A stretch of DNA of 64,000 bases from a virus: the IMG/VR virus record IMGVR_UViG_3300050821_005065, positions 1 through 64,000 of that record. One strand, written 5' to 3'. Positions 1 through 64,000 of the stretch are shown here, in pieces. The notes under the pieces were generated by a model that saw nothing but the letters and a program-made list of their open reading frames with translations, did not search any database and had not been told where the DNA came from. How positions within the stretch are numbered: position 1 is the stretch's first letter; each line of letters begins with the position of its first letter. A program made the translations under genes and the position numbers.

Positions 1-1
1 G

Positions 2-292
2 CCCTCCTACATCCCCCGTGGCGACCGCATCCTAGTTCGCCGCTTAGAAGCTCCAGAACCCAAGCCGGGAGAAATGGTCAACCCACGCTCCCAGCAGAAA
101 CCGTTGAACCGCGGCACCGTTCTAGTCGTCGGCCCAGGCGCACGGAATCGCGTCACCGGGCAGATAGAACCCATCACCGATTTGCAGCCCGGGGACATCG
201 TAGAGTTTGTAGACTACGCGCAAGAAATCGAAGTCGATGGGGAAACGTTGTTGTTGTTGAGAGATGAAGAAATATCTGGCAAGCGTATCTAA
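2..292 (+). CDS. groES: Co-chaperonin GroES (5' end outside the window)
   Basis: Frame is open from base 2: PSYIPRGDRILVRRLE...RGTVLVVGPG...LQPGDIVEF...EIEVDGETLLLLRDEEI, the classic Cpn10 motifs; lies upstream of groEL. Confidence 0.92.
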   Translation, partial: PSYIPRGDRILVRRLEAPEPKPGEMVNPRSQQKPLNRGTVLVVGPGARNRVTGQIEPITDLQPGDIVEFVDYAQEIEVDGETLLLLRDEEISGKRI

Positions 293-293
293 A

Positions 294-809
294 ATGAAAG
301 AAATCCCGCTCACGCAAGGCCAAGTTGCACTTGTTGATGACGAAGACTACGAGCGCATCTCTGCCCACCCGTGGTATGCGCGCCTTGATCCCGATACCCG
401 CTCGTACTACGCGCTTCGCAACATGACATTTGAAGGCAAGCGAGTTACGCAGCGAATGCATCGGGAAGTTATGGGTCTTGGTTATGGCGATCCGCTAAAG
501 GTGGACCATCGTGTCAGTGGCAACACTCTGGACAATCGAAAGTCGAACCTCCGCTTAGCTAACGATCAACAGAATACACATAACGCTCGTCGCCGGAAGG
601 ATAACACCAGCGGCTTTAAGGGCGTCCACTTCATCAAGGGTTGGAAATACAGAGCGCGAATCCAAGTCAACGGAAAGCGCATAGTGTTGGGTGACCGAGC
701 CACGCCCGAAGCTGCTTACGAGCTTTACGTTGCGGCAGCTAGGGAGTTGCACGGAGAATTTGCGAACGACGGAAAGGGACAGAATGCCGAAGCAATCATT
801 GGAAGGTAA
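294..809 (+). CDS. Free-standing HNH homing endonuclease with C-terminal AP2 DNA-binding domain
   Basis: MKEIPLTQGQVALVDDEDY N-terminus; MHREVM...VDHRVSGNTLDNRKSNLR (HNH_3); NTSGFKGV...YRARIQVNGKRIVLG...AARELHGEFA (AP2). Confidence 0.92.
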   Translation: MKEIPLTQGQVALVDDEDYERISAHPWYARLDPDTRSYYALRNMTFEGKRVTQRMHREVMGLGYGDPLKVDHRVSGNTLDNRKSNLRLANDQQNTHNARRRKDNTSGFKGVHFIKGWKYRARIQVNGKRIVLGDRATPEAAYELYVAAARELHGEFANDGKGQNAEAIIGR

Positions 810-2430
810 CAGTGCTCGCGAGGCACTTCAAAGGGGCCTCGATAAAGTCGTAGATGCGGTTAAGGTAACTCTCGGACCAAGAGGGCGCAACGTTCTGCTG
901 GATCGCCCAGGCCAGCCGCTTGCAACCAGAGACGGCGTAACCGTTGCGAAGGAGCGGGCGAGCCTCCCGGACCCATTTGAAAACATGGGAGCGCAATACG
1001 CTCGTGAGTGCGCCGATGCAGCGGTGGTTGAAAGCGGAGACGGAACCACAACCGCTTCCGTGATCCTTCAAGCCATCGTCTCCGCCGGCATGAAAGCAGT
1101 CTCCGAAGGCGCCGAACCGCTCTTGCTGGCCGATGGGATTCAGATGGCTGCAGCGAAGTGTGCAGAGTTCATCAAGGCCATGTCGATTCCAGCCACGCCA
1201 GAACTCGTGCGCCAGGCTGCGATTGTTTCCACGCACCAAGACATTGAACTCGGAACTTTAATCGCGGAGGCTACCTGCAAGGTCGGGCCCACGGGCGTGC
1301 TTGAGCTGCAGGACTCGCGCGACGAAAAGACCACAATCGAACATCTCGAAGGCTTCTATTTTGGGCGCGGCTGGAGGCCAAACCAGTTCTTTGCCAACGA
1401 CCGGACAGGGCAGAAGTGCGTGCTGAAGAAGCCGTTCATTCTGATCTCGGAGCGGCCGATTGCGGGATCGCACGATCAATTGGCGGGGAATCATATCACC
1501 AAGATTGCGTGCGCCGTCGCAGCGACGGGCAGGCCGTTCCTGATTGTCTCTGAGGATTTGATTGGCGATGCGATGCAGTTTATGTCTGTCAATATGGCAC
1601 GTGGGACGATTCAATTCTGCTTTGTGAAACTCCCTGGATTCCGGGACAAGGCTGGCGAAGTCGAGGATCTTCGCATTGCCGTGGGAGCGAAGCGCGTTCA
1701 TTCCCAGATTGCAAACTCGGCTAACGATCACCTCTCCGGCTTCACGCTTGAGGATTTAGGCTGGTGCGAAGAAGCCGTCATTACACGAGATAGAACAGTG
1801 TTGATCAAAGGCGGCGCCAACGACATGCTCCTGCAAAAGAGAATCAAGCAGCTTGCGGAGCAGGCACGAGAAGCTACCAACGACTACGAGAAAGGGGAAC
1901 TCGAAGCGCGCGCGGCCAGACTCTTTGGCGGGATTGCGGTGTTGAAAGTGGGAGCGAATTCAGAACCGCAGATGTTGGAACGGAAGGCAAGGGCAGAGGA
2001 TGCGATTCATGCATGTAGGGGGGCTTTGCAAGAGGGAGTTGTGCCAGGGGGAGGAGTGGCGCTGTTAAGGGCGGCGATGGCCTATCAATATGCCTATCTC
2101 TCGAAGGATATATGCGCTGGCGAACTTATTCTCGTGCAAGCCATTTGTGAACCCGCCAAACAGATCATACGCAACACGGGACACGGCAGCGCACAAGAAG
2201 TCGTGGAAGCGCTGGGACATCACGAAGGCAAAGACTCATGGGGATTCAACGCAGCCACCGGGCAAGCAGGCGACCTCTACGAAATGGGCATCGTGGACCC
2301 CACTCGTGTTGTGCTGACGGCCCTCACCAAAGCAGCCTCGATTGGAGCTTTGTTGCTGACTTCTGAAGTCTTGGTCACTGATATTCCACAGCCGAAGATG
2401 GTGATGATGCCGCCGGGGGGAGCGTTCTGA
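784..2430 (+). CDS. groEL: Chaperonin GroEL (phage-encoded, divergent)
   Basis: ATG at 784 after GGAAAGGGAC; VKVTLGPRGRNV, TRDGVTVAKE, GDGTTTA, AEDAIHA, GVVPGGGVAL, GIVDPTRV motifs. Confidence 0.96.
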   Translation: MPKQSLEGNSAREALQRGLDKVVDAVKVTLGPRGRNVLLDRPGQPLATRDGVTVAKERASLPDPFENMGAQYARECADAAVVESGDGTTTASVILQAIVSAGMKAVSEGAEPLLLADGIQMAAAKCAEFIKAMSIPATPELVRQAAIVSTHQDIELGTLIAEATCKVGPTGVLELQDSRDEKTTIEHLEGFYFGRGWRPNQFFANDRTGQKCVLKKPFILISERPIAGSHDQLAGNHITKIACAVAATGRPFLIVSEDLIGDAMQFMSVNMARGTIQFCFVKLPGFRDKAGEVEDLRIAVGAKRVHSQIANSANDHLSGFTLEDLGWCEEAVITRDRTVLIKGGANDMLLQKRIKQLAEQAREATNDYEKGELEARAARLFGGIAVLKVGANSEPQMLERKARAEDAIHACRGALQEGVVPGGGVALLRAAMAYQYAYLSKDICAGELILVQAICEPAKQIIRNTGHGSAQEVVEALGHHEGKDSWGFNAATGQAGDLYEMGIVDPTRVVLTALTKAASIGALLLTSEVLVTDIPQPKMVMMPPGGAF

Positions 2431-2827
2431 TGAAATGGCAGACCCATGAGTGCTTTCTCGCTGCACCCCTCGCATTCTTGGCGAAAAAAGAAGCTGAGAG
2501 ACGAGCAACCAAAGAGTGTAGAGAAGCCCTACTAAAGCAAGCCTCAGCGTTGAAAGGCGCGTCGTGAAACGCTTCATGCGGTTATTCTGGCTGCTGCGCG
2601 GCATCTGGCGTAAACAGGTGAAGCGGTACGTCCGCTGGAAAGAGATCATGATCAAAGAAGGTATGCTCTTGCGTAAGTATTGGTCACCATATCGTTAGTT
2701 TCCCTCGCTGGTAGCCTTCCCGGCGAGGCGCTCCTGTTGTCTCGCCGGGAGCATAGGCCGCACGGTGGCCGTCATCCCACTGTGCGGCTGAATATCTGAT
2801 TTCCACAGCCTTTTCCATAAACCATTC

Positions 2828-2856
2828 TTGACATGAAATGGTTTTGCCTGTATCTC
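2828..2856 (+). promoter_or_regulatory. Sigma70-like promoter flanked by an inverted repeat
   Basis: TTGACA(2828-2833)-17 bp-TATCTC; AAACCATT(2819-2826)/AATGGTTT(2837-2844) inverted repeat straddles the -35 box. Confidence 0.55.
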
Positions 2857-2945
2857 TTAGACGTAACTCCCCAGCCTTGACTTTCCGTTTTGCCGTTAGG
2901 ACCGACGCGCGCCGGAAATAAAGCGCAGCCCTTAAAGCACTCACA

Positions 2946-3251
2946 ATGCGAATCCCTGTCTGGTCCCATGACGCCAACCCCAGCGTTGATGCTCCTCTCT
3001 GCCGCAAGAAACTCTCCTACTGCGAGGATATGATTCTGCGCGGCCTCCTCAAGCTCTTAAACGTGAGCGACATTCGGCAAGGCTGCATAGCGACTGGCAA
3101 GCTATATCTGCGTGCGGATGAGTATTCAGGTTCAATCAATCGTGCGGCTGGCTGGGGATTTGATTCAGCTTGGGGGATTCGGCAGTCTGGGCCGACTGGC
3201 CCGCTGGTGTGGCAACTGCGAACGCCGCGCACTAATGCTGCTACAGCATGA
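2946..3251 (+). CDS. Hypothetical protein
   Basis: First ORF after the promoter; ATGA overlap with the next ORF. Confidence 0.55.
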   Translation: MRIPVWSHDANPSVDAPLCRKKLSYCEDMILRGLLKLLNVSDIRQGCIATGKLYLRADEYSGSINRAAGWGFDSAWGIRQSGPTGPLVWQLRTPRTNAATA

Positions 3252-3478
3252 CTTCCCGAATCCCAAGCGCCCAAGCCGGGTATATGGAACTGGCTGGCGC
3301 AAAGAAAGATGGAGACTGCCGGAAAGTGGAAGTGGCGGGCGGCGTCAGCTTGGAATTAGGCTGCTGCAATGAATATCGGCCGCAGGCAAAAACTACACAG
3401 CGCTTTGATTGTGGGAACTGCGAATACCACAAGGCTTCCGAATCTCCTCGCGCCCCAAAACCTCCATCGAAGCTATGA
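3248..3478 (+). CDS. Small Cys-rich hypothetical protein ending in PRAPKPPSKL
   Basis: Coupled ORF; C...CC...CxxC pattern. Confidence 0.6.
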   Translation: MTSRIPSAQAGYMELAGAKKDGDCRKVEVAGGVSLELGCCNEYRPQAKTTQRFDCGNCEYHKASESPRAPKPPSKL

Positions 3479-3587
3479 CTGAGCGCGAACGCACTGCCTT
3501 GATCGTGTTTGGCTGCATCGCATGTGCAGCTTTCATTCTCGCCCTATTTGGCGTTTTTCAGTAACCATAATTCTGGAGGAATCAATT

Positions 3588-3737
3588 ATGAAGCAGTTTC
3601 TAGTCTACGACCGATTCACTCAGAGTCAATGGCGGCGCATGTCTTATGAGCAACAGCGTCTTGCCGTCAACCGCTGGCGTGCCGAGTATTCGAATAACCC
3701 GAAATACTGGCCTCAAACCGCAGGAGAATGCGCTTAA
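3588..3737 (+). CDS. Small hypothetical protein
   Basis: GGAGGA RBS before ATG at 3588. Confidence 0.5.
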   Translation: MKQFLVYDRFTQSQWRRMSYEQQRLAVNRWRAEYSNNPKYWPQTAGECA

Positions 3738-3741
3738 GGAT

Positions 3742-4149
3742 ATGAGACAGCCTCGTTACCGCGCCGCACGCCGCGCAGCCCTCAGAGTCCAAGGAATTAC
3801 TTCAGCCAACCAGCAGGAAGTGTGGCAAGTCACTCCGAGTCGAATTGGAATGCCAGCTTGGGCGAAAGAGCGGGCAGTGAAAGGGCTAATGGGCTTCTGG
3901 TTGATGGAGTGGGACGGGGCGCGAGTCGCGAATCTCGACAGATTGCGCGGCGGCTTTCCCATTGTGCTGAGGCAACCCTTCCGGCGCTGTGAAGTCTGCA
4001 ACCGCCCCATCATCGGAGGAGAAGCGATTGACCGGCGCAACCAAGTGGAGAGTTGTGTTGGCGGCAGAGAGCTTCCTTGCCGAGACCAGTGTTTAGCCGA
4101 GCGGGATCTGGGATTGTGGACGCGATTGAGCGAGGTCAAAGCAGCGTGA
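3742..4149 (+). CDS. Hypothetical protein with CxxC motifs
   Basis: TAAGGA RBS before ATG at 3742; GTGA overlap with the next gene. Confidence 0.55.
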   Translation: MRQPRYRAARRAALRVQGITSANQQEVWQVTPSRIGMPAWAKERAVKGLMGFWLMEWDGARVANLDRLRGGFPIVLRQPFRRCEVCNRPIIGGEAIDRRNQVESCVGGRELPCRDQCLAERDLGLWTRLSEVKAA

Positions 4150-7100
4150 GGCAGCGCAGTGATTTCATCTTCTTCCTGTTGGTGGTTGCCGTGGTGTTGT
4201 GCTTGGCCTCAGCCGCGCGCTGCCAATCGCCCTACGTAAACCTTACCGGCGTGGTCCAAGGGCCGAACGGCTTACCCGCAGCCAATCAAATAATTTCCCT
4301 CACTCCAACCCAGCAGTTCTTCGTCCCAGGCTCCGGAAGCAACTGCGATGGCTATACGTTGCAGATCACAGGGATTACTCTGTTCTGCGGGGATACGGTC
4401 AATTTCAATAACACCACGCCGGCGGCACCGGTGAATGGCTTAAATATTCAGTGGCAAACTCTGAACATTCCAGGCATTCCCGGAACCGACGAGGTAAGCG
4501 CAGCGATCGTAGGCGATGCGAATCCGAATCACTGCCTTAATGGTACGGGTGCATGGGCCGATTGCGGTGTAGGCGTCGTCGGCCCGATTACTCCCGGAGA
4601 TTGCGCGTACTGGGCCAGCACAACCGCCGTCGGAGACATTGGCGCTCCATGCGGCAGTGGCGGCGGCGGCGGCACACCCGGAACTCCGGTTGGATCGCTG
4701 CAAGGATACAATCCAACTCCTTCACCTCATTTTGGTGGAATCCCCAACACATCCGTAAACTTCACCACAGGGCAGACGCGGGTCGCCAACTTCAGCAATG
4801 TGCTTTACGCTCCCGATCCATCGGTTGTGACGGCAGGTGGATTCAACTGGCAGCAGAGTCCTTCGGGAACTTTGACGGCTGGAACTCCGGCGACCGTGAC
4901 TTTAACTCCGTGTCCGCTTGGGGTTAACGGACTTGATTACTGGAACACATTTCTCATTTCGGATTACACGACCGCAACGTTTACGAACGGCTCGGCGTCC
5001 ATTGCGGCAACTAATTCTTATTTTGCCGGAGAGATGGTTCGGTTTACTGGCAGCGTTCCAACGAACTTCAGCACAACTGCGATTTACTACGTTCTCTCGA
5101 CGGGCCTTTCGGGGAGCACGTTTCAACTGGCAGCGATCCCCGGCGGCACAGCAATTCTAGCCGGCGGAAACGGTTCCGCGACTGCGATTGACTGGGAAAC
5201 TCCGCAAATCACCTATGGTGGTACGTGTGCGTCCGGAGCATCTTCCGGAACGGTGCTGTTCACGCCAATCTATTCGCACGCGGCGGGCTATAGCATCGGG
5301 ACGGGTACGGCGGGCATTTACGAAACACTTGCGGCGAATGCCCAACCACAAACCGGCGGCTCGACCTTTTCGACCAACTATCGCATCGTGCTGGGGCCGG
5401 CGGGCAATCCGAACAACAACGGCCAGACCGGACCAACTGTATACCAAATCTTCGGCACGCTGAGAGCTGGGTTTTATAATTTGACGATTGACGCCTACGG
5501 CAGCGTCCTTCAGTGCTGGACGCGCAATTACTGCATCGACTATAACCGCCTGTCTGGGTCGCAGAACAAGTTCAACATCCTCGGGCCGACCATGGTCTCG
5601 ATGCAGAATTTGAACGGTTGGCCCATTGCCTCGACACAGTGCTCGGGAGGCGTGGTGACAATCAACACCACCGTGCCTCATGCGATTCAAATTGGCGATA
5701 TCACCGACGTACTGAGAACAGATAACGCCTTCTACTGGGGCGGATCGGCCACTTGGGGGCTCAATTACGACGGCCACACGGTGACCTCGGTAACCTCGAC
5801 TTCCTACAGCTACCCGATTAATGGTTCGTGTCCTGCCGGAACTTCACTAGCCAATACTCCTGGTTATACCAATGTCATCAACGCCCCGATCATGTCCACC
5901 CAGAACGGCATGCACATCGCAGACTTTCAGGGATTCTTAGCCGGAGCCGCCTACATCGGGACGCAAGGACATTGGAACGAAGGCCCTGTAGGGCTTAACG
6001 ATCAGGATTTTACGGTGGACAGATCGACCGATATCTTGTTGGTCTCTGGGCAGGTAACGCCATCGACTTGTTCGACCACCTATCCGTATTGTGGGTTCAA
6101 GATGTATTTCCCCGGCCCCGGCTCCCGAAACTCTTCCATTCCCCATCTTTACAATCTGGATTTCAACGTAGCCTGTACCGGAAACGGCATTGGCAATTTT
6201 GCCGGAAACACGATGGATGTCACTGGAGCCAATCTTCAGAGCGTGAGCCAGGTTGCGATTGTCTCTGGCAATCCGCTCAGTGGCTTTGGGCCTACCACGC
6301 TGTTGAATGTTTACGCCGAAGCGGGCGGCTGCACCAATCCGGATGTAGGTCTGATCGCGGATGCCGGGATTATCAACTACGGCACTCCAATCACGGTCAT
6401 TGGCGGAGAAGGTCCGGGCGGCGGATTAATCACACTAGCGACCGGAGGCAGCACGGTTTATGCCTACTATATTCAGGCAGTAGATTCGGTTGCGGGAGTA
6501 AGCGCTCCATTACTCTTTGGCGAAGCAGCTCCTTCAGGCAGCACCGTGAATGTGCAATTCCCGAGAATGCAACCCCTTCCCGGCAACACGATCACTTACA
6601 ACATAATCCGCACGACCGATCTTCATAACGCGCCAACTACATCAGCTTGTACGGGAGGAAGCACCAGCGCGTGCGGCTCCGTAACCACAGGAATGGCACA
6701 GTGCTCCGGCTTGTGGTGCTCATTCACCGATTCTGTCGCATCAAACACATCTGCGATCACTGTGACATCGCCCGCACCCTTTTTACCTTCTGCTACTTTC
6801 TGGCCTGCAAGTTGGGTGATGGAGGGGAATGGAGTAGCCTATGTAGTCGGTATTACGAACCAAGGTTGTGCGGAGGCGACGCTCAGTTTCGGTGGCCTCT
6901 CTAGCCCGGCCTGCTTTAGCGCGAACGATCCTAATGCCGGGAGCCTTACTTCATGGGGATCATCATTACAAGGGGGGCGAACCGCGTTAATTTTGGATGA
7001 CATCACCCAAATCACCCCTCCGGTTCGAGGAAGATTGAATTTCAATTACACAACCACGACGTACAAATATCCGCAGAGCGTCATCACCTTGGCAGATGCT

Positions 7101-8102
7101 TCGCCAGATGTAACCTTAGCTAATATTGGGCATCGGCCTTCGATGTCTGCCTCCGACACATGGATAGGCTTCGATTGTCTGAATTACGTTACCCTTCAGT
7201 GTTTGGGATTGGGCAGCCCGGTGTCAATTTCCAGCTACATCGGCGCTGTGCCAAACGCGGCTGGCGTTGGGGGATCATCCAATTGGACGCATCAACTTAC
7301 CGCATCTCTCGAAACCAGCCGAGTACCCAACCTCATTACGCAGGGATTGACCGTGCTGGGATCGTGTACCGGCTTCCTGTTCTGCGGGCCGTTCTCTCCC
7401 ACGAATCAGGTATCTGACACTTTTGTGCGGGCCAATAGCGGCACTTTAGGAGTGAACTGGACTTGCAGTTCAAACGGCACGTGGGGAATTACCAGCAATA
7501 CAGCCACGCCGCTTACCCTCACTTCGGGAACGGTCCTAAACTGCGCTTACACGGCGACCTCTTTCACCAATGATCAAGTATCGCAGGTTACATTTTCCGC
7601 ACCATCGACGGATGGCATCGGGGCGACCTGTCGAACTGCATCAGGCGCTTCGACCGGATACACGCTGCTTTTAGATGGCTTAGGCGATTCGCGCATCTTG
7701 AAAAGTGTAGCTGGCGTAGCTAGCAACCTCGCTACCGGCGGGCCCGCTTTTGCTATCGGCGATGTTGCAACTATCGCTTGCGTTGGAACGACGATCACGG
7801 CTTACAAAAATGGTACGCAAATTCTCTCGGCTACGGACAGCGCTATTACTTCCGGCTCTCCCGGCATGACCTACTTCAACAATCCTGCCGCAGGAAGCGG
7901 AGCACTCTCAAACTTCATCGGCGGAAACGCTTCATGGAATAGCGTGCAGGGCCTGTCAATCCAGAGCAATCCGATTCCAGGGCAGGAAGGCAGCCCGACT
8001 CTTAATACCGCGGTGTGCTGGAAGACGACTGGGGTAACGCCGACCTTGGGATATTGCTCGACCGCTCTTAGCGGCAGTCCGCCAACTTGCACATGCAACT
8101 AA
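4146..8102 (+). CDS. Large tail-fibre/tailspike-like protein with predicted signal peptide
   Basis: GTG start; MRQRSDFIFFLLVVAVVLCLASAARC|QSP signal; VNLTGVVQGPNGLPAANQIISL resembles fibre N-terminal anchors; beta-rich T/S/G composition; Cys-rich C-terminus. Confidence 0.7.
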   Translation: MRQRSDFIFFLLVVAVVLCLASAARCQSPYVNLTGVVQGPNGLPAANQIISLTPTQQFFVPGSGSNCDGYTLQITGITLFCGDTVNFNNTTPAAPVNGLNIQWQTLNIPGIPGTDEVSAAIVGDANPNHCLNGTGAWADCGVGVVGPITPGDCAYWASTTAVGDIGAPCGSGGGGGTPGTPVGSLQGYNPTPSPHFGGIPNTSVNFTTGQTRVANFSNVLYAPDPSVVTAGGFNWQQSPSGTLTAGTPATVTLTPCPLGVNGLDYWNTFLISDYTTATFTNGSASIAATNSYFAGEMVRFTGSVPTNFSTTAIYYVLSTGLSGSTFQLAAIPGGTAILAGGNGSATAIDWETPQITYGGTCASGASSGTVLFTPIYSHAAGYSIGTGTAGIYETLAANAQPQTGGSTFSTNYRIVLGPAGNPNNNGQTGPTVYQIFGTLRAGFYNLTIDAYGSVLQCWTRNYCIDYNRLSGSQNKFNILGPTMVSMQNLNGWPIASTQCSGGVVTINTTVPHAIQIGDITDVLRTDNAFYWGGSATWGLNYDGHTVTSVTSTSYSYPINGSCPAGTSLANTPGYTNVINAPIMSTQNGMHIADFQGFLAGAAYIGTQGHWNEGPVGLNDQDFTVDRSTDILLVSGQVTPSTCSTTYPYCGFKMYFPGPGSRNSSIPHLYNLDFNVACTGNGIGNFAGNTMDVTGANLQSVSQVAIVSGNPLSGFGPTTLLNVYAEAGGCTNPDVGLIADAGIINYGTPITVIGGEGPGGGLITLATGGSTVYAYYIQAVDSVAGVSAPLLFGEAAPSGSTVNVQFPRMQPLPGNTITYNIIRTTDLHNAPTTSACTGGSTSACGSVTTGMAQCSGLWCSFTDSVASNTSAITVTSPAPFLPSATFWPASWVMEGNGVAYVVGITNQGCAEATLSFGGLSSPACFSANDPNAGSLTSWGSSLQGGRTALILDDITQITPPVRGRLNFNYTTTTYKYPQSVITLADASPDVTLANIGHRPSMSASDTWIGFDCLNYVTLQCLGLGSPVSISSYIGAVPNAAGVGGSSNWTHQLTASLETSRVPNLITQGLTVLGSCTGFLFCGPFSPTNQVSDTFVRANSGTLGVNWTCSSNGTWGITSNTATPLTLTSGTVLNCAYTATSFTNDQVSQVTFSAPSTDGIGATCRTASGASTGYTLLLDGLGDSRILKSVAGVASNLATGGPAFAIGDVATIACVGTTITAYKNGTQILSATDSAITSGSPGMTYFNNPAAGSGALSNFIGGNASWNSVQGLSIQSNPIPGQEGSPTLNTAVCWKTTGVTPTLGYCSTALSGSPPTCTCN

Positions 8103-8104
8103 AA

Positions 8105-9028
8105 ATGACACTCTTTTCTATGGTCGATCGACGGCTGAGCAGCACCCTTGGAGTGCTGGCTGTTTTTCTCGGCATCCTCACCTCCTGCGAACCCATCCCG
8201 GTCTACGCTCAGTTCGTTGTGGCGCCCACCACCGCAGAGTGTGCGACCTCAATTGATGGATCTGTCGTGGGAACCATTAATCCTCTGTCCCCACCAATTC
8301 TGACCACGAGCTTCACCGGCAGCTTATCTGCGGGAAATTACTTCGTCGAAGAGGCTTGGCTCGATTCGTTCGGACATACCACATTGGTCAGTCCGGAAAC
8401 TCCAGTTCAACTCACCGGCACCGGAGAATTGATTGAGAATATCCCCTCAAGTGGGATTCCGGCCACGGTCGTCACACGAAAGATTTATATCGGCACAACT
8501 TCTGGGTCAGAGACTCTTCAGGGCTCCGCCTCTGGCTCTACTGCTTATACTCAAAGCGTGCCGCTGGTCACGGGAGCGGCAGTTCCGACACTGAATAACA
8601 CAGTTTGCCAGGTAGTCGCGAACGATGCCGGCTGGCCCACGGGAACCGGTTATCTTGTCTCCCTTACTACTCCCTCGGGTGAAACGGCACCAGGGTATCC
8701 TTTGCAAGCCCAATTCCTAGGGCCGGGAAACAACATCAACTTAGGACAAGGTTTCCCGCAGTACAACGGGACAGTGCTGTATCCGATTCCAATCATGGCG
8801 CGACCCTACAATCATGGGCCGCAAAGCATCTCGGGAAATCTAACCTTGGGGCCCTACGCTTTGTCGGCCAACACCATGACGCTTGGCACGAGCGTAACTA
8901 ATCCCTCTGGAGGAACCAATGTTGTCTATCGCTGCGTTACCGCGGGGTCTACGCTGCCCATTGGATCGTTAACGATCAACGCCGCGGCTTGTGGCAGCAC
9001 ACAGGATACAGGTTTACGAGTTCCGTAA
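8105..9028 (+). CDS. Fibre/Ig-like protein with predicted signal peptide
   Basis: Hydrophobic N-terminus (LGVLAVFLGILTSC...VYA|QF); GSLSAGNYFV...IYIGTTSGSETLQ Ig/Fn3-like module of the type repeated in the nozzle protein. Confidence 0.65.
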   Translation: MTLFSMVDRRLSSTLGVLAVFLGILTSCEPIPVYAQFVVAPTTAECATSIDGSVVGTINPLSPPILTTSFTGSLSAGNYFVEEAWLDSFGHTTLVSPETPVQLTGTGELIENIPSSGIPATVVTRKIYIGTTSGSETLQGSASGSTAYTQSVPLVTGAAVPTLNNTVCQVVANDAGWPTGTGYLVSLTTPSGETAPGYPLQAQFLGPGNNINLGQGFPQYNGTVLYPIPIMARPYNHGPQSISGNLTLGPYALSANTMTLGTSVTNPSGGTNVVYRCVTAGSTLPIGSLTINAAACGSTQDTGLRVP

Positions 9029-9072
9029 CTCCCCGCAATGCCCAGCATCAACCCTTTAACCTTGGAGGAAGC

Positions 9073-9495
9073 ATGAAATACTCCGACTCAGTAACTTTAG
9101 TCCAACGCCAGTCCGATGGCTCAATCACGCGCACGAATGCGCTGGTGCTGGCCTCGGCAATCCAACCCAAAAACGCCAGCATCCACACAGGTCTCAAGAA
9201 TCAGCATGGCCTGTTACCCGAAGGCGAGTATCTTGACCTCGCATTCTTAACCCCGATGCCAGACGGGCAAGTGTTGAAGACCACGAGCGCGGAAAACTAT
9301 ACGCGACCGGCACATTTAGTCGCACCATGGAAGGACGGCGCGGTGATCGGATGGGAACCGAAAGTCGCTCCACCTTCCCCGGACGCCGCGAAGCTTCGCA
9401 AGTTTCTGTTCGCGAATTTCAAGAGCGAAACCGGCAACGAAACTCCCGAAGACTGCGCCATCCGCCTGCTGTCCGCCACTCTCAAAAAGAAGTAG
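9073..9495 (+). CDS. Hypothetical protein
   Basis: GGAGGA RBS, ATG at 9073. Confidence 0.7.
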   Translation: MKYSDSVTLVQRQSDGSITRTNALVLASAIQPKNASIHTGLKNQHGLLPEGEYLDLAFLTPMPDGQVLKTTSAENYTRPAHLVAPWKDGAVIGWEPKVAPPSPDAAKLRKFLFANFKSETGNETPEDCAIRLLSATLKKK

Positions 9496-9500
9496 AACCT

Positions 9501-10529
9501 ATGTCGCGTATCCTCTTTATCGTTAAATTCAGGGAAGACTCTGCGGGGCGCTGTGCCTACGATGGAACACCAGCCTGTTATGGCGGACTCTATCACTCGG
9601 CGCTCTTTGTTGTGCAAATGCTGCGCGCGGCTCATGTCGATGCCAAACTCGTGCAGGTCTGCGACAACAATGACATCGACCGCGAAGTAGACCGCTACAA
9701 GCCCGACATCGTGATTATCGAAGGCTTGTGGGTCATTCCCGAGAAATTCCTGATCCTGGCGCAACTTCATCCTCGGGTGCGCTGGGTCGTAAGGATTCAC
9801 AGCGAGATACCCTTCCTGGCCTATGAAGGAATTGCAATTCAATGGGTCGATGGATATGTGCGGCAACTACAAGTCTATGTTGCGGCAAATTCGACTTACG
9901 CAACCCGCGATTTACAGGTTGTCGTGGGGTCGCGTTACGCCAGTAAGATTCTGTGCCTCCCGAACTTCTACCCGCTATTGAATCAGGTCGCCAAGCGGCA
10001 GAACGCTTTCCTGGATATCGGTTGCTTCGGCGCGCTGCGGCCGCTCAAAAACCAGTTATTACAAGGGATAGCCGCAATTGAGTTTGCCGAGCGCGAAAAA
10101 CGCTCCCTACGCTTCCACATCAATGAACGATGCGAGCAGATGGGCGATTCTGTACTGAAAAACCTGCGCGCATTGTTTGACGCTCCAGGCCGGGAACTCG
10201 TCGAACATAAATGGGAGACGCGGGAGCAATTCCTCGAGACTCTCAGTTGTACCGATATCGGAATGCAAGTCTCGTTTTCTGAGACCTTCGACATCACGGC
10301 TGCCGACACCGTATCGCTCGGAATTCCCTTGGTGGCCTCGTCCGAAATCGTCTGGGCCTCGCCGCACGCGCAAGCCTCCGTCACCAATGTAGCCTCCATT
10401 GTGCAAAAGTTGCGTGACGTAACTTCCTCGGTCTTCGGTTGGTGGATTCGCAAAGATAGCCTCAAGAGGCTTCGTACTTATTGCGATCACAGCCGCGCTA
10501 CATGGCTTCACTTCGCAGAACAATTTTAG
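9501..10529 (+). CDS. Glycosyltransferase (GT-B fold, GT4-like)
   Basis: KPDIVIIEG; IGCFGALRPLKNQ; DIGMQVSFSETFDITAADTVSLGIPLVAS donor-binding motif. Confidence 0.8.
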   Translation: MSRILFIVKFREDSAGRCAYDGTPACYGGLYHSALFVVQMLRAAHVDAKLVQVCDNNDIDREVDRYKPDIVIIEGLWVIPEKFLILAQLHPRVRWVVRIHSEIPFLAYEGIAIQWVDGYVRQLQVYVAANSTYATRDLQVVVGSRYASKILCLPNFYPLLNQVAKRQNAFLDIGCFGALRPLKNQLLQGIAAIEFAEREKRSLRFHINERCEQMGDSVLKNLRALFDAPGRELVEHKWETREQFLETLSCTDIGMQVSFSETFDITAADTVSLGIPLVASSEIVWASPHAQASVTNVASIVQKLRDVTSSVFGWWIRKDSLKRLRTYCDHSRATWLHFAEQF

Positions 10530-10548
10530 TTTCCAAAGGAGAAACCAC

Positions 10549-11520
10549 ATGAAACGTACTTTGACCTCAACTCTAATCGCCCTTGCGCTGGTTGTCGCTT
10601 GCATTTGTATTGCGGCCCCGGCGTTCGCCCAAAACTACCCGCCCACCTGGGTCTTCGCCCGCGATTACAATTACTCGCCGGTCATCGGCCAGCAAGCCAA
10701 CACCTATACGTTCAATGGGGGAAGTTGCAACTATACTCCCACCGGGGGAAGCGTGAACGGCTTGGCGAATCCCATCTTCGATTTCTCAGGGGTCATCGTT
10801 TCAACTCCGGTGTACTTTCCGGTGTTCATCAACGATGCGACTCCGACGAATTCCGAGATTGTGACGCCCTCGGCAACGTCGAATACTCAGACAGTGTGCG
10901 GGTTCACGGCTTCGCCGGCGAACTCTCATACCACCTTCCAGCTTCAGTCGGGAACTGCCGGCTTGCAGGAAGCCGTCGCTTACCAGATCAACTCAGCGCC
11001 AAGCTCCGTGGTGATGCTCGATAAGTCTTGGTACACCTTGCTGACCGGGCTCGGTTCAACGCCTCCAAGTGCCGCGGCAGTCATCAACGCTTTGACCGGC
11101 AGCGCCAACGTGGAGATCGTCGATACCACCACGGCGCCGTGGGTGTCTTACTGCTGGAATGGGACGAACTACACCCCGTGTGCCAGCAATCAGACCGTGC
11201 CTGCAGTAGCGGCTGGTGCGGGCGCCGGAACCGGCCCAACTATTACCGTAGTTGGCACTGGCGTATCCGGGATTGTGACTCTGACCACGGGCACCACGCC
11301 GACGGCCTCGGCTACCATTTTTACCTTGACCTGGCCCGCGATCGCATCGGGCGGCTTCCAGTATGCTCCGAGTTGCACCATCTCAACCATCGGGACGCGG
11401 GCTTATACCGGAACCAACGCGAGCGTAGCTGGACCTCCGGCAGTCGATACCTACACTGCGACTTCCACGGCTCTCACGGCTTCAGTGAGCGGCTATAAGT
11501 GGTCGTATACCTGCCGATAA
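10549..11520 (+). CDS. Fibre-like protein with predicted signal peptide
   Basis: MKRTLTSTLIALALVVACICIAAPAFA|QNY; C-terminal GAGAGTGPT...GIVTLTTGT...YAPSC...KWSYTC resembles fibre tip domains. Confidence 0.7.
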   Translation: MKRTLTSTLIALALVVACICIAAPAFAQNYPPTWVFARDYNYSPVIGQQANTYTFNGGSCNYTPTGGSVNGLANPIFDFSGVIVSTPVYFPVFINDATPTNSEIVTPSATSNTQTVCGFTASPANSHTTFQLQSGTAGLQEAVAYQINSAPSSVVMLDKSWYTLLTGLGSTPPSAAAVINALTGSANVEIVDTTTAPWVSYCWNGTNYTPCASNQTVPAVAAGAGAGTGPTITVVGTGVSGIVTLTTGTTPTASATIFTLTWPAIASGGFQYAPSCTISTIGTRAYTGTNASVAGPPAVDTYTATSTALTASVSGYKWSYTCR

Positions 11521-11559
11521 GCTGATCGTCGAATCTGGCGAAAGGAATAGGTCTTAGCC

Positions 11560-13536
11560 ATGCGAATGCGTCTCTGTGCGTTTCTCCTCCTTGGTGCCGT
11601 GTTCGCTGCTCCCTTATGGGGGCAGCGGGCCGGACCGCAAAACATTACCGCAGCATCAGGTGCAGGTTCGTGTGCTTCGGTTCAAATCTCTTCCGGCCAA
11701 GCCTCGACCGTTGGGATTCAGATCGTCGGAACTTGGTCAGCCACGCTTCAGCCCCAGGTTAAAATTGCCGCGCAAACCGCAGTCAACACCACGGTCACGC
11801 CGGCGGGCTCGTCATCCTCGCAAGGGACGATCACCGCGAATGGGATCTATACCGCAGTGGTTGCGGGCATGGATTTCTTTCAAGTCTGTGCGACGGCCTA
11901 CACCTCGGGAACCGCCACTGTCTATTTCAATCTCTCGAATGGCGTAGCGATCAATCAGTTAGGCGGAGGAGCTTCCGGCGCGGTTGCGATCACAGTCAAC
12001 GGGGGAGGAGTCTTAACCTCTCCTGTAAATTTGCAGAACGGCACGAACACCACCGCATCAAATTCCGGATCGAACGTCCAATACAACGTTCCCACTGCTA
12101 CAAGTTCTGTTCTGGGAGTCGTCGAGCCGGACGGAACAACCATCGCCAACACCGCGGGTGCCATTAAGGTGGCGATCCCGAACTGTATCAGCACAGTCGC
12201 CAATCTGGGATTGTGTCCATCCCTGCAAGCCGGGATTCAGGCTGAAGTGACCGACGGCGCTTCAGTCACGGACTGCACCGTCGGAGGAGGCTCAACCTTG
12301 GTCTCCTGCGCTTACAACGGCGCATCGTGGGCGGCAACTTTTCCCGGTGGGTTATCCGTCGCAGGCAGTCAGTTCGCGGTGCAAACCAACAACGGCTCAG
12401 GCGGCCTTGCAGGAATCAATTCTCCAACAACCAACGGTTACTACGGTTGCGGATTCAATGTGACAGCAAGCGTAGCAGTTCTTTTTGGCTGCACGCTTCA
12501 GGGCGTAGCCATCGACACCAGCAATCCGGCAACTTTACTGTATAACGACCGCGCGGCCTATGTTGATTGGACTAGCGGCACGGGTTTGGCGCTCCCAGCA
12601 ATCAGCGGCCAGTTCGGCTCCAACTTCCCCTTCGTTCTAGAAAATAACGCAGGCTCTACTTTGACCATTACCCCGAATGCTGGAGCAAGCAATCTTATCG
12701 ACGGCAGCGCCACGGGAACCTTGCTGCCGGGCTTCGCGGCCTTTGTCTATAGCGATGGAGTTACGAACTGGGATTCGATCAAGTTCCCGACCTTTGGAGC
12801 GTTCCCCGCCTGCACTAATATCCTTCAGTTCAGCACGACCACAGGATTCAACTGTCCAGCCGCGCCGCCGGTTAATTTGGGCGTGACCAACGTCAAGCCA
12901 GCCGCGGATAGCACCTCGACCTTTAGCGTCACCGGGCAAACGTCAGGTACGAACGACTTTCAAGTTGATACGACAAACCATCGCACATGTATAGGTTGTG
13001 CTGGTGCGGCCCCAGCGGCCGGTTTGGATGTAGGTGGAGGAAAGTTTGAGGTCAACAACACCACTGGAGCTTGCCCCGTAATTAACGGATTCACGACAGT
13101 AGCTCCTGGCTGCACTCCGTTGATGAGCAACACGGCCAGTGGAACCTTGAATAATAATCTAGGTGCCACAACCTTAACGGCCTCGATCGCTGCGACTCAC
13201 TGGTATGTCGCCGAGTTCGAAGTTGTGCAAGTGGCTGCCGGAACAAGCTGTGCAACCGCAACATCTTTTGTGGTCAACATCATCGTCCAAGATCCGAATG
13301 CAGGCGGGGCGAGCACGGTGCCATTGATTCCGATCGGCACGACCAGTTCGACGATCAGCATCAGCGCCAGCACAGGGAATGGCGCGGCAGGAGCGCAACT
13401 GGCACAGCTTCACTACGCTTGGGCGCAGAAGGCGAGTCAGACGCCGCAGTACAGCGTTACCGGATATTCGGCAGGAACGGCTTGTTCTCCGGCTCCAACG
13501 TTCGCAATCAATCCCATCGTGATGATGACCAAATGA
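11560..13536 (+). CDS. Tail-fibre-like protein with predicted signal peptide
   Basis: MRMRLCAFLLLGAVFAAPLWG|QR; fibre-type motifs PTATSSVLGVVEPDGTTI, TVANLGLC...VTDG...GGGS...NGASW and AVQTNNGSGGLAG. Confidence 0.7.
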   Translation: MRMRLCAFLLLGAVFAAPLWGQRAGPQNITAASGAGSCASVQISSGQASTVGIQIVGTWSATLQPQVKIAAQTAVNTTVTPAGSSSSQGTITANGIYTAVVAGMDFFQVCATAYTSGTATVYFNLSNGVAINQLGGGASGAVAITVNGGGVLTSPVNLQNGTNTTASNSGSNVQYNVPTATSSVLGVVEPDGTTIANTAGAIKVAIPNCISTVANLGLCPSLQAGIQAEVTDGASVTDCTVGGGSTLVSCAYNGASWAATFPGGLSVAGSQFAVQTNNGSGGLAGINSPTTNGYYGCGFNVTASVAVLFGCTLQGVAIDTSNPATLLYNDRAAYVDWTSGTGLALPAISGQFGSNFPFVLENNAGSTLTITPNAGASNLIDGSATGTLLPGFAAFVYSDGVTNWDSIKFPTFGAFPACTNILQFSTTTGFNCPAAPPVNLGVTNVKPAADSTSTFSVTGQTSGTNDFQVDTTNHRTCIGCAGAAPAAGLDVGGGKFEVNNTTGACPVINGFTTVAPGCTPLMSNTASGTLNNNLGATTLTASIAATHWYVAEFEVVQVAAGTSCATATSFVVNIIVQDPNAGGASTVPLIPIGTTSSTISISASTGNGAAGAQLAQLHYAWAQKASQTPQYSVTGYSAGTACSPAPTFAINPIVMMTK

Positions 13537-16500
13537 AGCGCCTCCTTCTCATCTTCGCGCTGCTGTGCGGCTCGGCCTTCGGGACGACCTATTTCGCGCC
13601 CACTTCCGCCGGATCGAACAACGGTACGGACTGCGCGGACGCTTACGCGATTGGGGACGTGGCGCACGGTATCAACGTCTCGGGAAATTGGACGGCGGGG
13701 AATACCATACACGTCTGTTCGGGAACATATACCGGATCGGCAGGATCGACGCTCATTACAGCGGCGGGCAGCGGATCGAGCGGCAATCCGATCAATCTCT
13801 ATCTCGATCCCGGAGCGGTTCTGACCGCTCCCTACTGGGCGGCAGGAAATGGGGCAATCAACATCTCCGGCCAAAGTTGGATTACCGTGGATGGATGGGT
13901 GGGTCATTCCTGTGGTTTCGTTAATGCCGTAGATGTGACTTGCGGCGGAGCGATAATTGAAAACTCCGCGAATGGCTCGAAGCTTGCCAACCAACAGAAT
14001 TCCCGTGGAGTATTCGCCGATCCCTGCCAGAACTGCATCGTCCGTGGGATTAATTTTCAGAATCTCTACGTTCACACCCTGCCACAAGCGGTGACTTCAA
14101 CCACCATCGTCGGCTCCGGGAACGGCGCTACGATTACGATCAACTGCACGGCATCCTGTCTCTTTCCGGTTGGAGCTGTCGTCAGCTTAATTCAGACCTC
14201 GAACGCGAGCATCAACTCGCACAATGGCTGCGGCCAGCCCATCACGATTACCAACGTCAGTCCTTCGACGCAGGTTACAGGTACGATCAACTCGACTTTC
14301 TGCGGTCTGACTCCGTCCGGCAGTTCCACGGGCGGAGCGGTAGCGGAAGTCGGTATCTCCAACTCTCAAGTAAACGCGGTTTACTTCTCCGGCCAGAACA
14401 CACAGGTTTGCAATAACTGGATTTCCAATTCTGCTTGGGCCATAATTGCGCACGCCGAAACGAATGATACCGGGATTCAAATTTGCCATAATCATATTGA
14501 CTCCAGCGACCACACCGTCGCCTACTCACCCAACAACGAGACCACGGCTTATACAGCCTATATCTACGGCAACCACTTCACGAACTTCATGAACTGGGAT
14601 TCTGGTTGCGGGCCGGAGAATGGAGCCTGTTCAACGTGGGATACGGGATCGAATAACTATCACCACGATGGTATCCACTTCTTCGATGGCGGAGTCAGCG
14701 TCTCCTACACGATGTTCATTTATAACAACGTGTGTGACGGAACTATTGGAGTGAACGCAACCGGCTGCTATTTCGCGGAAGGCACGACCTCCTCGAATCT
14801 GGCCTCAACAACTTACTATTTCAACAATGTAGCTGTGAGCCAGCCGACCAACACCAGCGGCCAAGGGCACACGATGTTCGTCGGCGGATGCCTCTCCGGT
14901 GGATCGACGCGGAATTGCTTCGTTTACAACAATACGGTGTTATCGGCGGCAAACGCCTCCGATGTAGCATACGACACCTCCGGCACGGACGCGCTGTTCA
15001 AGAATAACGCGGCACAATCCAGCGGCTCATACCTGCAATGGAATAACTGGACGATCACAACGCCCTCGACCGACATCGACTACAACGCCTATGCCGATAA
15101 TGGGCAGTGCGGCGGTAACGGTTGCTGGAATTGGGGCGCTCAAGGCATCGACGCCTCTAGCCTGGCAGCATGGAAGTCTGCGTGTGTCTGCGATAGCCAC
15201 GGAGTATACGCGGCTTCACTCGGAATCAATTCCAGTACGTACGTTCCGACGAGTACAGGATCGTTAGTCTACCATGCCGGAGTCAATCTAACCTCGGTTT
15301 GCAGCGGCCAACCCAGTCCCGGTTTAGGCGATTTGTGCTCGGATGCGGCTGGAGTCGCAAGGCCGAACTCGGCATGGGATGTGGGAGCATTCCAGTTCGG
15401 AGTAACTGTCACGGTCGCCACTCCAACGCTCTCTCTGGCAGCGGGAAGTTATGCCAACGCGCAAACGACTATCTGTGCAACGAGCACTCCGGGAGCATCC
15501 TGCGTCTACACGGCAGATGGCACCACACCAACGGTCTCCGGCACAACCTGCACTGTCACAAACGGCAACCTTGCACCGAATAACTACGTGCTCCCGGTAA
15601 GTCAGTCAGTGACGATTGCAGTTATTGGTTGCCTCTCTGGAGATACGGCAAGTTCGACCGTCTCGGCAGCCTATACCATCACCTATTCCTCGACGATAGC
15701 GGCCAGCAACTTCGGTTTACAATGTGGCTTCAGCAATGGAGCGTGCAAGAATCCCTCTCCTCCGCCGCTGGTCCTGTGGCCGACCTCAATTGCGACACCC
15801 TCAGTGGTTCGCATGTTGAGTTCCAACACCGATTGGGCAACGATGCAGCCGAACTCCAGCGGGATTGTTTACACCGACCTCGACGGCTACCTCGACGCAC
15901 TGGCGGCGACGGCGCTTGTAAGCGGGAATCCAGCTGCAGCCGACGAGGTATTTATCTCGGTGCCATGCTATCTAGCAGCCGCTCCGACGCCATGCCCCAC
16001 GGCCAGCCAGCCGGCGCACGGAACCAATAGTCCGCCCGCCGATCTGGTCGCTTCCGGATCTCCATCGTTCAACGCCTTCGTGACAGCGTTCGTTAACCAC
16101 TGCTCGGTTGCGGGAAATTGCGTCAAAAATCTCATCAAGTATTACGAAATGTGGAACGAACCCAACCTGCCTTACTCATGGGCGGGGACGGAACTTCAGT
16201 TGGAGCAGATGATTGCTCCTGCGGCACAGATCATCGCGGCCAACGTTCCGAACGCCGTGATCATGACGCCCTCTTTTAGTTCAGGAGGAAGCGGTTACAC
16301 CACCTACGCAAGCAACTGGCTAACGTTTGAAAACACGGTTGGACCTTTTTCGAGCATCGTCTTGCTGCACGACTACCTTGGGACTTCCATCCCAGAATCC
16401 CGCGGCCCGCCTGGTGCCTTTGCCACAGCCGTCCACGGTGTCGCCGGCTGGTCGAACGCGCTATTAGGTAACGACGAAACGAACTGGGCCGCCAGCAATA

Positions 16501-16973
16501 ATTTCAAGTGCGTGGGTTATAGCACCGCCGACTGCATCGGGCAAATCGTGCGATGGCAACTCATTCAAGCGAGCAAGGGTTACGCAGCCATCTGGTGGTT
16601 CGTTTGGAATGGAACCATCGGCAACGGGCCCGTGGGCTACGCCAGCGCTTATTACTGGGCAGAGCAATATTTGATTGGCGGGCACTTCACCGGGGCGGCC
16701 AGTGGCACAGGGACGCCGCCAGTCTGGACGGCTCCGTTCGTCGAAGGCAATGGCAAGACGGCGCTGTGGGTGTGGACGACGAGTGAAAGTGGAACGACCT
16801 ATACGGTGCCGAGCAACTACACGGATTACCGCGACATTTCGGGCGGATCGACTCCGATAACAGCGGGAAACAGTATCGCAATCAGCGTGCAGCCCATCAT
16901 GTTGGAACAAGGTACAAGCGTACTGCCGCCAGCAACGGTGAATGCGGCGATCGCGCTGTTAGCACAAAACTAA
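13533..16973 (+). CDS. Secreted-type multidomain protein: beta-helix, chitobiase C-terminal-like linker and clan GH-A (GH39-like) glycoside hydrolase
   Basis: MKRLLLIFALLCGSAFG| signal; parallel beta-helix repeats (HHDGIHFF, IYNN); DAAGVARP...WDVGAFQF; VATPTLS...YTADGTTPT; YYEMWNEPN acid/base motif and DETNW nucleophile-like motif. Confidence 0.75.
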   Translation: MKRLLLIFALLCGSAFGTTYFAPTSAGSNNGTDCADAYAIGDVAHGINVSGNWTAGNTIHVCSGTYTGSAGSTLITAAGSGSSGNPINLYLDPGAVLTAPYWAAGNGAINISGQSWITVDGWVGHSCGFVNAVDVTCGGAIIENSANGSKLANQQNSRGVFADPCQNCIVRGINFQNLYVHTLPQAVTSTTIVGSGNGATITINCTASCLFPVGAVVSLIQTSNASINSHNGCGQPITITNVSPSTQVTGTINSTFCGLTPSGSSTGGAVAEVGISNSQVNAVYFSGQNTQVCNNWISNSAWAIIAHAETNDTGIQICHNHIDSSDHTVAYSPNNETTAYTAYIYGNHFTNFMNWDSGCGPENGACSTWDTGSNNYHHDGIHFFDGGVSVSYTMFIYNNVCDGTIGVNATGCYFAEGTTSSNLASTTYYFNNVAVSQPTNTSGQGHTMFVGGCLSGGSTRNCFVYNNTVLSAANASDVAYDTSGTDALFKNNAAQSSGSYLQWNNWTITTPSTDIDYNAYADNGQCGGNGCWNWGAQGIDASSLAAWKSACVCDSHGVYAASLGINSSTYVPTSTGSLVYHAGVNLTSVCSGQPSPGLGDLCSDAAGVARPNSAWDVGAFQFGVTVTVATPTLSLAAGSYANAQTTICATSTPGASCVYTADGTTPTVSGTTCTVTNGNLAPNNYVLPVSQSVTIAVIGCLSGDTASSTVSAAYTITYSSTIAASNFGLQCGFSNGACKNPSPPPLVLWPTSIATPSVVRMLSSNTDWATMQPNSSGIVYTDLDGYLDALAATALVSGNPAAADEVFISVPCYLAAAPTPCPTASQPAHGTNSPPADLVASGSPSFNAFVTAFVNHCSVAGNCVKNLIKYYEMWNEPNLPYSWAGTELQLEQMIAPAAQIIAANVPNAVIMTPSFSSGGSGYTTYASNWLTFENTVGPFSSIVLLHDYLGTSIPESRGPPGAFATAVHGVAGWSNALLGNDETNWAASNNFKCVGYSTADCIGQIVRWQLIQASKGYAAIWWFVWNGTIGNGPVGYASAYYWAEQYLIGGHFTGAASGTGTPPVWTAPFVEGNGKTALWVWTTSESGTTYTVPSNYTDYRDISGGSTPITAGNSIAISVQPIMLEQGTSVLPPATVNAAIALLAQN

Positions 16974-16996
16974 AAAGAGAAGAGAGGAATCACAAA

Positions 16997-17377
16997 ATGA
17001 AACGAATCCTGCTGGCAGTTCTGGTTCTCATGCTGGGGGTAGTCGCACAAGCCCAGGCATCATCGCCTTGCGGAGTTGTACCGACTCCGGGCGCTCCGCA
17101 TGTGTGCTTTAGCTGGTCCGCGTCCCCGACGCAAGGCGTGGCCTATAACGTCTACCGGGCGACGACTTCCGGTGGAGAGAATTACGCGACTCCGCTCAAC
17201 GCGGTGCCGCTGACCACGCTATACTTTTATGACACGACTGTGGTTGACGGAACAAAATACTTCTACACGGTGACCGCCGAGACTGGAGGTGCGCAAAGCT
17301 TGCCTTCTCCAGAGGCAAGCTCAATAGTCCCAGTGCCTCCTTCTGCCCCGACATCCCCCGCAGCTATCATTGATTAA
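16997..17377 (+). CDS. Single fibronectin type III domain protein with signal peptide
   Basis: MKRILLAVLVLMLGVVAQAQA|; WSAS...YNVYRATTSGG...YDTTV...YFYTVTA. Confidence 0.8.
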   Translation: MKRILLAVLVLMLGVVAQAQASSPCGVVPTPGAPHVCFSWSASPTQGVAYNVYRATTSGGENYATPLNAVPLTTLYFYDTTVVDGTKYFYTVTAETGGAQSLPSPEASSIVPVPPSAPTSPAAIID

Positions 17378-17422
17378 GTGTCAAACAACCTCGTATCCCA
17401 AAATGTAAAACAGGAGGAAACC

Positions 17423-17695
17423 ATGAACGCATTCTTGACCTATGTAAAGGCGAACTGGAAGACGAACTTGGCGGCAGTGGCCGCATTCGCTTATTCGGTG
17501 CCTCAGTTCGTCACCGCCATTACCGCATGGCAGGCCGGACAACAGCCAAACTGGCACGCTGCGGTTATCAGCATCATTGTGGCTGCTGGACTTGCTGCTG
17601 CCAAGGACGGCACGAATCATTCCACGATGGCCCAAGTGAAAGCCTCGACTGCTGCTGTAGAGGAATCTAAGGCTACGGCGACGGGTACTCCCTAA
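17423..17695 (+). CDS. Putative holin
   Basis: CAGGAGG RBS; two hydrophobic segments, NWKT...GLAAAKD pattern; near the endolysin. Confidence 0.6.
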   Translation: MNAFLTYVKANWKTNLAAVAAFAYSVPQFVTAITAWQAGQQPNWHAAVISIIVAAGLAAAKDGTNHSTMAQVKASTAAVEESKATATGTP

Positions 17696-17703
17696 CCAAT
17701 GAA

Positions 17704-17844
17704 ATGCAGCCGAAAGAACTAACGATCCTCGCGAGGAAGATTCGCGAACTGGAGCGGAACATCGAGATCAATCCGAAAGGCGGTCTCGTGCTCGCAATGA
17801 AAGCTAGAATCGCGCAGTTGAAGAAGCAGTTGGAGGGAAAATGA
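17704..17844 (+). CDS. Small basic coiled-coil protein
   Basis: MQPKELTILARKIRELERN...QLEGK; ATGA overlap with the next gene. Confidence 0.5.
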   Translation: MQPKELTILARKIRELERNIEINPKGGLVLAMKARIAQLKKQLEGK

Positions 17845-18650
17845 ACACGCTATTCGACATTCTCAAGAAGCCTGTCCTGTTCCACTTGGTTCTCTACCAA
17901 GGCAAGAATGGTATCGCAACTTCTCCTACGGCCTACCTGTCGAACGATCCCGACGTAATTGGTGACCAGCTTTCCGCGATGCAGAATCTTGGTGGTCCCG
18001 GCTGCGGCGTCATCGGCCTAACCTACGGGCCAACCGTCAGTTCTTTCATCAACTCCGCTGCGGAAGAAGTGTGCGCCCAATGCGCCGAGAGAGAGATGCC
18101 GTTTGCGCTCTGTTACGATCCTTGGGTTGTGAAGAATCCCGATGGCTCGATGCCGACCGTTGCTATCGCTACCCAGAAGATGATTGCCGCGCTGGAAAAT
18201 CCAATCACGCAGGCCATGATGGACTCGAAGACCTACATCTCCAGCATTAATGGGATCAGCGGCAAATTGGTGCTCGACTTCGGAACCACCGCGACACCAT
18301 CGGCGGTGACTGCTGCCATGAAGGGAACGACCTACTGGCAGAACAGCGTAGATTACGCTTGGCCGCTCATTGCCGACAATAACGGACCCGCGCCTGTCAA
18401 CAACACGACTGCGAAGTTGCCGTGCGTTTGCCGCGCTTTTAATGACGGCACTGGCCCAAATCGCAATGTGTCAATCTGGACTCCGACCAAGCCCGCGCGG
18501 ATCATTCCGGCGAACGCTGGAAGTTATTTTTGGTCGCTGGCGAACGCGATGAATCCTGCCGCCGAGTACGCGCAGGTAGTCACTTGGAATGATGTTCTGG
18601 AGGGAACTGACATCGAGTCGTTCGCCGCAATACTGTACGGCAAGATTTAA
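17841..18650 (+). CDS. Glycoside hydrolase, GH99/GH71-like
   Basis: YLSNDPDVIGDQL near the N-terminus; C-terminal VVTWNDVLEGTDIE motif. Confidence 0.6.
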   Translation: MNTLFDILKKPVLFHLVLYQGKNGIATSPTAYLSNDPDVIGDQLSAMQNLGGPGCGVIGLTYGPTVSSFINSAAEEVCAQCAEREMPFALCYDPWVVKNPDGSMPTVAIATQKMIAALENPITQAMMDSKTYISSINGISGKLVLDFGTTATPSAVTAAMKGTTYWQNSVDYAWPLIADNNGPAPVNNTTAKLPCVCRAFNDGTGPNRNVSIWTPTKPARIIPANAGSYFWSLANAMNPAAEYAQVVTWNDVLEGTDIESFAAILYGKI

Positions 18651-18695
18651 CCTTGCGCTCGGAAACTCCAACCTGGTAACAAAGAAAGCGGTCTC

Positions 18696-18923
18696 ATGGA
18701 ATGGTTACTGGCGGCCGAGCAGCACATCCAATTCGGCGGATTCGTGATCATCGCGACCTGGCTGGCAAAGAAGTATCGCGTGGATCTGGAAATTAAAAGG
18801 CGCTTGAATACTTTGTGGTATGACCGCTGCGCTACAAAACAGGAAGTCTATCAGCCGGTGGAGAATGGGACGCCTCCGATTCTTCCCCCAAGGCCAGTAT
18901 ATTCGAGGCGGCATTTGGACTAA
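18696..18923 (+). CDS. Small membrane protein in the lysis region
   Basis: N-terminal hydrophobic stretch; coupled to the next ORF. Confidence 0.5.
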   Translation: MEWLLAAEQHIQFGGFVIIATWLAKKYRVDLEIKRRLNTLWYDRCATKQEVYQPVENGTPPILPPRPVYSRRHLD

Positions 18924-19285
18924 TGGTGGCCTCTCAAGAAACGGTTACACTCACGGTCGAGCACTTTGTAGACCGGGAGATCGGCCATCTCAAAGAGAAG
19001 ATGGAGTTGCGATTTGATTCACAAGCAGAAGCATTAGCGCTTGCGATGGTACGGCTGAACGAGCGTCTTGCCGAGATGAATGAGCTTCGCGGCCAGATCG
19101 CTACGGAACGAGGTTCGTACCTCACGAGAGAGGCTTACGAGCGAGAGCACAAGATCGTGAGCGACCGGGCAGGAGCGCTGGAGCTTCAAGCCAGCAAATG
19201 GTCGGGAAGCATCTGGATGTTGGGTGGGGTTATCAGCTTGGTCGTGGTAGGGATTAATATTCTGCTGAGAATGTGGCCGAAATGA
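18923..19285 (+). CDS. Coiled-coil protein with C-terminal transmembrane helix (lysis-associated)
   Basis: Coiled coil followed by IWMLGGVISLVVVGINILL; directly before the endolysin. Confidence 0.6.
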   Translation: MVASQETVTLTVEHFVDREIGHLKEKMELRFDSQAEALALAMVRLNERLAEMNELRGQIATERGSYLTREAYEREHKIVSDRAGALELQASKWSGSIWMLGGVISLVVVGINILLRMWPK

Positions 19286-19701
19286 CCTCTACCCCGGCTT
19301 ACCAACTGCGCCACTTTACTGAGTTCGAACTTGCCTGTAGACATTGCGGTCGGCAGGGATGCACTGAAGAATTAAAACAAGCCTTGGACGACTACCGCGA
19401 TGTTGTGAAACTCCCCGTGATCGTGAACGACGCTTATCGCTGCGAGGAGCACAATGCGGCGGTCAGTTTGGTCTCAAAGTCTCAGCACCCGGAAGGCACT
19501 GCCGCCGATATTCGAGTACCTGGCTTGACTCTCCAAGAAATGTACGACGCCGCACTGAAGATTCCTGCTTTCAAATATGGCGGGATCGGCGTGTACGACA
19601 AAAACTTTATCCACGTTGACGTACGGCACACGGGCCTGGCGCGCTGGGCGTTTGTGGGCAACAAAGAGATGAGCATCGCAGAATCAGGATTGGTGAAATG
19701 A
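19282..19701 (+). CDS. Endolysin, peptidase M15A family
   Basis: ELACRHCG, AYRCEEHNAAV, SQH...AADI, GGIGVY...FIHVDVR. Confidence 0.88.
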   Translation: MTSTPAYQLRHFTEFELACRHCGRQGCTEELKQALDDYRDVVKLPVIVNDAYRCEEHNAAVSLVSKSQHPEGTAADIRVPGLTLQEMYDAALKIPAFKYGGIGVYDKNFIHVDVRHTGLARWAFVGNKEMSIAESGLVK

Positions 19702-19784
19702 GTATCAAGTACGGGACACATGTTCTCTTACAAGAGCAGGCGCACATCCTCGGATATTGGATGAAGACTTAAGCAGGAGACCTT

Positions 19785-20207
19785 ATGGCAACCAGTAATC
19801 CCAGAGTGACGCAGATCGCGTTAAACGCGAATACGGGCGTGATGGTCAACATCATGTTGACCATGATGGCCTCGAAAGTCCTGGTCATGGAAGACCCCTC
19901 GGTCAACAACGGCGTTCCGCAAGGACTGCAGGGCTATTACATCGACACGCAACCGCCTCAGCCAGCAATCCCAATTGAAGCTGGCGGCGCTCCTCCTCCG
20001 CAAGCCACTCCGCAAGGGCTACAAGTGTGGCTTCCGCAAACCACGGGACAGGAAGGTCCAGCCTATCAACCAATCATCCTCGGTGGAACCGATGGCCGCG
20101 TGCATGGCGGGGAAGGCGATTACGTTGGAGCGCAAGGGTTAGTGGTCCTGCAGCTCCAGAGCTATTCGGAAACGCCGTCACAGGTGCTGTTGTTGGAATG
20201 GGCATAG
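19785..20207 (+). CDS. Hypothetical protein, possibly a virion component
   Basis: CAGGAG RBS; 140-aa ORF. Confidence 0.6.
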   Translation: MATSNPRVTQIALNANTGVMVNIMLTMMASKVLVMEDPSVNNGVPQGLQGYYIDTQPPQPAIPIEAGGAPPPQATPQGLQVWLPQTTGQEGPAYQPIILGGTDGRVHGGEGDYVGAQGLVVLQLQSYSETPSQVLLLEWA

Positions 20208-20209
20208 CG

Positions 20210-20455
20210 ATGAAATTCCCACAGCCAAAACCATCCCCGCTAATTGATCAGGTTCACGCCTGGGCAGATGCGTGCCTCGGACAAGTGAAAGCAGGGAACG
20301 TTGAGAAGGCTGTGTACTGTGCGGAAGCGGCAGCGCATTGCGCATTTCTTTACATGGAATCCGTCTCTGGAACGATGGATCGGGAATGGCGGATACTGCG
20401 CGGGTGGAAGCCGATTCCCGGACCAATCGGTACAACTACGTGGGTGTTGGCATGA
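20210..20455 (+). CDS. Hypothetical protein
   Basis: Tightly packed ORF. Confidence 0.5.
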   Translation: MKFPQPKPSPLIDQVHAWADACLGQVKAGNVEKAVYCAEAAAHCAFLYMESVSGTMDREWRILRGWKPIPGPIGTTTWVLA

Positions 20456-20712
20456 AACTCCCTTGGGTTTCCCGTGAACTCTTCAATCACGTTAAGCAAC
20501 AGTTGCAGGACTCGGAAGATGAGCGCCTATGGCTCCTTAAGAAACTCGCCGAACGGCCCGAAGTCCAAGCCGACGCGAAACCAGAGAAAGAAGAGTCGCA
20601 AGGTCCGCAACCCTACACCACGCCCTTTGATCGGATTGAGGCGAGATTTAATGAAGCTCTGCGAAGCGGACGGCTCACCGACAAGTCAAAGTACCGAGCG
20701 AGGATGCACTAA
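20452..20712 (+). CDS. Hypothetical protein preceding the portal
   Basis: ATGA overlap; its stop codon abuts the portal start. Confidence 0.6.
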   Translation: MKLPWVSRELFNHVKQQLQDSEDERLWLLKKLAERPEVQADAKPEKEESQGPQPYTTPFDRIEARFNEALRSGRLTDKSKYRARMH

Positions 20713-23289
20713 TTGAGCACTTTGCCCATTGGCGCAATCGGAGGTGATCCCCAAGGGGGGCAAGAGACCGGAGGCACGCCGCAAAACGTCGCGGAAACTT
20801 CATGGCAGAATCCCTCACAGGCCAGTCCAGAAGACGACAGTTACTTCTCGACCCAAGGTGTATCCGATGACGATCAGAAGATGCTCAAAGACATTATCAC
20901 GGACTACCGCTCGAACTGGATGCAGGACCGGATTGAACGATTAGCGCAGTGGATGGCAAACCTACTCTACTGGAAAGGCGTGCAAGTTCTCGGCTGGGAT
21001 GCAAGTTCAAACTGCTGGTATGACGCGCTCTCGTGGGCCAGAAACAACAGCCAGGAATCGGGGGAAGATACCGACCTTGAGCGCTGGATCAATCCTCTGG
21101 TGCTGATGTTCTGCAATGTATTCACGGCCACCATGAGCCAGGGGATTCCAAAGCCCGTGATTAAGCCAGAGAACGCCAACCCGGAACTACAGGACATCGT
21201 AACCGCCAAAGCCAGCAAAGAAGCCATCGACATCATCCGCAGCAAGAACGAATTCACCAAGATCATTTTCTCGATTTACGAACTCTTGTTTCTCTTCGGC
21301 TCTTACTTTCGCTACACCCGTGCCGTGATTGACGGCAAAATGTTCGGCTACGAAGAGCGCCAGCAGTTTGCAGACATGGAGATCCAGACCGGCCCGCATT
21401 TTACCTGCCCGAACTGCGGCACGGAAAGCCCAGCAGAATCTCCCGATGGAATGAATTGTCCAAGCTGCGGCGCGTTTATGGGGCAGGAAAGCTACTACGC
21501 CGCCGGAGAAGGCAGCCGTACAAGCCTGAAATCCGCCGGGACGCAGAAGATTCCGAAAGCTGGCGTGAAGTGGTCTCTGCACTCTCCATTAGAAATTGAT
21601 TGTGACCCGAAGTGCAAAGGGACTCACCCTCTGCGGCAGACGGCGATTCTCGCGAAAGATTGCGAGATCGATTTCTCCGAAGCCTGCACCATGTTCCCAA
21701 AGTTTAGAGACCGGATCAAACCAGGCGCGGGCTCGCCAACGACGCCCAACGCCGATCTAGAGCGCATCAACCGCATCATGGCAATCAGCGCGCTTGGGGG
21801 AATCACCGCCGACAACGAGATGGTGAATCCAACCTACTCGGAAGTCTGGGTACAGCCGTGGGCCTATGCCAAGAAAAAAGATTGGGACTTCGCCGACCGT
21901 ATGCGCGCCAAGTTTCCCGAAGGCTTAAAGATTTCGATGGTGGGAGAAGAAGTCGTAGACATCCGCGCAGCCGTCCTCGAAAAAGAGTGGAGCCATTGTG
22001 CGCTGTATGCCAATCAAGGCGTCTACTGTGCGGCCTTGGCGAATACGGCAGTTAGCTTCAACGCCAGATTCAATCGGACGATGTGGATTCTGGACGACTG
22101 GGCGGCGCGGGCGGCCCTTGGATTGAATCTCGCCAATGCGTCGATGGTCGATACCGAGAAAATGAGCGGGAAGCCGGTTCCGGCAGGCACCTTAACCCCC
22201 GTGCCGATGAAGATCAACGGGCAGAATATTCCGATGGAGCAAATTGTTGCTCACTACGAATTGCCCATCAACGCGGCCCTCTGGAACTACCCCATGATGC
22301 TCATGACCTTTGCAGAATTGATCTTGGGGATTCCGCGGCAACTCGGAGGACAGGGAACGCAGGACGATGTTGAAACGCTCGGCGGCCAGCAGTTGCAACT
22401 CGCACGGTCGCTCACCACACTGAAGCCCTACTTCAAGAACGTGAAAAACGAGTCTGCCGAAGCCGACCAGAACGCGATTGAGTGCTTGCAGAATTTGATG
22501 AAAGTGGGTGCGGTCAAAGAGATTCAGGATGTCATCGAGTCGAAGGGTGGAGCCTTCCAGAACCAAACCGTCAAGTGGGACCAGATGACGGGGAACGTGA
22601 GAATTTCCGCGGATGAAGATCAGGAACTCCCAGCCTCGCCCGAAGAGTTACGCACAGCCGTGCAGATGATGTTCCAGGAATTGACCAAAGGCAATCCGGC
22701 GGCCGCGAAGTGGTTCGACGTGCCGGCCAATCAGGACCAGGCCCTCAGTTCGATGGTTCCTGACAGCGTGAACCCTACAGAAGCGCAACGGCTCAAGACC
22801 GAGGCCGACATTCAAACCATCGTGGATCAGGGCGTGCAAGTCTCCTTGAACCCGGATGGCAGCCAGGGGACACAACTTCCAGTTCAACCCGAAGCGTGGG
22901 AAGACTACTCCGTCGCCAAAGAAATCGTACAGCGTTACATGCTGGAAAATTATCAGCTACGAACCGAAAAGCCGGATCGCTGGCAGGCTCTGTCGCAGTA
23001 TTACTCGCAACTCAAACAGAGCGAGATGCAGGTTGGGCAAGAGCAGGCACAGAGACAGCTTGCGGTTACGACCGCTGGTCAGCCGAAGCCGCCTGCGCCC
23101 GACCCGGCGATTCAAAGCGAATTCCAGCAGCAGCTTCAGGCCGCACAGCTTGCGATTCAAACGCTCGTGAGAATTGCTCAAGTAGATCCAGTCTTGACGG
23201 GCGGACAGATGAAAGATCAAGTCGCCGCCAGCAAGGAAGTAATCGATTCGACCGTGAATGCCGCCAAATTAATGAATGGTGGGAAATAA
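20713..23289 (+). CDS. Portal protein with Zn-ribbon insertion
   Basis: 858 aa, first in the portal-scaffold-capsid order; helical podovirus-portal features, Gln-rich C-terminal tail; CPNCG...CPSCG insert. Confidence 0.8.
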   Translation: MSTLPIGAIGGDPQGGQETGGTPQNVAETSWQNPSQASPEDDSYFSTQGVSDDDQKMLKDIITDYRSNWMQDRIERLAQWMANLLYWKGVQVLGWDASSNCWYDALSWARNNSQESGEDTDLERWINPLVLMFCNVFTATMSQGIPKPVIKPENANPELQDIVTAKASKEAIDIIRSKNEFTKIIFSIYELLFLFGSYFRYTRAVIDGKMFGYEERQQFADMEIQTGPHFTCPNCGTESPAESPDGMNCPSCGAFMGQESYYAAGEGSRTSLKSAGTQKIPKAGVKWSLHSPLEIDCDPKCKGTHPLRQTAILAKDCEIDFSEACTMFPKFRDRIKPGAGSPTTPNADLERINRIMAISALGGITADNEMVNPTYSEVWVQPWAYAKKKDWDFADRMRAKFPEGLKISMVGEEVVDIRAAVLEKEWSHCALYANQGVYCAALANTAVSFNARFNRTMWILDDWAARAALGLNLANASMVDTEKMSGKPVPAGTLTPVPMKINGQNIPMEQIVAHYELPINAALWNYPMMLMTFAELILGIPRQLGGQGTQDDVETLGGQQLQLARSLTTLKPYFKNVKNESAEADQNAIECLQNLMKVGAVKEIQDVIESKGGAFQNQTVKWDQMTGNVRISADEDQELPASPEELRTAVQMMFQELTKGNPAAAKWFDVPANQDQALSSMVPDSVNPTEAQRLKTEADIQTIVDQGVQVSLNPDGSQGTQLPVQPEAWEDYSVAKEIVQRYMLENYQLRTEKPDRWQALSQYYSQLKQSEMQVGQEQAQRQLAVTTAGQPKPPAPDPAIQSEFQQQLQAAQLAIQTLVRIAQVDPVLTGGQMKDQVAASKEVIDSTVNAAKLMNGGK

Positions 23290-23310
23290 CCGAAATGAGA
23301 GGACACTGAA

Positions 23311-24984
23311 ATGCCAGAACCCGTAGCTCCCGCTGCACCCGCACCTTCTGCCCCAGCCGCAGTTTCGGCTCCGGTAGCGCCCGTAGTATCTTCACCTGCG
23401 GCACCCGAAAGTTCTCCTGCTGCTCCTGCGCCTCCGAGTGCCGCGGCACCAAGCGCACCCGCTGCTCCGTCCGCTCCGGCGAAGTTTGACGCGCAGACTT
23501 CTACCGCTCCCCCAGACTCCAAATCCTATCCCGATACTCAAGATGGGATGGAGCAATTCATCATAGACAATACAGCTTGGGAGTTCGCGCACCCGGAAGA
23601 AGCCGACAGGCTCCGGCAGGCCGCGCACAAGCCCGAGACGCAAGAGAACTTCCTTGGAGAACCGGAAGCCGTTGTCGAACCCGAGGCAAAGGTTGAACCC
23701 GAGAAGCCTGCCGAAGAACCAAAGCCCACTGAGACCATCGCTGCGCCAGCAACCCCCGCTGTAATCGAAGAGTGGACAACAAAAAGTCCAGAACTGAAAG
23801 CGGCCTTTGAGAAAAATCCAGAACTGCAATCTCAGATCATGGAGATGGCAAGAGCGAACGAAGCGGCCAAGCCCGTGCTGGACATCGTTTCCACGAAGGA
23901 AGAAGCAGAATTCGCGGTCGAGCACGCGCAACGGTTGGTCAGTGTGCAAGCCAACTGGATGCTCGCAGCCAACGATCCCGACATGATCCCCGCAGCCTAC
24001 GAGCAAACCGTAGACTTCTTCAAAGAGCGGGATGCGAACGGAGCGGAGATCAAAGGGCCAGACGGCCAGCCAAAAATGGGAGCGGATTTCCCTATCTTCC
24101 AACGGTCAGTCGCTACACCGCTGTTTGAGAATTTCAAAGCCGGAGCGGACGCGAAACTTGCTGCCTTGAAAGCCGCCCCGGTTCCCGATGAGGAAGCGAT
24201 TCAGCAAGCGGAGTACGACGTCGCAGGACTGGCCTTCGCCATTGACATGATCAAGCGCGGTGGCGCGGAGCCAGCCATTCCGTCATTGCCGGCCGATGCG
24301 ACCCCAGCGCAGATCGAAGCCCAGAAGAGGCTTGAGAAACTCTCCGCAGAAGTAGACGAAAAGAACGGCAAGCAAAACGCGGCCACGCGCAAAGCCGCGA
24401 ACCAAGCAGTGACCAAGAGAGTGCAAACGGCCTACGAGCAGGGCGTCGTCTCTTACATCCAAACCAAAGTTGCGGAGATGAAGGAGCGCGGCGAATATCT
24501 CCCCGAATTCGTACTGCAAGACAAGTGGTTCAATCCGGCCACACAAAAGCTCACAAACCTCTCCGCGTTCGATGTGAAGATCTATCAAACGCTCAACGAC
24601 AAAATCAACAAGAACCCCGTTCACCATGCGAAGCTTCTGAGCCTTGAAGTCATGGGCGCTGCCGGAGAAGAGGCCCGACTCGCCGAAGTGAAACGGTTGC
24701 AAGGTCTCTATCTGCCAAAAATCTTCGACGCGGAAGTCAAGCGCATTCAGGACGGCATCCGCGCGACCTCCAAGGCCCAACCGCCCGCAACCGTGGCTGG
24801 AAAAGTGGCTCGTGTCGAACCGCAATCCCAAGGCACCGTCGTCCCTCAAGCCATGAACGATCAGCAAATGCGAACCTGGGCCGAAGGAGAAGCCAAGAAA
24901 GCGGATGGCTATGCTGGAATGCCGACTCGCGATCGTGAAGAGCTCGTGATGCAAATCATGATGAAAAAGAAGTACGGAGCCTAA
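23311..24984 (+). CDS. Putative capsid scaffolding/assembly protein
   Basis: Pro/Ala-rich N-terminus and acidic helical body; sits between portal and capsid genes. Confidence 0.65.
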   Translation: MPEPVAPAAPAPSAPAAVSAPVAPVVSSPAAPESSPAAPAPPSAAAPSAPAAPSAPAKFDAQTSTAPPDSKSYPDTQDGMEQFIIDNTAWEFAHPEEADRLRQAAHKPETQENFLGEPEAVVEPEAKVEPEKPAEEPKPTETIAAPATPAVIEEWTTKSPELKAAFEKNPELQSQIMEMARANEAAKPVLDIVSTKEEAEFAVEHAQRLVSVQANWMLAANDPDMIPAAYEQTVDFFKERDANGAEIKGPDGQPKMGADFPIFQRSVATPLFENFKAGADAKLAALKAAPVPDEEAIQQAEYDVAGLAFAIDMIKRGGAEPAIPSLPADATPAQIEAQKRLEKLSAEVDEKNGKQNAATRKAANQAVTKRVQTAYEQGVVSYIQTKVAEMKERGEYLPEFVLQDKWFNPATQKLTNLSAFDVKIYQTLNDKINKNPVHHAKLLSLEVMGAAGEEARLAEVKRLQGLYLPKIFDAEVKRIQDGIRATSKAQPPATVAGKVARVEPQSQGTVVPQAMNDQQMRTWAEGEAKKADGYAGMPTRDREELVMQIMMKKKYGA

Positions 24985-25006
24985 CTCTTAGCCTGTGGAA
25001 ATCAGT

Positions 25007-25035
25007 TTGCATTCTATGACTTCTCGTAGTATGTT
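25007..25035 (+). promoter_or_regulatory. Sigma70-like promoter for the major capsid gene
   Basis: TTGCAT-17 bp-TATGTT in the intergenic region. Confidence 0.5.
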
Positions 25036-25041
25036 GCAGAT

Positions 25042-25130
25042 GTTCTCTCCTTCTACCACCTCCAGAATTGTTCTGGACCGTGTAACCGCAAGCAATTCCC
25101 CTCTCACCTTTTCTTGCGGAAGGAGATAAC
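25042..25130 (+). promoter_or_regulatory. Structured 5' leader that can sequester the capsid RBS
   Basis: TCTCCTTC(25046-53)/GAAGGAGA(25119-26); TCCAGAA/TTCTGGA; CCGCAAG/CTTGCGG. Confidence 0.55.
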
Positions 25131-25132
25131 TC

Positions 25133-26425
25133 ATGCCCGCACCCAATTACACAACTGCTCAAAGCCAGTTGCCGCTCATGCTGCAGATCGTTGCAGACAC
25201 GGTGGCGAAGTCCCAGAATCTTGATCGAGGCATTGACAAGCGCTTTCAGGCAGTCAGCTCGAAAGATATGGGTAAAGAGAAGTATCGTCATCCCATTCAG
25301 TTTGACGAAGGCGGCCAGGGATCAGCCTACAACCCCGATGGTGGCGGCTACCCTCAAGGCACCGGGCCGGAATACCAGCAGTTCATCGTGACCCCAATTC
25401 CGATCCTCGTTGCTTTCGCCGCAACCGAATTGCTCGAGCGCATCGAAAAATCGCAAGGTCTCGAAATTGTCCAGCCCATCTCCCGCATGGTTGGTGGCGC
25501 CAAGGACAAAATGGCCCACATCCGCAACACCTTGACCCAAAGCTATAACCAGTTCATCGTGGGCACCGTAGATGCTTCTTATGCCGGCGGAAATACCGTA
25601 CAGATGGCCTCCAGCCCCTTCGGAAACCGTCTGCTCGATTTGAATAACCAGTATCTTGTGACCGACGCCTCCGGCCAGTACAACGTGCTCGGAAGCCCCG
25701 CAGTGCTGGCAAAGTCAAACTCCACCGGCGCCACTGTCGATACCGTACAGCTGGACGCCGCCCCTGCCGGACTCGTGGCCGGTTCTTCCTTCCTGTTGAT
25801 GGGTGCGACCTCTGGCGCTCCCCTCGGCCCGCAAGGTCTGCAGTACATGATCTCAACCTCGAACGCTGGCGATATGGACGGAATCTCGCGCAACCTGGCT
25901 CAAATGCAGGCTGCGGGAGTGAACGCTTCCAACTCCACGCTCACCCTGGGCATGATTCTCGCCCTCGATGTGCGGCAGCGCCAGAATGCAGGCCCGGATG
26001 CGGAAGGGGGACCACGGTTCTACTACACCTACATCTCCCAGCAATCGACCGCACGTCAGCTTGGATTCGCCAAAACCACGCTGATGAGCCAAGACGGCAA
26101 GCTCGACAACTTCAACATGTCGCCCGATCTGAAAGGCAAGTGGATGATCGGCACCGACGAAGTGGAAGTCGATACCACCGCGGCCAACAACACGATGTAC
26201 TGGGTCAGCGCGAATCACCTGAAGCGCGTTCGCTATCCCGGATCGCAAAAGTTTATTCCGGGCACGCTGAACGGGCTGTGGTGGCCACGTTACTCGGGGG
26301 GACAGCCGACCTCAGAACGCGACCTTTATTATCAGGACGCATACAATTACTATACTAATTTTCCCTGGTCACATGGTCTGATTCACTCGCTCGGGGTAAC
26401 TCCTGCTATGTCAGCGCCGGTTTAG
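25133..26425 (+). CDS. Major capsid protein
   Basis: 430 aa, strong AAGGAG RBS, follows the scaffold and is followed by a terminator; GLQY...GISR segment. Confidence 0.8.
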   Translation: MPAPNYTTAQSQLPLMLQIVADTVAKSQNLDRGIDKRFQAVSSKDMGKEKYRHPIQFDEGGQGSAYNPDGGGYPQGTGPEYQQFIVTPIPILVAFAATELLERIEKSQGLEIVQPISRMVGGAKDKMAHIRNTLTQSYNQFIVGTVDASYAGGNTVQMASSPFGNRLLDLNNQYLVTDASGQYNVLGSPAVLAKSNSTGATVDTVQLDAAPAGLVAGSSFLLMGATSGAPLGPQGLQYMISTSNAGDMDGISRNLAQMQAAGVNASNSTLTLGMILALDVRQRQNAGPDAEGGPRFYYTYISQQSTARQLGFAKTTLMSQDGKLDNFNMSPDLKGKWMIGTDEVEVDTTAANNTMYWVSANHLKRVRYPGSQKFIPGTLNGLWWPRYSGGQPTSERDLYYQDAYNYYTNFPWSHGLIHSLGVTPAMSAPV

Positions 26426-26466
26426 TCCATTGTAAGTTGGTATTAAGAGTCAACAAATGAGAGAGC

Positions 26467-26501
26467 CCGCGCCAGAGCCAAGTATCTGGCGCGGATTTTT
26501 A
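26467..26501 (+). terminator. Rho-independent terminator after the capsid gene
   Basis: CCGCGCCAGA-8 nt-TCTGGCGCGG followed by ATTTTTA. Confidence 0.75.
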
Positions 26502-26845
26502 TGCGACAAAGGAGATATCAAGTGAAAGAGAAATTCCTGATCTGGTTAGCATGGATTACGCCGCGTAGCCTTGCATATTGGTGCGCGGTTCGTGTCATTT
26601 CTTACGCGACTGTCGGCAAGTATAGCAATCAAGTTGTGCCTGAGTTACTTGCGATGGATGCGCTGAAACGATGGAACGACAACGATCCAGTGATGTGGAA
26701 TCCGTACAACAAAGTCGTGCAGGATCACCGCGATGGGACCATCTACGAGGAGCGCACGAATGCGGAGCGCAAGCTACGTGGCTTGCCGACTCCTTGGACT
26801 CCCGCGCTGGGTACTCTGGAGGTTCGGCAAGCACCAGAATTCTAA
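26501..26845 (+). CDS. Hypothetical protein (true start may be GTG at 26522)
   Basis: AAAGGAG RBS before GTG at 26522. Confidence 0.55.
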   Translation: MRQRRYQVKEKFLIWLAWITPRSLAYWCAVRVISYATVGKYSNQVVPELLAMDALKRWNDNDPVMWNPYNKVVQDHRDGTIYEERTNAERKLRGLPTPWTPALGTLEVRQAPEF

Positions 26846-27006
26846 GGCAATTTTTATGCCCGGATCGCGACAAGTTAACCTCGAACATAAGCAAGCGTTT
26901 CGCAAGGACGAAGGGTTTTCGCTGCGCGCGCACCTTGAAGCGAAAGGCCAGTTCTGCACGAACTGCCAGCAGCCGGAAGCCCTTTGTCGTTGTATCAAGA
27001 GACGAG

Positions 27007-27195
27007 ATGCCTGAAACCCTCGACATCAAGCAAACCGTCTGGTCGGGATCGGTGAATTACAAGGCCAAGGGCGGCGAGATCAAAGAAATTAAGATCATAC
27101 AGAACCTTGAACCCGGACAGGTTCACATGACCTTTGCCGATATTCAGATGTTAGCCAAACAAATCGCAGTGAAGTTACAGGAGGATGCTCAATAA
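27007..27195 (+). CDS. Small hypothetical protein
   Basis: MPETLDIKQ...; coupled to its neighbours. Confidence 0.45.
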   Translation: MPETLDIKQTVWSGSVNYKAKGGEIKEIKIIQNLEPGQVHMTFADIQMLAKQIAVKLQEDAQ

Positions 27196-27355
27196 TGGCG
27201 ACCGCAGCCTTAGTCGTAGCTTTGATCAGTTCCAGTTTCGTCGCAGGGCAGCAGGGCGTGAGCTTTATTGCTGCCGTGAAAGCCCTGCATCATCACACCA
27301 CAAAGCCTTTGTACCACCACGTTCTGAAGCCAGTGGGGAAAGCGATTAGTCAGTA

Positions 27356-28051
27356 ATGTACGAAGACCGCCCCCTCAAAGACACGCCCAACTGGATCACA
27401 GACGAACTCGCGGAGTATAGCGGCCTCTCTCCAGATGGGCAACCGATCTGGCGATTAGTCCTGGCGGAAAATTGCCGGTCGCACTGCTTTGGGTCAATGA
27501 ACCATATTGATCCCGCGCTGATTCAAAACATGACGGATGAGACGCGGCCGACCGACATCGTTCCTGACCGGATCGAAGAAGGAGAATTCTGGGTTCCCAA
27601 ATATCGCCAGAAGGGATGGATCTTGCAACGCTGGTTCGCGGCCTCGGCGTGGGGATCACGAAACGATTGGGAGTCGCAGAAGGCAAAGGATGGGTGCACG
27701 CGGCTCTTGGCGTCGTTTCCTCAGCGTGGGGATTACGTGATGATGCCGTGTGGACCCTGGAACTCGTTGCCGTCGATAGGGCCGCTGAAGTATGCGATCC
27801 GGTCGTTCAACCTTCAGCAGAAAAACAATCCCGCCAACTGGTCGAACGATACTCAAGCTTACATCGCGTTTGACAACTTTGAGCGAGAGCAGGCGAAAGA
27901 AAAGTTTTCGGAAGAGTTAGAAGCCCAGTACCGAGTAGGAGTTTCGTCGATGCTGCGAACGGTCTCAGGAGCGGCGCAAAGAGTGAGAAATGAGATTTCT
28001 GCAGTGACTGCTGGTGGAGTGAATCTTGGCGGAGCTGAAAAGTGGGGATGA
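27356..28051 (+). CDS. Hypothetical protein in the structural region
   Basis: 231-aa ORF, TAATG coupling. Confidence 0.7.
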   Translation: MYEDRPLKDTPNWITDELAEYSGLSPDGQPIWRLVLAENCRSHCFGSMNHIDPALIQNMTDETRPTDIVPDRIEEGEFWVPKYRQKGWILQRWFAASAWGSRNDWESQKAKDGCTRLLASFPQRGDYVMMPCGPWNSLPSIGPLKYAIRSFNLQQKNNPANWSNDTQAYIAFDNFEREQAKEKFSEELEAQYRVGVSSMLRTVSGAAQRVRNEISAVTAGGVNLGGAEKWG

Positions 28052-28130
28052 GTCGGCGGTGGGCCACCAGGCCGCAGAGCGTCCATAACGGATCGTCTGG
28101 AGGGATTGAACCTCTTTACGCCGCCGATCA
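28050..28130. ncRNA. Candidate tRNA-like four-way-junction RNA
   Basis: 9-bp closing stem and three internal hairpins; minus strand contains GAGGTTCAATCCCTC, a T-arm consensus. Confidence 0.45.
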
Positions 28131-28165
28131 ATACGAATTCTAAGTCATACCAAGGAGAACCTGCA

Positions 28166-29386
28166 ATGCCAGAAACACAACAGATAACTGAAATTCAAAT
28201 TGATGAACCTGTCGTACCCGCACTGGATCTGACACGCGGCCCAGGAGAAGAGAAGTATGGCGCAGCGTTAGGCGTCGAGCACGCCCGCCGGGAAGAATCG
28301 CGCCTTGACTTTCTAGAGCGGGAACTGGCGCGATTGCTGAATATCCCGGCTCCGCACAAAGAGATGATCGAAGGCTTGGGAGCGAAACGGCGCAAGCAGA
28401 TCATGACGGCGAAAGTGAAAGAGTTGAGAGCTCTCACCCGCAAGGTCGATGACCGCTGGGATGGGCCGTGCGCTCCGTTTACCGTGCTGAATTTCAATCC
28501 CGTGCCTTTGAAGCTGCAGGGCGTGCTCGCCGACCATAGCGTCCCGCCAGCAGGCAAAGGGAAGATCATCAAGATTCCCTACAATGGACGAACCTTCGTC
28601 GCAAGCTATGTGACCTTGTGGAACGCAAAGGTCTGGTCGGTAACGATCTCCACCGAGAGCATCAAAGGCTTTGACGAGCCGGCCATCCGCGCCGATTATC
28701 TTCCAACCAAAGGCATCGCCCACCAGTTCTACTCGCACTATGTCGAGGGAGCGATGGATGCCCTAGGCATGGGCGGAATCGTGATCTTCGATGGAGATAT
28801 TTACACCATCGCCGATAAAAAGAAACTGGAGAAAGCCAACGGCATGATCCGGGTGCCGCGGATTGATCAAGAATTAAGCACGCAAGATACCGTGGAATAT
28901 ACGTGCGACGAGCGGGCCTTCATTGAAGACGTGCTTGCCTCATCCTTGCGGCGCCAGAAAGCCTATGCGGAATCGGTAATCGTCGAAGGTCACGGCTTTG
29001 CCAACAGCCAAGCCGACGATATCAGAAACCAACTCGCGCCCAATCATCACATCTTGTGGCACAACTGGGCAATTCAAATGAACTACAAGACGGTGCCGGA
29101 AAAATGGGCCTCCGACCAATTGAGCGATACGCCGGATACGAAAGCGGTGAATTGTCCGGGATGCGGAACCCGTCAACCAACCGGGAATCCGCCGTTCTGC
29201 CCGAAGTGCAATGCACCGTTTAACGCCTTTCAATCGTTCATGGCGGGACTACCCGTTCCCGACGCATGGCTTGAGATGTACGAAGGCGAACAGTGGGAAC
29301 AAATCGTTGCCGAAAAGTCGCGGCGCCGCGCGAAGCGGGCGCAACTCGACGGCGAACCCAAGGCAGAGAAGGGAAAAGCCAAGTAG
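28166..29386 (+). CDS. Hypothetical protein with C-terminal Zn ribbon
   Basis: AAGGAG RBS; CPGCG...CPKCN. Confidence 0.7.
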   Translation: MPETQQITEIQIDEPVVPALDLTRGPGEEKYGAALGVEHARREESRLDFLERELARLLNIPAPHKEMIEGLGAKRRKQIMTAKVKELRALTRKVDDRWDGPCAPFTVLNFNPVPLKLQGVLADHSVPPAGKGKIIKIPYNGRTFVASYVTLWNAKVWSVTISTESIKGFDEPAIRADYLPTKGIAHQFYSHYVEGAMDALGMGGIVIFDGDIYTIADKKKLEKANGMIRVPRIDQELSTQDTVEYTCDERAFIEDVLASSLRRQKAYAESVIVEGHGFANSQADDIRNQLAPNHHILWHNWAIQMNYKTVPEKWASDQLSDTPDTKAVNCPGCGTRQPTGNPPFCPKCNAPFNAFQSFMAGLPVPDAWLEMYEGEQWEQIVAEKSRRRAKRAQLDGEPKAEKGKAK

Positions 29387-29539
29387 CTAAATGTTCTGTT
29401 CGCAGGGCACGATCATTCGGCAAACCGGACACCAATACAGCCATGCGAATAACGGTTCTGGCAATGGCGGAACGATAACATCGGCAGCATGGGGAAGTTC
29501 TTTCGTAAGTTCCCCAATTTTACAAACAAGGCAGATCAT
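29387..29539 (-). CDS. 50-aa zinc-ribbon protein, antisense to the structural operon
   Basis: MICLVCKIGEL...WCPVCR fills the intergenic gap exactly; TATACT 8 nt upstream of the ATG. Confidence 0.55.
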   Translation of the reverse strand: MICLVCKIGELTKELPHAADVIVPPLPEPLFAWLYWCPVCRMIVPCEQNI

Positions 29540-29568
29540 AGCCAGAGAGTATAGCACCTAGAACCTAA

Positions 29569-30360
29569 ATGCCTCCGCAAGCCACGCCATTGCCGAATAC
29601 GCTGGGAGATGTGGTATCCCGCTGCCAATCTTTGTTGGCTGGGAATACATCTTCAGTAGGTCTCTACCAAAGACCCTACTTAGTCCCATTTATCCAGCAA
29701 GCGTATGAGGACATGGCGTCCGTAATCAAGCTGGCCTCGGGCAAGAATTTTGAGATGAACATCCAATTACTCAACGTTCCCATCGGGCAAAACAGCTTAT
29801 ACCCATACCAGAGCGCGCAGTACAAAGATCCCAACACTCCGAATAGTCCGGCTACCCTTGGGCCGCTGTTCGGGTTGTACGATCCTTTGCGACTCTGGGC
29901 GAAAACTACAGGTGCGCTGCCGCAATACTGGACACGCTGCAACGGGCCGATTGACAACCTGCCGTTCGTGAATCCTCCAGGGATCACGCCGGGTTCATTC
30001 TCGACCACAATGTTTTGGACCTGGCTGGGGAATCAACTGCTCGTCACGCCGGTCGCCAGCGCGATCGACATACAGGTCTATGGGCGATTTGATCCGCCGC
30101 CGCTGCAGAAGGATGAAGATAAACTCCTGCTCTATCCGAGGATGACGGCAGCTTTGGCTTATAGCGCTTCCGCCCTCACCGCGGTGGAACGGTCGAATCC
30201 CCAAATCCTGCAAGGCTATGCCGTTCGTGGGGAAGCGATGGTCGATAACATCGTCGCCGACATCATCAAGCAGACACAACGCTATCCCCGAAGATTGGCG
30301 AAGATGGGCGGCTCGAACGGGAACTTCTGGGGATGGGGCTGCGGCAGTTTTAGCAATTAA
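29569..30360 (+). CDS. Putative head-tail adaptor (tail tubular protein A-like)
   Basis: TLGDVVSRCQSLL...FIQQAYEDM, WLGNQLLVTP and ALAYSA patterns; lies before the nozzle gene. Confidence 0.65.
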   Translation: MPPQATPLPNTLGDVVSRCQSLLAGNTSSVGLYQRPYLVPFIQQAYEDMASVIKLASGKNFEMNIQLLNVPIGQNSLYPYQSAQYKDPNTPNSPATLGPLFGLYDPLRLWAKTTGALPQYWTRCNGPIDNLPFVNPPGITPGSFSTTMFWTWLGNQLLVTPVASAIDIQVYGRFDPPPLQKDEDKLLLYPRMTAALAYSASALTAVERSNPQILQGYAVRGEAMVDNIVADIIKQTQRYPRRLAKMGGSNGNFWGWGCGSFSN

Positions 30361-30380
30361 ATTCTGAGAGGAGAAATCAC

Positions 30381-30779
30381 ATGGCAGTCGCACTAGCATT
30401 TCTTAAACAAACCGAGTTCAACAATCCTGGGGCATTCCTGGTTCGGGCAACACTTACGGGAAATTATGGCACGAATGGTGTCGGTGACTTACTCAACCTT
30501 GCCCCTTATCAAGTAGGCACCAATCCCGGCGGAATCACAGACCCAAATTCCACCTACGATGAAATCCTGGGCACGCCTACGAGCGCGATTGGTCCATTCA
30601 ATACCAACCTTGGTGGTTCGACTGTCGCCATCAAGCCGGGTTCGCCGGTCACTTTGACAAACGTGGGCCTGCAGGTATTTGAGCCTGGTGGAGCGGAAAA
30701 GGCGACTGGAGCGGCTTATACCGCAGCGGAATTGGCGGGATATGTCGATCTGATCATCGAAATTCCGAAATATCAGTAA
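30381..30779 (+). CDS. Putative small virion protein
   Basis: GAGGAG RBS; Gly/Thr-rich, beta-type composition. Confidence 0.6.
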   Translation: MAVALAFLKQTEFNNPGAFLVRATLTGNYGTNGVGDLLNLAPYQVGTNPGGITDPNSTYDEILGTPTSAIGPFNTNLGGSTVAIKPGSPVTLTNVGLQVFEPGGAEKATGAAYTAAELAGYVDLIIEIPKYQ

Positions 30780-30801
30780 GTCGAAAATAGGGGGGTTCTA
30801 A

Positions 30802-33800
30802 TTGATCTGGTTCGGGAAACCTGTTCCGCAGAATCGGATGTTGGGACAGGTCGATAGTGACGATCCCACCAACCTTCCGGCTGGTCTCGCCTCGCTTGCC
30901 AAGAACTTTGAGTGGACGCGGGATACAGCCGGGCCAACATGCGCTAACTCTCGCTGCGGTTGCAACACCGCCATGCAATGCCTCGACCATGCCGCGCCTG
31001 TAACTGGCTTGCTCGGCTTTGTCTATTCTCCAGAATCGGCCAGCGATCCGTTCTTTCAACTTCCACTAGCTTTTCAACCGACCGAAGGCTCGCAGTACGA
31101 ATCTCCAGTCGGCACAGGCCGCATGGTAGCCTTCCCGCCGACAAACTTTCAGGAACCATCCCTCGCCAGTCTCGGCGTTCCTCCCCATGTGATATCCGCC
31201 AGCGCAGGGAATCGAGTCTTCCAAGCGTATAGCGACTTGAGTATCCCAGCCGGCGGATTGGCGAACCTTGATCCCAAAGCGAAGACCATGAACCCGTATG
31301 GGATGAAACCAGTCGGATTCTATTGGGTTCCAAACACTCCAGTCTTGCAAGGAGAAATCTGCTGCCCGCCGACTCCGACCACTGGAAACGGCCATACCTA
31401 CCAAGCGCAGAACTCAGGCACCACCGGAGCGAACGCACCTATCTTCCCCACGGGAGAATCCGCGACTGTCAACGACAACGGCATCATCTGGAAAGAAAAT
31501 ACGATGGTGATTGCCAACCGCCTGCCACCTCCCGATGAGGCACAATTCATCGTAATCAATAGCGGCGGAACCATCCCGGCGAACATCCGTGTCTATGCGG
31601 TCATCACATTTCTCAACTCTATCGGTGAGACATTGCCGTCGCTTCCACACTTCATCGCGACCGTGGTCAACAATTCGCAGGTGAAAATCGAGGTGCCGTC
31701 GCTCGCGCAATTGCCCGCATGGATACGAAATCTTCCATCCCAATATGTTCCAACCCAGGCAAATGTCTACGCCCAGGAAACCGGCATCGCCTCACCCGCG
31801 CCAGCACTTTCTACCTATTATCAGCTAGGAGGGTCGGTTGCCCTTGGATCAACTGTTAATTTCGTTCCCGGAAGCGGTACAGCTCCGCCCGTCTCGAATA
31901 CCGCAAGAATTACTCCAGGGCAGTTGCCGACTCCGACCGTTGAACCTGAGATGCAAGTTTCTCCTGCGGGCTCCGTCGTTACTCCTCCCAGCCTGCCTAC
32001 TATTTCCTTGGCGCCCAGCGCGGGAAGCGCATTTACCGCAGGCCAAGTCATCGACGTAGCTTTAACCTTGGTCAACGCGAATGGAGAAACCACCAGAGGC
32101 CCAGCTCCACCGATCAAAATTATCAACAATGGCGATGGCATCTTAGTTTCTTTGGCTGCGAGTTATGGGCCCACGGTGACCGGAGTCAACATCTACCTCT
32201 CGACCAATGGATTTTCCGCTGGGACTGGATCCTTGGAATCCGGTTCGCCGTTTGCGGTGGGATCTGTAACAACGTTGTTAGCTTTTGGGCCGTCCACGAC
32301 ATTGCCGACGACGAACACGGCAACGCTCCCCTTAGGAACGTTCCCTGCAGGCCGTGATGTATACGTCGCGCAAACTTATACCAATGCGAGTGGGGAAACT
32401 CCGCTCGGGCCAGCTAACTTCATCCTCAATACCGCTGCCGACGACTCTATTTTAGTGACGGTCGCGGTTCCACTCGGACCGGACAACGAGCAACTTTACA
32501 CGATCACCAGCGTGGGAATTTATGAAGCGGATGTAGCCACAGGAACTGCTGCGCCAGCGCCATCCGCTTTTGCCTTGGTCGGCTATTACCAACCGGGAAA
32601 TCAGCCTTTCATCTTGAATACAGCAACGGGACCGAATCCGCCCATCACGAATACCACGGGCCCAGGCGGCGCGATTGTGGCGGATACCGCGACTGGGGGA
32701 GCCAACGGAGGGCAAGGCTATCGCTATGCCGCCTTTGGCTGGATCAACCAAATGGAAACTTTCTCTGGCTTCACTCTGGCAAGCGTAGTGAAAACCATCA
32801 TTGATGAAGACGGCTGGGAGATTGGAGCGTTCAACGTCCCCACAGGAATGCCGAATGTAGTTGGGAGATACGTCCCCTTCTCAGGCGCCGACGGATCACA
32901 GGCAGGGCCATTCAACTGGATTGGGTTAGTGAATCTCATTGTCCCCTCACAGAACGTTGTCTTCCCGATGCAGACCTTGATCGACACGGTTCTGCAGAGC
33001 GCCACAGTATTTCTCGACAACGTGACCACGCAGGGAACCTTCAACTTCACCGATACCTATTTGCAGTCGGCTAACAATGTCGATGACCGGTTGCAACTCG
33101 CGATTCCGCCGCAGGGCGTGCGCGTGGATTATCTTGAGAGTGTAGATCGGCTGGCTATCACTGGGGTGCCGGGATTCGCCAGCGGGCCGTGGATCAGCCT
33201 CGCGGAAGACTACGAAAGTTTCTATGGCGCGCTCAGTCCGGTTCCTGTCACCACGACTGGTGAGCGATGTTTCGGAGTGACCGACAAATACAAAGGCATC
33301 GTCTTCGCCTTGATGGAAGAGAGCGGTTTCGTACTCAATGCGAATACCGGAGCCCCGGCAAGCTGGGCCGCAACCCGGCGCTGGCAGGGTATGGGGCCGT
33401 GCGGCTTTCGGGCGTGGGACGCGAACGGCAAATTCATCATCTTCGCGCACCGCTCGGGGCTTTACAAATATGACGAGTCCGACCCCGACATGATGCAGAA
33501 GGAAATCCCGAAACTCTGGTCCACGATCAACTGGGCCGCGGGTGAAACCATCTGCGTCTACATCGACGAAGATACCCATACGGTGCATTGCTTAGCGCCC
33601 ACGGGAGCCAGTACAGTACCCAATCAGGACTTTGTTTTAAGCTATATCGAAGGCTGGAACAATCCGATCCACTTCTCAACCTTCTCGGGAAAAGAAATCT
33701 CGATGGATGCAGCGCGCCGCTGGTCACCGCATGACCGAGCAGCCTTCGTCGTGTTGCGCATGAAACGCACACTGCCACCGGGTGGGAACCAGTTCATTGA

Positions 33801-34296
33801 CGGCCCCACTTTCGAGACGTTGCCGGACTCCAGCTTTCTTTTGACGCAACTCTTATTCGCTTCGAGCGCAAACGATGGCACAGTGCAAGCGCGGACTCCG
33901 GGAATCTTCTCCGACAACGGCGGATACATTGACTGGCAATACGAGACCATGAGTTCTGGAATGATGCAGGCAGTGTGCAAGCCAGAGGGGTTCAACCTGA
34001 ACGCCACGGGATCAGGGGTGATGATCGCTTCGTTTATCGCCAGTCGAGAACAGGTGACCGATGAAGGCGGAGAACAAAAGCTGATTATCGAAGAGGAGGA
34101 AGTCGAAGTCGATCCCATTCCTTTGAGTCCGAAGCAGGTATCTGGGATCACGCGCAAGTGCAATCAGTCGGCGGTGAATGAGTTTTGGAGAATGAGGTTT
34201 CGAGGGGACCGGCAGCCGGGGACGTGGGTGAGTTTGAAGATTGTAACCCCCTATGTAATTCCTGTTACGCCGGGAAGGGATGCCGGGGACCGATGA
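30802..34296 (+). CDS. Tail nozzle (tubular protein B-like) with inserted Ig-like repeats
   Basis: TTG start after a G-rich RBS; beta-propeller-type C-terminal half (GMGPCG...IIFAHRSGLYKYD); three NxxGET repeats. Confidence 0.7.
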   Translation: MIWFGKPVPQNRMLGQVDSDDPTNLPAGLASLAKNFEWTRDTAGPTCANSRCGCNTAMQCLDHAAPVTGLLGFVYSPESASDPFFQLPLAFQPTEGSQYESPVGTGRMVAFPPTNFQEPSLASLGVPPHVISASAGNRVFQAYSDLSIPAGGLANLDPKAKTMNPYGMKPVGFYWVPNTPVLQGEICCPPTPTTGNGHTYQAQNSGTTGANAPIFPTGESATVNDNGIIWKENTMVIANRLPPPDEAQFIVINSGGTIPANIRVYAVITFLNSIGETLPSLPHFIATVVNNSQVKIEVPSLAQLPAWIRNLPSQYVPTQANVYAQETGIASPAPALSTYYQLGGSVALGSTVNFVPGSGTAPPVSNTARITPGQLPTPTVEPEMQVSPAGSVVTPPSLPTISLAPSAGSAFTAGQVIDVALTLVNANGETTRGPAPPIKIINNGDGILVSLAASYGPTVTGVNIYLSTNGFSAGTGSLESGSPFAVGSVTTLLAFGPSTTLPTTNTATLPLGTFPAGRDVYVAQTYTNASGETPLGPANFILNTAADDSILVTVAVPLGPDNEQLYTITSVGIYEADVATGTAAPAPSAFALVGYYQPGNQPFILNTATGPNPPITNTTGPGGAIVADTATGGANGGQGYRYAAFGWINQMETFSGFTLASVVKTIIDEDGWEIGAFNVPTGMPNVVGRYVPFSGADGSQAGPFNWIGLVNLIVPSQNVVFPMQTLIDTVLQSATVFLDNVTTQGTFNFTDTYLQSANNVDDRLQLAIPPQGVRVDYLESVDRLAITGVPGFASGPWISLAEDYESFYGALSPVPVTTTGERCFGVTDKYKGIVFALMEESGFVLNANTGAPASWAATRRWQGMGPCGFRAWDANGKFIIFAHRSGLYKYDESDPDMMQKEIPKLWSTINWAAGETICVYIDEDTHTVHCLAPTGASTVPNQDFVLSYIEGWNNPIHFSTFSGKEISMDAARRWSPHDRAAFVVLRMKRTLPPGGNQFIDGPTFETLPDSSFLLTQLLFASSANDGTVQARTPGIFSDNGGYIDWQYETMSSGMMQAVCKPEGFNLNATGSGVMIASFIASREQVTDEGGEQKLIIEEEEVEVDPIPLSPKQVSGITRKCNQSAVNEFWRMRFRGDRQPGTWVSLKIVTPYVIPVTPGRDAGDR

Positions 34297-34694
34297 GCAA
34301 CCACGCCAACTTGGGATTGATCGTAGAGAGGGAAGAGGCACTTGGCTTCCTCGATACTGATTTCTTTGACGCGGGAAACATAGTCGCAGGGCTTCTTCTG
34401 GTAGAACGGCCACATCTCCAATCGGTGTTGGGAAATAATTGTTTCACCAATGGAGTCAACCTGCCAGATGCCTTCCTTCCCGAGATGGATGACCGTCTGC
34501 TTAACTTCGACACGCTGTATTCCCATGAAATCCCCAACGTGCTTTCCGTCTTCCCAATAGGGAAGACCAGCGAGGGACAGTTCGGGCACAACGATTTCTT
34601 TTGGAAAGAAATAAGTGCGGAACGGCCAAGTTCTTACCGCGGCAGAAGCGGCTACTCCACCGACCAAGGTACGCAGGAAGTTTCTACGATTCAT
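34251..34694 (-). CDS. Twin-arginine-like leader followed by a mosaic of capsid-, nozzle- and portal-like peptides
   Basis: MNRRNFLRTL N-terminus; three ungapped matches to structural proteins encoded in this window (see findings). Confidence 0.7.
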   Translation of the reverse strand: MNRRNFLRTLVGGVAASAAVRTWPFRTYFFPKEIVVPELSLAGLPYWEDGKHVGDFMGIQRVEVKQTVIHLGKEGIWQVDSIGETIISQHRLEMWPFYQKKPCDYVSRVKEISIEEAKCLFPLYDQSQVGVVAHRSPASLPGVTGIT

Positions 34695-34712
34695 GCCGCA
34701 TAGTCTACTCTC

Positions 34713-34982
34713 ATGAGGATCAAGATGCCAAGAGATTTTGTGTTTATTGACTACGCTTACGCTGCTCGTACTGCACTGGCTGTTTGTTATCGGCGAGACC
34801 GCAAAGGCGAGTTAACCATATGTGGCATGATCGAAGAAAGCCGAATGCCAGCTAAGGCGTTCGCGGAGCGCGTACGGCGCGCATTCGGCGATAGCGACTA
34901 CTATATTTCTCCCGCAACCTTTCAAAATGTAGGAAATGGACGATCCGTCGGCGCGATTATTCACGACGCTCTACTCTCATGA
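34713..34982 (+). CDS. Stand-alone truncated terminase nuclease-domain homologue
   Basis: FVFIDYAY...Y.....G...E.RM.A..FA and Q..G.GRSV align with the TerL C-terminal domain encoded at about 47506-47830. Confidence 0.7.
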   Translation: MRIKMPRDFVFIDYAYAARTALAVCYRRDRKGELTICGMIEESRMPAKAFAERVRRAFGDSDYYISPATFQNVGNGRSVGAIIHDALLS

Positions 34983-35818
34983 GTCAAACCATTCAAGGCA
35001 ACCAACTCGCGCTCATCGAAAGCTTCGTCCGCACCTTGGCACCATCTGCCCGAGACGATGCGCGGCAATTGCTGGTCAATCTCTACGACAACCTCACCGC
35101 ACTTTCCCCCGGCGGGAACTTGATCCGTATCGGAGGAGTGCAAGAAAACGCCAGTCAGCCGCCTTCAGGAGTGGTTCATTCCGTCAGTGCAGCCAATGGA
35201 GTCGCCACAGTTAATATCACGAATCCTCCAACACCAGGTGGCACGCAAATCTGGCACCGGATCAGCTATTCCCCACTGAAAAGCTTTACCCAGAACGTGA
35301 CGACGCTGGAGCCGACGACCGCAACCTCCGTGACCATCCCGCAGTCGGGAGTCAGCACGTTTTATCAACTGGAATCTTCCTTCGATAAGAAAACCTGGTC
35401 AAAAGCAACGCTATCCTCGACTGAGACCATTGACGCTGGCTTAGTTGCCTCGCAAGCGATTGAACCCGCCGCAGTGTTCAATCAGAGCAATTTTGCCTTC
35501 GTGAATTCGCAGGCGACTGGATCGGGCGCAACCGTAACCGTGAATGGATCTGGTGGAACCTTTAGCCCTTACACTGCGGTCAAGGGCAATCAAACTTTCC
35601 TGAGACCATCCGCCACGATTGTAGGAGTAGAACTCGGAGCCAATCAGTTTGTGGGCTACGACCCGAAAGCGAAACAGTTTCAACTACTCCCGACTCTCGC
35701 GGGAGTGTTACCTGACAACTTAGAGCCTGTGGGCTATGTGCAAGCGGGAAGCAGCACACCGGGCGGTGGAGGAACGACTGGTGGGAATGGTGGGAGATTG
35801 AGCGCGGTGCAAGTATGA
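34979..35818 (+). CDS. Putative tail-associated structural protein
   Basis: Follows the nozzle; Thr/Ser/Gly-rich, Fn3-like segment, Gly-rich C-terminus. Confidence 0.6.
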   Translation: MSQTIQGNQLALIESFVRTLAPSARDDARQLLVNLYDNLTALSPGGNLIRIGGVQENASQPPSGVVHSVSAANGVATVNITNPPTPGGTQIWHRISYSPLKSFTQNVTTLEPTTATSVTIPQSGVSTFYQLESSFDKKTWSKATLSSTETIDAGLVASQAIEPAAVFNQSNFAFVNSQATGSGATVTVNGSGGTFSPYTAVKGNQTFLRPSATIVGVELGANQFVGYDPKAKQFQLLPTLAGVLPDNLEPVGYVQAGSSTPGGGGTTGGNGGRLSAVQV

Positions 35819-36099
35819 GTTGGGCGATCCACGACGAATTTGTTGACTTCGGAAACTTCCGGCATACGGTCATTTTCAAGAACCGGGATACTGGAGCCGA
35901 ACACCATTTGATCCATGAATTTAAGTTGCACTCCTGCCCGCACTGCGGAGTAGTGAAAACACAACCGAACGGAGAGCCCATCGACTTCGCGCTGCTCAAA
36001 GCGGAAACTCTTGCCGCGCTACAGGCCCATCATAAAACCGTTTTGCAGTACGGAGAAAAGCACGTCAATATCCGCCGGGGAAGCGAACGCAAGAAGTGA
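35815..36099 (+). CDS. Hypothetical protein with CPHCG motif
   Basis: Coupled ORF. Confidence 0.6.
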   Translation: MSWAIHDEFVDFGNFRHTVIFKNRDTGAEHHLIHEFKLHSCPHCGVVKTQPNGEPIDFALLKAETLAALQAHHKTVLQYGEKHVNIRRGSERKK

Positions 36100-36572
36100 G
36101 AACCGAGTTGAGGCAAATGACTCCCGCGGATGTGCCCGCGGTGCTGGAGAAACTTCGGGAGCAAAATGAAAGAGACGGAACCAGTTATGCCATGCCACTG
36201 GTCTTTGATCAGGACGGGAAAAGGCTGGCGCGAATTGAGCTGGCATTGGTTGCGGTGGATGAGGAAACTGGCCAAGTGGAGCAGGGTCATGTGTGGGAGC
36301 GTACGGTAGAACAGACGACCTATGGCATCTCGAAAGAAGCCACCGTTTGCAGTATGCACGAACAGGATGCGGTGCTGTATCTTTTGCGGGAGCGCGGCTA
36401 CACCGACATGCATATCTTTGTCCCACAAGAGCGCGTGAAGCAGATGCAGCACGGCCTCGAAAAGATTTACGGGATGAGCGCCACCGGACTAACACACTTC
36501 TATCGAATGCTGGACCCCTCGGAGAACGAGGCGTTACGCCAATTTTACCAAGAACGCGAGGTCACAGCATGA
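36096..36572 (+). CDS. Putative GNAT-like virion assembly protein
   Basis: LRQMTPADVPAV N-terminus; position between nozzle and ejection genes as in many podoviruses. Confidence 0.5.
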   Translation: MRTELRQMTPADVPAVLEKLREQNERDGTSYAMPLVFDQDGKRLARIELALVAVDEETGQVEQGHVWERTVEQTTYGISKEATVCSMHEQDAVLYLLRERGYTDMHIFVPQERVKQMQHGLEKIYGMSATGLTHFYRMLDPSENEALRQFYQEREVTA

Positions 36573-37159
36573 GTCGCGGCCAACAGGGTCAAGTGTTTCA
36601 GACCGGACAGCAGGAGAACAAAAACTTCACGACCGGCGCCAATACTGATTTCGATCTCGCACAGCAGGATGTAAACTCATTCGCCAATCAAGTAGGACAA
36701 TTCCGCGCAGCCAATCCCTTTGTGCAAGGCGGCCAAGTGCAGACCGCCGAGAATCAAGCTATCGCCGATACTGCTGGAGCAGGCGGGGAAGCTCTTGGAC
36801 AAACTTTGCAGAGTGCTGCGGTGCGAGGCGGCCAGAATCCGAATGCTGCCATCGCCGCGACGGAAGATCAAGCCACGAAGAATATGCGGGATGTTTCCGC
36901 ACAGGAAGCCAATGCCACATTAGGCCGTGCTACGGCTGGAGCTGGATACGGAGAAACCGCACTCGGGGAAACCGGGAAAGTTGCCGGGTTACAGGACACT
37001 CTTGCGGAACAACAAGGCCAGCTTGCCCAAGGAGCCCTTGGCACGGAAGAACAGGCAGCCCAGCAACCGAGTTTTGGCGATATCTTCGGTAGTGCCTTCG
37101 GCCAGCAGTTAGGAAAGGGTCTCGCAGGCGGAAACTTCCAGGTGAACGCCAATGTCTAA
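36569..37159 (+). CDS. Putative DNA ejection (internal virion) protein
   Basis: Gln/Ala/Gly-rich helical protein with a glycine-zipper-like C-terminus. Confidence 0.6.
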   Translation: MSRGQQGQVFQTGQQENKNFTTGANTDFDLAQQDVNSFANQVGQFRAANPFVQGGQVQTAENQAIADTAGAGGEALGQTLQSAAVRGGQNPNAAIAATEDQATKNMRDVSAQEANATLGRATAGAGYGETALGETGKVAGLQDTLAEQQGQLAQGALGTEEQAAQQPSFGDIFGSAFGQQLGKGLAGGNFQVNANV

Positions 37160-38597
37160 CGACTACAAATCCGGCCTCGACGACCAAGACGAACTCGGGC
37201 AATTTCCTTCTGCCGCGTCACCTCTTGCGGCTTTGGGGATTGATCCCGACGAAGCCAGAGCGAATCCTGAATTCCTAGCAAGGCTCATGAAAGGTCCATC
37301 ACAGGGTACGCCGCTATCCTCTCCTTCTCCCAGTGCGGTGGCGGCCGGGGCCACTGGTGGTGCTGGTGATACAGAGCCAACCGATGAAGAAGGTTATGGA
37401 CGCGCTGGCCTGTCGAAGACCTTCCACGCTATGTCGGATGCGTCCAAAGCTGCAAACGCTGTGCCGACAGAGACTCCAGCCGATATTACGCGACTGCAAT
37501 CCCAGGAAGAGAAACTTCAGCCCAAAACTCCTTTGCGGGACGCCTCGGGAAATATGCTGGATCAGTACAAACCCTCAACCGGGCAGAAGATCTGGCGCGG
37601 TGTGCGTGGCGGACTTACTGGTCTCGCTACTGGTGGAGTTTTGGGTGCCGGACTCGGAGCGGCCTATCCGCAAGATGTGAAAGGCGGCACTGCCTACAAC
37701 GCGCCGAACAAGCAGTATGAGCGCACAGAGCAAAAGCGCACTCAAGATTTGAGTGCAACAGAATCCAATCTCGACCAAGCCCGTAAGAACTGGGGCGAAG
37801 CGGTCAAAGCGCGGCAGGCCCAAGCGGGAGAGTTCGGAAAAGTCGCGGCCCTCGGGAAAGACCTCACCACCGGAGCCACAGGATTAATCAACGCGGAAAA
37901 TAAACCGGAGACGGAAGAGAACAAGACCAAGGCAAAACTGGAGTTGTCACAGAAGGAATTTGAGCAGCGGCGCCAATCGTTGACGACCGATCCGACTCTA
38001 TCAAAACTCTCTCCTCTCCAAAAAGCTCTGTACATGGCAAACGGGAAACTCCCCGACCCCCGAGAGCCGAACGAAGCCGACGTACAGGCCGCGAACATGG
38101 CACGGGCACTCACAACGTTTAAGCTTCAGACTGGGCGCGCCCCGCAAACGCTCGAGGAAATGAACTCAGTCATCGCAACCGCCAAGGGCGAACTCAATAA
38201 AGGGAAGGGTGCGAACAATCCCGACGCCGCCAACCTCCGTGTGGCCGCTCGACTCGCCGAGACTCACTTAAAAGAATTGCAGAACATGATGAAGGCTCCG
38301 TCGATTGCCTATGGTTCTCCAGAAGTGAAGAAACAACTTCAGGACCAAGTAGACGAAGCCAAAGAACGGTACGACGATTTACAAGAGCAGTTAACCCAAG
38401 CCACAGGGCCAACGCAGACACCCGCCGCTACTCCCGCGCAACCTGCTCCCGCTGCACCCGCAGCATCGCAACCCGCGAAACCGGCGCAGAATGCTCCCGC
38501 TACCAAGCCGCAACCCGCCCCGGATGGGACGCGCCGACAAGCTCCAAATGGAACCATCGAAGTGAAGCAGAATGGTAAATGGGTGCCGGAGAGCTAA
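37152..38597 (+). CDS. Putative DNA ejection (internal virion) protein
   Basis: GGLTGLATGGVLGAGLGA glycine zipper, coiled coils, C-terminal PDGTRR...NGKWV module. Confidence 0.6.
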   Translation: MSNDYKSGLDDQDELGQFPSAASPLAALGIDPDEARANPEFLARLMKGPSQGTPLSSPSPSAVAAGATGGAGDTEPTDEEGYGRAGLSKTFHAMSDASKAANAVPTETPADITRLQSQEEKLQPKTPLRDASGNMLDQYKPSTGQKIWRGVRGGLTGLATGGVLGAGLGAAYPQDVKGGTAYNAPNKQYERTEQKRTQDLSATESNLDQARKNWGEAVKARQAQAGEFGKVAALGKDLTTGATGLINAENKPETEENKTKAKLELSQKEFEQRRQSLTTDPTLSKLSPLQKALYMANGKLPDPREPNEADVQAANMARALTTFKLQTGRAPQTLEEMNSVIATAKGELNKGKGANNPDAANLRVAARLAETHLKELQNMMKAPSIAYGSPEVKKQLQDQVDEAKERYDDLQEQLTQATGPTQTPAATPAQPAPAAPAASQPAKPAQNAPATKPQPAPDGTRRQAPNGTIEVKQNGKWVPES

Positions 38598-41500
38598 TTG
38601 GACGCCGCCCAGCAGTTTACCGACATCCCTAGCGGGTACAAAGTTCTCCCACCCGCCGCGCCTCTGGATCAATTCTCCGACGTTCCAGACGGCTATAAAG
38701 TTCTTCCGCCAAAAGCGCCAACCGCACAGCAATCCTCCGCCGCAATCGGGCGAGTTACCAGTCCGCTATCGCCTGCCCCGATACCACCCGCTTCTCTCCC
38801 GCCATTCTCCTTAGGTGCTCCTCCGTCAACGCCGCGTTCGACCGCAGAGGGCTTGACCACCGAGCAGCAAGAGCGCCGTGCCGGAATGCCACTTGCAATC
38901 CAGCCGGCCAGCGGCAGTTTAGAGAACACTCACCCCGAACAGGTCGTCGCACAACCCCTAACCAATCAGACCCTAGCCACTCCGCCCAAGCCGGCTCCAA
39001 TCGATACCTCGCTTGGGCCGAACGCTCCCTTTACCCCGGAAGAAGTTGCGGCACGCCATCAAGAGAAGCAGGCCGATGAAGCCGCCGATAGTTCCATGCT
39101 GGCAAATTACAGCCGAGCCGTAGAAGCCGGTAGGCGAATGGGATCAAAAGCGGGCGAACAGATTGCAGCCTTGGGGACGCCGATTGAAAAGGGCTATGGG
39201 GATCTGACTGACGAGAACCGCGGAGCCTTTGAGAAAGAGCACCCTGCCGCTGCGGGCATCGGGAAAGCCGCTGGCGGATTCGTGGGCCAGATGGCCGCCG
39301 ACCCGGTTACCTATTTGTTTATGGGGAGTAGCGAACTGGCGCATCCCATGCTCGACCGGATTATCAGTTCGGGATTCCGGTTTGGTCTGGGCGTCCACGC
39401 CGTCAACGCTGCGCGTGATCTGCAAAAGAATTGGAATGATTACACTCCCGAGAAACGGTATGAGGTCGCAACCGAAGCGGGGCTAAGCGGATTGCTGGCT
39501 GCTGGCGCCCACCAGATCAGAGACTTTCTCAAAGGACCGTATGAAGCTTTACCTACTGAGCCGACCGAGCGCGCCGAATCTCTCTTCCGGAATCTGGTCC
39601 ACAAAGCCGGCGGAACCGTGGGAGAAAATCCTACTCTTGAGGAAGCCAACGCCGCATACCGATCCGCGATCGCCAACCTGCACCCAGACGTAAATCCAGA
39701 AGCGGCCGAAGATGCGCGCAACCTGAATGACGCATGGGCCAAGCTGAAGCAGTCGGGGCGTTTCACCGGGAAACAGCGATTCAGTGATGTGCCGGAAGGC
39801 TACAGAATTCTTCCGCCTGCCGCTGGAGCAGAACAGCCCACCGTTCACGCCTCGAACGATGTCGAAGAGCTCCGTGCCTCCGCCGAACGCCAAGCCCCGA
39901 AAATAGGAGATGCGGTTAGTAGCGCCACTGAAGGCGTTCCCGGCACCAAACTGGAAGCCGTGCGCGACTCCAAAGACTCTGACCGAATCACAGATAAAGC
40001 CGAGCGCCAAGGCGTCGAACCTTCCCAGATCAAAGACATTGCCGCGGCGAAGGTCACCGTCCCGGATCAGGAAGCCGCCAATCAGGTATTAGAAAATCTT
40101 CACCCCGAGATGCCCGTTGAGGAAGTCAACGGCATGGTGACAGGGGAACCCGGTAAAAACGCGGTGCGTCAAACGCAAGCCGTCGTATCGACGGATCAAC
40201 CGGGCGAACCTGTCAAGAACGCCGAAGTGCTCTTACAGACGCCGGAGATGCACAAAGCCACGGAAACCACTCATGATGACTACCGTAAAGCTCAGGAACT
40301 ACGCGCTGCGGGTAAAGAAGCCGAAGCCCAGGCTGTCGAAAATCGTATCGCAGGCGAGCACGAAGAGGCCCACCAAGCGGCCATTGCACGACAGGAGGAA
40401 TCAAATGCCATTCAAGAGCGAAGCGCAGAGGGGGTTCATGGAAGCGCACAAGAAGAAGATGGAGGCCAGCGGAGTCAACATGAAAGAGTGGGAGAGCGCC
40501 AGCAAGGGCAAGGATCTTCCGCCGCGCGCCCCCAAGCCGCCCGACAAGAAAAAGAAGAAGCCCCCCGCGCCCCCAAGCCGCCCACCCGAGGAGTTTCAGG
40601 GGCCAATGACCTAACTCATAATCTCAAGAACCAAGCAATTGAGATTCGTGACTCTCAAGGCAACTGGAAGCAAGGCACCGTTCTAGCCGACAGCCTTACC
40701 CAAGGGGGAGATCGGCCACGTCGATTGCGCGGAACCTTCGCCGATGGGACAGAATTCGACAACATCAAACTCTCAGACGTTCGCAGGCCGGAGGTGCAAA
40801 CAGGTTCCGAGGGAATCGACTTCGACGGAACCCTGTTCACCGAGCGTCCCGATGGATCAATCGGCGAACCCATCCCAGAGCGGATCGCAAGCTTAAAAGA
40901 ACGCATTGCCAATGGAGAGGAAGTAGTAATCGAGAGTCACCGAGCGCGTCAACCGGGAGGAGTTTCAGCCATTCAGGACGCGCTGGAGAAAGCAGGTTTG
41001 CCGCGCCTGCCAGTCTCCGCCAAGAAGAACGTAGAACCCACTCTCGTTGACGACGAAAAACAAAACGCTCCGGGAGTCACCCAACAAAAAGTAGCGACGA
41101 ATCGAAATACGCCGTTACCCGATGTGCCGCGCGCCCCACGCCCGCCCAGCTACGGTCCTCCCAAGAAAGATTTTCAAGGCTCCGTCCCTGCGGAGAGTTT
41201 GGGCTTCAATCACACGATCGATACTGGTCCCGACATCGGCGCAAAGGCTCGCGTAGAGACTGAGAAGCGTATGGGTGGGCCTCTCCCCCGTGGGCAGGCA
41301 GAGCGGAGAGCGCCGGAACCCAAGCCCGTTGACACGTCCTCTGAAGCCATCAAAGCCGCCTCCAACCCAGAACGCGATACCGACATCATGGCGAAGCTGA
41401 AAGAGGAGCATCCTGATTGGTCTTTAAGTCAACGGTTACAAGAGGCGGCGAAACTCGCCAATCCCCCCAAGGAGAAGCCCGTTGAAATCTCGTCAAAAGA

Positions 41501-44500
41501 TGTATCGAAGCCTGTACCGCAAGCAAGTGAAGCAGGAAAGAAAGAAACTGTTCAAGTCAATCAGGGTGCTGGAGGCGCTGATAAAGTTGGACCCGGTACT
41601 AAAGGCGAAATAGCTCCGGGTAAAGTCGGCGAAATGAAAGTTGCCGACCTGAAGGTTGCGCCGAACAAATTCCAGTACAAACTTGGCACGGATGCGGCAG
41701 GGACTTCGACTCTTCTCAAAGAGGCGAAGACGTTCAATCCCGATCTGGCAGGAACCATTTCAGTTTGGAAAGACCCCGCGGATGGCAAAACTTATGTGGT
41801 CAACGGTCATCACCGCTATGAACTGGCGAAGCGTACGGGACAGGATGAAGTTGCGGTGCGGCACATCGTCGCGCAGGATGCGGCAGAAGCGCGCGCGGTC
41901 GGAGCTCGGCAGAACATCGCTGAAGGTCGCGGCACTCCTGTGGATGCAGCCAAATTCTTTCGCGATACCAGCATCACCCCCGAAGACCTCGACAAGCACG
42001 GTATCTCGCTCGGCGAAGCTACCGCCGCGAAAGGGCTGGCACTCTCGAACCTTGACGACTCGCTATTCAGCAAAGTGGTAAATGGCGATTTGCGCGAAGG
42101 CCGCGCCGTCGCTATCGGAGAGGCGACCAAAGACCCGGCAGAGCAGAAAGCAATTCTATCGCTGCTTGAACGCAAGGAGCGCATCGGGGCGAAGGTCTCG
42201 GACGATACGCTTTCCGAGTTGATTCGTCTTGTCAAGGGCGCAGAGCAGAAGACAGAGACCACAGCAAACTTATTTGGCACACAGGAAATTAACCGCTCCC
42301 TTGCTCTCGAAAAAGCGGAAATCTCCGCGCACATCAAGCAGCAGTTATCGAAGGATAAAAAGTTGTTTGGGTTTGTCGCGAAGGAGGGGCGCGCGGAGGA
42401 ACTGGCGCGCGCTGGCAACAAGATCGACGTAGAGAAGTCCAAGGAAATATCGACTGGCGCAGCTCAGGCGGAAGAGGTTTATAATAAACTGAGTGCGCGC
42501 GGAGGGCCAATTGCAACCATCCTCGATGAAGCCGCCCGAAAACTCGCCGACCGTGAAGGCTCCCCGGCCTCCATTAAATCCGACGCCTACGAGCGCATCC
42601 GGGAAGAGGTATCCCAAACTCTCAGGGGAACCGAAAGAGAAGTTCCTGAAAGAATGGAAGCGGGAGCAGGACCAAGTAAAGAAGTAGAACCGACGCTCCC
42701 CGGCATGGAGCATGTCCCCGCCGAACGTGCCGAAGCGGTCTCCGAACAACAAGGCAAAGACCTCACCGCCAAACTCACCGAGCCGCCGAAGTCCATCGAA
42801 TCGAAAGCGGGTGAGATTGAGCAACGTTCGCCCCTCTTCCGCGACACGGAAGCGAATCCGCAAAAGGGATTATTCGGCGGCGAATCCGGATCCCTCGACA
42901 TCTCCAAACTTTCCCCCTCTCACATCAAGCAACAGTACGACCAAGCCGTCTCTGAATTCATTTCCGGCAAACTGAAAATCGGCGACAAGTATCACGATGT
43001 TGCCAAGCACGATGAGACCGTAGCCAACACGCTTCACCTGGTAGACAACGCTCCCCGCTATTTCAAAGCCAAAGCCGACGCCAATCTCAAAGGAGTCACC
43101 GCTGGATTAAACGACGATCAGATTCGTCTTGCGTCCATGATGGCCGATTCGGACTCGCGAGACTACCTGAAAGCCAACAAGCCCGATGAGTTCAAGCAAG
43201 CCACCTCCGACCCGGCAGTGATGGCCGCTGTAAAGAAGTTTGAACCGCTCCAGCAGGAACTCACCAAAGACCGTCAAGCGTTGGGCTGGCCTGTCCGCAT
43301 GAGCATGGAAGCCATTGAGCAGCCAGACGGAACTTTCAAAGTAATGGACCGGAGCGGCGCGGACCTAGGCGACTTCAAGACTGCGAAGAAAGCCAACGAG
43401 TTCATTCAGGAGAATGGTGAAGTCGAACCGCATCTGAAGCGCACCTACCCCGAGCACTCGAAGAACCCTCTCCCTGCCGAGACTGGTGTAGGAGATTTCA
43501 CTCAAGCTTTCCCCCACGAAAAAGGCTTACGTCCGCCGAAGATGGACAAGAAGTCCCGCGAAATGTCGGCGGAATATCATTACGAACATGGGCGCAAAGA
43601 TTTCTCTGGCTACACCGAGAGCTTCAAGCAGACCAAAACCGCCGTGCTGAAACAGAAACTCTTTGACGACTTTGTAGACCGGGCAACCCCGTACTCCGCC
43701 GGGACCGCGCAACCTCCCAAGATCGAATACAACGGGAAGACCTACTACCGTCCCGACATCGTGCAGAAAGCCAAAGAAGGTGGAACCAAGCTTGAATCCT
43801 ATGCCATGTATGATCCCACGCGCGGCGAAAAGTTCATGATCGCGAACCCCGAAGAAGGCTGGGCCACACTCGCCACCGGGAAGTCGGGAATCAAAGCCAG
43901 TGACCGATTCCTAGGTCCAAAGCCCGTAGTCGATGCGATGGAGAACTACGACACGTCCCGCGGCGGGGAATCTTCAAAGCTACGCCACTTCTTTCAAGAG
44001 CAGATCGTGGGACTCTTCGGCCCAGTGGTTCACATCAACAACATTGTCCGACGAATCGGGCAGGCAACCGGCATGGGAACATTTGATCCGCGCTCCTGGC
44101 CTTCGATCGCGCGTGTGATTGCCAGTCCAGAACTGAGACAGCGGGTGATGAGTGGAGTTGATGACGCCACCATCGACATGCTCACCAAGTACGGAGCCTA
44201 CACCGACTGGGGCGATATCGGGACGGTCAACAAATATATCGGCGGAAACCTGAATCCGGCATCATGGGTTAGATCCTTTGGTAAAGGTGTTCTGTTCGAT
44301 CCCAAGTTCGCAAAGGGCTGGGGCGGTCTCGATCCGAAAGCGCGCGTAGTGGTCGCGGATTATTTCAAAGAGCACTTCCCGAAGATGACCGACGCCGAAG
44401 TAGCCAAGGCGATCGAAGATGGATTCGGAAATTACAACCGCGCCAACTGGACTGAGCGCCAAAGACTTCTTGCCAAGTTCACTCTTTTCCCCGGCTGGGA

Positions 44501-45431
44501 TGCAGCCTCCGCAAAATGGTTTCTGCGTCATCCCTTCCGCGCCGGCGTGGCCGGTTCGCTCGTAGTCCTTGCCATCAATCGGGCCTTGAATGCTCTCGGG
44601 AAAAACAAAGACCAAGACGCCAACGATCTCAGCTATGTCCACTTCGGCGATAGGAAACTTTCTTCCGGCTTGATCATGGATAACATGGGAAACCACTTCA
44701 TGTCGCCCGTGCTGGGAGCGTTGCAAGCGAAGTTGAGTGGGGATGACGTTGCTGCAGGAGCCACCGAAGGAGCGCAGAGAGGCAGCGCAGCCCTTGCGGG
44801 AACTTTGGCTGGACCCGTGGTCGAAATGGTTGCGGATCAAATCTACAACCGGAAGTATGCTGGCGGAGCCTCGGAACTGGTAAAGCCGGAAGACAAATAC
44901 ACTCCCGGCACCTGGTTGCCGAACGTGGAACTGGAGAAGCGTGCGGCCTTTGCTGCCCTGAAAGGCACACCAGCTCTCAATCGCTTTATCAATCCCAAAG
45001 GGGAATGGGATTGGGCGCAAGGCATCGGCGGCGGAGTGCTCGGCGTCACCAATTACAAGTACGGCGCAGAGGAACGGTTCAAGGCCAACGTCGCCAAAGC
45101 CGCGACCTATGGGCAGACATTGAACCAGCTTGCCATGAAGGAACCCGAAGCCGCGGCCAAGTTCGCCAGCGACCCGCAGCGCGCAACCTACCTGATGTTC
45201 CACGATGACCTTGAGCAGATGGCGCGTGATCTGAAAGAACTGGATTCCCAGATCGAGCGAGTACGCAGCGCGGACCTGCCGCACACCGAACGGCAGAGCA
45301 TTTTGGAAGACCTGAAGAACAACCGCAACACCCTGCTCAAAGCGGCCGATGGATTGAACGACGCCTTAAACGAAGCGAAGAACCAATCTCGCAAGAAGCA
45401 AACGGATTACTGGAAGAGCAAAGTACAATGA
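38598..45431 (+). CDS. Giant polyvalent ejection protein (J-like, RelA/SpoT-like, HAD-like and ParB-like domains)
   Basis: 2277 aa; AYRSAIANLHPDVNP; KDSDRITDK...KDIAAAKV...EVLLQTPEM; IDFDGTLF; VVNGHHRYE. Confidence 0.75.
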   Translation: MDAAQQFTDIPSGYKVLPPAAPLDQFSDVPDGYKVLPPKAPTAQQSSAAIGRVTSPLSPAPIPPASLPPFSLGAPPSTPRSTAEGLTTEQQERRAGMPLAIQPASGSLENTHPEQVVAQPLTNQTLATPPKPAPIDTSLGPNAPFTPEEVAARHQEKQADEAADSSMLANYSRAVEAGRRMGSKAGEQIAALGTPIEKGYGDLTDENRGAFEKEHPAAAGIGKAAGGFVGQMAADPVTYLFMGSSELAHPMLDRIISSGFRFGLGVHAVNAARDLQKNWNDYTPEKRYEVATEAGLSGLLAAGAHQIRDFLKGPYEALPTEPTERAESLFRNLVHKAGGTVGENPTLEEANAAYRSAIANLHPDVNPEAAEDARNLNDAWAKLKQSGRFTGKQRFSDVPEGYRILPPAAGAEQPTVHASNDVEELRASAERQAPKIGDAVSSATEGVPGTKLEAVRDSKDSDRITDKAERQGVEPSQIKDIAAAKVTVPDQEAANQVLENLHPEMPVEEVNGMVTGEPGKNAVRQTQAVVSTDQPGEPVKNAEVLLQTPEMHKATETTHDDYRKAQELRAAGKEAEAQAVENRIAGEHEEAHQAAIARQEESNAIQERSAEGVHGSAQEEDGGQRSQHERVGERQQGQGSSAARPQAARQEKEEAPRAPKPPTRGVSGANDLTHNLKNQAIEIRDSQGNWKQGTVLADSLTQGGDRPRRLRGTFADGTEFDNIKLSDVRRPEVQTGSEGIDFDGTLFTERPDGSIGEPIPERIASLKERIANGEEVVIESHRARQPGGVSAIQDALEKAGLPRLPVSAKKNVEPTLVDDEKQNAPGVTQQKVATNRNTPLPDVPRAPRPPSYGPPKKDFQGSVPAESLGFNHTIDTGPDIGAKARVETEKRMGGPLPRGQAERRAPEPKPVDTSSEAIKAASNPERDTDIMAKLKEEHPDWSLSQRLQEAAKLANPPKEKPVEISSKDVSKPVPQASEAGKKETVQVNQGAGGADKVGPGTKGEIAPGKVGEMKVADLKVAPNKFQYKLGTDAAGTSTLLKEAKTFNPDLAGTISVWKDPADGKTYVVNGHHRYELAKRTGQDEVAVRHIVAQDAAEARAVGARQNIAEGRGTPVDAAKFFRDTSITPEDLDKHGISLGEATAAKGLALSNLDDSLFSKVVNGDLREGRAVAIGEATKDPAEQKAILSLLERKERIGAKVSDDTLSELIRLVKGAEQKTETTANLFGTQEINRSLALEKAEISAHIKQQLSKDKKLFGFVAKEGRAEELARAGNKIDVEKSKEISTGAAQAEEVYNKLSARGGPIATILDEAARKLADREGSPASIKSDAYERIREEVSQTLRGTEREVPERMEAGAGPSKEVEPTLPGMEHVPAERAEAVSEQQGKDLTAKLTEPPKSIESKAGEIEQRSPLFRDTEANPQKGLFGGESGSLDISKLSPSHIKQQYDQAVSEFISGKLKIGDKYHDVAKHDETVANTLHLVDNAPRYFKAKADANLKGVTAGLNDDQIRLASMMADSDSRDYLKANKPDEFKQATSDPAVMAAVKKFEPLQQELTKDRQALGWPVRMSMEAIEQPDGTFKVMDRSGADLGDFKTAKKANEFIQENGEVEPHLKRTYPEHSKNPLPAETGVGDFTQAFPHEKGLRPPKMDKKSREMSAEYHYEHGRKDFSGYTESFKQTKTAVLKQKLFDDFVDRATPYSAGTAQPPKIEYNGKTYYRPDIVQKAKEGGTKLESYAMYDPTRGEKFMIANPEEGWATLATGKSGIKASDRFLGPKPVVDAMENYDTSRGGESSKLRHFFQEQIVGLFGPVVHINNIVRRIGQATGMGTFDPRSWPSIARVIASPELRQRVMSGVDDATIDMLTKYGAYTDWGDIGTVNKYIGGNLNPASWVRSFGKGVLFDPKFAKGWGGLDPKARVVVADYFKEHFPKMTDAEVAKAIEDGFGNYNRANWTERQRLLAKFTLFPGWDAASAKWFLRHPFRAGVAGSLVVLAINRALNALGKNKDQDANDLSYVHFGDRKLSSGLIMDNMGNHFMSPVLGALQAKLSGDDVAAGATEGAQRGSAALAGTLAGPVVEMVADQIYNRKYAGGASELVKPEDKYTPGTWLPNVELEKRAAFAALKGTPALNRFINPKGEWDWAQGIGGGVLGVTNYKYGAEERFKANVAKAATYGQTLNQLAMKEPEAAAKFASDPQRATYLMFHDDLEQMARDLKELDSQIERVRSADLPHTERQSILEDLKNNRNTLLKAADGLNDALNEAKNQSRKKQTDYWKSKVQ
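40405..40614 (+). CDS. Nested out-of-frame small basic protein (MPFKSEAQR type)
   Basis: CAGGAGGAATCAA-ATG RBS inside the giant ORF; 69-aa Lys/Pro-rich product. Confidence 0.6.
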   Translation: MPFKSEAQRGFMEAHKKKMEASGVNMKEWESASKGKDLPPRAPKPPDKKKKKPPAPPSRPPEEFQGPMT

Positions 45432-45456
45432 ACGACGAACTAACTGGAGGAATGAG

Positions 45457-45837
45457 ATGGAGTTGACGGGTCGTAAGCCGATTCTGTGTTTGGATTTTGA
45501 TGGCGTGTGCCACAGCTATACGTCTGGCTGGAAGGGTGCGGCGGTGATTCCCGATCCGCCCGTGCCGGGATTGTTCGCGTTTCTCTCCGAAGCCTCACAG
45601 GTATTCGAGGTTAATATTTTCTCCTCGCGCTCAGGGCAAGCAGGCGGGGTGATGGCGATGATGAAGTGGTTTGTCGCGCACGCCCCGGAAGATTTCAATG
45701 TGACGCTGCTGAAGTTCCCCGACGAGAAGCCACCTGCGTTCGTGGGTATTGATGACCGCGTGCTCACCTTCCAAGGCGAATGGCCGTCCGTCGCTTCGCT
45801 ACAGGCTTTCAAAACGTGGAATGCGAAAGAGGTCTGA
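45457..45837 (+). CDS. HAD-superfamily hydrolase-like protein
   Basis: LCLDFDGVCHSYTSGW, IFSSR, KPP...IDDR motifs. Confidence 0.8.
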   Translation: MELTGRKPILCLDFDGVCHSYTSGWKGAAVIPDPPVPGLFAFLSEASQVFEVNIFSSRSGQAGGVMAMMKWFVAHAPEDFNVTLLKFPDEKPPAFVGIDDRVLTFQGEWPSVASLQAFKTWNAKEV

Positions 45838-45952
45838 CTTTACAACGAGCACACTGACGGCGGGTAGGGACCCATCCCAACGGAACATGCTCGAAGAGAC
45901 GACCTGTAGAATATAAGAATATGACTTACTGTTTTTCCCGGAGCGCCCCGCA

Positions 45953-46627
45953 ATGCCCAGCAAGATTGCGTCCCGTCCTGTAGAAGAGAAAGAAAAGTTC
46001 TTTGTCAATCTCTTTATCCGGGAAGGGATGAACCCAGGATCAATCGCAAAATGCGAAAAACGCGCCCACCTGAAGCGGGGAGACGGCAAGAAGATCCTGC
46101 GGCGGAAGTCCGTCAAAGCGGAACTCCAGACGAAAACCGCACCGGCACGCGAGGAAATCTTACGTCAGGAAATCATTGGAGAAGCTGTTGTCAAAGCCAA
46201 GGCTGCCCAGCAGGAAGAACTTGCCAAAGTCGTCAAAAGTATCACTTTCCAAAAACTCAATCGGGAAATTCTCATCGACCAGCTCATGCAAGGGGCAGTC
46301 GGTTTGAACTGGCACATGTACCCCAGCGAGAAATTGGAAGTCATCAAAGCCGCGCTCGTATTGGAGCAAGACTCTAAAACCATCAATGGCTCATCAGAGA
46401 ACACCCCAGGCGTCTATCAAAGCGCCTTCCGCCGCCTAGCCCCTCCCCCGGCATCCCCCATTCTAGAGCCTCCTAAAGCGCAAGAAGGAGTATTCGACCT
46501 CTACCCGGGTAAGACGGTTCCGCCGGTCGAACTGGTTGCCACCCTCCCGCCCATCGGTGAATCTACCGAAGAAGCCCCTGAGAAGCCTTCCTCGAACCCC
46601 AACGTCATCACGGTTGAGATTGGATGA
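45953..46627 (+). CDS. Putative terminase small subunit
   Basis: Immediately upstream of and overlapping terL; basic helical N-terminus. Confidence 0.55.
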   Translation: MPSKIASRPVEEKEKFFVNLFIREGMNPGSIAKCEKRAHLKRGDGKKILRRKSVKAELQTKTAPAREEILRQEIIGEAVVKAKAAQQEELAKVVKSITFQKLNREILIDQLMQGAVGLNWHMYPSEKLEVIKAALVLEQDSKTINGSSENTPGVYQSAFRRLAPPPASPILEPPKAQEGVFDLYPGKTVPPVELVATLPPIGESTEEAPEKPSSNPNVITVEIG

Positions 46628-48252
46628 CGTCGCCGTACCCGCCTCTCCAGCTTCCACCAGAAAATATCGAGCCGATCTGGTGGCCTATCAATTCTGCCCA
46701 GCAAGCCTACCTTAATTGCAAAGCCCAAATCGCAGAATTCGGCGGAGAATCTGGAGGAGGAAAAACCCAGGTACTCGTGGCCGATGCGATGCAGGAACGG
46801 GATAACCCCCGGCTGCGCGGCCTTCTTCTTCGTACCACCCTAGAGGAGATGGCCGAACTGGAGGACATTCAGCAGAAAGTCTACGAACCTTTGGGGGCGC
46901 GGTGGACCCGTAAGCGCTCGATCGCAGCTTGGCGCTTCCCCTCTGGAGCCACCATTCGGCCGGGCTACCTCGCGCACGACAAGCACCTAAAACGCTATCA
47001 AGGCAACCCGTACACATGGCTGGGCATTGATGAAAGCGGGCAGCACCCGGAAAGCCGAATCCGGTTCATGTTGGCATGGCTGACTGCTCCAAAAGACTCT
47101 GGCCTGTTCGCGCGAGCTCGCTTCACCTCCAACCCTGGCGGGGAAGGCCACGGCTGGCAAATGAAAGTCTTCCTGCGAAACCGCTGCCCGGTTCACTATC
47201 CAGCCACATATGCCGACGACAAGCCACTCGAAACCAGTGTCTATCCAGGGAGAGTCTACCGCGGTGCCACTTGGACCGATGATTCGTTCGTTCACAAAAC
47301 CACAGCCTTCATCCCGGCTGGCTTGGCCGATAATCCGCTCTATGGAGAGGACAAGCTCGCCAGCCTCTTAACTCAGTCGAAGGCCATCCAACAGCAACTA
47401 CTCTACGGCTGCTGGTGCAACGCTGCAGGACTTTACTTCGATTTCATGCGGCCGGATATGGTCGTACCGTATGCCTCAATTGGAGACTCCTGGTGGTGGC
47501 AGCATTTTTGGTCGATTGATTATGGATTCGGAAACTCGGCGGCCGCTGCCGGCATGTACGCGATTAACCCCAACGGAGTCGTATTCAAAACTCGTGAGCG
47601 GATTGAACGCAAGATGGCCGCGCTGAAGTTCGCAAAATGCCTCTGTAAAGATGGCTTCTCCGCAGTGGATTATCCCCAGCAAGGCCCGCAAGAAAACTGG
47701 CTGAAGAAACTAAAAGCGCGAGATCCAGAAAATCCCCGCATGAGCTTTGTGGTGATGGACGAAGCGATGGACCAGCACCGCGGCACAGGAAAAAGCATTT
47801 ACGGAGTGATGTCGGAAGTCTTCGCAGAATACGGGCTTGGCTCGATGAAAGCCGCGCACGATCCTGCGGGCAACGCCCAAGTGCTTTACAACGGGCTTGC
47901 GAATAAGTTCTGTGTGCTCACGCGCGACTCCGCCGATCTGCCCCTTAGTTACCGCTCGATCTCCAGCCGAATCGTCGATGAGCGGAAGGCCGTCAAGAAG
48001 ATCCACGGAGCGTGGGAAGATGACAGTTACGACGAAACCTCTTACGCTTACAACACTTGGCGCCAGAACAGCGAGAAGCCGGCGCGCACCGCCCTACAGG
48101 AAGAATTAGCCGATCTGAGAAAACAAGGGCTGGATGAAACCTCACTCGCCCGAATCGCTTGGACCCGAGAGAAGGCCATCAAAGAGAAAGAACAAGAATC
48201 GTCCAAGGGGATCAGGCTTTCCCGGTCTCTCTCCCCTCCAAGGAAACGTTAG
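46624..48252 (+). CDS. terL: Terminase large subunit
   Basis: Walker A GGESGGGKT, Walker B WLGIDE, coupling motif TSNPGG.GHGW, LADNP, nuclease IDYGF and DDSYD. Confidence 0.92.
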   Translation: MTSPYPPLQLPPENIEPIWWPINSAQQAYLNCKAQIAEFGGESGGGKTQVLVADAMQERDNPRLRGLLLRTTLEEMAELEDIQQKVYEPLGARWTRKRSIAAWRFPSGATIRPGYLAHDKHLKRYQGNPYTWLGIDESGQHPESRIRFMLAWLTAPKDSGLFARARFTSNPGGEGHGWQMKVFLRNRCPVHYPATYADDKPLETSVYPGRVYRGATWTDDSFVHKTTAFIPAGLADNPLYGEDKLASLLTQSKAIQQQLLYGCWCNAAGLYFDFMRPDMVVPYASIGDSWWWQHFWSIDYGFGNSAAAAGMYAINPNGVVFKTRERIERKMAALKFAKCLCKDGFSAVDYPQQGPQENWLKKLKARDPENPRMSFVVMDEAMDQHRGTGKSIYGVMSEVFAEYGLGSMKAAHDPAGNAQVLYNGLANKFCVLTRDSADLPLSYRSISSRIVDERKAVKKIHGAWEDDSYDETSYAYNTWRQNSEKPARTALQEELADLRKQGLDETSLARIAWTREKAIKEKEQESSKGIRLSRSLSPPRKR

Positions 48253-48455
48253 TCCTTTCCCGGCACTGGCTCTCGCTGCGAGGAGTATTTCATGCATCTG
48301 GCGCAGGCTCCCGCAGGCACAGTGTATCTATTGGCGCTGCCAGCCATTCCGAATCGTAGGCCGCAGGCTGTATTGTAATAGCCGTTGCTCTGGCTAACTT
48401 CTTTGTGCCACAACTGCGGCCCTTCCCACGCTAGAAGTCTACGCATTCGCCACAT
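48249..48455 (-). CDS. Small hypothetical protein
   Basis: Last ORF of the minus-strand block; ACG...CARC. Confidence 0.45.
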   Translation of the reverse strand: MWRMRRLLAWEGPQLWHKEVSQSNGYYNTACGLRFGMAGSANRYTVPAGACARCMKYSSQREPVPGKD

Positions 48456-49544
48456 CTACTTTTTCTCCTCCGGTGCGGCTGTCGAAGACACGGCTTCCAC
48501 GTTGCATCCGTGATTATAACGATGCGACTCCGCCACGCTTGCACCACACTTAGCGCAGGTAAAGCGCGGATCGGTCGAAGACACGGCTTCCGAAGGTTGA
48601 GCGGCCTCGGCTGCGTGCTTGCAATCAGTACAGCTACATATAGCCTCGCAATATTTGCAGACCTTACGGCATAACTCATGCTTGCCGTGTAGGCAGGCGG
48701 TTGAAAGGTAGCTATGCAAGCCAATCTTAACCATTGCTAGTGCGGCTTCCGAAGGAATGGGAGATTCGGCCACGAAATCATGCGTAGGTCCGCCGAATAA
48801 CTTGCTGTGCTCACGCGCCTTCTCGGGCTTTTTACACTTGGCACAGATCGGCGTGGCTGCGGGAGATAGTACGCTACCAACCACTTGCATGACCGCTGCA
48901 ACTGATTCTCGATCCAGCCCTTTCGCCGCTTCAGATAGCTGATCGTAGGGGACCATTAACTCTTCATCGGATTCACTCTTGCGCGACGTAACACCCTGTT
49001 TGACCTTAGACGCTATCCAGTTCTCGTGAACTTTGGCAGCGATGAATTCCAAGTCAGGTTTGGGAAATGGTACTGCTGAGGCTCCGCGCTCCACAGGTCC
49101 GTAGGTATTTCGCGAGAGAATGTATGCAGCCAGCTCTGATACTCTGCGCCACAACAGATGTCCACCTACAAGCAGCCCATTTGTTGTATAGAACTCAGTG
49201 ACCCAATCTTCAATCTGCTCGGGCGTGGGTGCGGCTTGTTCCCGGCTAATCCACTCAACCACCTTACTCTCCGCATCTTCACAGGCTTTATCCATTCCAT
49301 GCATTGATACATAATGACCGCCATCGCGATGGATCACAGCAAGAAGGTTAAGCAAGAGATGATGCTCGTCTGTATGGGGGGCTTGTTCCCGGCTGGCGGC
49401 GTCCAAATGTTCCTGAAGCTCAATTGCCTTGTGCCTCCACCAAGCAGCTGAGTATCCGTAGGGAACCTCAGCTTGTAATCGCGCGATGTCCAATCTCTCT
49501 TCCGCCGTTTGCGCGGCTCCCTTGGCTTGCGACGAGTTGCCCAC
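48456..49544 (-). CDS. Mosaic accessory protein containing an RyR-like domain
   Basis: IAAKVHENW...K...LMVPYDQLSEAAKGLDRESV; short direct repeats between modules. Confidence 0.6.
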   Translation of the reverse strand: MGNSSQAKGAAQTAEERLDIARLQAEVPYGYSAAWWRHKAIELQEHLDAASREQAPHTDEHHLLLNLLAVIHRDGGHYVSMHGMDKACEDAESKVVEWISREQAAPTPEQIEDWVTEFYTTNGLLVGGHLLWRRVSELAAYILSRNTYGPVERGASAVPFPKPDLEFIAAKVHENWIASKVKQGVTSRKSESDEELMVPYDQLSEAAKGLDRESVAAVMQVVGSVLSPAATPICAKCKKPEKAREHSKLFGGPTHDFVAESPIPSEAALAMVKIGLHSYLSTACLHGKHELCRKVCKYCEAICSCTDCKHAAEAAQPSEAVSSTDPRFTCAKCGASVAESHRYNHGCNVEAVSSTAAPEEKK

Positions 49545-49790
49545 TTACCCCTCCTTGGACAGCGCCCGAATCGCCGCCGCCACAGTTGGCCCGTCCGTCT
49601 TGTCGAAGTCGAAGGCCAGTTTTGCCGCTTCCTCATATCCCAGCGCCCGCCCCGTAGACATATGTTCTCGGCGCTCCGTGCATCGTTTACAGTTCTCGTC
49701 GAAGCCCTCCGAGTGGCCCACCTTTAAACTTCCCTGCCATCGAATCATTGGCATTCCACAATACGCCAGCTTTTCCAGTTCAGTCGCCAT
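49545..49790 (-). CDS. Hypothetical protein
   Basis: Packed ORF in the minus-strand block. Confidence 0.5.
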   Translation of the reverse strand: MATELEKLAYCGMPMIRWQGSLKVGHSEGFDENCKRCTERREHMSTGRALGYEEAAKLAFDFDKTDGPTVAAAIRALSKEG

Positions 49791-50608
49791 TCTTCACCGC
49801 CTTGGGTGGCTCGTTCGCCTGGTACACAATCTTCCAAATCTTCATAAGCGCCTCGCTCTCGTCGATTGTCGCATTCTCGCCAGCGCCCGCTTCGCATAAT
49901 CCCCAAATCTCGTTGATTCGAGCTTGTCCCTGCGACAGGCCAAGGGTGTAAGCGGCCTTAAATACGTCTTCCTCCGTAATCGGTGACTTCCCATAGCAGG
50001 GACACTGTTCATCGTGCTCTTGTCCGACAAGATAGCCGTCGCAGCCGCGCATGAATCCTATACAAGTCGGCTGCTCGGCCTTCCACTCCCAATACTTGTT
50101 GCTCAGGGTAGGGTCAGTCATCGCTTCACCGGAAGGAATGCCATATTGCGCATTTTGTGCATCCAAGCAAAAACTTCAGGATCAGACAATAAACTCTTAA
50201 TAGTAGCTGCATCTTCCTTGTGCCCACGAGCCGCGTTTGGTGTATCATCTGTCAGTTCATCCGCGTGAATCGCGATGCTGCCCAGCTTGACTAACAACGT
50301 AACGCTCGGCTTCATCGGGTCGGTAGGGTTATCCACGGTTAGCCTCCCACTCGTACACTGTGAATCCAAACGCCTCGCCGATGATATGTTGCCTGCCCGC
50401 CTTGGAAGCTGCTTCGTGCGAGTCAAACAGGCAGATATCTTCCTCTAAGTCGATCAGCGGAAGCGGGAATCCTCCCTGGCTTCGCAACATCACAAAGTAA
50501 GCCATTTCTTATTTCTCTTTCCCGGCCAACCGTTTCAGTAACTTAACCAGTGCGTATCCAATCAGGGCAATGACTGCAAACCCTCCGCCCATCCACCACA
50601 AGACCTGC

Positions 50609-50866
50609 TCAGGAGTCAGCATCGTGTTCTTTCCCGGCAGGAGCGGAGCCGCCCAACTCGCGGTCTCGCAGAATGTCAGCCAACTTCGCGATAAACTCCC
50701 GCCGCTTGCGAATGCCATCCACTCGCGCATCCGCTTTGAAATGCGACATGCGATCCCCGAGTAAACGAAAGGCTGTAATCTCGCGCTCCATCGTCACGAT
50801 TTCCGCCTCGGTCTCAGCGATATCCTGCTTAATCTCCCCGGTCGGTATTGATTCAACGTCGGCCAT
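50609..50866 (-). CDS. Hypothetical coiled-coil protein
   Basis: AAGGAGG RBS; 85 aa. Confidence 0.55.
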   Translation of the reverse strand: MADVESIPTGEIKQDIAETEAEIVTMEREITAFRLLGDRMSHFKADARVDGIRKRREFIAKLADILRDRELGGSAPAGKEHDADS

Positions 50867-51146
50867 CTTCTTCCTCCTTTGCTACATTAGAGACAAGACA
50901 CTCCCCAACGCGACATTTGGGGCATATTTCCTCTGGCAGTTTCCATCCGCTTTGGGCGAAGCGTTTATTGAGATCATCTTCGAGCAATCCTACCTCCGTT
51001 TGCCATCGTCCGCACTTAACGCAGGTAGCTTTCAACGTGGTGCCGATAACATCCAGAGCCGAGAATAGGCCGCTTCCCTTGCCGCTCAACCAGTAATTAA
51101 ACTCGTCCGAGGCATCGTGCAAGACGCCGTGTTGCTGAATTCGCAT
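50853..51146 (-). CDS. Hypothetical Zn-binding protein
   Basis: CAGGAG RBS; CVKCG...CPKC. Confidence 0.55.
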   Translation of the reverse strand: MRIQQHGVLHDASDEFNYWLSGKGSGLFSALDVIGTTLKATCVKCGRWQTEVGLLEDDLNKRFAQSGWKLPEEICPKCRVGECLVSNVAKEEEDGRR

Positions 51147-51405
51147 TTCTCTCCTGCTTTCTTTGCGGGCCGATCTTTCGACCAGCCAATTTGTTACGTA
51201 TGCAAGGTTCCTTCCAAGTTGCTCATAGGTGGCTCGTCCGCATCACTAATAGGCTGCATCGTGTGGCACGGTTCGCACACAGCATAGTAGCGGCCTTCCC
51301 TGAGTTCTCGCGCAAGAATCATCGGCTTGCCGCATGTCGTACATTTGCAATAGAACAGGTCTACGAAATCCTGCTCCGGAATCACTTTACTCATCTCAGC
51401 ATCCC

Positions 51406-52068
51406 TCACTTGCACACGATCCGCATTCCCGTCACCGCTTCCCAAGTGTCAGGTACCGGGTGTTTCGGCATAAATGGCTGCGGGCCGTCCGGCGCAATCC
51501 AGCTTTCCTCTTCACTTCTGTGATGCACCAGCGTTTCGATGTGGCAGTGATCCGCGATGGCCTGCCAGTCAAAACCGTGTCCTACACCTAAAGGTTTATC
51601 GAGATTTAAGCTCCCCGGTGGATCGCCAATGACAGCATCATCCGGCACACACAGCGGCTTACACTCCCGTGCGGTATCTGAGTTGTTCACGCAGGCGACA
51701 GGGTATGCGCTCGATCCCTTTGGACATTGCCATATATCTTTAATCCAGTCCCATGTCGGCTCTGTGGACTCCAAGGGTGCGTTTGGAATAGGGATGCTGC
51801 TACCGGGTGCGGACTCCAGTTTGGGAGCGGCTGGTTCAATCGTTACAGTCGCTTTAGTCGGCAGCACGAGCGGTTCCATCCACATTACCCGCTGGCCCTG
51901 ACGGCTTCCCGAGCAAATGACCTCATCCTGCGGAGTTAGTATGCAGTTTTGTCCCGATACTTTCTGTTCGGTCGCGTAAATCGGCATCGTTACCGTGACA
52001 GTCGGAACTTTATCTGTCTGCCCCATCGCCACTACCACAGAAAGGAATAGGAAGTAGAACGGTTTCAT
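51406..52068 (-). CDS. Exported Cys-containing protein
   Basis: MKPFYFLFLSVVVAMG|Q signal-like N-terminus. Confidence 0.6.
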   Translation of the reverse strand: MKPFYFLFLSVVVAMGQTDKVPTVTVTMPIYATEQKVSGQNCILTPQDEVICSGSRQGQRVMWMEPLVLPTKATVTIEPAAPKLESAPGSSIPIPNAPLESTEPTWDWIKDIWQCPKGSSAYPVACVNNSDTARECKPLCVPDDAVIGDPPGSLNLDKPLGVGHGFDWQAIADHCHIETLVHHRSEEESWIAPDGPQPFMPKHPVPDTWEAVTGMRIVCK

Positions 52069-52421
52069 GGCTTCACCTCGTTAAGACATTTCTCAGCGGC
52101 AGCTTCGGCAGCTCTCTGGCTATACGCCGAATCGTTAAAGCTGCAATCCCCCCAATCGCTACGCGGCTTTTCATATTCGATATAAAACCACGGAGCGTGG
52201 CCGTCGCTGGTTGGACCCGTGAGATAGCCCTCATATCGGGCATAGACTTCTCCGGTTCCATCAATCAAGAATCCGCGGGATTCGCGCCACGGTTTGCCTT
52301 CCCTGTCACTCAGGCTAACGGCAACCTGCCTGATCCAATAGGGATGACTCGCCGTAACTGTGCACGGCTTTCCGCATCCGATCATCCCCGCCAGCAACAC
52401 GGATAACAAGGCATGTTTCAT
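52065..52421 (-). CDS. Putative lipoprotein
   Basis: MKHALLSVLLAGMIGC lipobox-like N-terminus. Confidence 0.55.
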   Translation of the reverse strand: MKHALLSVLLAGMIGCGKPCTVTASHPYWIRQVAVSLSDREGKPWRESRGFLIDGTGEVYARYEGYLTGPTSDGHAPWFYIEYEKPRSDWGDCSFNDSAYSQRAAEAAAEKCLNEVKP

Positions 52422-52425
52422 AGAG

Positions 52426-52809
52426 TTACCTTCCGAATTTCCATTCGTTCCACTTGTTCACGAGATGCTGCTTCGCCGCCGCAGTCCTGAGTTTGGCGAG
52501 GCACCCCGTGGTCATAACCGGGAACATGTTGTCCTGAATATCTTCCCACATATTTCCAATCATGCGGCCGTCGCACGAAAAGGCGATACCGATCTCGGCG
52601 CAGATAAGGCATACGCTCATCCGGCTCCAACTGCCATCGTAGAGCATAGACGTGCGCTCATACTGCTCTCCCGGCTTGATCTCTTTATCGCACTCTTCGC
52701 AGGTGTGAGACTTCCTCGCCTTAACAATTGCGGAGTCAAAAACGTCGGCATATTCGCCGTAATCCCCGCCGATACAAACTCCGCAATCACCCGTCGCCAT
52801 ACCCTCCAT
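52426..52809 (-). CDS. Cys-rich phage hypothetical protein
   Basis: KARKSHTCEECDKEIKPGEQY...CLIC pattern common in phage accessory genes. Confidence 0.65.
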   Translation of the reverse strand: MEGMATGDCGVCIGGDYGEYADVFDSAIVKARKSHTCEECDKEIKPGEQYERTSMLYDGSWSRMSVCLICAEIGIAFSCDGRMIGNMWEDIQDNMFPVMTTGCLAKLRTAAAKQHLVNKWNEWKFGR

Positions 52810-52855
52810 AACTAACCTCCGTTTCTGACCGCCAGCAACAACGCAAGGGCGTACC

Positions 52856-53896
52856 TCACGGCTTCACTCCTAGATTCTCCGGTCTGTAATTCGCGGCCTC
52901 CCATTGCTGCCACGACACGCCTTGCGGCCATTTCTTACTAGGCTTGTCATATGCGCCGATTACCCAACGCTGAAACCCGACAGTCTCTCGCGTTCGCACA
53001 TAGGGCATCGGGTAGGGCCGCGCACCAAACTCTCGCAACCGCCTTCGCCTATAGTCGCAATCCTGCATTGTCTCTCCCGACCAGTAACCGATGATCACAT
53101 AGACCATGATATTGTCGGGCTTTACTCCGTACTTCACGAGCCGCGCCAACCCTAAGAACAAGCGTTCCTCGTCTTTCCTATTGTCCCAAGCGGTATAAAT
53201 GCGCTTGCGGTCCATTGTGTCGTTCCGGTAGTTGACGGATGCAATTGCTTCTGCCGCTTCTTCCGTGAGACATCTCGCATTGATGCCCTGATTGAAGCTA
53301 ACCTTGAAATTGCCGTCTTGTAGTTCCTTGATTCGCGCACGCCATTCAGGCTGTCCGAAAAAGTCGTTATCTAGCAGCAGCACTTCACGAGGCCATGGAT
53401 CGCCACGCCAGATTTCATGGATTGTCCCTACCGCCCGAACTTTGCCTTCCTTCTGTGGAACACAACAATACGGGCAGGTATCCGAAGTCATCCGGCAACC
53501 GCGTTGTGTAAATCCTATCGACTGCCGATAGTAAGGCCAGAGAGAATAATCGCACTCATTGGTCACAATTCCATGCTTCTCTAGGGCCGTTACCTCGCTC
53601 TGGATCGCTGGACTTAGCGGAACGATCTCGGTAGGACGTGCCGGATCAACCCCAGTCCCGCCGACTACTGCATCTGGATACATCCGCAAAAACGTCTCCG
53701 CGAGTGGCAACGTTCGACGAAATAGGATCGACGCATAAACGCACTCGTGATTGTCTCCGAATCGAGGAGCGCAGGCATCCGCATTCCCGGCGATCCGTAA
53801 CTCGACCTCATCTCCTAAAGCTTTGTGATGCGCTGCGATCCGCATCAAGGCTAAGTTGGGGATCTTACCGTCGAGTTGAAATAACAAAACTCTCAT
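52856..53896 (-). CDS. Radical SAM-family protein
   Basis: DGKIPNLALM; FTQRGCRMTSDTCPYCCVPQKEG; LLDNDF; FNQGINAR. Confidence 0.8.
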   Translation of the reverse strand: MRVLLFQLDGKIPNLALMRIAAHHKALGDEVELRIAGNADACAPRFGDNHECVYASILFRRTLPLAETFLRMYPDAVVGGTGVDPARPTEIVPLSPAIQSEVTALEKHGIVTNECDYSLWPYYRQSIGFTQRGCRMTSDTCPYCCVPQKEGKVRAVGTIHEIWRGDPWPREVLLLDNDFFGQPEWRARIKELQDGNFKVSFNQGINARCLTEEAAEAIASVNYRNDTMDRKRIYTAWDNRKDEERLFLGLARLVKYGVKPDNIMVYVIIGYWSGETMQDCDYRRRRLREFGARPYPMPYVRTRETVGFQRWVIGAYDKPSKKWPQGVSWQQWEAANYRPENLGVKP

Positions 53897-54101
53897 TTCT
53901 TCCTTTCCGCCAGCAACCCTACGGTTTAACCGTTAATAGAATCCAAACCGCGCCCGCACTCAGGATGGCTGAGGTTAGATTTATCGCTGCCTGCCATCGT
54001 CGCTTCTGAATGTGCCTCACGCCAACAGCAAGGTTCAGAACGCATGCGAAGATATTCACGGCCAACACCAGTGCGAATCCAGTAGATAGACTCGTCGAAC
54101 C

Positions 54102-54440
54102 TCAGTCTGTAACGACGCGATAGAATCCGCTTCCACCGCCGAAGTATCCAGCCTTCGCAATCGGCGGCCACTGCGGACGCAGGCTTTGAAACAGGTCTAT
54201 CTGCGTATCGTATTCGTGTTGATCCGAGAAGGCGATGACGCGAAACGGCTGGCCTACCGGATATTCCCAAAGGTCGGTAACTGTTTCGCCAAGCTGCATT
54301 GGTTCGCACCCTGCCTTGGTTCCCAGCACAAGATAGCCTTGCTGAGCGATGACCTCGTTCCATAACTCCTTCATCTCGTCTAGTGATGGCCTGCGAGACA
54401 TCTCCTCCCGGATAAACGACTTTAAGCTTCGCCTTCGCAT
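54102..54440 (-). CDS. Hypothetical protein
   Basis: 112-aa ORF with RBS-like upstream sequence. Confidence 0.5.
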   Translation of the reverse strand: MRRRSLKSFIREEMSRRPSLDEMKELWNEVIAQQGYLVLGTKAGCEPMQLGETVTDLWEYPVGQPFRVIAFSDQHEYDTQIDLFQSLRPQWPPIAKAGYFGGGSGFYRVVTD

Positions 54441-54494
54441 CGCTCACCATCTCCTCAGTCTGAGTCTTTGCTCTTATCCAGATACCCTCATGGC

Positions 54495-55163
54495 TCACAC
54501 CCGCGCCAGCTTCTCTTTGCGAGGAAACCATTTTGCGGGTACTCCGGGAGGAATCTGCCTCATCCTGTCTGGAGTAAGGCGGTAGCGTTCGGCTTCTTTG
54601 GGATCAACCATTTCTCCGTTGCCGTAGAACACTACGTCGCATCGTTCATGCAGGCGTTCCTTGTGACACGCTCCAGTATCGCAGGTTCCGCATGAGCGCC
54701 CGAAGGCCCATTGATGAAAACAAATTTCCTTACCGCAGCACATGCAATGAAACGGCGGCGTAAAGTTCCAGCCCTTGTAATCGCGAAAGCAAATATCCAC
54801 CGGAGCGGGCGCATGAACGGTGCCGAAAGAACACAATCGGCAGGACGGATGCTCGGCTGTCGGAGCATGGTAGCCGTGGCAGTCGAGGCAATAGGGAAGC
54901 CGTTCGCCGTCAGCGCATTGATTTTTCCAGCCGTTCCGTTCGCGCATGGCATCGAATCTGGCCTTGCGCTGTAAACACTCCTCGACGATGATTCTGTACT
55001 TCTCCGCGTCGGCAAGTTCGTCTACGGTAATATGGAACCCGACGCAGCCCCAACCGCCACGGCCACATCCGTAACCGTGCAATGCGTCCATATTGGGAAA
55101 TCCAACCTCCGGCACCAAGCTATCGCCGCAAGATGGGCATTTAATTTCTGGAAACTTCGCCAT
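54495..55163 (-). CDS. Cys/His-rich hypothetical protein
   Basis: AAGGGAGG RBS; multiple CxxC motifs. Confidence 0.6.
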   Translation of the reverse strand: MAKFPEIKCPSCGDSLVPEVGFPNMDALHGYGCGRGGWGCVGFHITVDELADAEKYRIIVEECLQRKARFDAMRERNGWKNQCADGERLPYCLDCHGYHAPTAEHPSCRLCSFGTVHAPAPVDICFRDYKGWNFTPPFHCMCCGKEICFHQWAFGRSCGTCDTGACHKERLHERCDVVFYGNGEMVDPKEAERYRLTPDRMRQIPPGVPAKWFPRKEKLARV

Positions 55164-55207
55164 TTTCGCTTCCTCCCTTTCTTATCTCGTGGCACACAGC
55201 AGAACCT

Positions 55208-55459
55208 TCAGGGCTTCACAACTTTCCAATCTCGACACGAAAGCGTCCAGTTGCCCTCAAGCGGCGATTCTTCCGGCTTACCATTGTGCGAAATTGTCTT
55301 TGCCATGATGTTCCGTTCTCCGATGGCCGTCAGTTCAATGACGGTAGGCCCGTAACCTTCGTCGCCGACCAAGCGCGTACCCACTTTCCAACCGTTGTTC
55401 CGGCATACATCCGCGTCCGAATACTCTCCCGGTTTCTGATAAGTCCATTTCATAGACAT
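55208..55459 (-). CDS. Hypothetical protein
   Basis: 83-aa ORF. Confidence 0.6.
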   Translation of the reverse strand: MSMKWTYQKPGEYSDADVCRNNGWKVGTRLVGDEGYGPTVIELTAIGERNIMAKTISHNGKPEESPLEGNWTLSCRDWKVVKP

Positions 55460-55519
55460 ACGTTTTAACCCTCACTCCTAACCGCCCTGTCACGGCGGCA
55501 GGATCAGGATTAAACCCGA

Positions 55520-56242
55520 CTACCCTCCAAACTTCGCTTTTCCAACCGCATTCCCCAGGTTGTCGCCAGCCTTTTCAAGCGCTCCTACTACCCGGTTATG
55601 GCCCACATGGAACTGCTTTCCCTTCACTTCTGGCGCGGCTTTTGCGATAGTGTCTACGGCATGATTCCACGTATTCTGGAAGCTCTTTGGCGTTGGAGCC
55701 GCTTGTAGTCGCGCAACCACTTCTCCGTGCTCCGTGATCGCTCCTGTCATCATTGGCGTTACGCTCCCTTTGATTACCGGAATGAGAGCCAAGAACGCAT
55801 CCAAGGTGCCCGTAATAGCTTCTGCGGCGCCTTCTACCCGCGCTTGCGTATTGGCATCCTTGATGTTTAGTGTCGGAAGAATGGTCGGCAGGTCGCCGGT
55901 AAGCGACTTGGCAACAGTTTCGATTTGTCCGATGAGCCCGGGCTGTGAGGCTGCCGGCGCTGTCTTGTATTGCGTGATGAGGGTTTGTAACTCGGCCAAT
56001 CCCGCGGTAAATTTCGCTTGCCAGGTCTGAATCGCTGCCAGAGCTTCCGGTGCAACCTTGCTCCCTAGGGCTGTAAGGATCCCAACAAAGGCTGTCCCGG
56101 CCGCCCCGATCAACGGAATCAAAGCCGAAGCCGTAGCGGTCCAAATCGTCGTACACCCAGAGAGAGTTAAGCAGAAGGTTGTGATCACAAGGATCAGGAA
56201 GAGTCGATTGAGGCGGTAGTGGTGGCGTGCGAGAAAGTTCAT
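55520..56242 (-). CDS. Putative lipoprotein/membrane protein
   Basis: AAAGGAG RBS; LILVITTFCLTLSGC lipobox; amphipathic helices. Confidence 0.65.
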   Translation of the reverse strand: MNFLARHHYRLNRLFLILVITTFCLTLSGCTTIWTATASALIPLIGAAGTAFVGILTALGSKVAPEALAAIQTWQAKFTAGLAELQTLITQYKTAPAASQPGLIGQIETVAKSLTGDLPTILPTLNIKDANTQARVEGAAEAITGTLDAFLALIPVIKGSVTPMMTGAITEHGEVVARLQAAPTPKSFQNTWNHAVDTIAKAAPEVKGKQFHVGHNRVVGALEKAGDNLGNAVGKAKFGG

Positions 56243-56546
56243 AGTAGTCTCCTTTGAAAAAGTGTGAGGGATGGCCGCCGGTTAAGACGGCCACTCCGGG
56301 TTAGTTCTTCGTTTTCACGTAGACGCTCGTCCAGGTCACGGTTGGATCGTCTGGAGATACAGTGGTTGCTGCGAATTCCGGATAGCCGCCTGCGTTGGCG
56401 ATTTCGGCATTCAGGGCGTCGGTCCACTGCTGCGGTGTCATGCCTTCAGTGGTAGCTACGGCTGGCAGGAATCGGCCATCCGGAGGGTTCGGGGACATTG
56501 AGTTTCTCCTTGTGCGTTTGAAATAAAATGCCAAAGAACTCTATTT

Positions 56547-57467
56547 TTAACTCTCTAATTCGTTAACCTGCCACATCCACACGCCGTTCTCGCGCACTGG
56601 CATCGCGTCAGGGAATCTCGAACGCACGCGATGCCCAGCGGTCGGATCATCGTCCATCGCGCAAGGCACATACTTAAGACAGCCTTGGGGATAACTCTTA
56701 TCCGGATAAAGTTCTACCGAGAAATCGAGCGCGGCGAAGCGATCCTCCGGCCAGTCGGACCCATCCACCGTGCTGTTTTCGTGAGTCATCGCTGCAGTTC
56801 TCATAACCATTCTCCAAAGATTAAGCGTGGTCTCCATTTCGAGCACAAAGGGCTGCCCGTCACAGATCACGTTTTTATCGTCCTCTGTGTCATAGCAGCG
56901 GTTGGACAGCGCGGGCCTGCTATCCCCTGGTTCCCCGTGGGGTCCAACATCGAACCGGGCGACGGCAGACACCAACTGATATTTACGCTTGTTTAATTCC
57001 CGCCCTCGCACGATATGAAAATAGTAGGTTGGATTCGTGATGTCGTCGCAAATGCCGCGGCGCACAGTATGCAACTCGATGACGTAGCCAGGGAACAGTT
57101 GCGGGAACTTCTCGTCGGCCGTCGGGCACCACCGAAACTCGTTCGGCTTTCCGGTTGCTAAGTTGATTGTCGAGATGCCCTTGGTTCCATCGACCGATTG
57201 AATCGCTTCGCAGTTCTCAGGACACTCAAAGTCGGACGCTTTTACGCTGCGTGCGAGTACTCCATAGGCAAGAATCATCACACACGCCGTCGCCGCTAAG
57301 ACTGGAATCCCCCAGACTGCCAGACCGTGCCGTTCTCCATCCTCCAGCCAGTTCCACGCGCTTTGCACTTCCCGCTTCCAGCGAATCACGTTTTCTTTCT
57401 CCTGCTCTGCGGTCCAGATGGGTGTTCCGGGGAACTTCTGGGTATTATGTCCGAAGAAGCGAATCAT
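56547..57467 (-). CDS. Membrane-anchored hypothetical protein
   Basis: AAAGGAG upstream; transmembrane segment near aa 49-70 followed by a Cys-containing domain. Confidence 0.55.
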   Translation of the reverse strand: MIRFFGHNTQKFPGTPIWTAEQEKENVIRWKREVQSAWNWLEDGERHGLAVWGIPVLAATACVMILAYGVLARSVKASDFECPENCEAIQSVDGTKGISTINLATGKPNEFRWCPTADEKFPQLFPGYVIELHTVRRGICDDITNPTYYFHIVRGRELNKRKYQLVSAVARFDVGPHGEPGDSRPALSNRCYDTEDDKNVICDGQPFVLEMETTLNLWRMVMRTAAMTHENSTVDGSDWPEDRFAALDFSVELYPDKSYPQGCLKYVPCAMDDDPTAGHRVRSRFPDAMPVRENGVWMWQVNELES

Positions 57468-57485
57468 CGGAATGGTGCTCCTTTG

Positions 57486-57902
57486 TTAAGTTTGTATTCC
57501 GCAATGCTCAGGCTTCCAGTAGTTCGCTAGATAAATGTCGAGGTCGAGGCTGCCTTGGGCTCGGTTCGCTCCCTTATGCAGTAGCGAGATGTTTAGATCG
57601 GAGTCGTCCCTTTTCCAGCCACCGCTCCCTTTGCTGCGGACATGGCCAAGTTCAACATCTCGATAATCCGTAAAGTGCTGATCACAGGCAGCGCACGGTC
57701 GGCTCTGCCTGAGCAATTCATCCTTCCTTCGCTTCAGCGCCGCCGGCGTTCTCTCAATATGCCCGTCTGGATACTGCCGAATCCCTGGGCCAATATATTT
57801 CCACTTGGGCTGCTTGATCCCAGCCCGAGCTGGTTGCTCTCCTCTGCCGCAGCAGGTTGTAGAGTTCTTGTGGCCGGGAATGGGACATGGCTTAGAGTTC
57901 AC
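57486..57902 (-). CDS. HNH endonuclease-like protein
   Basis: CAAC...ELGHVRSKGSGG...N...HKGANRAQG. Confidence 0.65.
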   Translation of the reverse strand: MNSKPCPIPGHKNSTTCCGRGEQPARAGIKQPKWKYIGPGIRQYPDGHIERTPAALKRRKDELLRQSRPCAACDQHFTDYRDVELGHVRSKGSGGWKRDDSDLNISLLHKGANRAQGSLDLDIYLANYWKPEHCGIQT

Positions 57903-58090
57903 AGCGTTTCACCTTAACCCGACCCAAAGTCCGCTGCCCCTCAAGCTCGGCATCCAACCGTTCTACCTCCTCTGGCTTCACAATCAACCGTAGTTTGTAG
58001 TCGGTTGCTTCTAGAAGGGCCAGCACTTCACGAACAAAGGCCGCCGACGAGGTAAAGCGCGACGATTCGAGGTCGAGCCAGTCTGCCACG

Positions 58091-58741
58091 TCAAGCCTCC
58101 AATTCTGCCGGTGAGACCGCACCCTTAGTAATCCGGTCCAATAGCCGCTTCCTCGCCGACGCTGCCGCTAAGATTTTGCGCTCCTCGCGCTCCACTTCGG
58201 CAACTTCATTCTCGCTCAACCCCAACAGTTTTCTCCGCCGTGAACTGACCGAACTGTGACGCCGCGACCTCACGACAGCTTCCGCCAGGTTGCGCGTTGT
58301 TTTAGTGGTGTCCATAGCCTTGATTGGCTGCACTCTGTTCACCGAATCTCCGTACCGCACGATGACGGAACGAAGAGAAATCCAAACGAATTTCTTTTTC
58401 ACTTCAGCCGCCGGACGAATCAAGTGGAAAGCTTTCTCGATTCCAAGGTGCCTGAGTTGCGCCCCCGGCTCCAACCGGAAAATGTAAAAGTCGATGCAGT
58501 TCTCAGCGCACATTTTGCCATGCCGTACGATATTGAATCCCCACCCGAGGCATCGACCTTTCTTATACGGCTCCCCCACCTTTACCTCAATGGTTGTTCC
58601 GCGACTCGTGTACAGATCGAACGGTGCCCACCGGCCAGTTTCATTGATTGACAGCCCTTTACCACGGAGCCAATGCCGCACCGAACGCTGACCGGAGATG
58701 CCGATATAATCACTATTATCATCATTTAACGATTTATTCAT
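58091..58741 (-). CDS. PD-(D/E)XK-type nuclease-like protein
   Basis: PFDLYTSRGTTIEVK motif; CIDFYIF. Confidence 0.6.
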   Translation of the reverse strand: MNKSLNDDNSDYIGISGQRSVRHWLRGKGLSINETGRWAPFDLYTSRGTTIEVKVGEPYKKGRCLGWGFNIVRHGKMCAENCIDFYIFRLEPGAQLRHLGIEKAFHLIRPAAEVKKKFVWISLRSVIVRYGDSVNRVQPIKAMDTTKTTRNLAEAVVRSRRHSSVSSRRRKLLGLSENEVAEVEREERKILAAASARKRLLDRITKGAVSPAELEA

Positions 58742-58747
58742 GTACAA

Positions 58748-58812
58748 AATTTATACCGGAACACTATGCAAGTCAATAGCCTATTGACATAACCCCTATT
58801 CCATGCGATAAC
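58748..58812. promoter_or_regulatory. Back-to-back sigma70 promoters sharing a palindrome
   Basis: GTCAATAG-C-CTATTGAC; plus strand TTGACA-17-GATAAC, minus strand TTGACT-17-TAAATT; each 6 nt from an ATG. Confidence 0.7.
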
Positions 58813-58818
58813 GGTTAC

Positions 58819-58998
58819 ATGGCAACCGCAACCTTCATCTCCGAACGACCGCCTCACATTCACTCGCCCATCCTAATCTTCGGCGAAGGAGTAGACCTTG
58901 AAGCCCAAGTGCCTGTAGGCTATGCCTGCTCTACTTGCCGGGAAGAACTTTGTTCGCTGGTGCCAAGGGAAATTCCCGAGTATCGGCTTGCATCGTAA
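58819..58998 (+). CDS. 59-aa hypothetical protein (leaderless)
   Basis: ATG at the predicted +1; MATATFISERPPHIH...CSTC. Confidence 0.5.
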   Translation: MATATFISERPPHIHSPILIFGEGVDLEAQVPVGYACSTCREELCSLVPREIPEYRLAS

Positions 58999-59558
58999 CT
59001 GATTTTGAATCCTCAATGAGCGGATGGCCACTTTTACATGGCTCGGATACGTGGGCATCTCCTTCGTCCGTTTTGACTGGCTTTCGGCTATCGGCCACCG
59101 GTACGGCCCATGGGGCTAACTGGTGAGGCGGTGAAGAATAGTCGTAGACTGTGTAGCGCCCGCCACTTTCGTTGCGGGTCCGCATTTCTACCGACTTGCT
59201 CCGAGAAAAAGCATTCTCCTTCTTGCGACCGAGCTTCAGGGTTAGCTCCACCCCATCCAGTTGCGTCGTTACCCTACAACGCTGCTTTCTGGAATTTCTA
59301 GCCTCTCGCTCGCGTTTTCCGGCCCTGTTCGCGCTCATGTTTTAGCGGGTTACCTCATACGCCTACTAACCGCAGTCGCGTGTCTCTCCACGCCGCATCC
59401 GCTCATTCAGAATTCAAAGATCGCCGAATCCCTTCTTTCTCCAAACTACTTACGCCAATATGTGCTGACGCTAATCAATATCAACAGGCCAGCCATGATC
59501 CACAAAGCCGCTTCCGTCTCGCGCAGCACGCTGATCAGAGAGTTTACCTGGTCCGGCG

Positions 59559-59711
59559 TCAACGAATGCCTTCTTTCTCGGCACAGCGCCGGAGAGCTTC
59601 TTCGAGAGTCTGCACGTTGCTTCGGGCGTTCCACTTCTGCCGCAAAGCCGCCAGCCATTTCCGCGCTAGCGGCGTCAGCTCGAAGTTCATCAGTTTTTTC
59701 TTTCCTGACAT
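59559..59711 (-). CDS. Ribbon-helix-helix-like regulator (leaderless)
   Basis: MSGKKKLMNFELTPLARKWLAALRQKWNARSNVQTLEEALRR; ATG 6 nt after the -10 box. Confidence 0.6.
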   Translation of the reverse strand: MSGKKKLMNFELTPLARKWLAALRQKWNARSNVQTLEEALRRCAEKEGIR

Positions 59712-59717
59712 GCAATA

Positions 59718-59785
59718 GGTGTAGCGCACAATCTTTATTTCGTCAAGAGATTTTATTTGACTTTCTTTTTGCGCGGGAGTAAAAC
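59718..59785. promoter_or_regulatory. Divergent sigma70 promoters
   Basis: Plus strand TTGACT-17-TAAAAC-7-ATG; minus strand TTGACG-17-TACACC-6-ATG. Confidence 0.7.
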
Positions 59786-59792
59786 CCTGTGC

Positions 59793-60158
59793 ATGGCAAC
59801 CAACCTAGCGCAGCCTGATCTGTTTCCCATCCCTCCAAACCTCAAGCGCAGAGTCCGCGTCATCCCCAAGCCGAAACAGCCGCTCTGGAAATCCTTTTAC
59901 GCTTTCAATGAGGCCAATCCGCATGTGTACCGGAGAATCGTGCAACTGGCGCGGAAGGCGAAGATGCGGGGGCTAGAGCACTACTCAATGGATGGAATTT
60001 TTCACGTCATGCGCTGGGAGATTGCGATCCGGACGAAGAGTAGCGATCAGTTCCGCCTCAACGACCATCACACTTCTTTCTATGCGCGGATGGTGGATGA
60101 ACGGGAAGATGACTTAAAGGGTTTCTTCACTCTCAGGAAACAGAGGGCCAAGAAATGA
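59793..60158 (+). CDS. Phage hypothetical protein, probably DNA-binding
   Basis: FNEANPHVY...VMRWE...FRLNDHHTSFYARM...FFTLR. Confidence 0.7.
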   Translation: MATNLAQPDLFPIPPNLKRRVRVIPKPKQPLWKSFYAFNEANPHVYRRIVQLARKAKMRGLEHYSMDGIFHVMRWEIAIRTKSSDQFRLNDHHTSFYARMVDEREDDLKGFFTLRKQRAKK

Positions 60159-60361
60159 TCCGTACTATGGAAGAGGTAGAACGCGAAACCGTACTCGCGG
60201 CGATTCAAGAAACTGGCTCCGCTATTGAAACCGCTCGACTGCTCAAGATGGGCAAAACCACAGTGTTCCGCAAGCTGAAGAAGTGGGGCGTACCTGTACC
60301 CGGAACGAATGGGCTGAGGAAGAAAAAGATTCCGGCTCCAGCTCTTCCTCCGAAGCAATAA
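60155..60361 (+). CDS. Fis-type helix-turn-helix protein
   Basis: MEEVERETVLAAI...TARLLKMGKTTVFRKLKKWG. Confidence 0.8.
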   Translation: MIRTMEEVERETVLAAIQETGSAIETARLLKMGKTTVFRKLKKWGVPVPGTNGLRKKKIPAPALPPKQ

Positions 60362-60463
60362 CCTGATGCTGCCGCGCACACCGCAAGAGATTAAAGATGC
60401 TCAATTCCGCTGCCCAGGCTGCCAACGTCCAGTGCTCTTGCCGAATGGGAATGGGAATCACAG

Positions 60464-60829
60464 ATGAGAATTACTCCAACCGAAGCGAACACGCAAAAAG
60501 CCTGCTTAGAGTTGTTAGCCGCTCACAAGATATTCGCAGGCCGACTCAACACAGCGGGCATCAAGACCGCCAACGGATTCTTCCAGTGCCATAGCTTCGG
60601 GGCCGGGTGCGCGGATATTCTGGCGTTCGTTGCTGGCAAGGGGATGTGCTGCAATGAGTGCGACTGCGATTTAATCACGCCGCTCTGGATCGAAGTGAAG
60701 GCCCCGCACGGCCAGCAATCGCCCGAGCAAATCACTTTCCAGGTCTTCGTGGAATCGCTCGGACATCACTACTTGCTCATCCGGTCCATTGACCAGTTGG
60801 TGGCGTGGCTGAAAGAAAATGCGGGGTAG
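60464..60829 (+). CDS. VRR-NUC domain nuclease
   Basis: TEANTQ, GCADIL, WIEVKAPHGQQSPEQITF, IRSIDQL. Confidence 0.85.
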   Translation: MRITPTEANTQKACLELLAAHKIFAGRLNTAGIKTANGFFQCHSFGAGCADILAFVAGKGMCCNECDCDLITPLWIEVKAPHGQQSPEQITFQVFVESLGHHYLLIRSIDQLVAWLKENAG

Positions 60830-60841
60830 CGCATTTTGTGC

Positions 60842-60870
60842 TTGACACATTTCTTCCCCTTTGTTACACT
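60842..60870 (+). promoter_or_regulatory. Sigma70 promoter, leaderless
   Basis: TTGACA-17-TACACT-6-ATG. Confidence 0.75.
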
Positions 60871-60876
60871 TTTGAC

Positions 60877-61047
60877 ATGGCAACCAAACAAAGCGTAGTG
60901 AAGGAGTTGCGGCTAAAGTATCCAGCCGGGTCGCCGCTGGACAAGATGGTGGACCGGCTGCAATCGCACTTCGGCATCGACAAGCCGGCAGTTTTGCAGA
61001 TGGCGCTCAAGAAGCTTTCGGATGCCACGTTCGGAGGCGCGAAGTGA
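60877..61047 (+). CDS. Ribbon-helix-helix-like regulator
   Basis: ELRLKY...LDKMVDRLQSHFGIDKPAVLQMALKKL. Confidence 0.55.
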   Translation: MATKQSVVKELRLKYPAGSPLDKMVDRLQSHFGIDKPAVLQMALKKLSDATFGGAK

Positions 61048-61562
61048 GAAACATCGAACTGTACCACAAGGAAATCGAGAGTCTGGACCCTCTGCAGAGG
61101 AATGTGTTCTTGAATCTGTTTGTGGGCGCACTCGCCGCACTGGTGGATGAGGAGACGTGGAAAATGGCGCTCAAGTCGGCACACCTCGGGAAGGCGGCAC
61201 TTCTATGATGTTCCACCACGAACCCGACATCTACCTTGAAACCAAATGGCATCGAGGTAACTTGCTGGTCATGGGGCCGGTGGGCCGGATGCGGTTGCTG
61301 ATTGAGAAGGCGAATCGTACAGAGCGCATCTGGGGCATGGTGGAGTACTTTGTATTCTTTCGCTGGCTGTGGAGGGCGCAATGATCGAATCTTGGACTCC
61401 TCCGCGTCATGCTCTTGCAACCTTGGTGGCTTGCTCCGGCGATTTAGAGATGGCTTTCAGCATCGCCAAATCGAACGCCAAGCAGACGGCTCTGGCGGAC
61501 AATAGCACTTACTGGTTCTGGGCAGAGGTCAGAAATTCTTTGACTTCAGAGAAGGCGGCACA

Positions 61563-61769
61563 ATGCTGAACAACGGACAAAAAGTAACCTCAATTTCCGA
61601 GCATGAGCATTGGGCAGACTACGCGGAGTTAGGGCCGGATCACTTCGCTCCGCACACTCCCTCAAAAGCAGAGTTGAATGCCGCAGCCTTCTTAGTCGTA
61701 GGCGGCCTGCTGGTGACTTGGATTGTGATCGGACTTGGAGTGTACGGGGTTTGGAAGCTTTGGCACTAA
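61563..61769 (+). CDS. Small membrane protein
   Basis: C-terminal transmembrane segment. Confidence 0.5.
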   Translation: MLNNGQKVTSISEHEHWADYAELGPDHFAPHTPSKAELNAAAFLVVGGLLVTWIVIGLGVYGVWKLWH

Positions 61770-61791
61770 GGCGTTAAGGAGAAACAAGGCT

Positions 61792-62268
61792 ATGGCAAAC
61801 GAAATTATTGAGCATGGACACACACGAGTTAGCGGGCCGATGACAGCTTTGCAAATCGCCCGTGAGATTGAGGCGCACAAGAAGGCTTGCGCTGGCCTCG
61901 CCTCGTTGTCGTATTCTACGCATGACACGCGCCGTTATAACTGTACGGTCTGCATCGGTTTCAAGTGTTTTGGACGGATCGAAGAGCGCGACCGCACAGA
62001 AGAAATGGCTGCGATCCTGCGGACCATCAAGGACCGTGATTATGACTGGGTGAGTTGGTTCATTACCGATGTTCAAGTTGCCATTATCGCCGATGCGATG
62101 GAGGCTTGGCATGTTCGGCAGCAGATGCGGCTAGGATATTGCAAAACCGCTCACAAGACGGCAGGGGCGCATCCTCAAGGGAAACGCTGCCGCGATTGGG
62201 CTGAGGCGAAATGTACATGTCCTGATACTCAGTGCATCTACCACGTTGCGGTCGAAGGAGATTTTTAA
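61792..62268 (+). CDS. Hypothetical protein
   Basis: TAAGGAG RBS upstream; MANEIIEHG... Confidence 0.55.
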   Translation: MANEIIEHGHTRVSGPMTALQIAREIEAHKKACAGLASLSYSTHDTRRYNCTVCIGFKCFGRIEERDRTEEMAAILRTIKDRDYDWVSWFITDVQVAIIADAMEAWHVRQQMRLGYCKTAHKTAGAHPQGKRCRDWAEAKCTCPDTQCIYHVAVEGDF

Positions 62269-62271
62269 GAA

Positions 62272-62363
62272 TGTGCGGCGGCGTCACGCGAGACGAGCAG
62301 GGAGCAATCCTCAGACCTAGCGAAATTGGACTAGGTACATGGTCGGCCAATCCGACCCGTACA
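62272..62363 (+). ncRNA. Candidate cloverleaf structured RNA
   Basis: TGTGCGG/CCGTACA closing stem and four hairpins, including a GCAA tetraloop and GTCGG-CCAAT-CCGAC. Confidence 0.45.
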
Positions 62364-62380
62364 AATGAACTGGAGGCTTC

Positions 62381-62662
62381 ATGACGGCACGGATGGACAA
62401 AGCGATTGACCAGCTTCGCTACGCACTAGGCGGCGAATATCGAACGAGTTTCTGGGACCACGAGGCTATCGAGGAAGCTGCCAGACGCCTGACGCCTATT
62501 CAGTTGCGACCGTGGATGCACGCTGCCGCAGAAGAATATCTCAGACAGGCACATCCTGACCTGATGGCCGACATGATTAATGAACTCGCTGGAATCATCG
62601 CGAAGCACGCGCACAGCGATACAGTCAATCCGAACATGCAAGGGGCTGAGACAGGCGAGTAA
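62381..62662 (+). CDS. Hypothetical protein
   Basis: GGAGG RBS. Confidence 0.55.
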   Translation: MTARMDKAIDQLRYALGGEYRTSFWDHEAIEEAARRLTPIQLRPWMHAAAEEYLRQAHPDLMADMINELAGIIAKHAHSDTVNPNMQGAETGE

Positions 62663-62691
62663 CGCACCACGAACCACAGAGGAGGTATACG

Positions 62692-63654
62692 ATGAACGCA
62701 CTACCGCAGTCCATGGAGGTCTATCAGCCCACCGGAGAGCCCTTAACCGCCTCTGCTGTCAGAGCCCACGTCAATCTGATTCAGGAAGTGATGGCTGCCG
62801 TGATGAAGAAGGATGTTCACTACGGCATCATCCCTGGGTGCAAGAAGCCGAGCCTTTGGAAGCCAGGCGCAGAAGTGCTCTTTATGACCTTCCGTATCGC
62901 CGTCGATGTCATGGTGGTGGACTTGAGCACTCCCGACGAAGCGCGGTTTCGCGTGCAGGCGAGGGCGACCAGCTACGGCAATGTGCCGCTGGGTACGGCT
63001 GTTGGGGAAGCCTCGACCGGGGAAGAAAAATATAAGTGGCGCGCTGCAATCTGCGATGAGGAGTGGGAAGCCACCCCGGAAGACCGCCGGCGCACAAAAT
63101 GGAAGAATGGCCGAAACGACGCCTACCCCGTGCAGCAGATTCGCACCGAGATAGCCGACAACCGAAATACCGCGCTGAAAATGGCTGCGAAACGGGCTAC
63201 TGTGGCCTTGGCGCTGCAAGTAACGGCAGCCTCCGACATCTTTACCCAGGACATCGAAGACATTCCAGAAGAAGCCCGCGGGGAAGTTTATGACGATGTT
63301 GCACAACAACCGGCACCCAACGATCTTCCGACCGAGATACGGCGCAAACCGCAACCCGCCCCTCAAGGACGTGGGCCGACAACCGACTATCCCCCGGTTC
63401 ACGGCAATTCGGCTGGGATGAAGGAATCGGAACGCAAACCGCAGCCGCCCCAGCCACGCGCACCGGAACCCTCGCGCGTGCGGACGATCAGCGAACCCCA
63501 GGCGCGTCGATTCTATGCTATCCGCACAAATACCGGACGAAGCGACGACGAAGTGCGCGACTTCCTGAAGGCAGAGTTTGGCGTGGACGATGACCGGAAG
63601 ATTCCCGCGGACAGGTACGAGTTCGCGATCGAATGGGCGCAGGGGGATTTCTGA
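62692..63654 (+). CDS. Putative single-strand annealing/recombination protein
   Basis: HYGIIPGCKKPSLWKPGAE, NTALKMAAKRA, SDIFTQDIED, C-terminal ISEPQARR module; paired with an exonuclease gene. Confidence 0.6.
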   Translation: MNALPQSMEVYQPTGEPLTASAVRAHVNLIQEVMAAVMKKDVHYGIIPGCKKPSLWKPGAEVLFMTFRIAVDVMVVDLSTPDEARFRVQARATSYGNVPLGTAVGEASTGEEKYKWRAAICDEEWEATPEDRRRTKWKNGRNDAYPVQQIRTEIADNRNTALKMAAKRATVALALQVTAASDIFTQDIEDIPEEARGEVYDDVAQQPAPNDLPTEIRRKPQPAPQGRGPTTDYPPVHGNSAGMKESERKPQPPQPRAPEPSRVRTISEPQARRFYAIRTNTGRSDDEVRDFLKAEFGVDDDRKIPADRYEFAIEWAQGDF

Positions 63655-64000
63655 TGGCAACCGCGACTCAGTTCACATTTACACCGGAAACCCATATCTA
63701 CGCCGACGCGAACGGCATCATGCGTCCTTCAGTAAGCCAAGTGATCAAGGGGGAGGGGTTGATTTCCTTCGCGGGGATCAGCCCTTCCGTGCTTGAGCGG
63801 AAACGGCAGCTCGGCACCTTGGTTCATAAAGTCACAGAGCTGTACGACCAGGGCGAGGATCTGAACGAGTACGAGATCCCTAACGAAGTGTGGCCTTATG
63901 TTGAAGGCTATCTCAACTTTCGTAACGATTGCCAGTTTGATCCGCGGTTGATCGAGCATAGAGTTCTCGCGCAAGTGCATGGGATGTGGTATGGCATGTG
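63654..64000 (+). CDS. PD-(D/E)XK (Cas4-like) phage exonuclease, 3' end outside the window
   Basis: MATATQFTFTPETHIY...PSVSQVI...LERKRQLGTLVHKVTE. Confidence 0.7.
   Translation, partial: MATATQFTFTPETHIYADANGIMRPSVSQVIKGEGLISFAGISPSVLERKRQLGTLVHKVTELYDQGEDLNEYEIPNEVWPYVEGYLNFRNDCQFDPRLIEHRVLAQVHGMWYGM

Follow-up and report, generated by a model that had tools for sequence, protein, structure and literature searches.

A cluster of six late genes in the genome of a soil phage of Acidobacteriaceae encodes fibre- or spike-like proteins, and all six begin with a predicted canonical leader of the Sec/signal-peptidase-I type. The window is the whole stretch of DNA analysed, 64,000 nucleotides of the virus record IMGVR_UViG_3300050821_005065. 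Since secretion signals are found on all six proteins, the host-recognition apparatus of this phage probably folds outside the cytoplasm, and export of the six proteins is very likely judging from their sequences. The reading proposed here, which has an even chance of being correct, is that the six genes encode peripheral host-recognition and polysaccharide-degrading proteins that would be made as Sec pre-proteins, fold in the periplasm and dock at lysis. The proteins are named SP1 to SP6 in the order of their genes, and the cluster and the other genes discussed are the following:

3646..4149, plus strand: Cys-rich protein of 167 aa with high charge, immediately before SP1, its stop overlapping the SP1 GTG
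4146..8102, plus strand: SP1, 1318 aa, GTG start, leader at residues 1-26 (nt 4146-4223), predicted cut ARC/Q
8105..9028, plus strand: SP2, 307 aa, leader at residues 1-35 (nt 8105-8209), predicted cut VYA/Q
9073..9495, plus strand: 140-aa leader-less protein inside the cluster, with no Pfam or PHROG family
9501..10529, plus strand: 342-aa cytoplasmic protein inside the cluster, weakly glycosyltransferase-4-like (PF20706 at E 0.018, below the curated cut-off)
10549..11520, plus strand: SP3, 323 aa, leader at residues 1-27 (nt 10549-10629), predicted cut AFA/Q
11560..13536, plus strand: SP4, 658 aa, leader at residues 1-21 (nt 11560-11622), predicted cut LWG/Q
13533..16973, plus strand: SP5, 1146 aa, leader at residues 1-17 (nt 13533-13583), predicted cut AFG/T
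16997..17377, plus strand: SP6, 126 aa, leader at residues 1-19 (nt 16997-17053), predicted cut AQA/Q
17378..17695, plus strand: 105-aa holin-like protein with two hydrophobic segments, beginning one base past the end of SP6
19273..19701, plus strand: endolysin (Peptidase_M15; PF08291, E 1.3e-15; phrog_894, E 1.1e-28)
30802-34296: nozzle-like 1164-aa protein
34979-35818: signal-less 279-aa S/T-rich protein

The endolysin marks the lysis cassette, which is placed between the leader-bearing cluster and a portal-like gene at 20713, and the 105-aa protein is a putative holin. Homologues of the 167-aa protein, which matches no Pfam or PHROG family and could serve in regulation or in assembly, lie before fibre-like genes in the loci L001, L002 and L003. 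A promoter and terminator scan of positions 2400-21000 stayed at or below shuffle expectation, and a near-identity search of the cluster DNA against the phage collection gave no match.

The N-terminus of all six proteins is formed by a basic n-region, a hydrophobic core of 10-15 residues and a small-x-small site. Leader calls are rule-based predictions, which ask for a positively charged n-region, at least 10 uncharged hydrophobic residues in the h-region, and a small residue at each of positions -3 and -1. Applied to every ORF and every start codon in the 72-kb genome, the rule flagged 11 distinct ORFs: SP1-SP6, three minus-strand early genes, two of which have lipoboxes, and two shadow ORFs of 65-74 aa. 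Among ORFs of at least 200 aa, the same rule flagged none of the 17 in phage T7, including the gp17 gene, and two of the 35 in Sinorhizobium phage phiM6, both unannotated overlapping ORFs, so no annotated false positive was found in either phage. All six leaders named in the original prediction were recovered by the genome-wide rule. The prediction had also counted four proteins with Gln at +1; the residue was confirmed, while the count rises to five of six, with Thr after the best cleavage site of SP5. The SP2 leader also contains a lipobox-like LTSC. By eye, none of the six proteins ends in a C-terminal sorting signal.

The many closely paired Cys that had been reported are present as well. 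Mature SP1-SP6 contain 34, 4, 6, 16, 36 and 2 Cys, which are all even numbers, with neighbours often 2-16 residues apart, and C60, C117, C276 and C322 are invariant in an alignment of 30 sequences of the SP3 family. The even counts and the conservation of these residues suggest that the six proteins contain disulfides. Charged residues account for 5-8% of SP1-SP6, against at least 9.3% in the 45 other proteins. Ala27-Gln28, which flank the SP3 cut site, reach at least 90% conservation in the 30-sequence alignment, and 89 of 114 low-charge leader-bearing ORFs from MAG loci have Q after a permitted site; the Gln at +1 may be cyclised to pyroglutamate. The flanks retrieved for a host-wide Q-rule supplied only 27 other leader-bearing ORFs, few for the question, and the main text of the Q-rule paper makes no mention of Acidobacteria. 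Pfam searches of ten early or other proteins found no thiol oxidoreductase, signal peptidase or cyclase.

A survey of related phages, which had been suggested as a check, found the leader pattern again in 15 IMG/VR loci. The unrelated phages Tunturi_1 and Tunturi_4 show it too; Tunturi_3 does not. Leaders are flagged in 107 of the 119 listed SP3 homologues, most of the remainder being alike by eye, in nine of nine SP5 homologues and, by eye, in 15 of 18 SP4 homologues. Upstream of the portal in the 15 IMG/VR loci, which are related viral contigs, 24 of 36 low-charge ORFs are flagged; nine of the 12 others are truncated at the end of the locus, two have extended n-regions and one is a fragment left by a frameshift. 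Every complete fibre-like gene in this position carries a leader. Across hundreds of homologues the leader sequence drifts while the leader itself persists.

Modules are shuffled between phages, and every new N-terminus retains a leader. SP1 is composed of its leader, a conserved 35-aa post-leader module (residues 30-64), which has 60% identity to an L001 protein (E 3e-8), and a large low-charge body. One L001 protein joins the SP1 module to the SP2 body, and in the window they are split between two proteins, both with a leader. The SP2 body is homologous to proteins of 470-583 aa that precede N-domain genes in prophages (52% identity, E 5e-73). SP3 has a conserved N-domain (about residues 28-215) and a C-terminal sandwich, each containing two of the invariant Cys. 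In prophages this N-domain stands at the front of proteins of 300-2000 aa, one of which carries a pectate-lyase-like domain (PF12708), and its identity tracks portal identity across 59 loci. SP4 is a fibre-like mosaic: its N-module (8-135) and its mid-module (264-438) are both found elsewhere, in different partners, the latter also behind a signal-less fibre-type N-terminus in P0138. These arrangements point to conserved N-terminal attachment modules followed by exchangeable distal domains.

Residues 1086-1235 of the SP1 C-terminal region match phrog_2804 'virion structural protein' (E 8e-10), while residues 27-275 match no Pfam family at E <= 0.05. The only Pfam family found at E <= 0.01 in the six proteins is CHB_HEX_C, at residues 636-708 of SP5 (PF13290, E 2.2e-6). 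SP5, which is depolymerase-like, also has a repeat-rich N-terminal region that resembles a beta-helix and a C-terminal part with 'MWNEPN'; the beta-helix and a putative glycoside hydrolase are read from the sequence and have no family match. SP6 is a small sandwich-like protein that matches phrog_33719 (E 2.4e-5).

The finer motif readings of the original prediction fared unevenly. Its TV..L...VTD...GGG...NG..W module is present, once, in SP4, and the string ATSSVLGVVEPDGTTI is found in the same protein, where it also occurs once and is therefore not a repeat. The supposed Stf-like N-terminal anchor was not substantiated, as the six proteins match no Pfam Stf, Phage_fiber_2 or tail-fibre N-terminal family at E <= 0.01, the short motifs being apparent only on visual inspection. 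A module thought to be common to SP2 and the nozzle-like protein was not recovered by BLASTP (E <= 0.01), which also detected no similarity among the six proteins at this threshold. The nozzle-like protein, SP5, SP1 and the 279-aa protein were also searched by sequence against PDB, which returned nothing past one row at E 0.09, and Atlas look-ups gave sub-threshold leads only (0.88 for SP4 and 0.75 for SP1).

Trimer modelling, also proposed at the outset, was informative for SP3. Its model has a pLDDT of 87, and as a homotrimer it reaches a median ipSAE of 0.76 against 0.01 for the best control, with runs at 0.00, 0.76 and 0.78 (two of three high) that share at least 58% of contacts, and a partner pLDDT of at least 79. 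Of proteins with solved structures, 20 of 30 pairs and one of 23 single chains attained the mark applied here, counts that hold only roughly for SP3, which was modelled in three copies from a custom alignment. The model supports a homotrimer. Fold searches with SP3 gave no clear tailspike anchor (best E 0.035 with Foldseek against PDB and best Z 6.8 in VIA wide), and its best BFVD matches are uncharacterised Caudovirales proteins. The AlphaFold model of SP2 is poor (mean pLDDT 49), with only residues 57-163 confident; this part is modelled as a beta-sandwich, similar to an SPO1 capsid chain (Z 8.9) and to the crAss001 muzzle (Z 8.5).

Tunturi_1 (PP887698) and Tunturi_4 (PP885687) are cultured phages of Tunturiibacter (Acidobacteriaceae) and are unrelated to the window phage; tblastn searches with SP3 and the portal-like protein against a phage collection that includes their records gave no match. 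The same leader-bearing, low-charge and Cys-rich pattern is found in gp12-gp14, gp16 and gp17 of Tunturi_1 and in gp111, gp113 and gp114 of Tunturi_4, which are annotated as 'tail spike', 'tail protein' or 'virion structural protein'. The Tunturi_1 genes sit immediately before the lysis genes, like the cluster in the window. Tunturi_3 differs in having signal-less, Cys-poor fibres (0-7 Cys). Export with oxidative folding of the six proteins, as first proposed, is strongly supported by this comparison, given the conserved leaders, cut site and Cys and the Cys-poor fibres of Tunturi_3. The terms 'signal peptide', 'tail spike' and 'mass spectrometry' do not occur in the main text of the paper on the Tunturi phages (PMC11924767).

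Cellulophaga phage phi18:3 (NC_021794) has three adjacent large genes, gp085, gp086 and gp087, whose products begin with a leader followed by Gln and are virion proteins by experimental MS/MS, according to the annotation of the record. The gene order is that of the window: leader-bearing genes, membrane proteins and endolysin, GroES, terminase and portal. The host of phi18:3 belongs to a different phylum, Bacteroidota, and no sequence relationship was detected. Unlike the window proteins, gp085-gp087 are highly charged (15-20%) and nearly free of Cys (0, 1 and 3), which rules out disulfides as a general explanation of export. Detection by MS in a virion preparation is also compatible with co-purifying envelope material.

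Podovirus tailspikes and fibres, such as P22 gp9, T7 gp17 and the depolymerases of Klebsiella phages, combine a conserved N-terminal particle-binding module with exchangeable enzymatic C-termini. The window proteins have in common with them late expression, a trimer (in the SP3 model), a lineage-conserved N-module under shuffled C-termini and sugar-acting domains (pectate-lyase-like, beta-helix and CHB_HEX_C). They differ in the Sec-type leader and paired Cys on every member, and in that their genes precede the lysis cassette and the portal instead of following the ejection genes. The coat proteins g3p and g8p of filamentous phages are virion proteins with signal peptides that are assembled outside the cytoplasm; those phages are non-tailed and extruded through the envelope without lysis, while here a tailed particle would be built in the cytoplasm.

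In the proposed route, each protein would be translocated unfolded across the inner membrane and cut by signal peptidase I, leaving in five of the six a Gln at +1 that may cyclise to pyroglutamate. Folding, disulfide formation and trimerisation would follow on the periplasmic side, at the same time as the assembly of heads and tails in the cytoplasm. Once the products of the neighbouring holin-like and endolysin genes have breached the envelope, the conserved post-leader modules would dock the trimers on finished tails, and surplus protein could act as free enzyme on host exopolysaccharide. Joining of virions at lysis is plausible, as probable as its opposite, and gains indirect support from the post-leader anchor modules, the trimer model, the position before the lysis genes and the MS data of phi18:3. 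Against docking, receptor binding could really be the task of the 279-aa protein or of the nozzle-like protein of 1164 aa, Tunturi_3 has fibres without leaders in a phage of the same host genus, and a trimer with a common N-domain would also fit secreted enzymes. Display on lysogens, which had been raised as another outcome, is unlikely because the genes lie in a late, tightly packed plus-strand block.

The strongest alternative, a serious contender although clearly the less probable, is that the proteins are exported and never join the particle, acting as periplasmic or secreted depolymerases and adhesins while a signal-less tail protein binds the receptor. Such proteins would strip or remodel exopolysaccharide or receptors late in infection, which would ease release, keep progeny from sticking to debris or expose neighbouring cells. 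The cluster does lie directly before the lysis genes and not after the ejection genes, and sugar-acting domains are found in SP5 and in prophage paralogues. The original prediction saw no conventional signal-less fibre gene, which holds in that nothing fibre-like follows the ejection genes; the 279-aa protein, however, could be a needle or fibre, as this alternative would need. Exported phage enzymes are also known, exported and SAR endolysins being described as using Sec (PMC6116005), and leader-bearing proteins of Porphyromonas gingivalis prophages, with Gln at +1, are read as envelope modifiers (PMC10367356). The window proteins resemble these Q-rule proteins, Sec-exported endolysins and spanin lipoproteins in using the host Sec system, but all of these are small lysis proteins or envelope modifiers and not large modular fibres or spikes. 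A lineage-conserved N-module under shuffled C-termini is not required of free enzymes, SP4 shares a module with the fibre-type protein P0138, the phi18:3 proteins in the equivalent position were detected in virions, and the small non-enzymatic SP2, SP3 and SP6 are hard to fit as depolymerases.

It is improbable that the hydrophobic N-termini remain uncleaved as membrane tethers or as assembly or trimerisation handles, or are removed by a phage protease, with assembly in the cytoplasm. Leader cleavage is a prediction, and capsid proteins of some phages are mis-scored as leader-bearing, as described for P. gingivalis phages (PMC10367356). However, the n-h-c layout, the small residues at -3 and -1 and the Gln at +1 are conserved while the h-region drifts, an oxidising compartment is consistent with the even counts, the invariant Cys and the Cys-poor state of signal-less fibres, and the logic of prohead-type proteases does not apply to fibres. 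That the leaders are annotation artefacts, with the true starts downstream of the hydrophobic segments, is very improbable: the database call for the SP5 gene does start elsewhere, at a TTG 17 codons upstream, and the annotated start of Tunturi_4 gp111 lies downstream, yet family conservation starts immediately past the cut site, SP3 offers no Met for such a start before residue 156, the starts abut or overlap the preceding stops, and only one of the 119 listed SP3 homologues (P0063) has its start immediately behind the leader.

In the textbook view, tailed phages are assembled wholly in the cytoplasm. Export followed by docking just after the holin has opened the inner membrane would make this phage a case of two-compartment assembly, so far undescribed, which would be common in phages of Acidobacteriota and Bacteroidota, a proposal that may prove right or wrong with equal probability; a literature search that took in few subscription journals and no supplements found no paper on leader-bearing tail fibres or tailspikes or on this route. 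The existence of cultured phages of Tunturiibacter and Cellulophaga makes the question directly testable. If periplasmic maturation is true, the last step of assembly would be coupled to lysis, and fibres could use disulfides and other modifications available only in the envelope. The leader would have to be allowed for in recombinant depolymerase production and in host-range prediction, and automatic annotation in which a signal peptide weighs against a place in the virion would wrongly label the main host-range genes of abundant soil phages.

The contig of which the window represents bases 1-64000 is 72,157 bp long and its ends overlap by about 98 bp, so the phage genome is complete and circular. 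Its main features are:

691-2430, plus strand: GroEL-type chaperonin (Cpn60_TCP1, E 4.8e-46; phrog_5725, E 2.5e-118)
4146-17377, plus strand: leader-bearing block (ORFs starting at 4146, 8105, 10549, 11560, 13533 and 16997)
9073-9495: 140-aa protein without leader, inside the block
9501-10529: weakly GT4-like protein without leader, inside the block
17378-17695, plus strand: holin-like gene
19273-19701, plus strand: endolysin, Peptidase_M15
start 20713, plus strand: portal-like gene, 858 aa
29569, plus strand: SU10-type adaptor, weak match
start 30802, plus strand: nozzle-like gene, 1164 aa
between the nozzle-like gene and the terminase, plus strand: large internal proteins, one of 2277 aa
46624-48252, plus strand: large terminase
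51406-52068, 52065-52421 and 55520-56242, minus strand: early genes flagged by the leader rule, with lipoboxes in the last two
68-71.6 kb, plus strand: helicase and DNA methylase

In the cultured-phage collection, nothing is similar to this genome except distant terminase matches (<35% identity). The GroEL-type gene sits just 5' of the leader-bearing block, and Cellulophaga phage phi18:3 carries GroES genes near its equivalent block. The 2277-aa internal/ejection-type protein (38598-45431), which has zero cysteines, contains a RelA_SpoT-like region at 459-562 (E 3.4e-6), a phosphoheptose-isomerase-like PHROG match at 740-825 and a strong phrog_21 match at 988-1316. On the minus strand, a 222-aa protein (54495-55163) has 19 cysteines (8.6%) and no family match, and a 362-aa protein (48456-49544) has a RyR domain at 27.5 bits against a Pfam cut-off of 27.4.

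The six ORFs of the block are closely packed, with stops that abut or overlap the following start. The signal-type N-termini proposed in the original prediction are confirmed: these are real ORFs, each has the n-h-c architecture of a Sec/signal-peptidase-I leader, and all are flagged by a genome-wide rule. This rule requires an uncharged stretch of 10 residues that averages 2.3 or more on the Kyte-Doolittle hydropathy scale and starts no later than residue 14, with net positive charge ahead of it and a -3/-1 small-residue site behind. Applied to all ORFs and all start codons of the genome, it flags 11 distinct ORFs, which are the six, the three early genes and two shadow ORFs of 65-74 aa. Among ORFs of at least 200 aa, the rule is passed by 7/45 in this genome, 0/17 in T7 and 2/35 in Sinorhizobium phage phiM6, scanned over its first 50 kb; these last two are unannotated and overlap real genes. 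The three early proteins may serve in superinfection exclusion or in modifying the envelope. The lipoboxes of 52065-52421 and 55520-56242 are MIGC and LSGC, and the related viral contig L001 has similar genes (2583-3035, lipoprotein; 3032-3676, secreted). In the public annotation the 13533 gene begins 17 codons further upstream, at a TTG (13482; 1163 aa). Starting it at the ATG of 13533, which shares an ATGA with the preceding stop, yields a short n-region of canonical type.

The most likely predicted cut sites (slash) are, in ORF order, ARC/Q, VYA/Q, AFA/Q, LWG/Q, AFG/T and AQA/Q, so Gln is at the predicted +1 as had been claimed, in five of the six predicted mature proteins and not in four, with the cut sites as chosen. 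The mature proteins have 34, 4, 6, 16, 36 and 2 cysteines, all even numbers, which would occur by chance about 1 time in 64, given that the cut sites were chosen by the authors. Their cysteine frequency is ordinary for the genome and is high only in comparison with head and ejection proteins, several of which are Cys-free. Charged residues make up 5-8% of the six proteins, against at least 9.3% in 45 other tabulated proteins, and Ser plus Thr 21-26%.

The fibre-like features attributed to these proteins fared less well. No tail-fibre N-terminal or fibre-repeat family from Pfam was found where an Stf-like anchor had been proposed, and the quoted fibre motifs are present in the 11560 protein but just once each, without any repeat. 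The Ig-like module said to be common to the 8105 and nozzle-like proteins has no counterpart in BLASTP at E <= 0.01; the six proteins also lack similarity to each other at this threshold, and relaxing both comparisons to E < 5 adds nothing but chance-level rows. The absence of a signal-less fibre is not established, since a 279-aa S/T-rich protein without signal, encoded after the nozzle-like gene (34979-35818), could be a needle or fibre.

Leader conservation among relatives, as read from their sequences, is the main result on whether the leaders are selected. Database searching at E <= 0.001 gives 167 relatives of the 10549 protein, and 107 of the 119 listed non-self ones pass the rule; most of the failures resemble the others apart from a longer n-region, and one begins immediately after the leader. 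Cysteines 60, 117, 276 and 322 are invariant in a 30-sequence alignment of this family. The N-half of the 13533 protein has nine relatives; all nine carry leaders, which a conserved 'IYFA..SAGSNNGTSC' start follows. By eye, 15 of the 18 proteins related to the 11560 protein have a leader too, and of the three that do not, one is a gene call beginning inside the leader. Portal alignment retrieved 49 related IMG/VR loci, 15 of which have 6 kb or more of sequence ahead of the portal; in that region 24/36 low-charge ORFs of at least 200 aa pass the rule. The 12 failures are nine ORFs cut by the locus start, two with long n-regions ending '...GRVRAQ' and one frameshift fragment; therefore every complete low-charge gene upstream of the portal carries a leader in these 15 loci.

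One genome per prokaryotic species was searched for the N-domain, the conserved post-leader domain (about residues 28-215) of the 10549 protein. It is found in 66 loci, 63 of them labelled Acidobacteriaceae, Terracidiphilus, Terriglobales or Acidobacteria; the other three (L007, L026 and L052) are labelled Verrucomicrobia or Opitutaceae, which could reflect mis-binning or a wider host range. A portal-like homologue is present in 38 of 67 loci (the 66 and L001), all 38 within the 66, and in the listed loci it lies about 3 kb 3' of the gene for the N-domain protein, with homologues of the next head genes after it, which identifies these loci as prophages. The prophage N-domain ('...AQA/QNIEGQIIASQYGE...') stands at the N-terminus of proteins that range from about 300 to 2000 aa, and a prophage often has two or three of them; 65/103 ORF pieces pass the rule, many failures being fragments. 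Identity of the N-domain to the window copy tracks portal identity (59 loci; r = 0.64), about 54% occurring with 65% and 33-39% with 30%, while the C-terminal domains behind it come and go among loci; one protein has a pectate-lyase-like domain directly behind the N-domain (PF12708, E 1.2e-10).

Modules are also exchanged among leader-bearing proteins. In a 507-aa protein of L001, the leader is followed by a 35-aa module matching the 4146 protein at residues 30-64 (60% identity, E 3e-8) and by a body matching the 8105 protein at residues 38-268 (52% identity, E 5e-73), whereas in the window these modules belong to two separate proteins, each with its own leader. The 11560 protein is a mosaic of an N-module and a mid-module, each recurring with other partners, and in P0138, one of its relatives, the mid-module stands behind a signal-less fibre-type N-terminus. 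Such shuffling is the behaviour of receptor-binding proteins, with the apparent added rule that any new N-terminus must be exportable.

Cultured phages of Acidobacteriaceae include the Tunturiibacter podoviruses Tunturi 1-3, siphovirus Tunturi 4 and myovirus Tunturi 5 (PMC11924767); the terms 'signal peptide', 'tail spike' and 'mass spectrometry' are absent from the main text of that paper. Tunturi_1 has five proteins with the same kind of leader, directly 5' of the lysis genes:

gp12: 1190 aa
gp13: 675 aa
gp14: 'tail spike protein', 919 aa
gp16: 149 aa
gp17: 'virion structural protein', 1184 aa, with Beta_helix and CHB_HEX_C like the 13533 protein

In these five, charged residues account for 3.7-7.8% and Cys counts run from 2 to 32; gp12, gp14 and gp17 pass the rule, and gp13 and gp16 are alike by eye. 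In Tunturi_4, leaders are present in gp113 'tail protein' and gp114 'virion structural protein', and the tape measure and distal tail proteins are without leader. The 'tail fiber protein' gp111 (L071 30076-33171) gains a leader from an in-frame ATG at 30076, with the same first mature residues as gp113 (QTAAVK), so the annotated start (30433) is probably too far downstream. An annotated Tunturi_4 glycosyltransferase (L070 1567-2565) adjoins the terminase, near the leader-bearing fibre genes on the circular map. Within the first 50 kb of Tunturi_3 (L123 7573-23095), seven fibre-like proteins lack leaders and have 0-7 Cys (at most 0.85%); the leader trait is therefore a property of particular phage lineages and not forced by the host, and cysteine richness goes with the leader. 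These proteins are a natural contrast set to the leader-bearing Cys-rich ones.

In phi18:3, gp085 (547 aa), gp086 (785 aa) and gp087 ('tail protein', 559 aa) have an MK-rich n-region, a hydrophobic core and predicted cut sites '...GYS/Q', '...VSA/Q' and '...LNA/Q', and the record notes annotate all three 'based on experimental MS/MS proteomics analysis'. Small membrane proteins and the endolysin come immediately after them, then GroES, terminase and portal, an order that matches the window's. Unlike the Cys-rich window proteins, they have 0, 1 and 3 Cys, so disulfide formation is not a universal reason for export.

The monomer model of the 10549 protein (pLDDT 87) has generic folds, a small barrel and an Ig/CBM-like sandwich, and fold searches were weak (Foldseek PDB best E 0.035; VIA best Z 6.8; BFVD top matches, uncharacterised Caudovirales proteins). 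Three copies of residues 28-323, modelled with the family alignment and three controls, gave a median score of 0.76 (runs 0.00, 0.76 and 0.78) against 0.01 for the best control, with at least 58% of contacts shared among runs and partner pLDDT of at least 79. The score mark is reached by 20/30 proteins solved as pairs and 1/23 solved as single chains, counts that apply to this case only approximately. Of the fibre trimers anticipated, the model thus supports a homotrimer for the 10549 protein, and the fold searches gave no clear fibre match. The 8105 model is poor (pLDDT 49), and the nearest structures to its single confident domain (residues 57-163), both at borderline values, are a capsid chain of SPO1 (Z 8.9, rmsd 2.5, 102 aligned) and the tail muzzle of crAss001 (Z 8.5, rmsd 5.7, 116 aligned).

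Architecture, conservation and cysteine pattern make it very probable that the six proteins are exported by Sec and cleaved by signal peptidase I. Addition of P22 tailspikes and T4 fibres as the last step on finished particles is established. Periplasm-matured trimers would dock onto cytoplasm-built tails once the holin fires, and surplus exported protein would serve as free enzyme, a scheme that we consider an even chance. It is rather unlikely that the proteins are exported yet never virion-bound and act as release or receptor-stripping enzymes. Of the evidence at hand, the phi18:3 annotation speaks most strongly, by analogy, for leader-bearing proteins in this genome position being virion components; the MS detection is also compatible with co-purifying envelope material. 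That the leaders are uncleaved tethers is improbable; in the 10549 family alignment the h-region sequence is unconserved and Ala27-Gln28 is at least 90% conserved. Wrong starts, set beside the recurrence of leaders among relatives, are very improbable.

The full-text literature covered, which leaves most subscription journals outside, holds no account of tailed phages whose fibres or spikes bear leaders. The nearest known cases, in the portions of the sources consulted, are exported and SAR endolysins (PMC6116005) and five leader-bearing 'Q-rule' proteins of unknown role in P. gingivalis prophages (PMC10367356); SignalP leaders are also given for 5% (3261/64,678) of soil-prophage CAZymes (PMC13507307). 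Tailspikes and Sec leaders are each known, and what appears to be new is their combination and the assembly route that it implies.

Follow-up and report, generated by a model that had tools for sequence, protein, structure and literature searches.

Two divergent genes in a late operon

The window, which is the whole stretch of viral DNA analysed (64,000 nucleotides of IMG/VR record IMGVR_UViG_3300050821_005065), comes from a soil phage, and the window genome is complete. Within its late operon lie two small divergent genes. ORF A (34251..34694, minus strand) encodes 147 aa, with a hypervariable body after a Tat-like leader, and sits between the gene of a nozzle-like tail protein and the next late gene (34979-35818), with a 46-bp tail-to-tail overlap between its 3′ end and that of the nozzle-like gene. 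ORF B (34713..34982, plus strand) encodes 89 aa and copies, in diverged form, the first half of the RNase H-like nuclease domain of the large terminase subunit (TerL). The coordinates, the divergent orientation, the gap of 18 bp between the two ATGs and the position after the nozzle-like gene are all as an earlier, sequence-only reading of this DNA had described them. In the sequence ATGA the stop codon of ORF B and the start codon of the late gene after it overlap, so that ORF B reads as part of the late operon.

The surrounding genes supply the structural proteins with which both ORFs were compared, and all lie on the plus strand. The putative portal protein (20713..23289, 858 aa) was assigned by searching its family profile against PDB sequences, where the only two matches at E<=1 are both phage portals (E 0.0034 and 0.013); in related loci the portal homologues come after TerL. 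The major capsid protein (MCP; 25133..26425, 430 aa) has an HK97 fold according to AF2 and Foldseek: the model, with a pLDDT of 52.8, gives 126 PDB matches at E<=1e-3, with phage capsids and encapsulins among the matches listed. A SU10-adaptor-like gene (29569-30360; PF24175 SU10_adaptor, E 3.5e-4, under the cut-off) is followed on its 3′ side by the gene of the nozzle-like tail protein (30802..34296, 1164 aa), itself without a family match in Pfam or PHROGs. TerL (46624..48252, 542 aa) matches phrog_979 with an E-value of 1.7e-29. Six late proteins encoded between 4146 and 17377 have canonical N-terminal signal peptides and contain 2-37 Cys each. No PF00589 integrase was found in the complete window genome; the Pfam scans covered 20 proteins outside the morphogenesis region.

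Both strands of the intergenic gap carry the -10-like hexamers that the sequence-only reading had pointed out: on the plus strand TAGTCT stands 6 nt ahead of the ATG of ORF B, on the minus strand TAGACT 7 nt ahead of that of ORF A. From these it had proposed leaderless expression of both genes, a proposal that is supported for ORF A and not supported for ORF B. On the minus strand a promoter scan returned a sigma-70-like site (34702..34731, TTGGCA-18-TAGACT) with 9/12 matches; on the plus strand it returned no site for ORF B. Since the -10 element of ORF A ends 7 nt before the ATG, a leaderless mRNA is predicted, and the spacing recurs in the relatives described below: in 12 of 43 distinct upstream regions a TANNNT hexamer has its end 6-7 nt ahead of the ATG, every other offset accounting for at most two, and the -10 element often reads TGcTAgAAT. 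These observations support a predicted leaderless sigma-70-like promoter of ORF A's own, antisense inside the late operon. No terminator-like site was found in 33800-35400, and ORF A ends within the nozzle-like gene.

Two DNA sequencing runs, which may derive from the window's own source sample, contain the ORF A/ORF B stretch without differences, and contigs span both ends of the ORF B unit. A single 151-nt contig from one metatranscriptome maps to 34277-34427, within the ORF A/nozzle-like region; as an unstranded match that may stem from carried-over DNA, it does not show transcription.

ORF B, a fragment of the terminase nuclease domain

ORF B, which has no leader, copies the first half of the TerL nuclease domain; a piece of that domain had been recognised by the sequence-only reading. 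Aligned with hhalign to a 14-sequence TerL alignment, it matches with a probability of 89.7% and an E-value of 1.8e-6, residues 8-87 corresponding to residues 294-400 of the window TerL. TerL-seeded jackhmmer also recruits ORF B. It is nearer to the TerL of two relatives, L052 and L048 (46 and 42 bits), than to that of its own genome (18 bits); the blastp alignment with the former reaches 28% identity over 89 aa and 46.2 bits, a score attained by 0/300 shuffles. Structure agrees with sequence: Foldseek of the AF2 model (pLDDT 64.8) ranks the D6E large terminase first in the PDB (TMq 0.56, E 8e-3), the BFVD matches include terminases, and in the ESM Atlas the TM score to terminase clusters is 0.80. 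The copy comprises beta1-3, a helix, beta4 and two helices of the nuclease domain, with no ATPase domain. Characterised TerL nucleases use three catalytic acidic residues. ORF B keeps only the first catalytic Asp, in an I-D-Y motif aligned with the invariant TerL D299; the S-P-D position reads S-P-A, and the protein ends before the region of the invariant D467.

The two genes do not form a conserved cassette, because ORF B is a lineage-specific insertion. No homologue of ORF B was found besides itself, and it is absent at every other locus of the ORF A family; in the closest relative, L001, it is missing and the two flanking ATGs stand 18 bp apart. Its boundaries suggest how it came. A 14-nt direct repeat, TCTACTCTCATGAG, occurs once at 34704..34717 (plus strand), where it includes the ATG of ORF B, and again at 34970..34983 (plus strand), where it includes the stop codon of ORF B and the ATG of the next late gene. 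The copies are 266 bp apart and are the only two matches in the window at <=1 mismatch; the shuffled control gave 0 in 100 shuffles. Judged by this arrangement, an insertion of 266 bp brought in ORF B and is flanked by a duplicated 14-nt stretch from the start region of the next gene. It could be a neutral recombination scar.

The ORF A family: a conserved leader and changing bodies

ORF A is a real gene and a member of a large, uncurated phage family. Members have 61-173 aa, with a leader of about 30-35 aa and a body of 50-140 aa. The leader profile matched 1037 clusters (formed at 50% identity) with E<=1e-3, of which 706 reach E<=1e-10, and in the best 150 of the 1037 all proteins are 61-170 aa long with the motif N-terminal. 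The family is present in 58 IMG/VR viral loci; its three genome matches are all Acidobacteriota MAGs, TatC being encoded in 3/3, and one member lies on a 221-kb Acidobacteriaceae MAG contig. In the data searched, it is seen only in phages and prophage-like regions of Acidobacteriota. Apart from a sub-threshold TAT_signal match of ORF A, neither ORF has a Pfam, PHROG, NCBIfam or PADLOC family; PADLOC (2023) recognised 0 families in ORF A, ORF B and eight family members, and no Pfam domain besides the leader was found in 119 members. No description of a family joining such a leader to structural fragments was found in the literature searched.

The leader of ORF A (MNRRNFLRTLVGGVAASAAVRTWPFRTYFFPKEIVV, residues 1-36, encoded at 34587..34694 on the minus strand) shares with its relatives a twin-arginine motif, a Gly/Ala-rich hydrophobic stretch and a conserved WPFR-x-Y-x-FP block. 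Across 36 sequences M1, R3, R4, F6, R21, P24, F25 and R26 are invariant, and R3, R4 and F6 are so among 119 aligned members too. ORF A carries the twin-arginine consensus as N-R-R-N-F-L-R, followed by TLVGGVAASAAV, a moderately hydrophobic h-region. Profile scores for ORF A fall below the cut-offs, both with PF10518 TAT_signal (E 0.0078, 16.6 bits against 22.7) and with TIGR01409 (13.1 bits against 16.7), while 32 of 119 members match PF10518 at E<=0.01, the best at 2.6e-4. A clear AxA cleavage site is missing from the leader. Ahead of F-P most members carry V-Y-S, which might provide a -3/-1 pair, whereas ORF A carries T-Y-F, with Phe in place of the usual Ser29. In 42 distinct genes the entropy of the three codon positions of the leader is 0.74, 0.54 and 1.63 bits. 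With the first two positions conserved and the third near saturation, the leader is under strong purifying selection.

The rest of ORF A behaves differently. P0002 (40% identity) is the sole homologue over the full length, while some 40 further proteins share the leader and nothing else. ORF A and its counterpart in L001 are 39% identical, against 84% for the MCPs and 66% for the nozzle-like proteins of the same two phages, which points to rapid evolution of ORF A. By blastp the bodies of 171 members form 94 unrelated groups, and their structure confidence is low (Atlas pLDDT 0.45). Just two pairs were usable for body dN/dS: one was saturated, and the other, with very few changes, gave an omega of about 1.5.

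The sequence-only reading had seen in the two genes together pieces of capsid, nozzle, portal and terminase proteins that are encoded elsewhere in the window. Within the window this similarity does not stand out: in blastp against the 32 large proteins, with 100 shuffles as control, the best score of ORF A is 21.9 bits against a shuffled median of 20.0, and neither ORF A nor ORF B exceeds the shuffled scores. An alignment of ORF A 43-61 with window MCP 235-253 (42% identity over 19 aa) is at chance level. Against relatives, a capsid-like segment (residues 31-93, encoded at 34416..34604 on the minus strand) aligns with residues 255-324 of the MCP of L018 at 26% identity over 70 aa and 26.9 bits, a score that 2/300 shuffles reach; the matched MCP region, which has the YPGRL and NVDQxAAxENL motifs at its two ends, is conserved. 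This putative capsid similarity is borderline, the portal piece is weak (E 0.08-0.85) and the nozzle piece is not significant (E 4.1). With HMMs made solely from non-family proteins >=200 aa (clean HMMs), ORF A reaches E 0.64 for MCP and 0.85 for portal. Complex prediction of the MCP with ORF A residues 30-147 scored 0.00, which gives no verdict on binding either way. Separately, the WPFRVYSFP block of the leader was considered as a copy of the YPGRL motif and rejected, hhalign of the leader profile with the MCP alignment giving a probability of 0.13%.

The claim of copied fragments stands at the level of the family. The clean HMMs match MCP, portal, TerL or nozzle segments in 44/213 sequences at E<=0.01 (37 MCP, 4 portal, 4 TerL including ORF B, and 1 nozzle, some matching several), against 0/213 for reversed and 0/213 for shuffled controls. 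Under identical settings 43/213 family sequences match, as opposed to 7/4566 other (leaderless) small ORFs; the leader regular expression missed family genes in 13/58 loci, and two of them reappear among these control matches. When 218 bodies were searched by tblastn, 85 matches at E<=1e-3 lay outside family ORFs; 32 of the target ORFs have >=150 aa, namely 15 MCPs of clade 1, 7 MCPs of clade 2, 5 portals and 5 others. Pairwise E-values are as low as 4e-15. MCP is the main source type of fragments in the family. In at least a fifth of members the body is detectably made up of diverged copies of short segments, themselves highly conserved, of MCP (the commonest), portal, TerL or nozzle, and about 80% of members have no detectable fragment. 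The core perception of the sequence-only reading, peptides copied from hallmark morphogenesis proteins, was right, directly for ORF B and mainly through the family for ORF A, though its interpretation as a whole is supported in part only. Similarity that is undetectable within one genome may emerge after a family has been assembled.

Fragments do not always occur singly. Some bodies join several segments in an order unlike that of the parent protein: two mosaics (L051f0 and P0144) have TerL 279-302 followed by MCP 212-251, and two others (P0030 and P0120) have two MCP segments in reversed order. Independent members return to the same hot spots, at the MCP N-terminus, MCP model positions 212-281 and 274-323, the MCP C-terminus, portal 36-67 and 477-524, and TerL 279-302; hot spots and mosaics come from an HMM set whose MCP, portal and TerL alignments included four family ORFs and ORF B. 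The fragments cover invariant residues of the parents (MCP G246, R253 and Q303; TerL W291, D299 and G301). Because HMMs detect conserved motifs more readily, the impression that these are the motifs which get copied owes something to detection bias. In 5/13 loci the MCP of the phage itself ranks first for body fragments, and in 3/13 it ranks second, which places the origin of the fragments in the carrying phage's clade. As a rule the family gene is <10 kb from the MCP, portal and TerL genes, by rough gene calls that are on the wrong strand in some cases.

Possible functions and comparison with known systems

Taken as a whole, the family looks like molecular mimicry for which the literature searched describes no precedent. 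The explanation preferred here, with a probability of about 0.45, is that these are Tat-led mini-proteins whose structural-fragment bodies act as mimics in a conflict. The bodies would serve as peptide mimics, competing with the true capsid, portal or terminase segments for their binders, and the leader would direct them to the inner membrane of the host or to its Tat translocon. The fast turnover of the family, its accessory status and the separate promoter point towards a conflict function, most likely that of a decoy for host sensors of hallmark phage proteins or of a block on the assembly of co-infecting relatives; ORF B would be an additional mimic or an immunity partner. Titration of sensors of the Avs, CapRel or Lit type, or poisoning of a rival's assembly, as the sequence-only reading had it, gives no account of the most conserved feature, the Tat-type leader. 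An export leader is hard to reconcile with cytoplasmic targets such as MCP, TerL and cytoplasmic sensors.

A more specific form of the mimicry explanation is doubtful: a 'polyepitope' counter-immunity gene of Acidobacteriota phages, in which a Tat leader precedes shuffled copies of the least mutable capsid, portal and terminase motifs. Made early from the leaderless promoter, the product would occupy host sensors and, through the leader, might tether them to the membrane or export them, ORF B being a folded terminase-nuclease decoy.

Doubtful to a like degree is a phage-encoded defence akin to Tai. In phi80 the late operon is broken by the divergent defence gene taiEcA, and a small gene for counter-defence, atiEcA, is read along with the operon (PMC11364771). 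The geometry of ORF A and ORF B equals that of this pair; constitutive antisense ORF A would then block capsid or portal assembly of superinfecting relatives, and ORF B would be a late-operon counter-defence sparing the phage's own packaging. A complete relative genome, the one containing L052, encodes a tyrosine integrase, and with the member on the 221-kb MAG contig it makes some carriers probably temperate, as such a defence would have it; the complete window genome, however, has no PF00589 integrase. ORF B is unique to one phage while the ORF A family is widespread, so that ORF B cannot be the general immunity partner, neither ORF has a PADLOC match, and the Tat leader is left unexplained.

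Somewhat less probable again is the view that the leader alone is functional, as a membrane-active or Tat-interacting peptide, and that the body is a drifting spacer which gains pieces of nearby head genes by template switching or illegitimate recombination, ORF B being a similar scar. The many unrelated body groups, their low structure confidence, the omega of the sole close pair and the closeness of the parent genes are what such drift would leave, and the 14-nt duplication around ORF B is a mark of microhomology-mediated insertion. Yet the fragments are in frame and in sense orientation and keep the invariant residues of the parent motifs, several are concatenated in new orders, identical hot spots recur in independent members, and an identity of 35-60% to the parents implies long persistence without the gain of stops.

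An improbable alternative is that Tat-exported copies of docking sites act as periplasmic placeholders, keeping Sec-exported, Cys-rich, fibre-like proteins soluble until lysis. It would account for both the export leader and the own-clade similarity, and the six signal-peptide late proteins would be its clients, but fragments recur of TerL, which does not belong to the virion, many of the MCP fragments derive from the N-terminal arm, and the fast divergence of ORF A relative to MCP is unlike that of a housekeeping chaperone. That both ORFs are non-coding or meaningless and their similarities noise is very improbable: compared with the other proteins of the window, both do get no further than the median of the shuffles, and they match no curated family, but for the family and ORF B this is refuted by the protein-level conservation of the leader across hundreds of clusters, by the significant profile and fold match of ORF B to TerL (hhalign E 1.8e-6; 0/300 shuffles) and by the 0/213 controls.

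If mimicry is the true explanation, this would be, in the literature searched, the first bacterial-virus gene built from copies of the virus's own conserved structural motifs, and its fragments would mark the capsid, portal and terminase segments that matter in phage-host or phage-phage conflict. Pfam, PHROGs, NCBIfam and PADLOC all lack this family of at least 1037 clusters, whose leader makes it easy to recognise and whose natural variants are numerous enough to be put to the test. Regardless of what the proteins do, genes seldom evolve in this way, with an export-type leader conserved to an extreme and bodies rebuilt from the genes nearby.

Among known systems, Tai/Ati is the nearest in layout: a small divergent accessory gene with its own expression breaks the late operon, and an adjacent small gene is read with that operon. 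Tai/Ati systems target phage morphogenesis and are carried by prophages, satellites and mobile elements; in the sections covered, Tai proteins are not presented as structural-protein fragments or as Tat-led (PMC11364771). Here, unlike there, the second gene is not conserved alongside the first and PADLOC finds no match. Like a moron, ORF A has a predicted promoter of its own, suggested by consensus and by comparison among relatives; unlike one, it has no terminator of its own within 33800-35400. It differs from polymorphic toxins in that no toxin domain or immunity gene was recognised and that family bodies match structural proteins. ORF B corresponds in profile and fold to the first half of the TerL nuclease and departs from it in its incomplete catalytic set.

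The leader resembles Tat signals in its N/D-R-R-x-F-L-(R/K/S/G) motif, its Gly/Ala-rich h-region and the basic residues and Pro that follow, and differs from them in an extra invariant R-x-x-P-F-R block and in its sub-cut-off scores; export by this route is a prediction. T4-type internal proteins, which are accessory and conflict-related, combine a conserved N-terminal capsid-targeting sequence with hypervariable bodies. The ORF A family has the same plan of a short conserved N-terminal targeting peptide and fast-diversifying bodies, but its leader is of the twin-arginine type, not the T4 targeting and cleavage motif, and its bodies copy the phage's own structural proteins.

Host sensing provides the last parallel. 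For Lit a short linear peptide from the capsid is enough, as with the Gol peptide of T4 gp23, and CapRel senses capsid protein; Avs is reported to sense terminase and portal. A phage-encoded decoy made of such capsid, portal or terminase peptides is not reported in the passages covered by the literature search. Capsid, portal and terminase are classes of phage protein known to be sensed by bacteria, and they are also the classes that the ORF A family copies.

Two divergent genes in the late region

The two small genes ORF A (34251-34694, minus strand, 147 aa) and ORF B (34713-34982, plus strand, 89 aa) lie in a window of 64 kb taken from the start of a virus record of 72,157 bp, which is complete and has direct terminal repeats (97 bp by our own count). 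ORF A has a 46-bp overlap with the 3' end of the gene for a 1164-aa nozzle-like protein (30802-34296), and ORF B ends in a TGA that overlaps the start codon (ATG) of the late gene downstream (34979-35818). The 18 bp between the two ATGs and the -10-like hexamers, both described in a sequence-only reading of the region, are found where that reading placed them. A promoter scan predicts TTGGCA-18-TAGACT on the minus strand, ending 7 nt ahead of the ORF A ATG, and reports neither a plus-strand promoter site nor a terminator around the pair.

The same reading held that the pair carries short, diverged copies of capsid, nozzle, portal and terminase proteins encoded in the window. No such similarity emerges directly: blastp of ORFs A and B against 32 large window proteins gives top scores of 21.9 and 18.9 bits, against medians of 20.0 and 18.9 for 100 shuffles. 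Pfam, PHROGs, NCBIfam and PADLOC hold no family for either ORF except a sub-threshold TAT_signal match spanning ORF A residues 1-19. Taken alone, the within-window search and the curated libraries would make the finding chance.

A leader selected as protein

In a search of 5.8 billion proteins, ORF A has one full-length relative, the database protein P0002 (40% identity), and about 40 small proteins share only its first 32-35 residues (60-80% identity). We found no published description of this leader family in the literature searched, nor an entry in the four family libraries. A simple pattern, M-[ND]-R-R-x-F-L-x-x-L-[IV]-G-G-V-A-A-x-A-A-V-R-T-[WF]-P-F-R-V-[YF]-S-F-P, recovers 47 leader ORFs of 81-173 aa in 45 of the 58 family loci of an IMG/VR scan; the window has one copy. 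Among 1.84 billion cluster representatives, a profile built from residues 1-36 matches 1037 proteins at E<=1e-3, of which 706 also pass E<=1e-10; the best 150 of the 1037 all measure 61-170 aa and carry the motif N-terminally. Codon positions 1, 2 and 3 have entropies of 0.74, 0.54 and 1.63 bits in 42 distinct genes, so the leader is conserved by selection on the protein, not on the DNA. PF10518 matches 32 of 119 family members at E<=0.01, under the gathering score among the matches listed. One scan of 185,579 species genomes places the pattern in three loci, all in Acidobacteriota MAGs; TatC is encoded in all three leader-positive MAGs and is not encoded by the phage.

Tandem leader-gene copies occur in two related loci, L036 (10001-11121) and L048 (10001-10778), and the leader matches twice within the 162-aa database protein P0044. 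One of the L036 copies shares a 47-aa stretch, at 91% identity, with a 255-aa ORF lying ∼1.2 kb upstream, evidence of a recent local duplication.

Structural-protein fragments go with the leader

The bodies that follow the leader are hypervariable yet non-random. Those of 171 members split into 94 blastp groups, and tblastn of 218 bodies against the fetched loci and the window's genome gives 85 matches outside family ORFs at E<=1e-3. Among the 32 target ORFs of at least 150 aa, 15 are homologues of the window gene 25133-26425, an HK97-fold major capsid protein (MCP) by AF2 model (pLDDT 52.8) and Foldseek, with 126 PDB matches at E<=1e-3, the matches listed all being capsids or encapsulins. Seven belong to a second clade (257-469 aa, some ended by the contig edge) that we read as MCPs, five are homologues of 20713-23289, a portal-type family with only two PDB sequence matches at E<=1, both portals, and five are others. 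Individual alignments are convincing: 39% identity over 83 aa with an MCP N-terminus (E 4e-15), 61% over 28 aa with an MCP C-terminal end and 43% over 49 aa with a portal.

The controls used HMMs built only from leader-free proteins of at least 200 aa. Of 213 sequences, comprising ORF B and 212 distinct family proteins, these match 44 at E<=0.01 and 23 at E<=1e-5; the parents, sometimes more than one per sequence, are MCP clades (21, 12, 3 and 1 at E<=0.01), portal (4), large terminase, TerL (4), and nozzle (1). Reversed and shuffled sequences give 0/213 each. Under identical settings 43/213 of the family match, against 7/4566 of the remaining 60-180-aa ORFs on that DNA and 3/4566 of their reversals, and the seven include two family genes missed by the leader pattern and ORF B itself. 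Fragment content therefore goes with the leader, and for the family the proposed structural-protein fragments are borne out. The sequence-only perception was substantially right, though on grounds not demonstrable from one genome.

In model positions, fragments concentrate in the MCP at the N-terminus (2-69), 212-281 (with the motif W..L.R..YPGRL), 274-323 (where NVDQxAAxENL appears in bodies as YVHPxQAxAxKxLG) and the C-terminal end, in the portal at 36-67 and 477-524, and in TerL (46624-48252; phrog_979, E 1.7e-29) at 8-39 and 279-302. Two family proteins, L051f0 and P0144, carry TerL 279-302 followed by MCP 212-251, and two others, P0030 and P0120, carry two MCP segments in an order opposite to the parent's; these coordinates and mosaics come from an HMM set that included a few family ORFs. 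The hot spots hold invariant parent residues (MCP G246, R253 and Q303; TerL W291, D299 and G301), a concentration that is partly detection bias, since HMM searches favour such places. The MCP clade from which fragments derive is that of the carrier itself: where a locus has its own MCP of the matching clade (13 loci), that MCP ranks first in five, second in three and third to eleventh in five.

ORFs A and B and their possible role

ORF A 31-93 aligns with MCP 255-324 of relatives (26% over 70 aa, 26.9 bits, a score matched by 2 of 300 shuffles), opening with P-K-E-I-V-V-P-E-L-S-L-A-G opposite P-G-R-L-I-T-P-Q-V-N-L-A-G. In the comparison with its own MCP, the one notable stretch is G-D-F-M-G-I-Q-R opposite G-D-M-D-G-I-S-R, and residues 103-122 match one and the same portal position in three portals (best E 0.083). 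For ORF A itself the capsid part of the claim is borderline, and the nozzle match, in blastp against window proteins, is not significant. Identity to the closest relative, L001, is 39% for ORF A against 84% for the MCP and 66% for the nozzle, so ORF A evolves far faster than its neighbours. Its C-terminal tail HRSPASLPGVTGIT (34251-34296) is kept in P0002; the opposite strand codes the conserved C-terminus IPVTPGRDAGDR of the nozzle-like protein, so that conservation of the tail may be imposed by the nozzle gene and not by ORF A.

ORF B is a terminase-nuclease fragment, as had been proposed. Residues 8-87 align to TerL 294-400 (hhalign, 14 TerL sequences, E 1.8e-6), a TerL-seeded jackhmmer recruits it, and in the ESM Atlas it adjoins terminase nuclease clusters (feature score 0.90, structure TM 0.80). 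In its AF2 model (pLDDT 64.8), strands and helices follow one another as they do in an RNase H-like domain's first half; the best PDB match is a large terminase, and BFVD adds many terminases and small uncharacterised phage proteins. The Asp aligned with invariant TerL D299 is kept; S-P-A stands at the relatives' S-P-D, and the protein ends short of invariant D467. It is closer to TerL of the relatives L052 and L048 (46 and 42 bits) than to the window's (18 bits), and no homologue other than itself was found. L001 lacks ORF B, its two flanking ATGs standing 18 bp apart. In the window the gene is flanked by a 14-nt direct repeat, TCTACTCTCATGAG, with no further copy there; on this sequence evidence ORF B is a recent insertion of 266 bp by which the start region of the following late gene was duplicated. 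Since the TerL nuclease start recurs as a leader-family fragment, ORF B belongs to the same phenomenon, though leaderless.

Of 43 distinct upstream regions in the family, 12 have a TANNNT hexamer, often TGcTAgAAT, that ends 6 or 7 nt ahead of the ATG; any other offset (0-49) has at most two. A Shine-Dalgarno-like motif is present in twelve others, and no region combines the two, so the family is apparently expressed in one of two ways, from its own leaderless unit or as part of the head-gene operon. Its sites vary among the TerL-portal interval and the sides of the MCP, nozzle and giant virion genes. A 2277-aa protein (38598-45431) with a RelA_SpoT-like region (E 3.4e-6) and a weak DnaJ match has counterparts beside family genes in L001, L037 and L052 (48-68% identity).

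Elsewhere in the window are a GroEL/Cpn60-type chaperonin (691-2430; PF00118, E 4.8e-46) and a 362-aa RyR-domain protein (48456-49544, minus strand; PF02026, E 3.7e-6) that opens a minus-strand gene block. Six large late proteins of 126-1318 aa (4146-17377) start with canonical Sec-type signal peptides, e.g. MKRLLLIFALLCGSAFG; several have 17-37 Cys and one a CHB_HEX_C domain. To our knowledge, exported fibre- or depolymerase-like proteins are unusual in tailed phages. Beyond the window, near the right genome end (69141-71593), are a helicase C-domain protein and an N6/N4 DNA methylase (PF01555, E 5.5e-19). The complete 69-kb genome of L052, with direct terminal repeats, encodes a tyrosine integrase (G004:C1:65269-65829, E 2e-14) and no integrase is seen in the window's genome; the group seems to comprise both temperate members and members without integrase.

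The bodies would mimic conserved peptide segments of their parent proteins, and the leader would carry them to the membrane or to the Tat machinery. A role in conflict is suggested by the family's accessory status, its mobility, its independent promoter and its fast evolution. Cytoplasmic targets are hard to reconcile with an export leader, a feature for which no current reading accounts well. The nearest parallel, by gene arrangement alone, is Tai/Ati of phage phi80, whose late operon contains an antisense defence gene and, adjoining it, a counter-defence gene in sense orientation (PMC11364771).

Follow-up and report, generated by a model that had tools for sequence, protein, structure and literature searches.

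A putative terminase nuclease half-domain encoded by DNA inserted at the start codon of a conserved gene in an uncultured soil phage

Morons are accessory genes that are inserted between the conserved genes of a phage. Microproteins work by way of an interaction domain that they have kept, and the half-domain of the nuclease of the large terminase subunit (TerL) is not known as an oligomerisation module. Terminase nucleases as a group are marked by an extended sheet and an auxiliary beta-hairpin, as described in PMC5727402. Direct binding of TerL or portal by Avs1-4 is described in PMC13581612, and in the one case studied in PMC11564622 the predicted contact of TerL with Avs2 is made by the ATPase domain and not by the nuclease domain. 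No published TerL decoy or inactive TerL paralogue was found in the paper listings and text passages searched.

The window analysed here is the whole stretch of 64,000 nucleotides at the beginning of virus record IMGVR_UViG_3300050821_005065. It contains a short reading frame, ORF P0001, which an initial annotation had described as a miniature, catalytically incomplete copy of the terminase nuclease domain and had placed about 12 kb from terL; the distance was found to be 11.6 kb. What is new at this locus is an ORF of apparent terL-fragment origin present as a clean insertion that falls on the start codon of the gene following it. The features and their coordinates are summarized in Table 1.

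Table 1. Features of the locus and of the terL gene of the same phage
Feature	Coordinates	Strand	Remarks
Conserved 1164-aa structural-region gene	30802..34296	+	
Reverse cassette, 147-aa ORF P0003	34251..34694	-	Between the 1164-aa gene and ORF P0001
Putative ancestral stop/start junction CCGATGAG	34290..34297	+	At the end of the 1164-aa gene
Left repeat copy (perfect 14-nt direct repeat, TCTACTCTCATGAG)	34704..34717	+	Duplicate of the start region of the 279-aa gene; contains ATG 34713
ORF P0001	34713..34982	+	89 aa from the first ATG; a diverged, truncated copy of part of the TerL nuclease domain
Likely true start of ORF P0001	34715..34727	+	GAGGA 34715-34719, 5 nt, ATG 34725-34727, giving 85 aa
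Insert-specific DNA	34718..34969	+	252 nt; with one repeat copy, a 266-bp indel
Right repeat copy	34970..34983	+	Encodes LLS and the stop of ORF P0001; also holds the start codon (ATG) of the 279-aa gene
Conserved 279-aa gene	34979..35818	+	Homologues in 5 related loci, 53-57% identical
terL	46624..48252	+	542 aa; ORF-homologous part residues 294-400 (nt 47503-47823)

The similarity between ORF P0001 and TerL was analysed at the levels of pairwise alignment and family profile. Recounting of the two ungapped blocks on which the resemblance had been claimed gave the same 12/40 and 5/20 identities, and nt 47515, from which the TerL side of the first block had been numbered, is Ile298 of the protein. 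The similarity to the TerL of the same phage taken alone is not above chance (BLASTP 16/56 identities, E 0.083; Smith-Waterman score matched by 159 of 2000 shuffles) and is superseded by the profile tests. With hhalign, a TerL family alignment of 27 sequences matched the ORF with a probability of 91%, E 9.8e-7 and a score of 47.2, pairing ORF residues 8-87 with TerL 294-400 across one gap of 26 residues. None of 177 shuffled copies of the ORF scored above 21.7 (mean 13.5, sd 2.4), and reversal of the sequence gave 10.1. A TerL-nuclease HMM was also run with --max on every stop-to-stop frame of 30 aa or more in the window, 1271 in all; terL was matched at E 7e-107, ORF P0001 at E 5.9e-5 and the next best frame at E 2.3, making ORF P0001 the sole frame other than terL that the HMM matched. 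The --max setting was needed to bring it out, and a faster TerL-profile search of the phage genome returned terL alone. BLASTP against the TerL of a related phage (P0052) gave 22/63 identities with E 3e-7, and a search of five related virus records with the ORF gave a single match, to the TerL of G003 (E 0.0059). ORF P0001 and TerL are thereby shown to be homologous over the first half of the nuclease domain.

Against 79 TerL segments the identities ranged from 16 to 26 of 89, with 21/89 for the TerL of the same phage. By these alignments the ORF is about 26-35% identical to the TerLs of the phage family and no closer to its own; several of the core residues invariant in TerL are retained. The phage's nearest relatives, by contrast, have TerLs that are 85-89% identical to its own (P0008-P0013). 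An MPAK motif of the ORF is common to 5 of 83 TerLs and is insufficient for placing its donor in a subclade of TerL.

The fold of the small protein was predicted from the single sequence with AF2 (pLDDT 64.8, core blocks 77-81). The model showed the order b1-b2-b3-a1-b4-short helix-a2, which is the order of elements in the model of TerL 293-402 up to a2 (in TerL, b1 293-300, b2 307-314, b3 320-328, a1 333-343, b4 372-378 and a2 392-402). The model of the ORF stops before b5, whereas that of TerL includes b5 and additional elements and extends to about residue 482; the ORF model is thus without a complete five-stranded RNase H-like core, an extended sheet or an auxiliary beta-hairpin. A Foldseek search with this model gave D6E TerL as the top PDB match, which is weak (E 8e-3, TMq 0.56), and many TerLs in BFVD. 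The ESM Atlas holds its own model of the ORF (pLDDT 0.77), whose neighbours are terminase fragments and large subunits at TM 0.78-0.80. In an exhaustive structural search, in which all matches lie below the caution level of Z 8, Ppx/GppA and sugar kinases led with Z 6.0-6.6, and T4 gp17 and the E217 TerL nuclease followed at Z 5.1 and 5.0. The profile, HMM and BLASTP matches, together with the shared order of elements, bear out the description of the ORF as a shortened relative of the nuclease domain of TerL.

The resemblance could in principle be convergent or due to chance, the ORF being a generic b-b-b-a-b-a motif of RNase H-like/ASKHA folds with no descent from TerL. Such an origin would agree with the structural ranking, in which Ppx/GppA and sugar kinases lead and TerL is not singled out by structure alone, with the chance-level pairwise match to the phage's own TerL and with the absence of a terminase match in Pfam, where nothing was found for Terminase_6C or Terminase_3C up to E 1 and DAG1 appeared at E 0.11 only. 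The Pfam negative is uninformative, because the genuine TerL of this phage also has no Pfam match; its identity is given by phrog_979 (E 1.7e-29) and by Foldseek, in which the TerL model found D6E TerL (E 2.9e-18) and also the Sf6, T4, HK97, P22 and SPP1 terminases. A chance resemblance is further opposed by the profile and HMM signal, which is specific to the TerL family and far over the shuffles, by the BLASTP match to P0052 and by the position of the two collinear blocks on equivalent secondary-structure elements. An origin outside TerL is therefore regarded as highly improbable.

The catalytic positions were assigned from the hhalign alignment and the invariant columns of the TerL family alignment. 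D13 of the ORF pairs with the invariant D299 of TerL, S66 stands at the position of the invariant D379, and the invariant C-terminal acidic cluster D452, D466, D467 and D470 falls past the end of the ORF. This is in accordance with the earlier statement that the first acidic residue is kept, the second is replaced by serine and the C-terminal acidic motif is missing. Only one of the three acidic metal-binding positions is kept, and the ORF therefore cannot be a nuclease. A surface loop of 26 residues, which lies between a1 and b4 in TerL, is deleted in frame. The packaging ATPase is encoded solely in terL, and ORF P0001 has no N-terminal fusion to an ASCE packaging ATPase. Other packaging candidates of the phage are a putative TerS of 224 aa (45953..46627) and a portal-like region in a protein of 2277 aa.

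Comparison with the related loci revealed an insertion of 266 bp whose position is exactly that of the 279-aa start codon, with duplication of 14 nt of the site. Alignment with G001 and G003 leaves a clean gap of 266 columns whose edges lie on the 14-nt repeats, and ORF P0001 is present in 0/5 related loci (G001, G003, L025, L027 and L028). These relatives were found through TerL and genome searches; a search of viral contigs with the 279-aa protein gave no match. The single site of G001 reads CCTACTCCGATGAG, which indicates that the duplicated 14-mer derives from the target. The two copies are the only exact ones in the window. As a stand-alone statistic the repeat was rejected, since a repeat of this length or longer within 2 kb turns up in 5 of 20 shuffled windows; it is meaningful solely because its copies coincide with the edges of the indel. 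The insert is a single copy in the 72-kb genome and has no terminal inverted repeats at its ends, the sole one being the CTCATGAG palindrome, which lies within the target duplication. A length of 14 nt is long for a duplication made by a transposase, and microhomology-mediated or illegitimate recombination is more likely than transposition as the origin of the insert. The two repeat copies are identical yet the insert is highly diverged, which places the divergence elsewhere. G001 and G003 are closer to each other than either is to the window by consensus, so that one loss in their ancestor is as parsimonious as one gain here. Contigs from two soil runs carry the filled site with both junctions, and the 85-aa protein is also encoded on a second contig of 2583 nt. 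No contig joining across the insert was found, at depths of 2-4 that cannot show the absence of an empty-site variant.

The state of the junction before the insertion is indicated by the relatives. In L025 and L027, which are without both inserts, the stop of the 1164-aa gene and the start of the 279-aa gene overlap as ATGA, and the junction of L028 has the same overlap. The slot between these two genes has also taken a reverse cassette with variable cargo, which in G001 and G003 is flanked on both sides by the 8-mer CCGATGAG. The product of the cassette in the window, P0003, has a homologue in G003 (31/50 identities, E 3e-19) and a twin-arginine-like N-terminus (TAT_signal at E 0.0078, below the Pfam cut-off), and its start is 18 nt from ATG 34713. 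An inverted repeat at 34313-34327 and 34683-34697, 80% complementary, was considered as the terminal repeats of the cassette and set aside, as nothing alike was seen by eye at the ends in G003. The 279-aa gene itself has no family match in Pfam or PHROG, and its earlier designation as a tail gene thus found no backing there.

The translation signals of the ORF were examined in the same manner. The start at ATG 34725 is also that of the database gene call P0004, and the GAGGA motif ahead of it spans the junction between repeat and insert. An in-frame stop lies 9 nt 5' of the first ATG of the 89-aa frame, and the frame ends in its own TGA, which shares the sequence ATGA (34979-34982) with the 279-aa start codon, as noted at first reading. 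GAGGA or AGGAG at 5-8 nt also stands ahead of several other genes of the phage, the ATGA-overlapped genes being without a motif of this class, as are the single-site starts of the 279-aa gene in G001 and G003. A consensus scan of 33800-35600 showed no promoter-like site of the sigma-70 type on the + strand, and terminator-like sites were absent from both strands. Coverage by RNA run X4 is confined to 34300-34427 and by X3 to 35067-35227.

These observations are best accommodated if ORF P0001 is a young captured terL fragment which is translated and feeds ribosomes to the 279-aa gene, a reading to which we assign slightly less than an even chance. The 279-aa gene would ancestrally have been ATGA-coupled directly to the 1164-aa gene, and an earlier reverse-strand cassette would have broken this coupling and left the 279-aa start without a ribosome site. 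The insert, which encodes a strongly diverged copy of the first half of a terL RNase H-like nuclease domain ending after a2, would then have supplied GAGGA-N5-ATG at the junction, and the ORF may be translated in the late structural operon. Since its stop overlaps the next start, terminating ribosomes would pass to the 279-aa gene. Judging from this anatomy, a selected effect of the insert, if any, is most likely exerted in cis on the translation of the 279-aa gene, and the small protein would be a young passenger product with no established packaging role. A length of 266 bp, which far exceeds the need for a ribosome site, counts against a role in cis.

The distribution of the ORF was examined in sequence databases. 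A phmmer search of 1.84 billion representative proteins gave the protein itself and three others, P0005, P0006 and P0007, which are long proteins built of near-identical tandem repeats. Each of them aligned in 3-9 stretches to differing portions of the ORF, and they were judged repeat-inflated artefacts. A word-index protein search gave only the protein itself, and its cluster held just the 85-aa and 89-aa forms. Relatives were absent from the viral contigs and genome contigs searched, and no PHROG and no PDB chain was matched by sequence. Other short TerL-like proteins gave 11 matches, all 56-94% identical to the query, none of which is a diverged mini-copy of TerL; as candidate mini-copies they were rejected, ten lying on contigs no longer than 7.5 kb and the eleventh having no contig record, and they are read as truncated gene calls. 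The occurrence of the ORF in one phage only makes it look like a young captured fragment and not an established regulator.

The composition of the ORF also sets it apart. Its codon usage is atypical and its base composition differs from the surrounding genome, with a GC of 0.506 (0.53-0.59 for the window) and a GC3 of 0.483 against a mean of 0.622 for 14 long phage genes. Its coding score is the top among the six frames, yet it lies under 99% of true-gene windows. The initial annotation had held that the distance from terL and the coupling to the next gene argue against random debris, and this argument was weakened or lost its support: the DNA is a lineage-specific insertion of 266 bp with a target duplication of 14 nt, found in none of the five related loci, without a homologue and with atypical codons. 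The ATGA overlap is a by-product of the duplicated start region of the 279-aa gene and so does not count as separate evidence that the gene is selected.

Neutral debris, that is a divergent terL-like fragment brought in by illegitimate recombination and tolerated in frame with no selected role, is accordingly an explanation to be kept in view, although we judge it rather unlikely. It would account for a singleton with a target duplication and no partner genes, for the weak coding score and for a slot which is a hot spot that had already taken the reverse cassette with its variable cargo. By frame arithmetic, which is an estimate and was not computed, an in-frame start and an ATGA stop would arise in about 1/9 of random native-frame insertions. 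It is harder to reconcile with the change of Asp to Ser and the loop deletion, neither of which was accompanied by the gain of a stop; the former needs two base changes, and the two together imply either that no working TerL served as donor or that evolution after capture proceeded without a stop. A canonical ribosome site at optimal distance from the ORF start also speaks against debris, and an insert between a conserved gene and its start would be selected against if its polar effect were harmful. The divergence of about 70% from every TerL, the frame free of stops and frameshifts, the clean in-frame loop deletion and the confidently predicted compact fold suggest selection at the protein level for most of the history of the sequence. 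Such a past is in keeping with a protein that has a function, in this phage or in a donor not sampled so far, and it also weighs against the reading in cis.

The possibility that the protein acts in trans was weighed on the same data. As a TerL mimic, a nuclease-dead half-domain could regulate cleavage by the terminase, either in a dominant-negative way or in its timing, or could decoy host immune sensors of the Avs1-3 type. The frame has remained open despite about 70% divergence, its in-frame deletion is confined to the a1-b4 surface loop, and a single sequence is enough for a fold prediction of fair confidence. The ORF has a ribosome site of its own, keeps several invariant core residues of TerL and encodes a basic protein (14 K/R against 10 D/E, read from the sequence), and its location in the late operon means that it would be co-produced with TerL. 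The direct binding of TerL or portal by Avs1-4 described in PMC13581612 is also favourable, whereas the single case in PMC11564622, where Avs2 is predicted to contact TerL through the ATPase domain, is not. The restriction to one phage genome, with 0/5 related loci and no homologue in protein or contig searches, and the atypical codon usage weigh against a mimic, and such a role is considered doubtful. Its boldest form, a 'micro-terminase', would be a mobile minimal cassette of a nuclease-dead TerL half-domain which passes from phage to phage, inserts at coupled ATGA junctions with duplication of the target and acts in trans as a mimic, decoying sensors or tuning or poisoning terminase cleavage; this is very unlikely. 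The cleavage affected under that proposal could be that of the phage itself or that of competing phages and satellites.

Should the small protein act in trans, this would mark the first case of a phage encoding a mimic of a terminase domain and would bear directly on how phages escape from or manipulate sensors of the packaging enzyme. In the more modest reading, the fragment of a core phage gene was captured as a new ORF. The edges of the insertion are exact and datable through the 14-nt duplication and the empty sites in relatives, and one junction would thereby present three successive states, namely direct ATGA coupling, the reverse cassette and the new coupled leader ORF. The weakness of the locus is that it has been met once only, in a soil phage that is uncultured; it is a usable case for the birth of genes from fragments and for the way in which phage operons restore translational coupling.

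Among known systems, the TerL nuclease domain (D6E TerL 5oe8, T4 gp17 3cpe, P22 gp2 4dkw, SPP1 G2P 2wbn) shares with ORF P0001 the profile similarity, the order b1-b2-b3-a1-b4-a2 and the first catalytic Asp on b1. The ORF differs in being a stand-alone protein of 85-89 aa that ends before b5 and has lost a loop of 26 residues, and with its second Asp changed to Ser and the third acidic site gone it is no enzymatic member. Like MITE-like elements, the insert is short and has a perfect direct target duplication; it differs from them in having no terminal inverted repeats and in being a single copy in a 72-kb genome. Like morons, ORF P0001 is found in one genome, is missing at the conserved junction in relatives, is atypical in composition and occupies a slot that has accepted other cargo. 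Unlike them, it has no promoter-like or terminator-like site of its own that could be found, and would be read in an operon with translational coupling, and the source of its cargo is a core phage gene, not a host-type one. Its likeness to truncated-paralogue microproteins and dominant-negative fragments lies in its being likewise a small domain, here a half-domain, derived from a larger multi-domain enzyme that is encoded alongside it.

The 89-residue protein reported in the initial annotation was recovered as a plus-strand open reading frame (ORF), and its TGA overlaps the ATG of the following 279-aa gene (ATGA), in agreement with the coupling described there. The public gene call of this ORF begins at Met5 (34725, 85 aa). 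A canonical ribosome site is present before it, with GAGGA placed 5 nt before ATG 34725, and the same motif class and spacing occur ahead of several other genes of the phage. The two ungapped blocks said to align with the large terminase (TerL) of the phage were counted on both sequences and are exact (12/40 and 5/20 identities). The TerL partner is a genuine large terminase by its PHROG match; its alignment-based model (pLDDT 78.6) gave D6E TerL as the best Foldseek result (E 2.9e-18), followed by the Sf6, T4, HK97 and PhiV-1 terminases and the isolated nuclease domains of P22 and SPP1.

Coordinates of the ORF, its neighbours and the recognisable genes
Feature	Position	Strand	Remarks
TerL-like ORF	34713..34982	+	89 aa
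1164-aa gene	30802..34296	+	
279-aa gene	34979..35818	+	
Reverse 147-aa ORF	34251-34694 (window); 2338-2652 (locus L024)	- (window); + (in locus)	starts MNRRNFL...AASAAVRTWPF; inside structural operon
GroEL-like chaperonin, phage-encoded	691..2430	+	phrog_5725, E 2.5e-118
'Virion structural protein' piece	within 4053..8102	+	PHROG match
2277-aa ORF	38598..45431	+	portal-like segment, residues 988-1316; phrog_21, E 1.2e-69
terL	46624..48252	+	phrog_979, E 1.7e-29, on ATPase part

The source virus record has 72,157 bp with direct terminal repeats and is rated 100% complete, and the window covers its bases 1-64000 with a GC content of 0.53-0.59. Most large plus-strand genes, including most other large ORFs of the structural region, have no PHROG family. 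The region is present in two soil metagenome runs. The 2277-aa ORF also has a weak phosphoheptose-isomerase-like piece, and the 126-aa ORF after it (45457-45837, +) matches the isomerase-like PHROG too. At 48481-48806 there is a cluster of exact direct repeats, with lengths of 18 nt (spacing 93) and 13 nt (spacings 159 and 893), which suggests internal repeats of the 362-aa ORF 48456..49544 (-) beside terL.

Compared with its own TerL alone, the ORF stayed at chance level (BLASTP E 0.083; Smith-Waterman score reached by 159/2000 shuffles). For a family profile, 83 TerL nuclease-region relatives were gathered, of which 27 spanning 42-89% identity and free of inteins were aligned. The hhalign comparison of this 27-sequence profile with the ORF gave a probability of 91% (E 9.8e-7, score 47.2), pairing ORF residues 8-87 with TerL 294-400 across a single gap of 26 residues, while no score among 177 shuffled ORF sequences exceeded 21.7 (mean 13.5, sd 2.4) and reversal of the sequence gave 10.1. 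The ORF is closer to other TerLs of the family than to its own (Smith-Waterman up to 75 vs 36), and BLASTP against the TerL of a related phage (P0052) gave 22/63 identities with E 3e-7. In an unbiased scan with a nuclease-domain HMM, which covered every stop-to-stop frame of 30 aa or more in the window (1271 in total), terL ranked first and the ORF frame second (E 5.9e-5), the next best having E 2.3. Identities to 79 TerLs were 16-26/89, a divergence of ~70% from every TerL. Judged on these sequence comparisons, the similarity to the TerL family exceeds chance, and the ORF is of TerL ancestry. The TerL relatives were recovered from metagenomes, of soil and other sources, one cluster being named by the source as a Terriglobales MAG protein. 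Several of them, among these P0042, P0043, P0057, P0059 and P0060, have 686-917 aa and carry precomputed intein/homing-endonuclease Pfam domains (PF14528, PF14890, PF13403, PF07591), which indicates that terL of this lineage was repeatedly invaded by inteins; terL of the window is without them.

The single-sequence AF2 model of the ORF was moderate (pLDDT 64.8; core blocks 77-81) and contained the elements E9-15, E20-28, E34-43, H47-58, E62-66, H69-73 and H79-88. These match the series of the TerL model (E293-300, E307-314, E320-328, H333-343, E372-378, H380-383, H392-402) and stop before b5, with which TerL continues, along with further elements, so the ORF amounts to the first half of the domain, from which the surface loop between a1 and b4 is missing. 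In the Foldseek check proposed in the initial annotation, D6E TerL was the top PDB result, but the match was weak (E 8e-3, TMq 0.56). The BFVD results include numerous terminases and also some small phage proteins that are uncharacterised. The ESM Atlas holds the ORF sequence with its own model (pLDDT 0.77), whose neighbours are either fragments or large subunits of terminases (TM 0.78-0.80). An exhaustive structural search placed Ppx/GppA and sugar-kinase (ASKHA) domains on top (Z 6.0-6.6), whereas T4 gp17 scored Z 5.1 and the E217 TerL nuclease Z 5.0; TerL was not singled out, and all these Z scores lie under the level that excludes a common arrangement. The predicted structure points to an RNase H-like/ASKHA-type b-b-b-a-b-a motif, and the TerL identity comes from the sequence profiles. 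An origin of the ORF outside TerL, to which the structural ranking and the chance-level match with its own TerL would correspond, is highly improbable in view of the profile and HMM results.

The catalytic state was compared using family-invariant columns and the hhalign alignment. The first acidic residue is kept, D13 of the ORF corresponding to invariant D299 on b1; the second is lost, with S66 at the position of invariant D379 at the end of b4; and the C-terminal acidic motif is absent, since invariant D452, D466, D467 and D470 lie beyond the ORF end. The putative metal-binding residues of TerL are taken here from conservation together with what is known of other terminases. With these acidic positions missing, the ORF product presumably cannot be a two-metal nuclease, in line with the earlier expectation that it is unlikely to cut DNA. 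The auxiliary hairpin and extended sheet of terminase nucleases are also absent from the ORF. These elements set terminase nucleases apart (PMC5727402).

A perfect 14-nt direct repeat TCTACTCTCATGAG is present at 34704-34717 and 34970-34983, and no further copy with up to 2 mismatches was found window-wide. The 279-aa gene occurs in two related virus records (G001 and G003) at 54-57% identity, and their alignment with the window showed a clean 266-column gap with its edges on the two repeats. G001 has only one copy of the site, CCTACTCCGATGAG, thus the duplicated sequence is target DNA and not cargo, and the ORF arrived by insertion with target duplication. A repeat of at least 14 nt within 2 kb also appeared in 5/20 shuffles and is not rare across 64 kb; the weight of the repeat rests on its coincidence with the indel edges. 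The insert is single-copy, and no terminal inverted repeats of it were found. The ORF was present in 0/5 relatives, namely the two virus records and three metagenome-contig loci; a fourth locus (L026) duplicates the G003 contig and was not counted. Exact matches to both filled-site junctions were found in contigs from two soil runs, each belonging to a different study; one of the runs may be the source sample. The duplicated target includes an 8-nt palindrome CTCATGAG (34710-34717 and 34976-34983); the homologous site of the relatives, CCGATGAG, is not palindromic.

In two metagenome loci (L025, L027) an ATGA stop/start overlap joins the 1164-aa gene to the 279-aa gene, and a 1.8-kb contig (L028) has the same junction sequence. 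In L028 (1-1794) the reading frame of the 1164-aa homologue shifts between 915 and 982, and the homologue of the 279-aa gene ends at 149 aa, which may reflect a sequencing error or decay of the copy. An opposite-strand cassette separates the two genes in G001, G003 and the window; it is flanked on both sides by the 8-mer CCGATGAG in G001 and G003, and the left copy of the 8-mer is intact in the window at 34290-34297. The 147-aa reverse ORF has a twin-arginine-like N-terminus (Pfam TAT_signal E 0.0078, below cut-off) and is conserved in G003 (31/50 identities, E 3e-19), while G001 has a different ORF in this place; the cassette resembles an accessory slot in reverse orientation whose cargo varies. 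The reverse gene starts 18 nt from the ATG of the 279-aa gene in G003 and 18 nt from ATG 34713 in the window. These spacings and the junction states of the relatives give the order direct coupling, reverse cassette and then, in the window lineage only, TerL-like ORF. As G001 and G003 are mutually more alike than either is to the window, a single loss in their ancestor is compatible with parsimony alone. The repeat copies are identical in the window, whereas relatives differ from one another at this site in 3 to 5/14 positions, which points to a recent gain, or else to strong constraint acting on the two copies. A promoter-like site, by consensus match only (TTGGCA, 18 nt, TAGACT; 9/12), lies at 34702-34731 (-) just upstream of the reverse ORF start, and its -35 hexamer falls inside the insert; the insertion may also have altered transcription of the reverse gene.

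That the ORF is pure neutral debris is considered unlikely. Against a gene, its coding score is under 99% of 329 true-gene windows, yet above 98% of 1645 off-frame windows; its GC3 is 0.483 vs 0.622 for the genes of the phage; and no homologues were found in the protein collections, viral and genome contigs, related virus records and short TerL-like proteins searched. Against debris, its frame scores highest of the six by codon log-likelihood (0.016; runner-up -0.213), it stayed open despite the divergence from every TerL, the sole length change is the in-frame loss of a surface loop, the ribosome site is canonical, and two single-sequence predictors give the product a compact fold. The insert is highly diverged whereas the repeats flanking it are identical, which indicates that the divergence arose elsewhere, in a donor absent from databases. 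The product as a trans-acting TerL mimic or regulator, as the initial annotation had proposed, is improbable. The preferred though tentative reading is that ORF translation feeds the 279-aa gene in cis and the peptide is a passenger. The ORF would be translated in the late operon, its ribosomes would pass on to the 279-aa gene, and this hand-over would restore the coupled layout destroyed by the reverse cassette. No ribosome-site motif was seen at the start of the 279-aa gene in G001 and G003.

The observation of the ORF, made in a single genome, is well verified and its insertion history is informative; the functional role is put forward as a proposal. Its proposed mode of action has no demonstrated counterpart, and in the literature searched neither a TerL decoy nor an inactive TerL nuclease fragment standing alone was found. 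The ESM Atlas contains clusters of proteins 75-90 aa long that are in part annotated as Terminase_3C or Terminase_6C, so short terminase-like ORFs exist in databases, as real genes or truncated calls. Compared with the TerL nuclease domain, the ORF is a fragment by descent that lacks four of the six features tested (complete core fold, acidic triad, hairpin with extended sheet, ATPase fusion). Its composition and its presence/absence pattern are those of a moron; unlike morons, however, it showed neither a promoter nor a terminator belonging to it in the site scan. From transposons the insert differs in being without terminal inverted repeats and other copies, whereas it resembles them in the duplication of its target.
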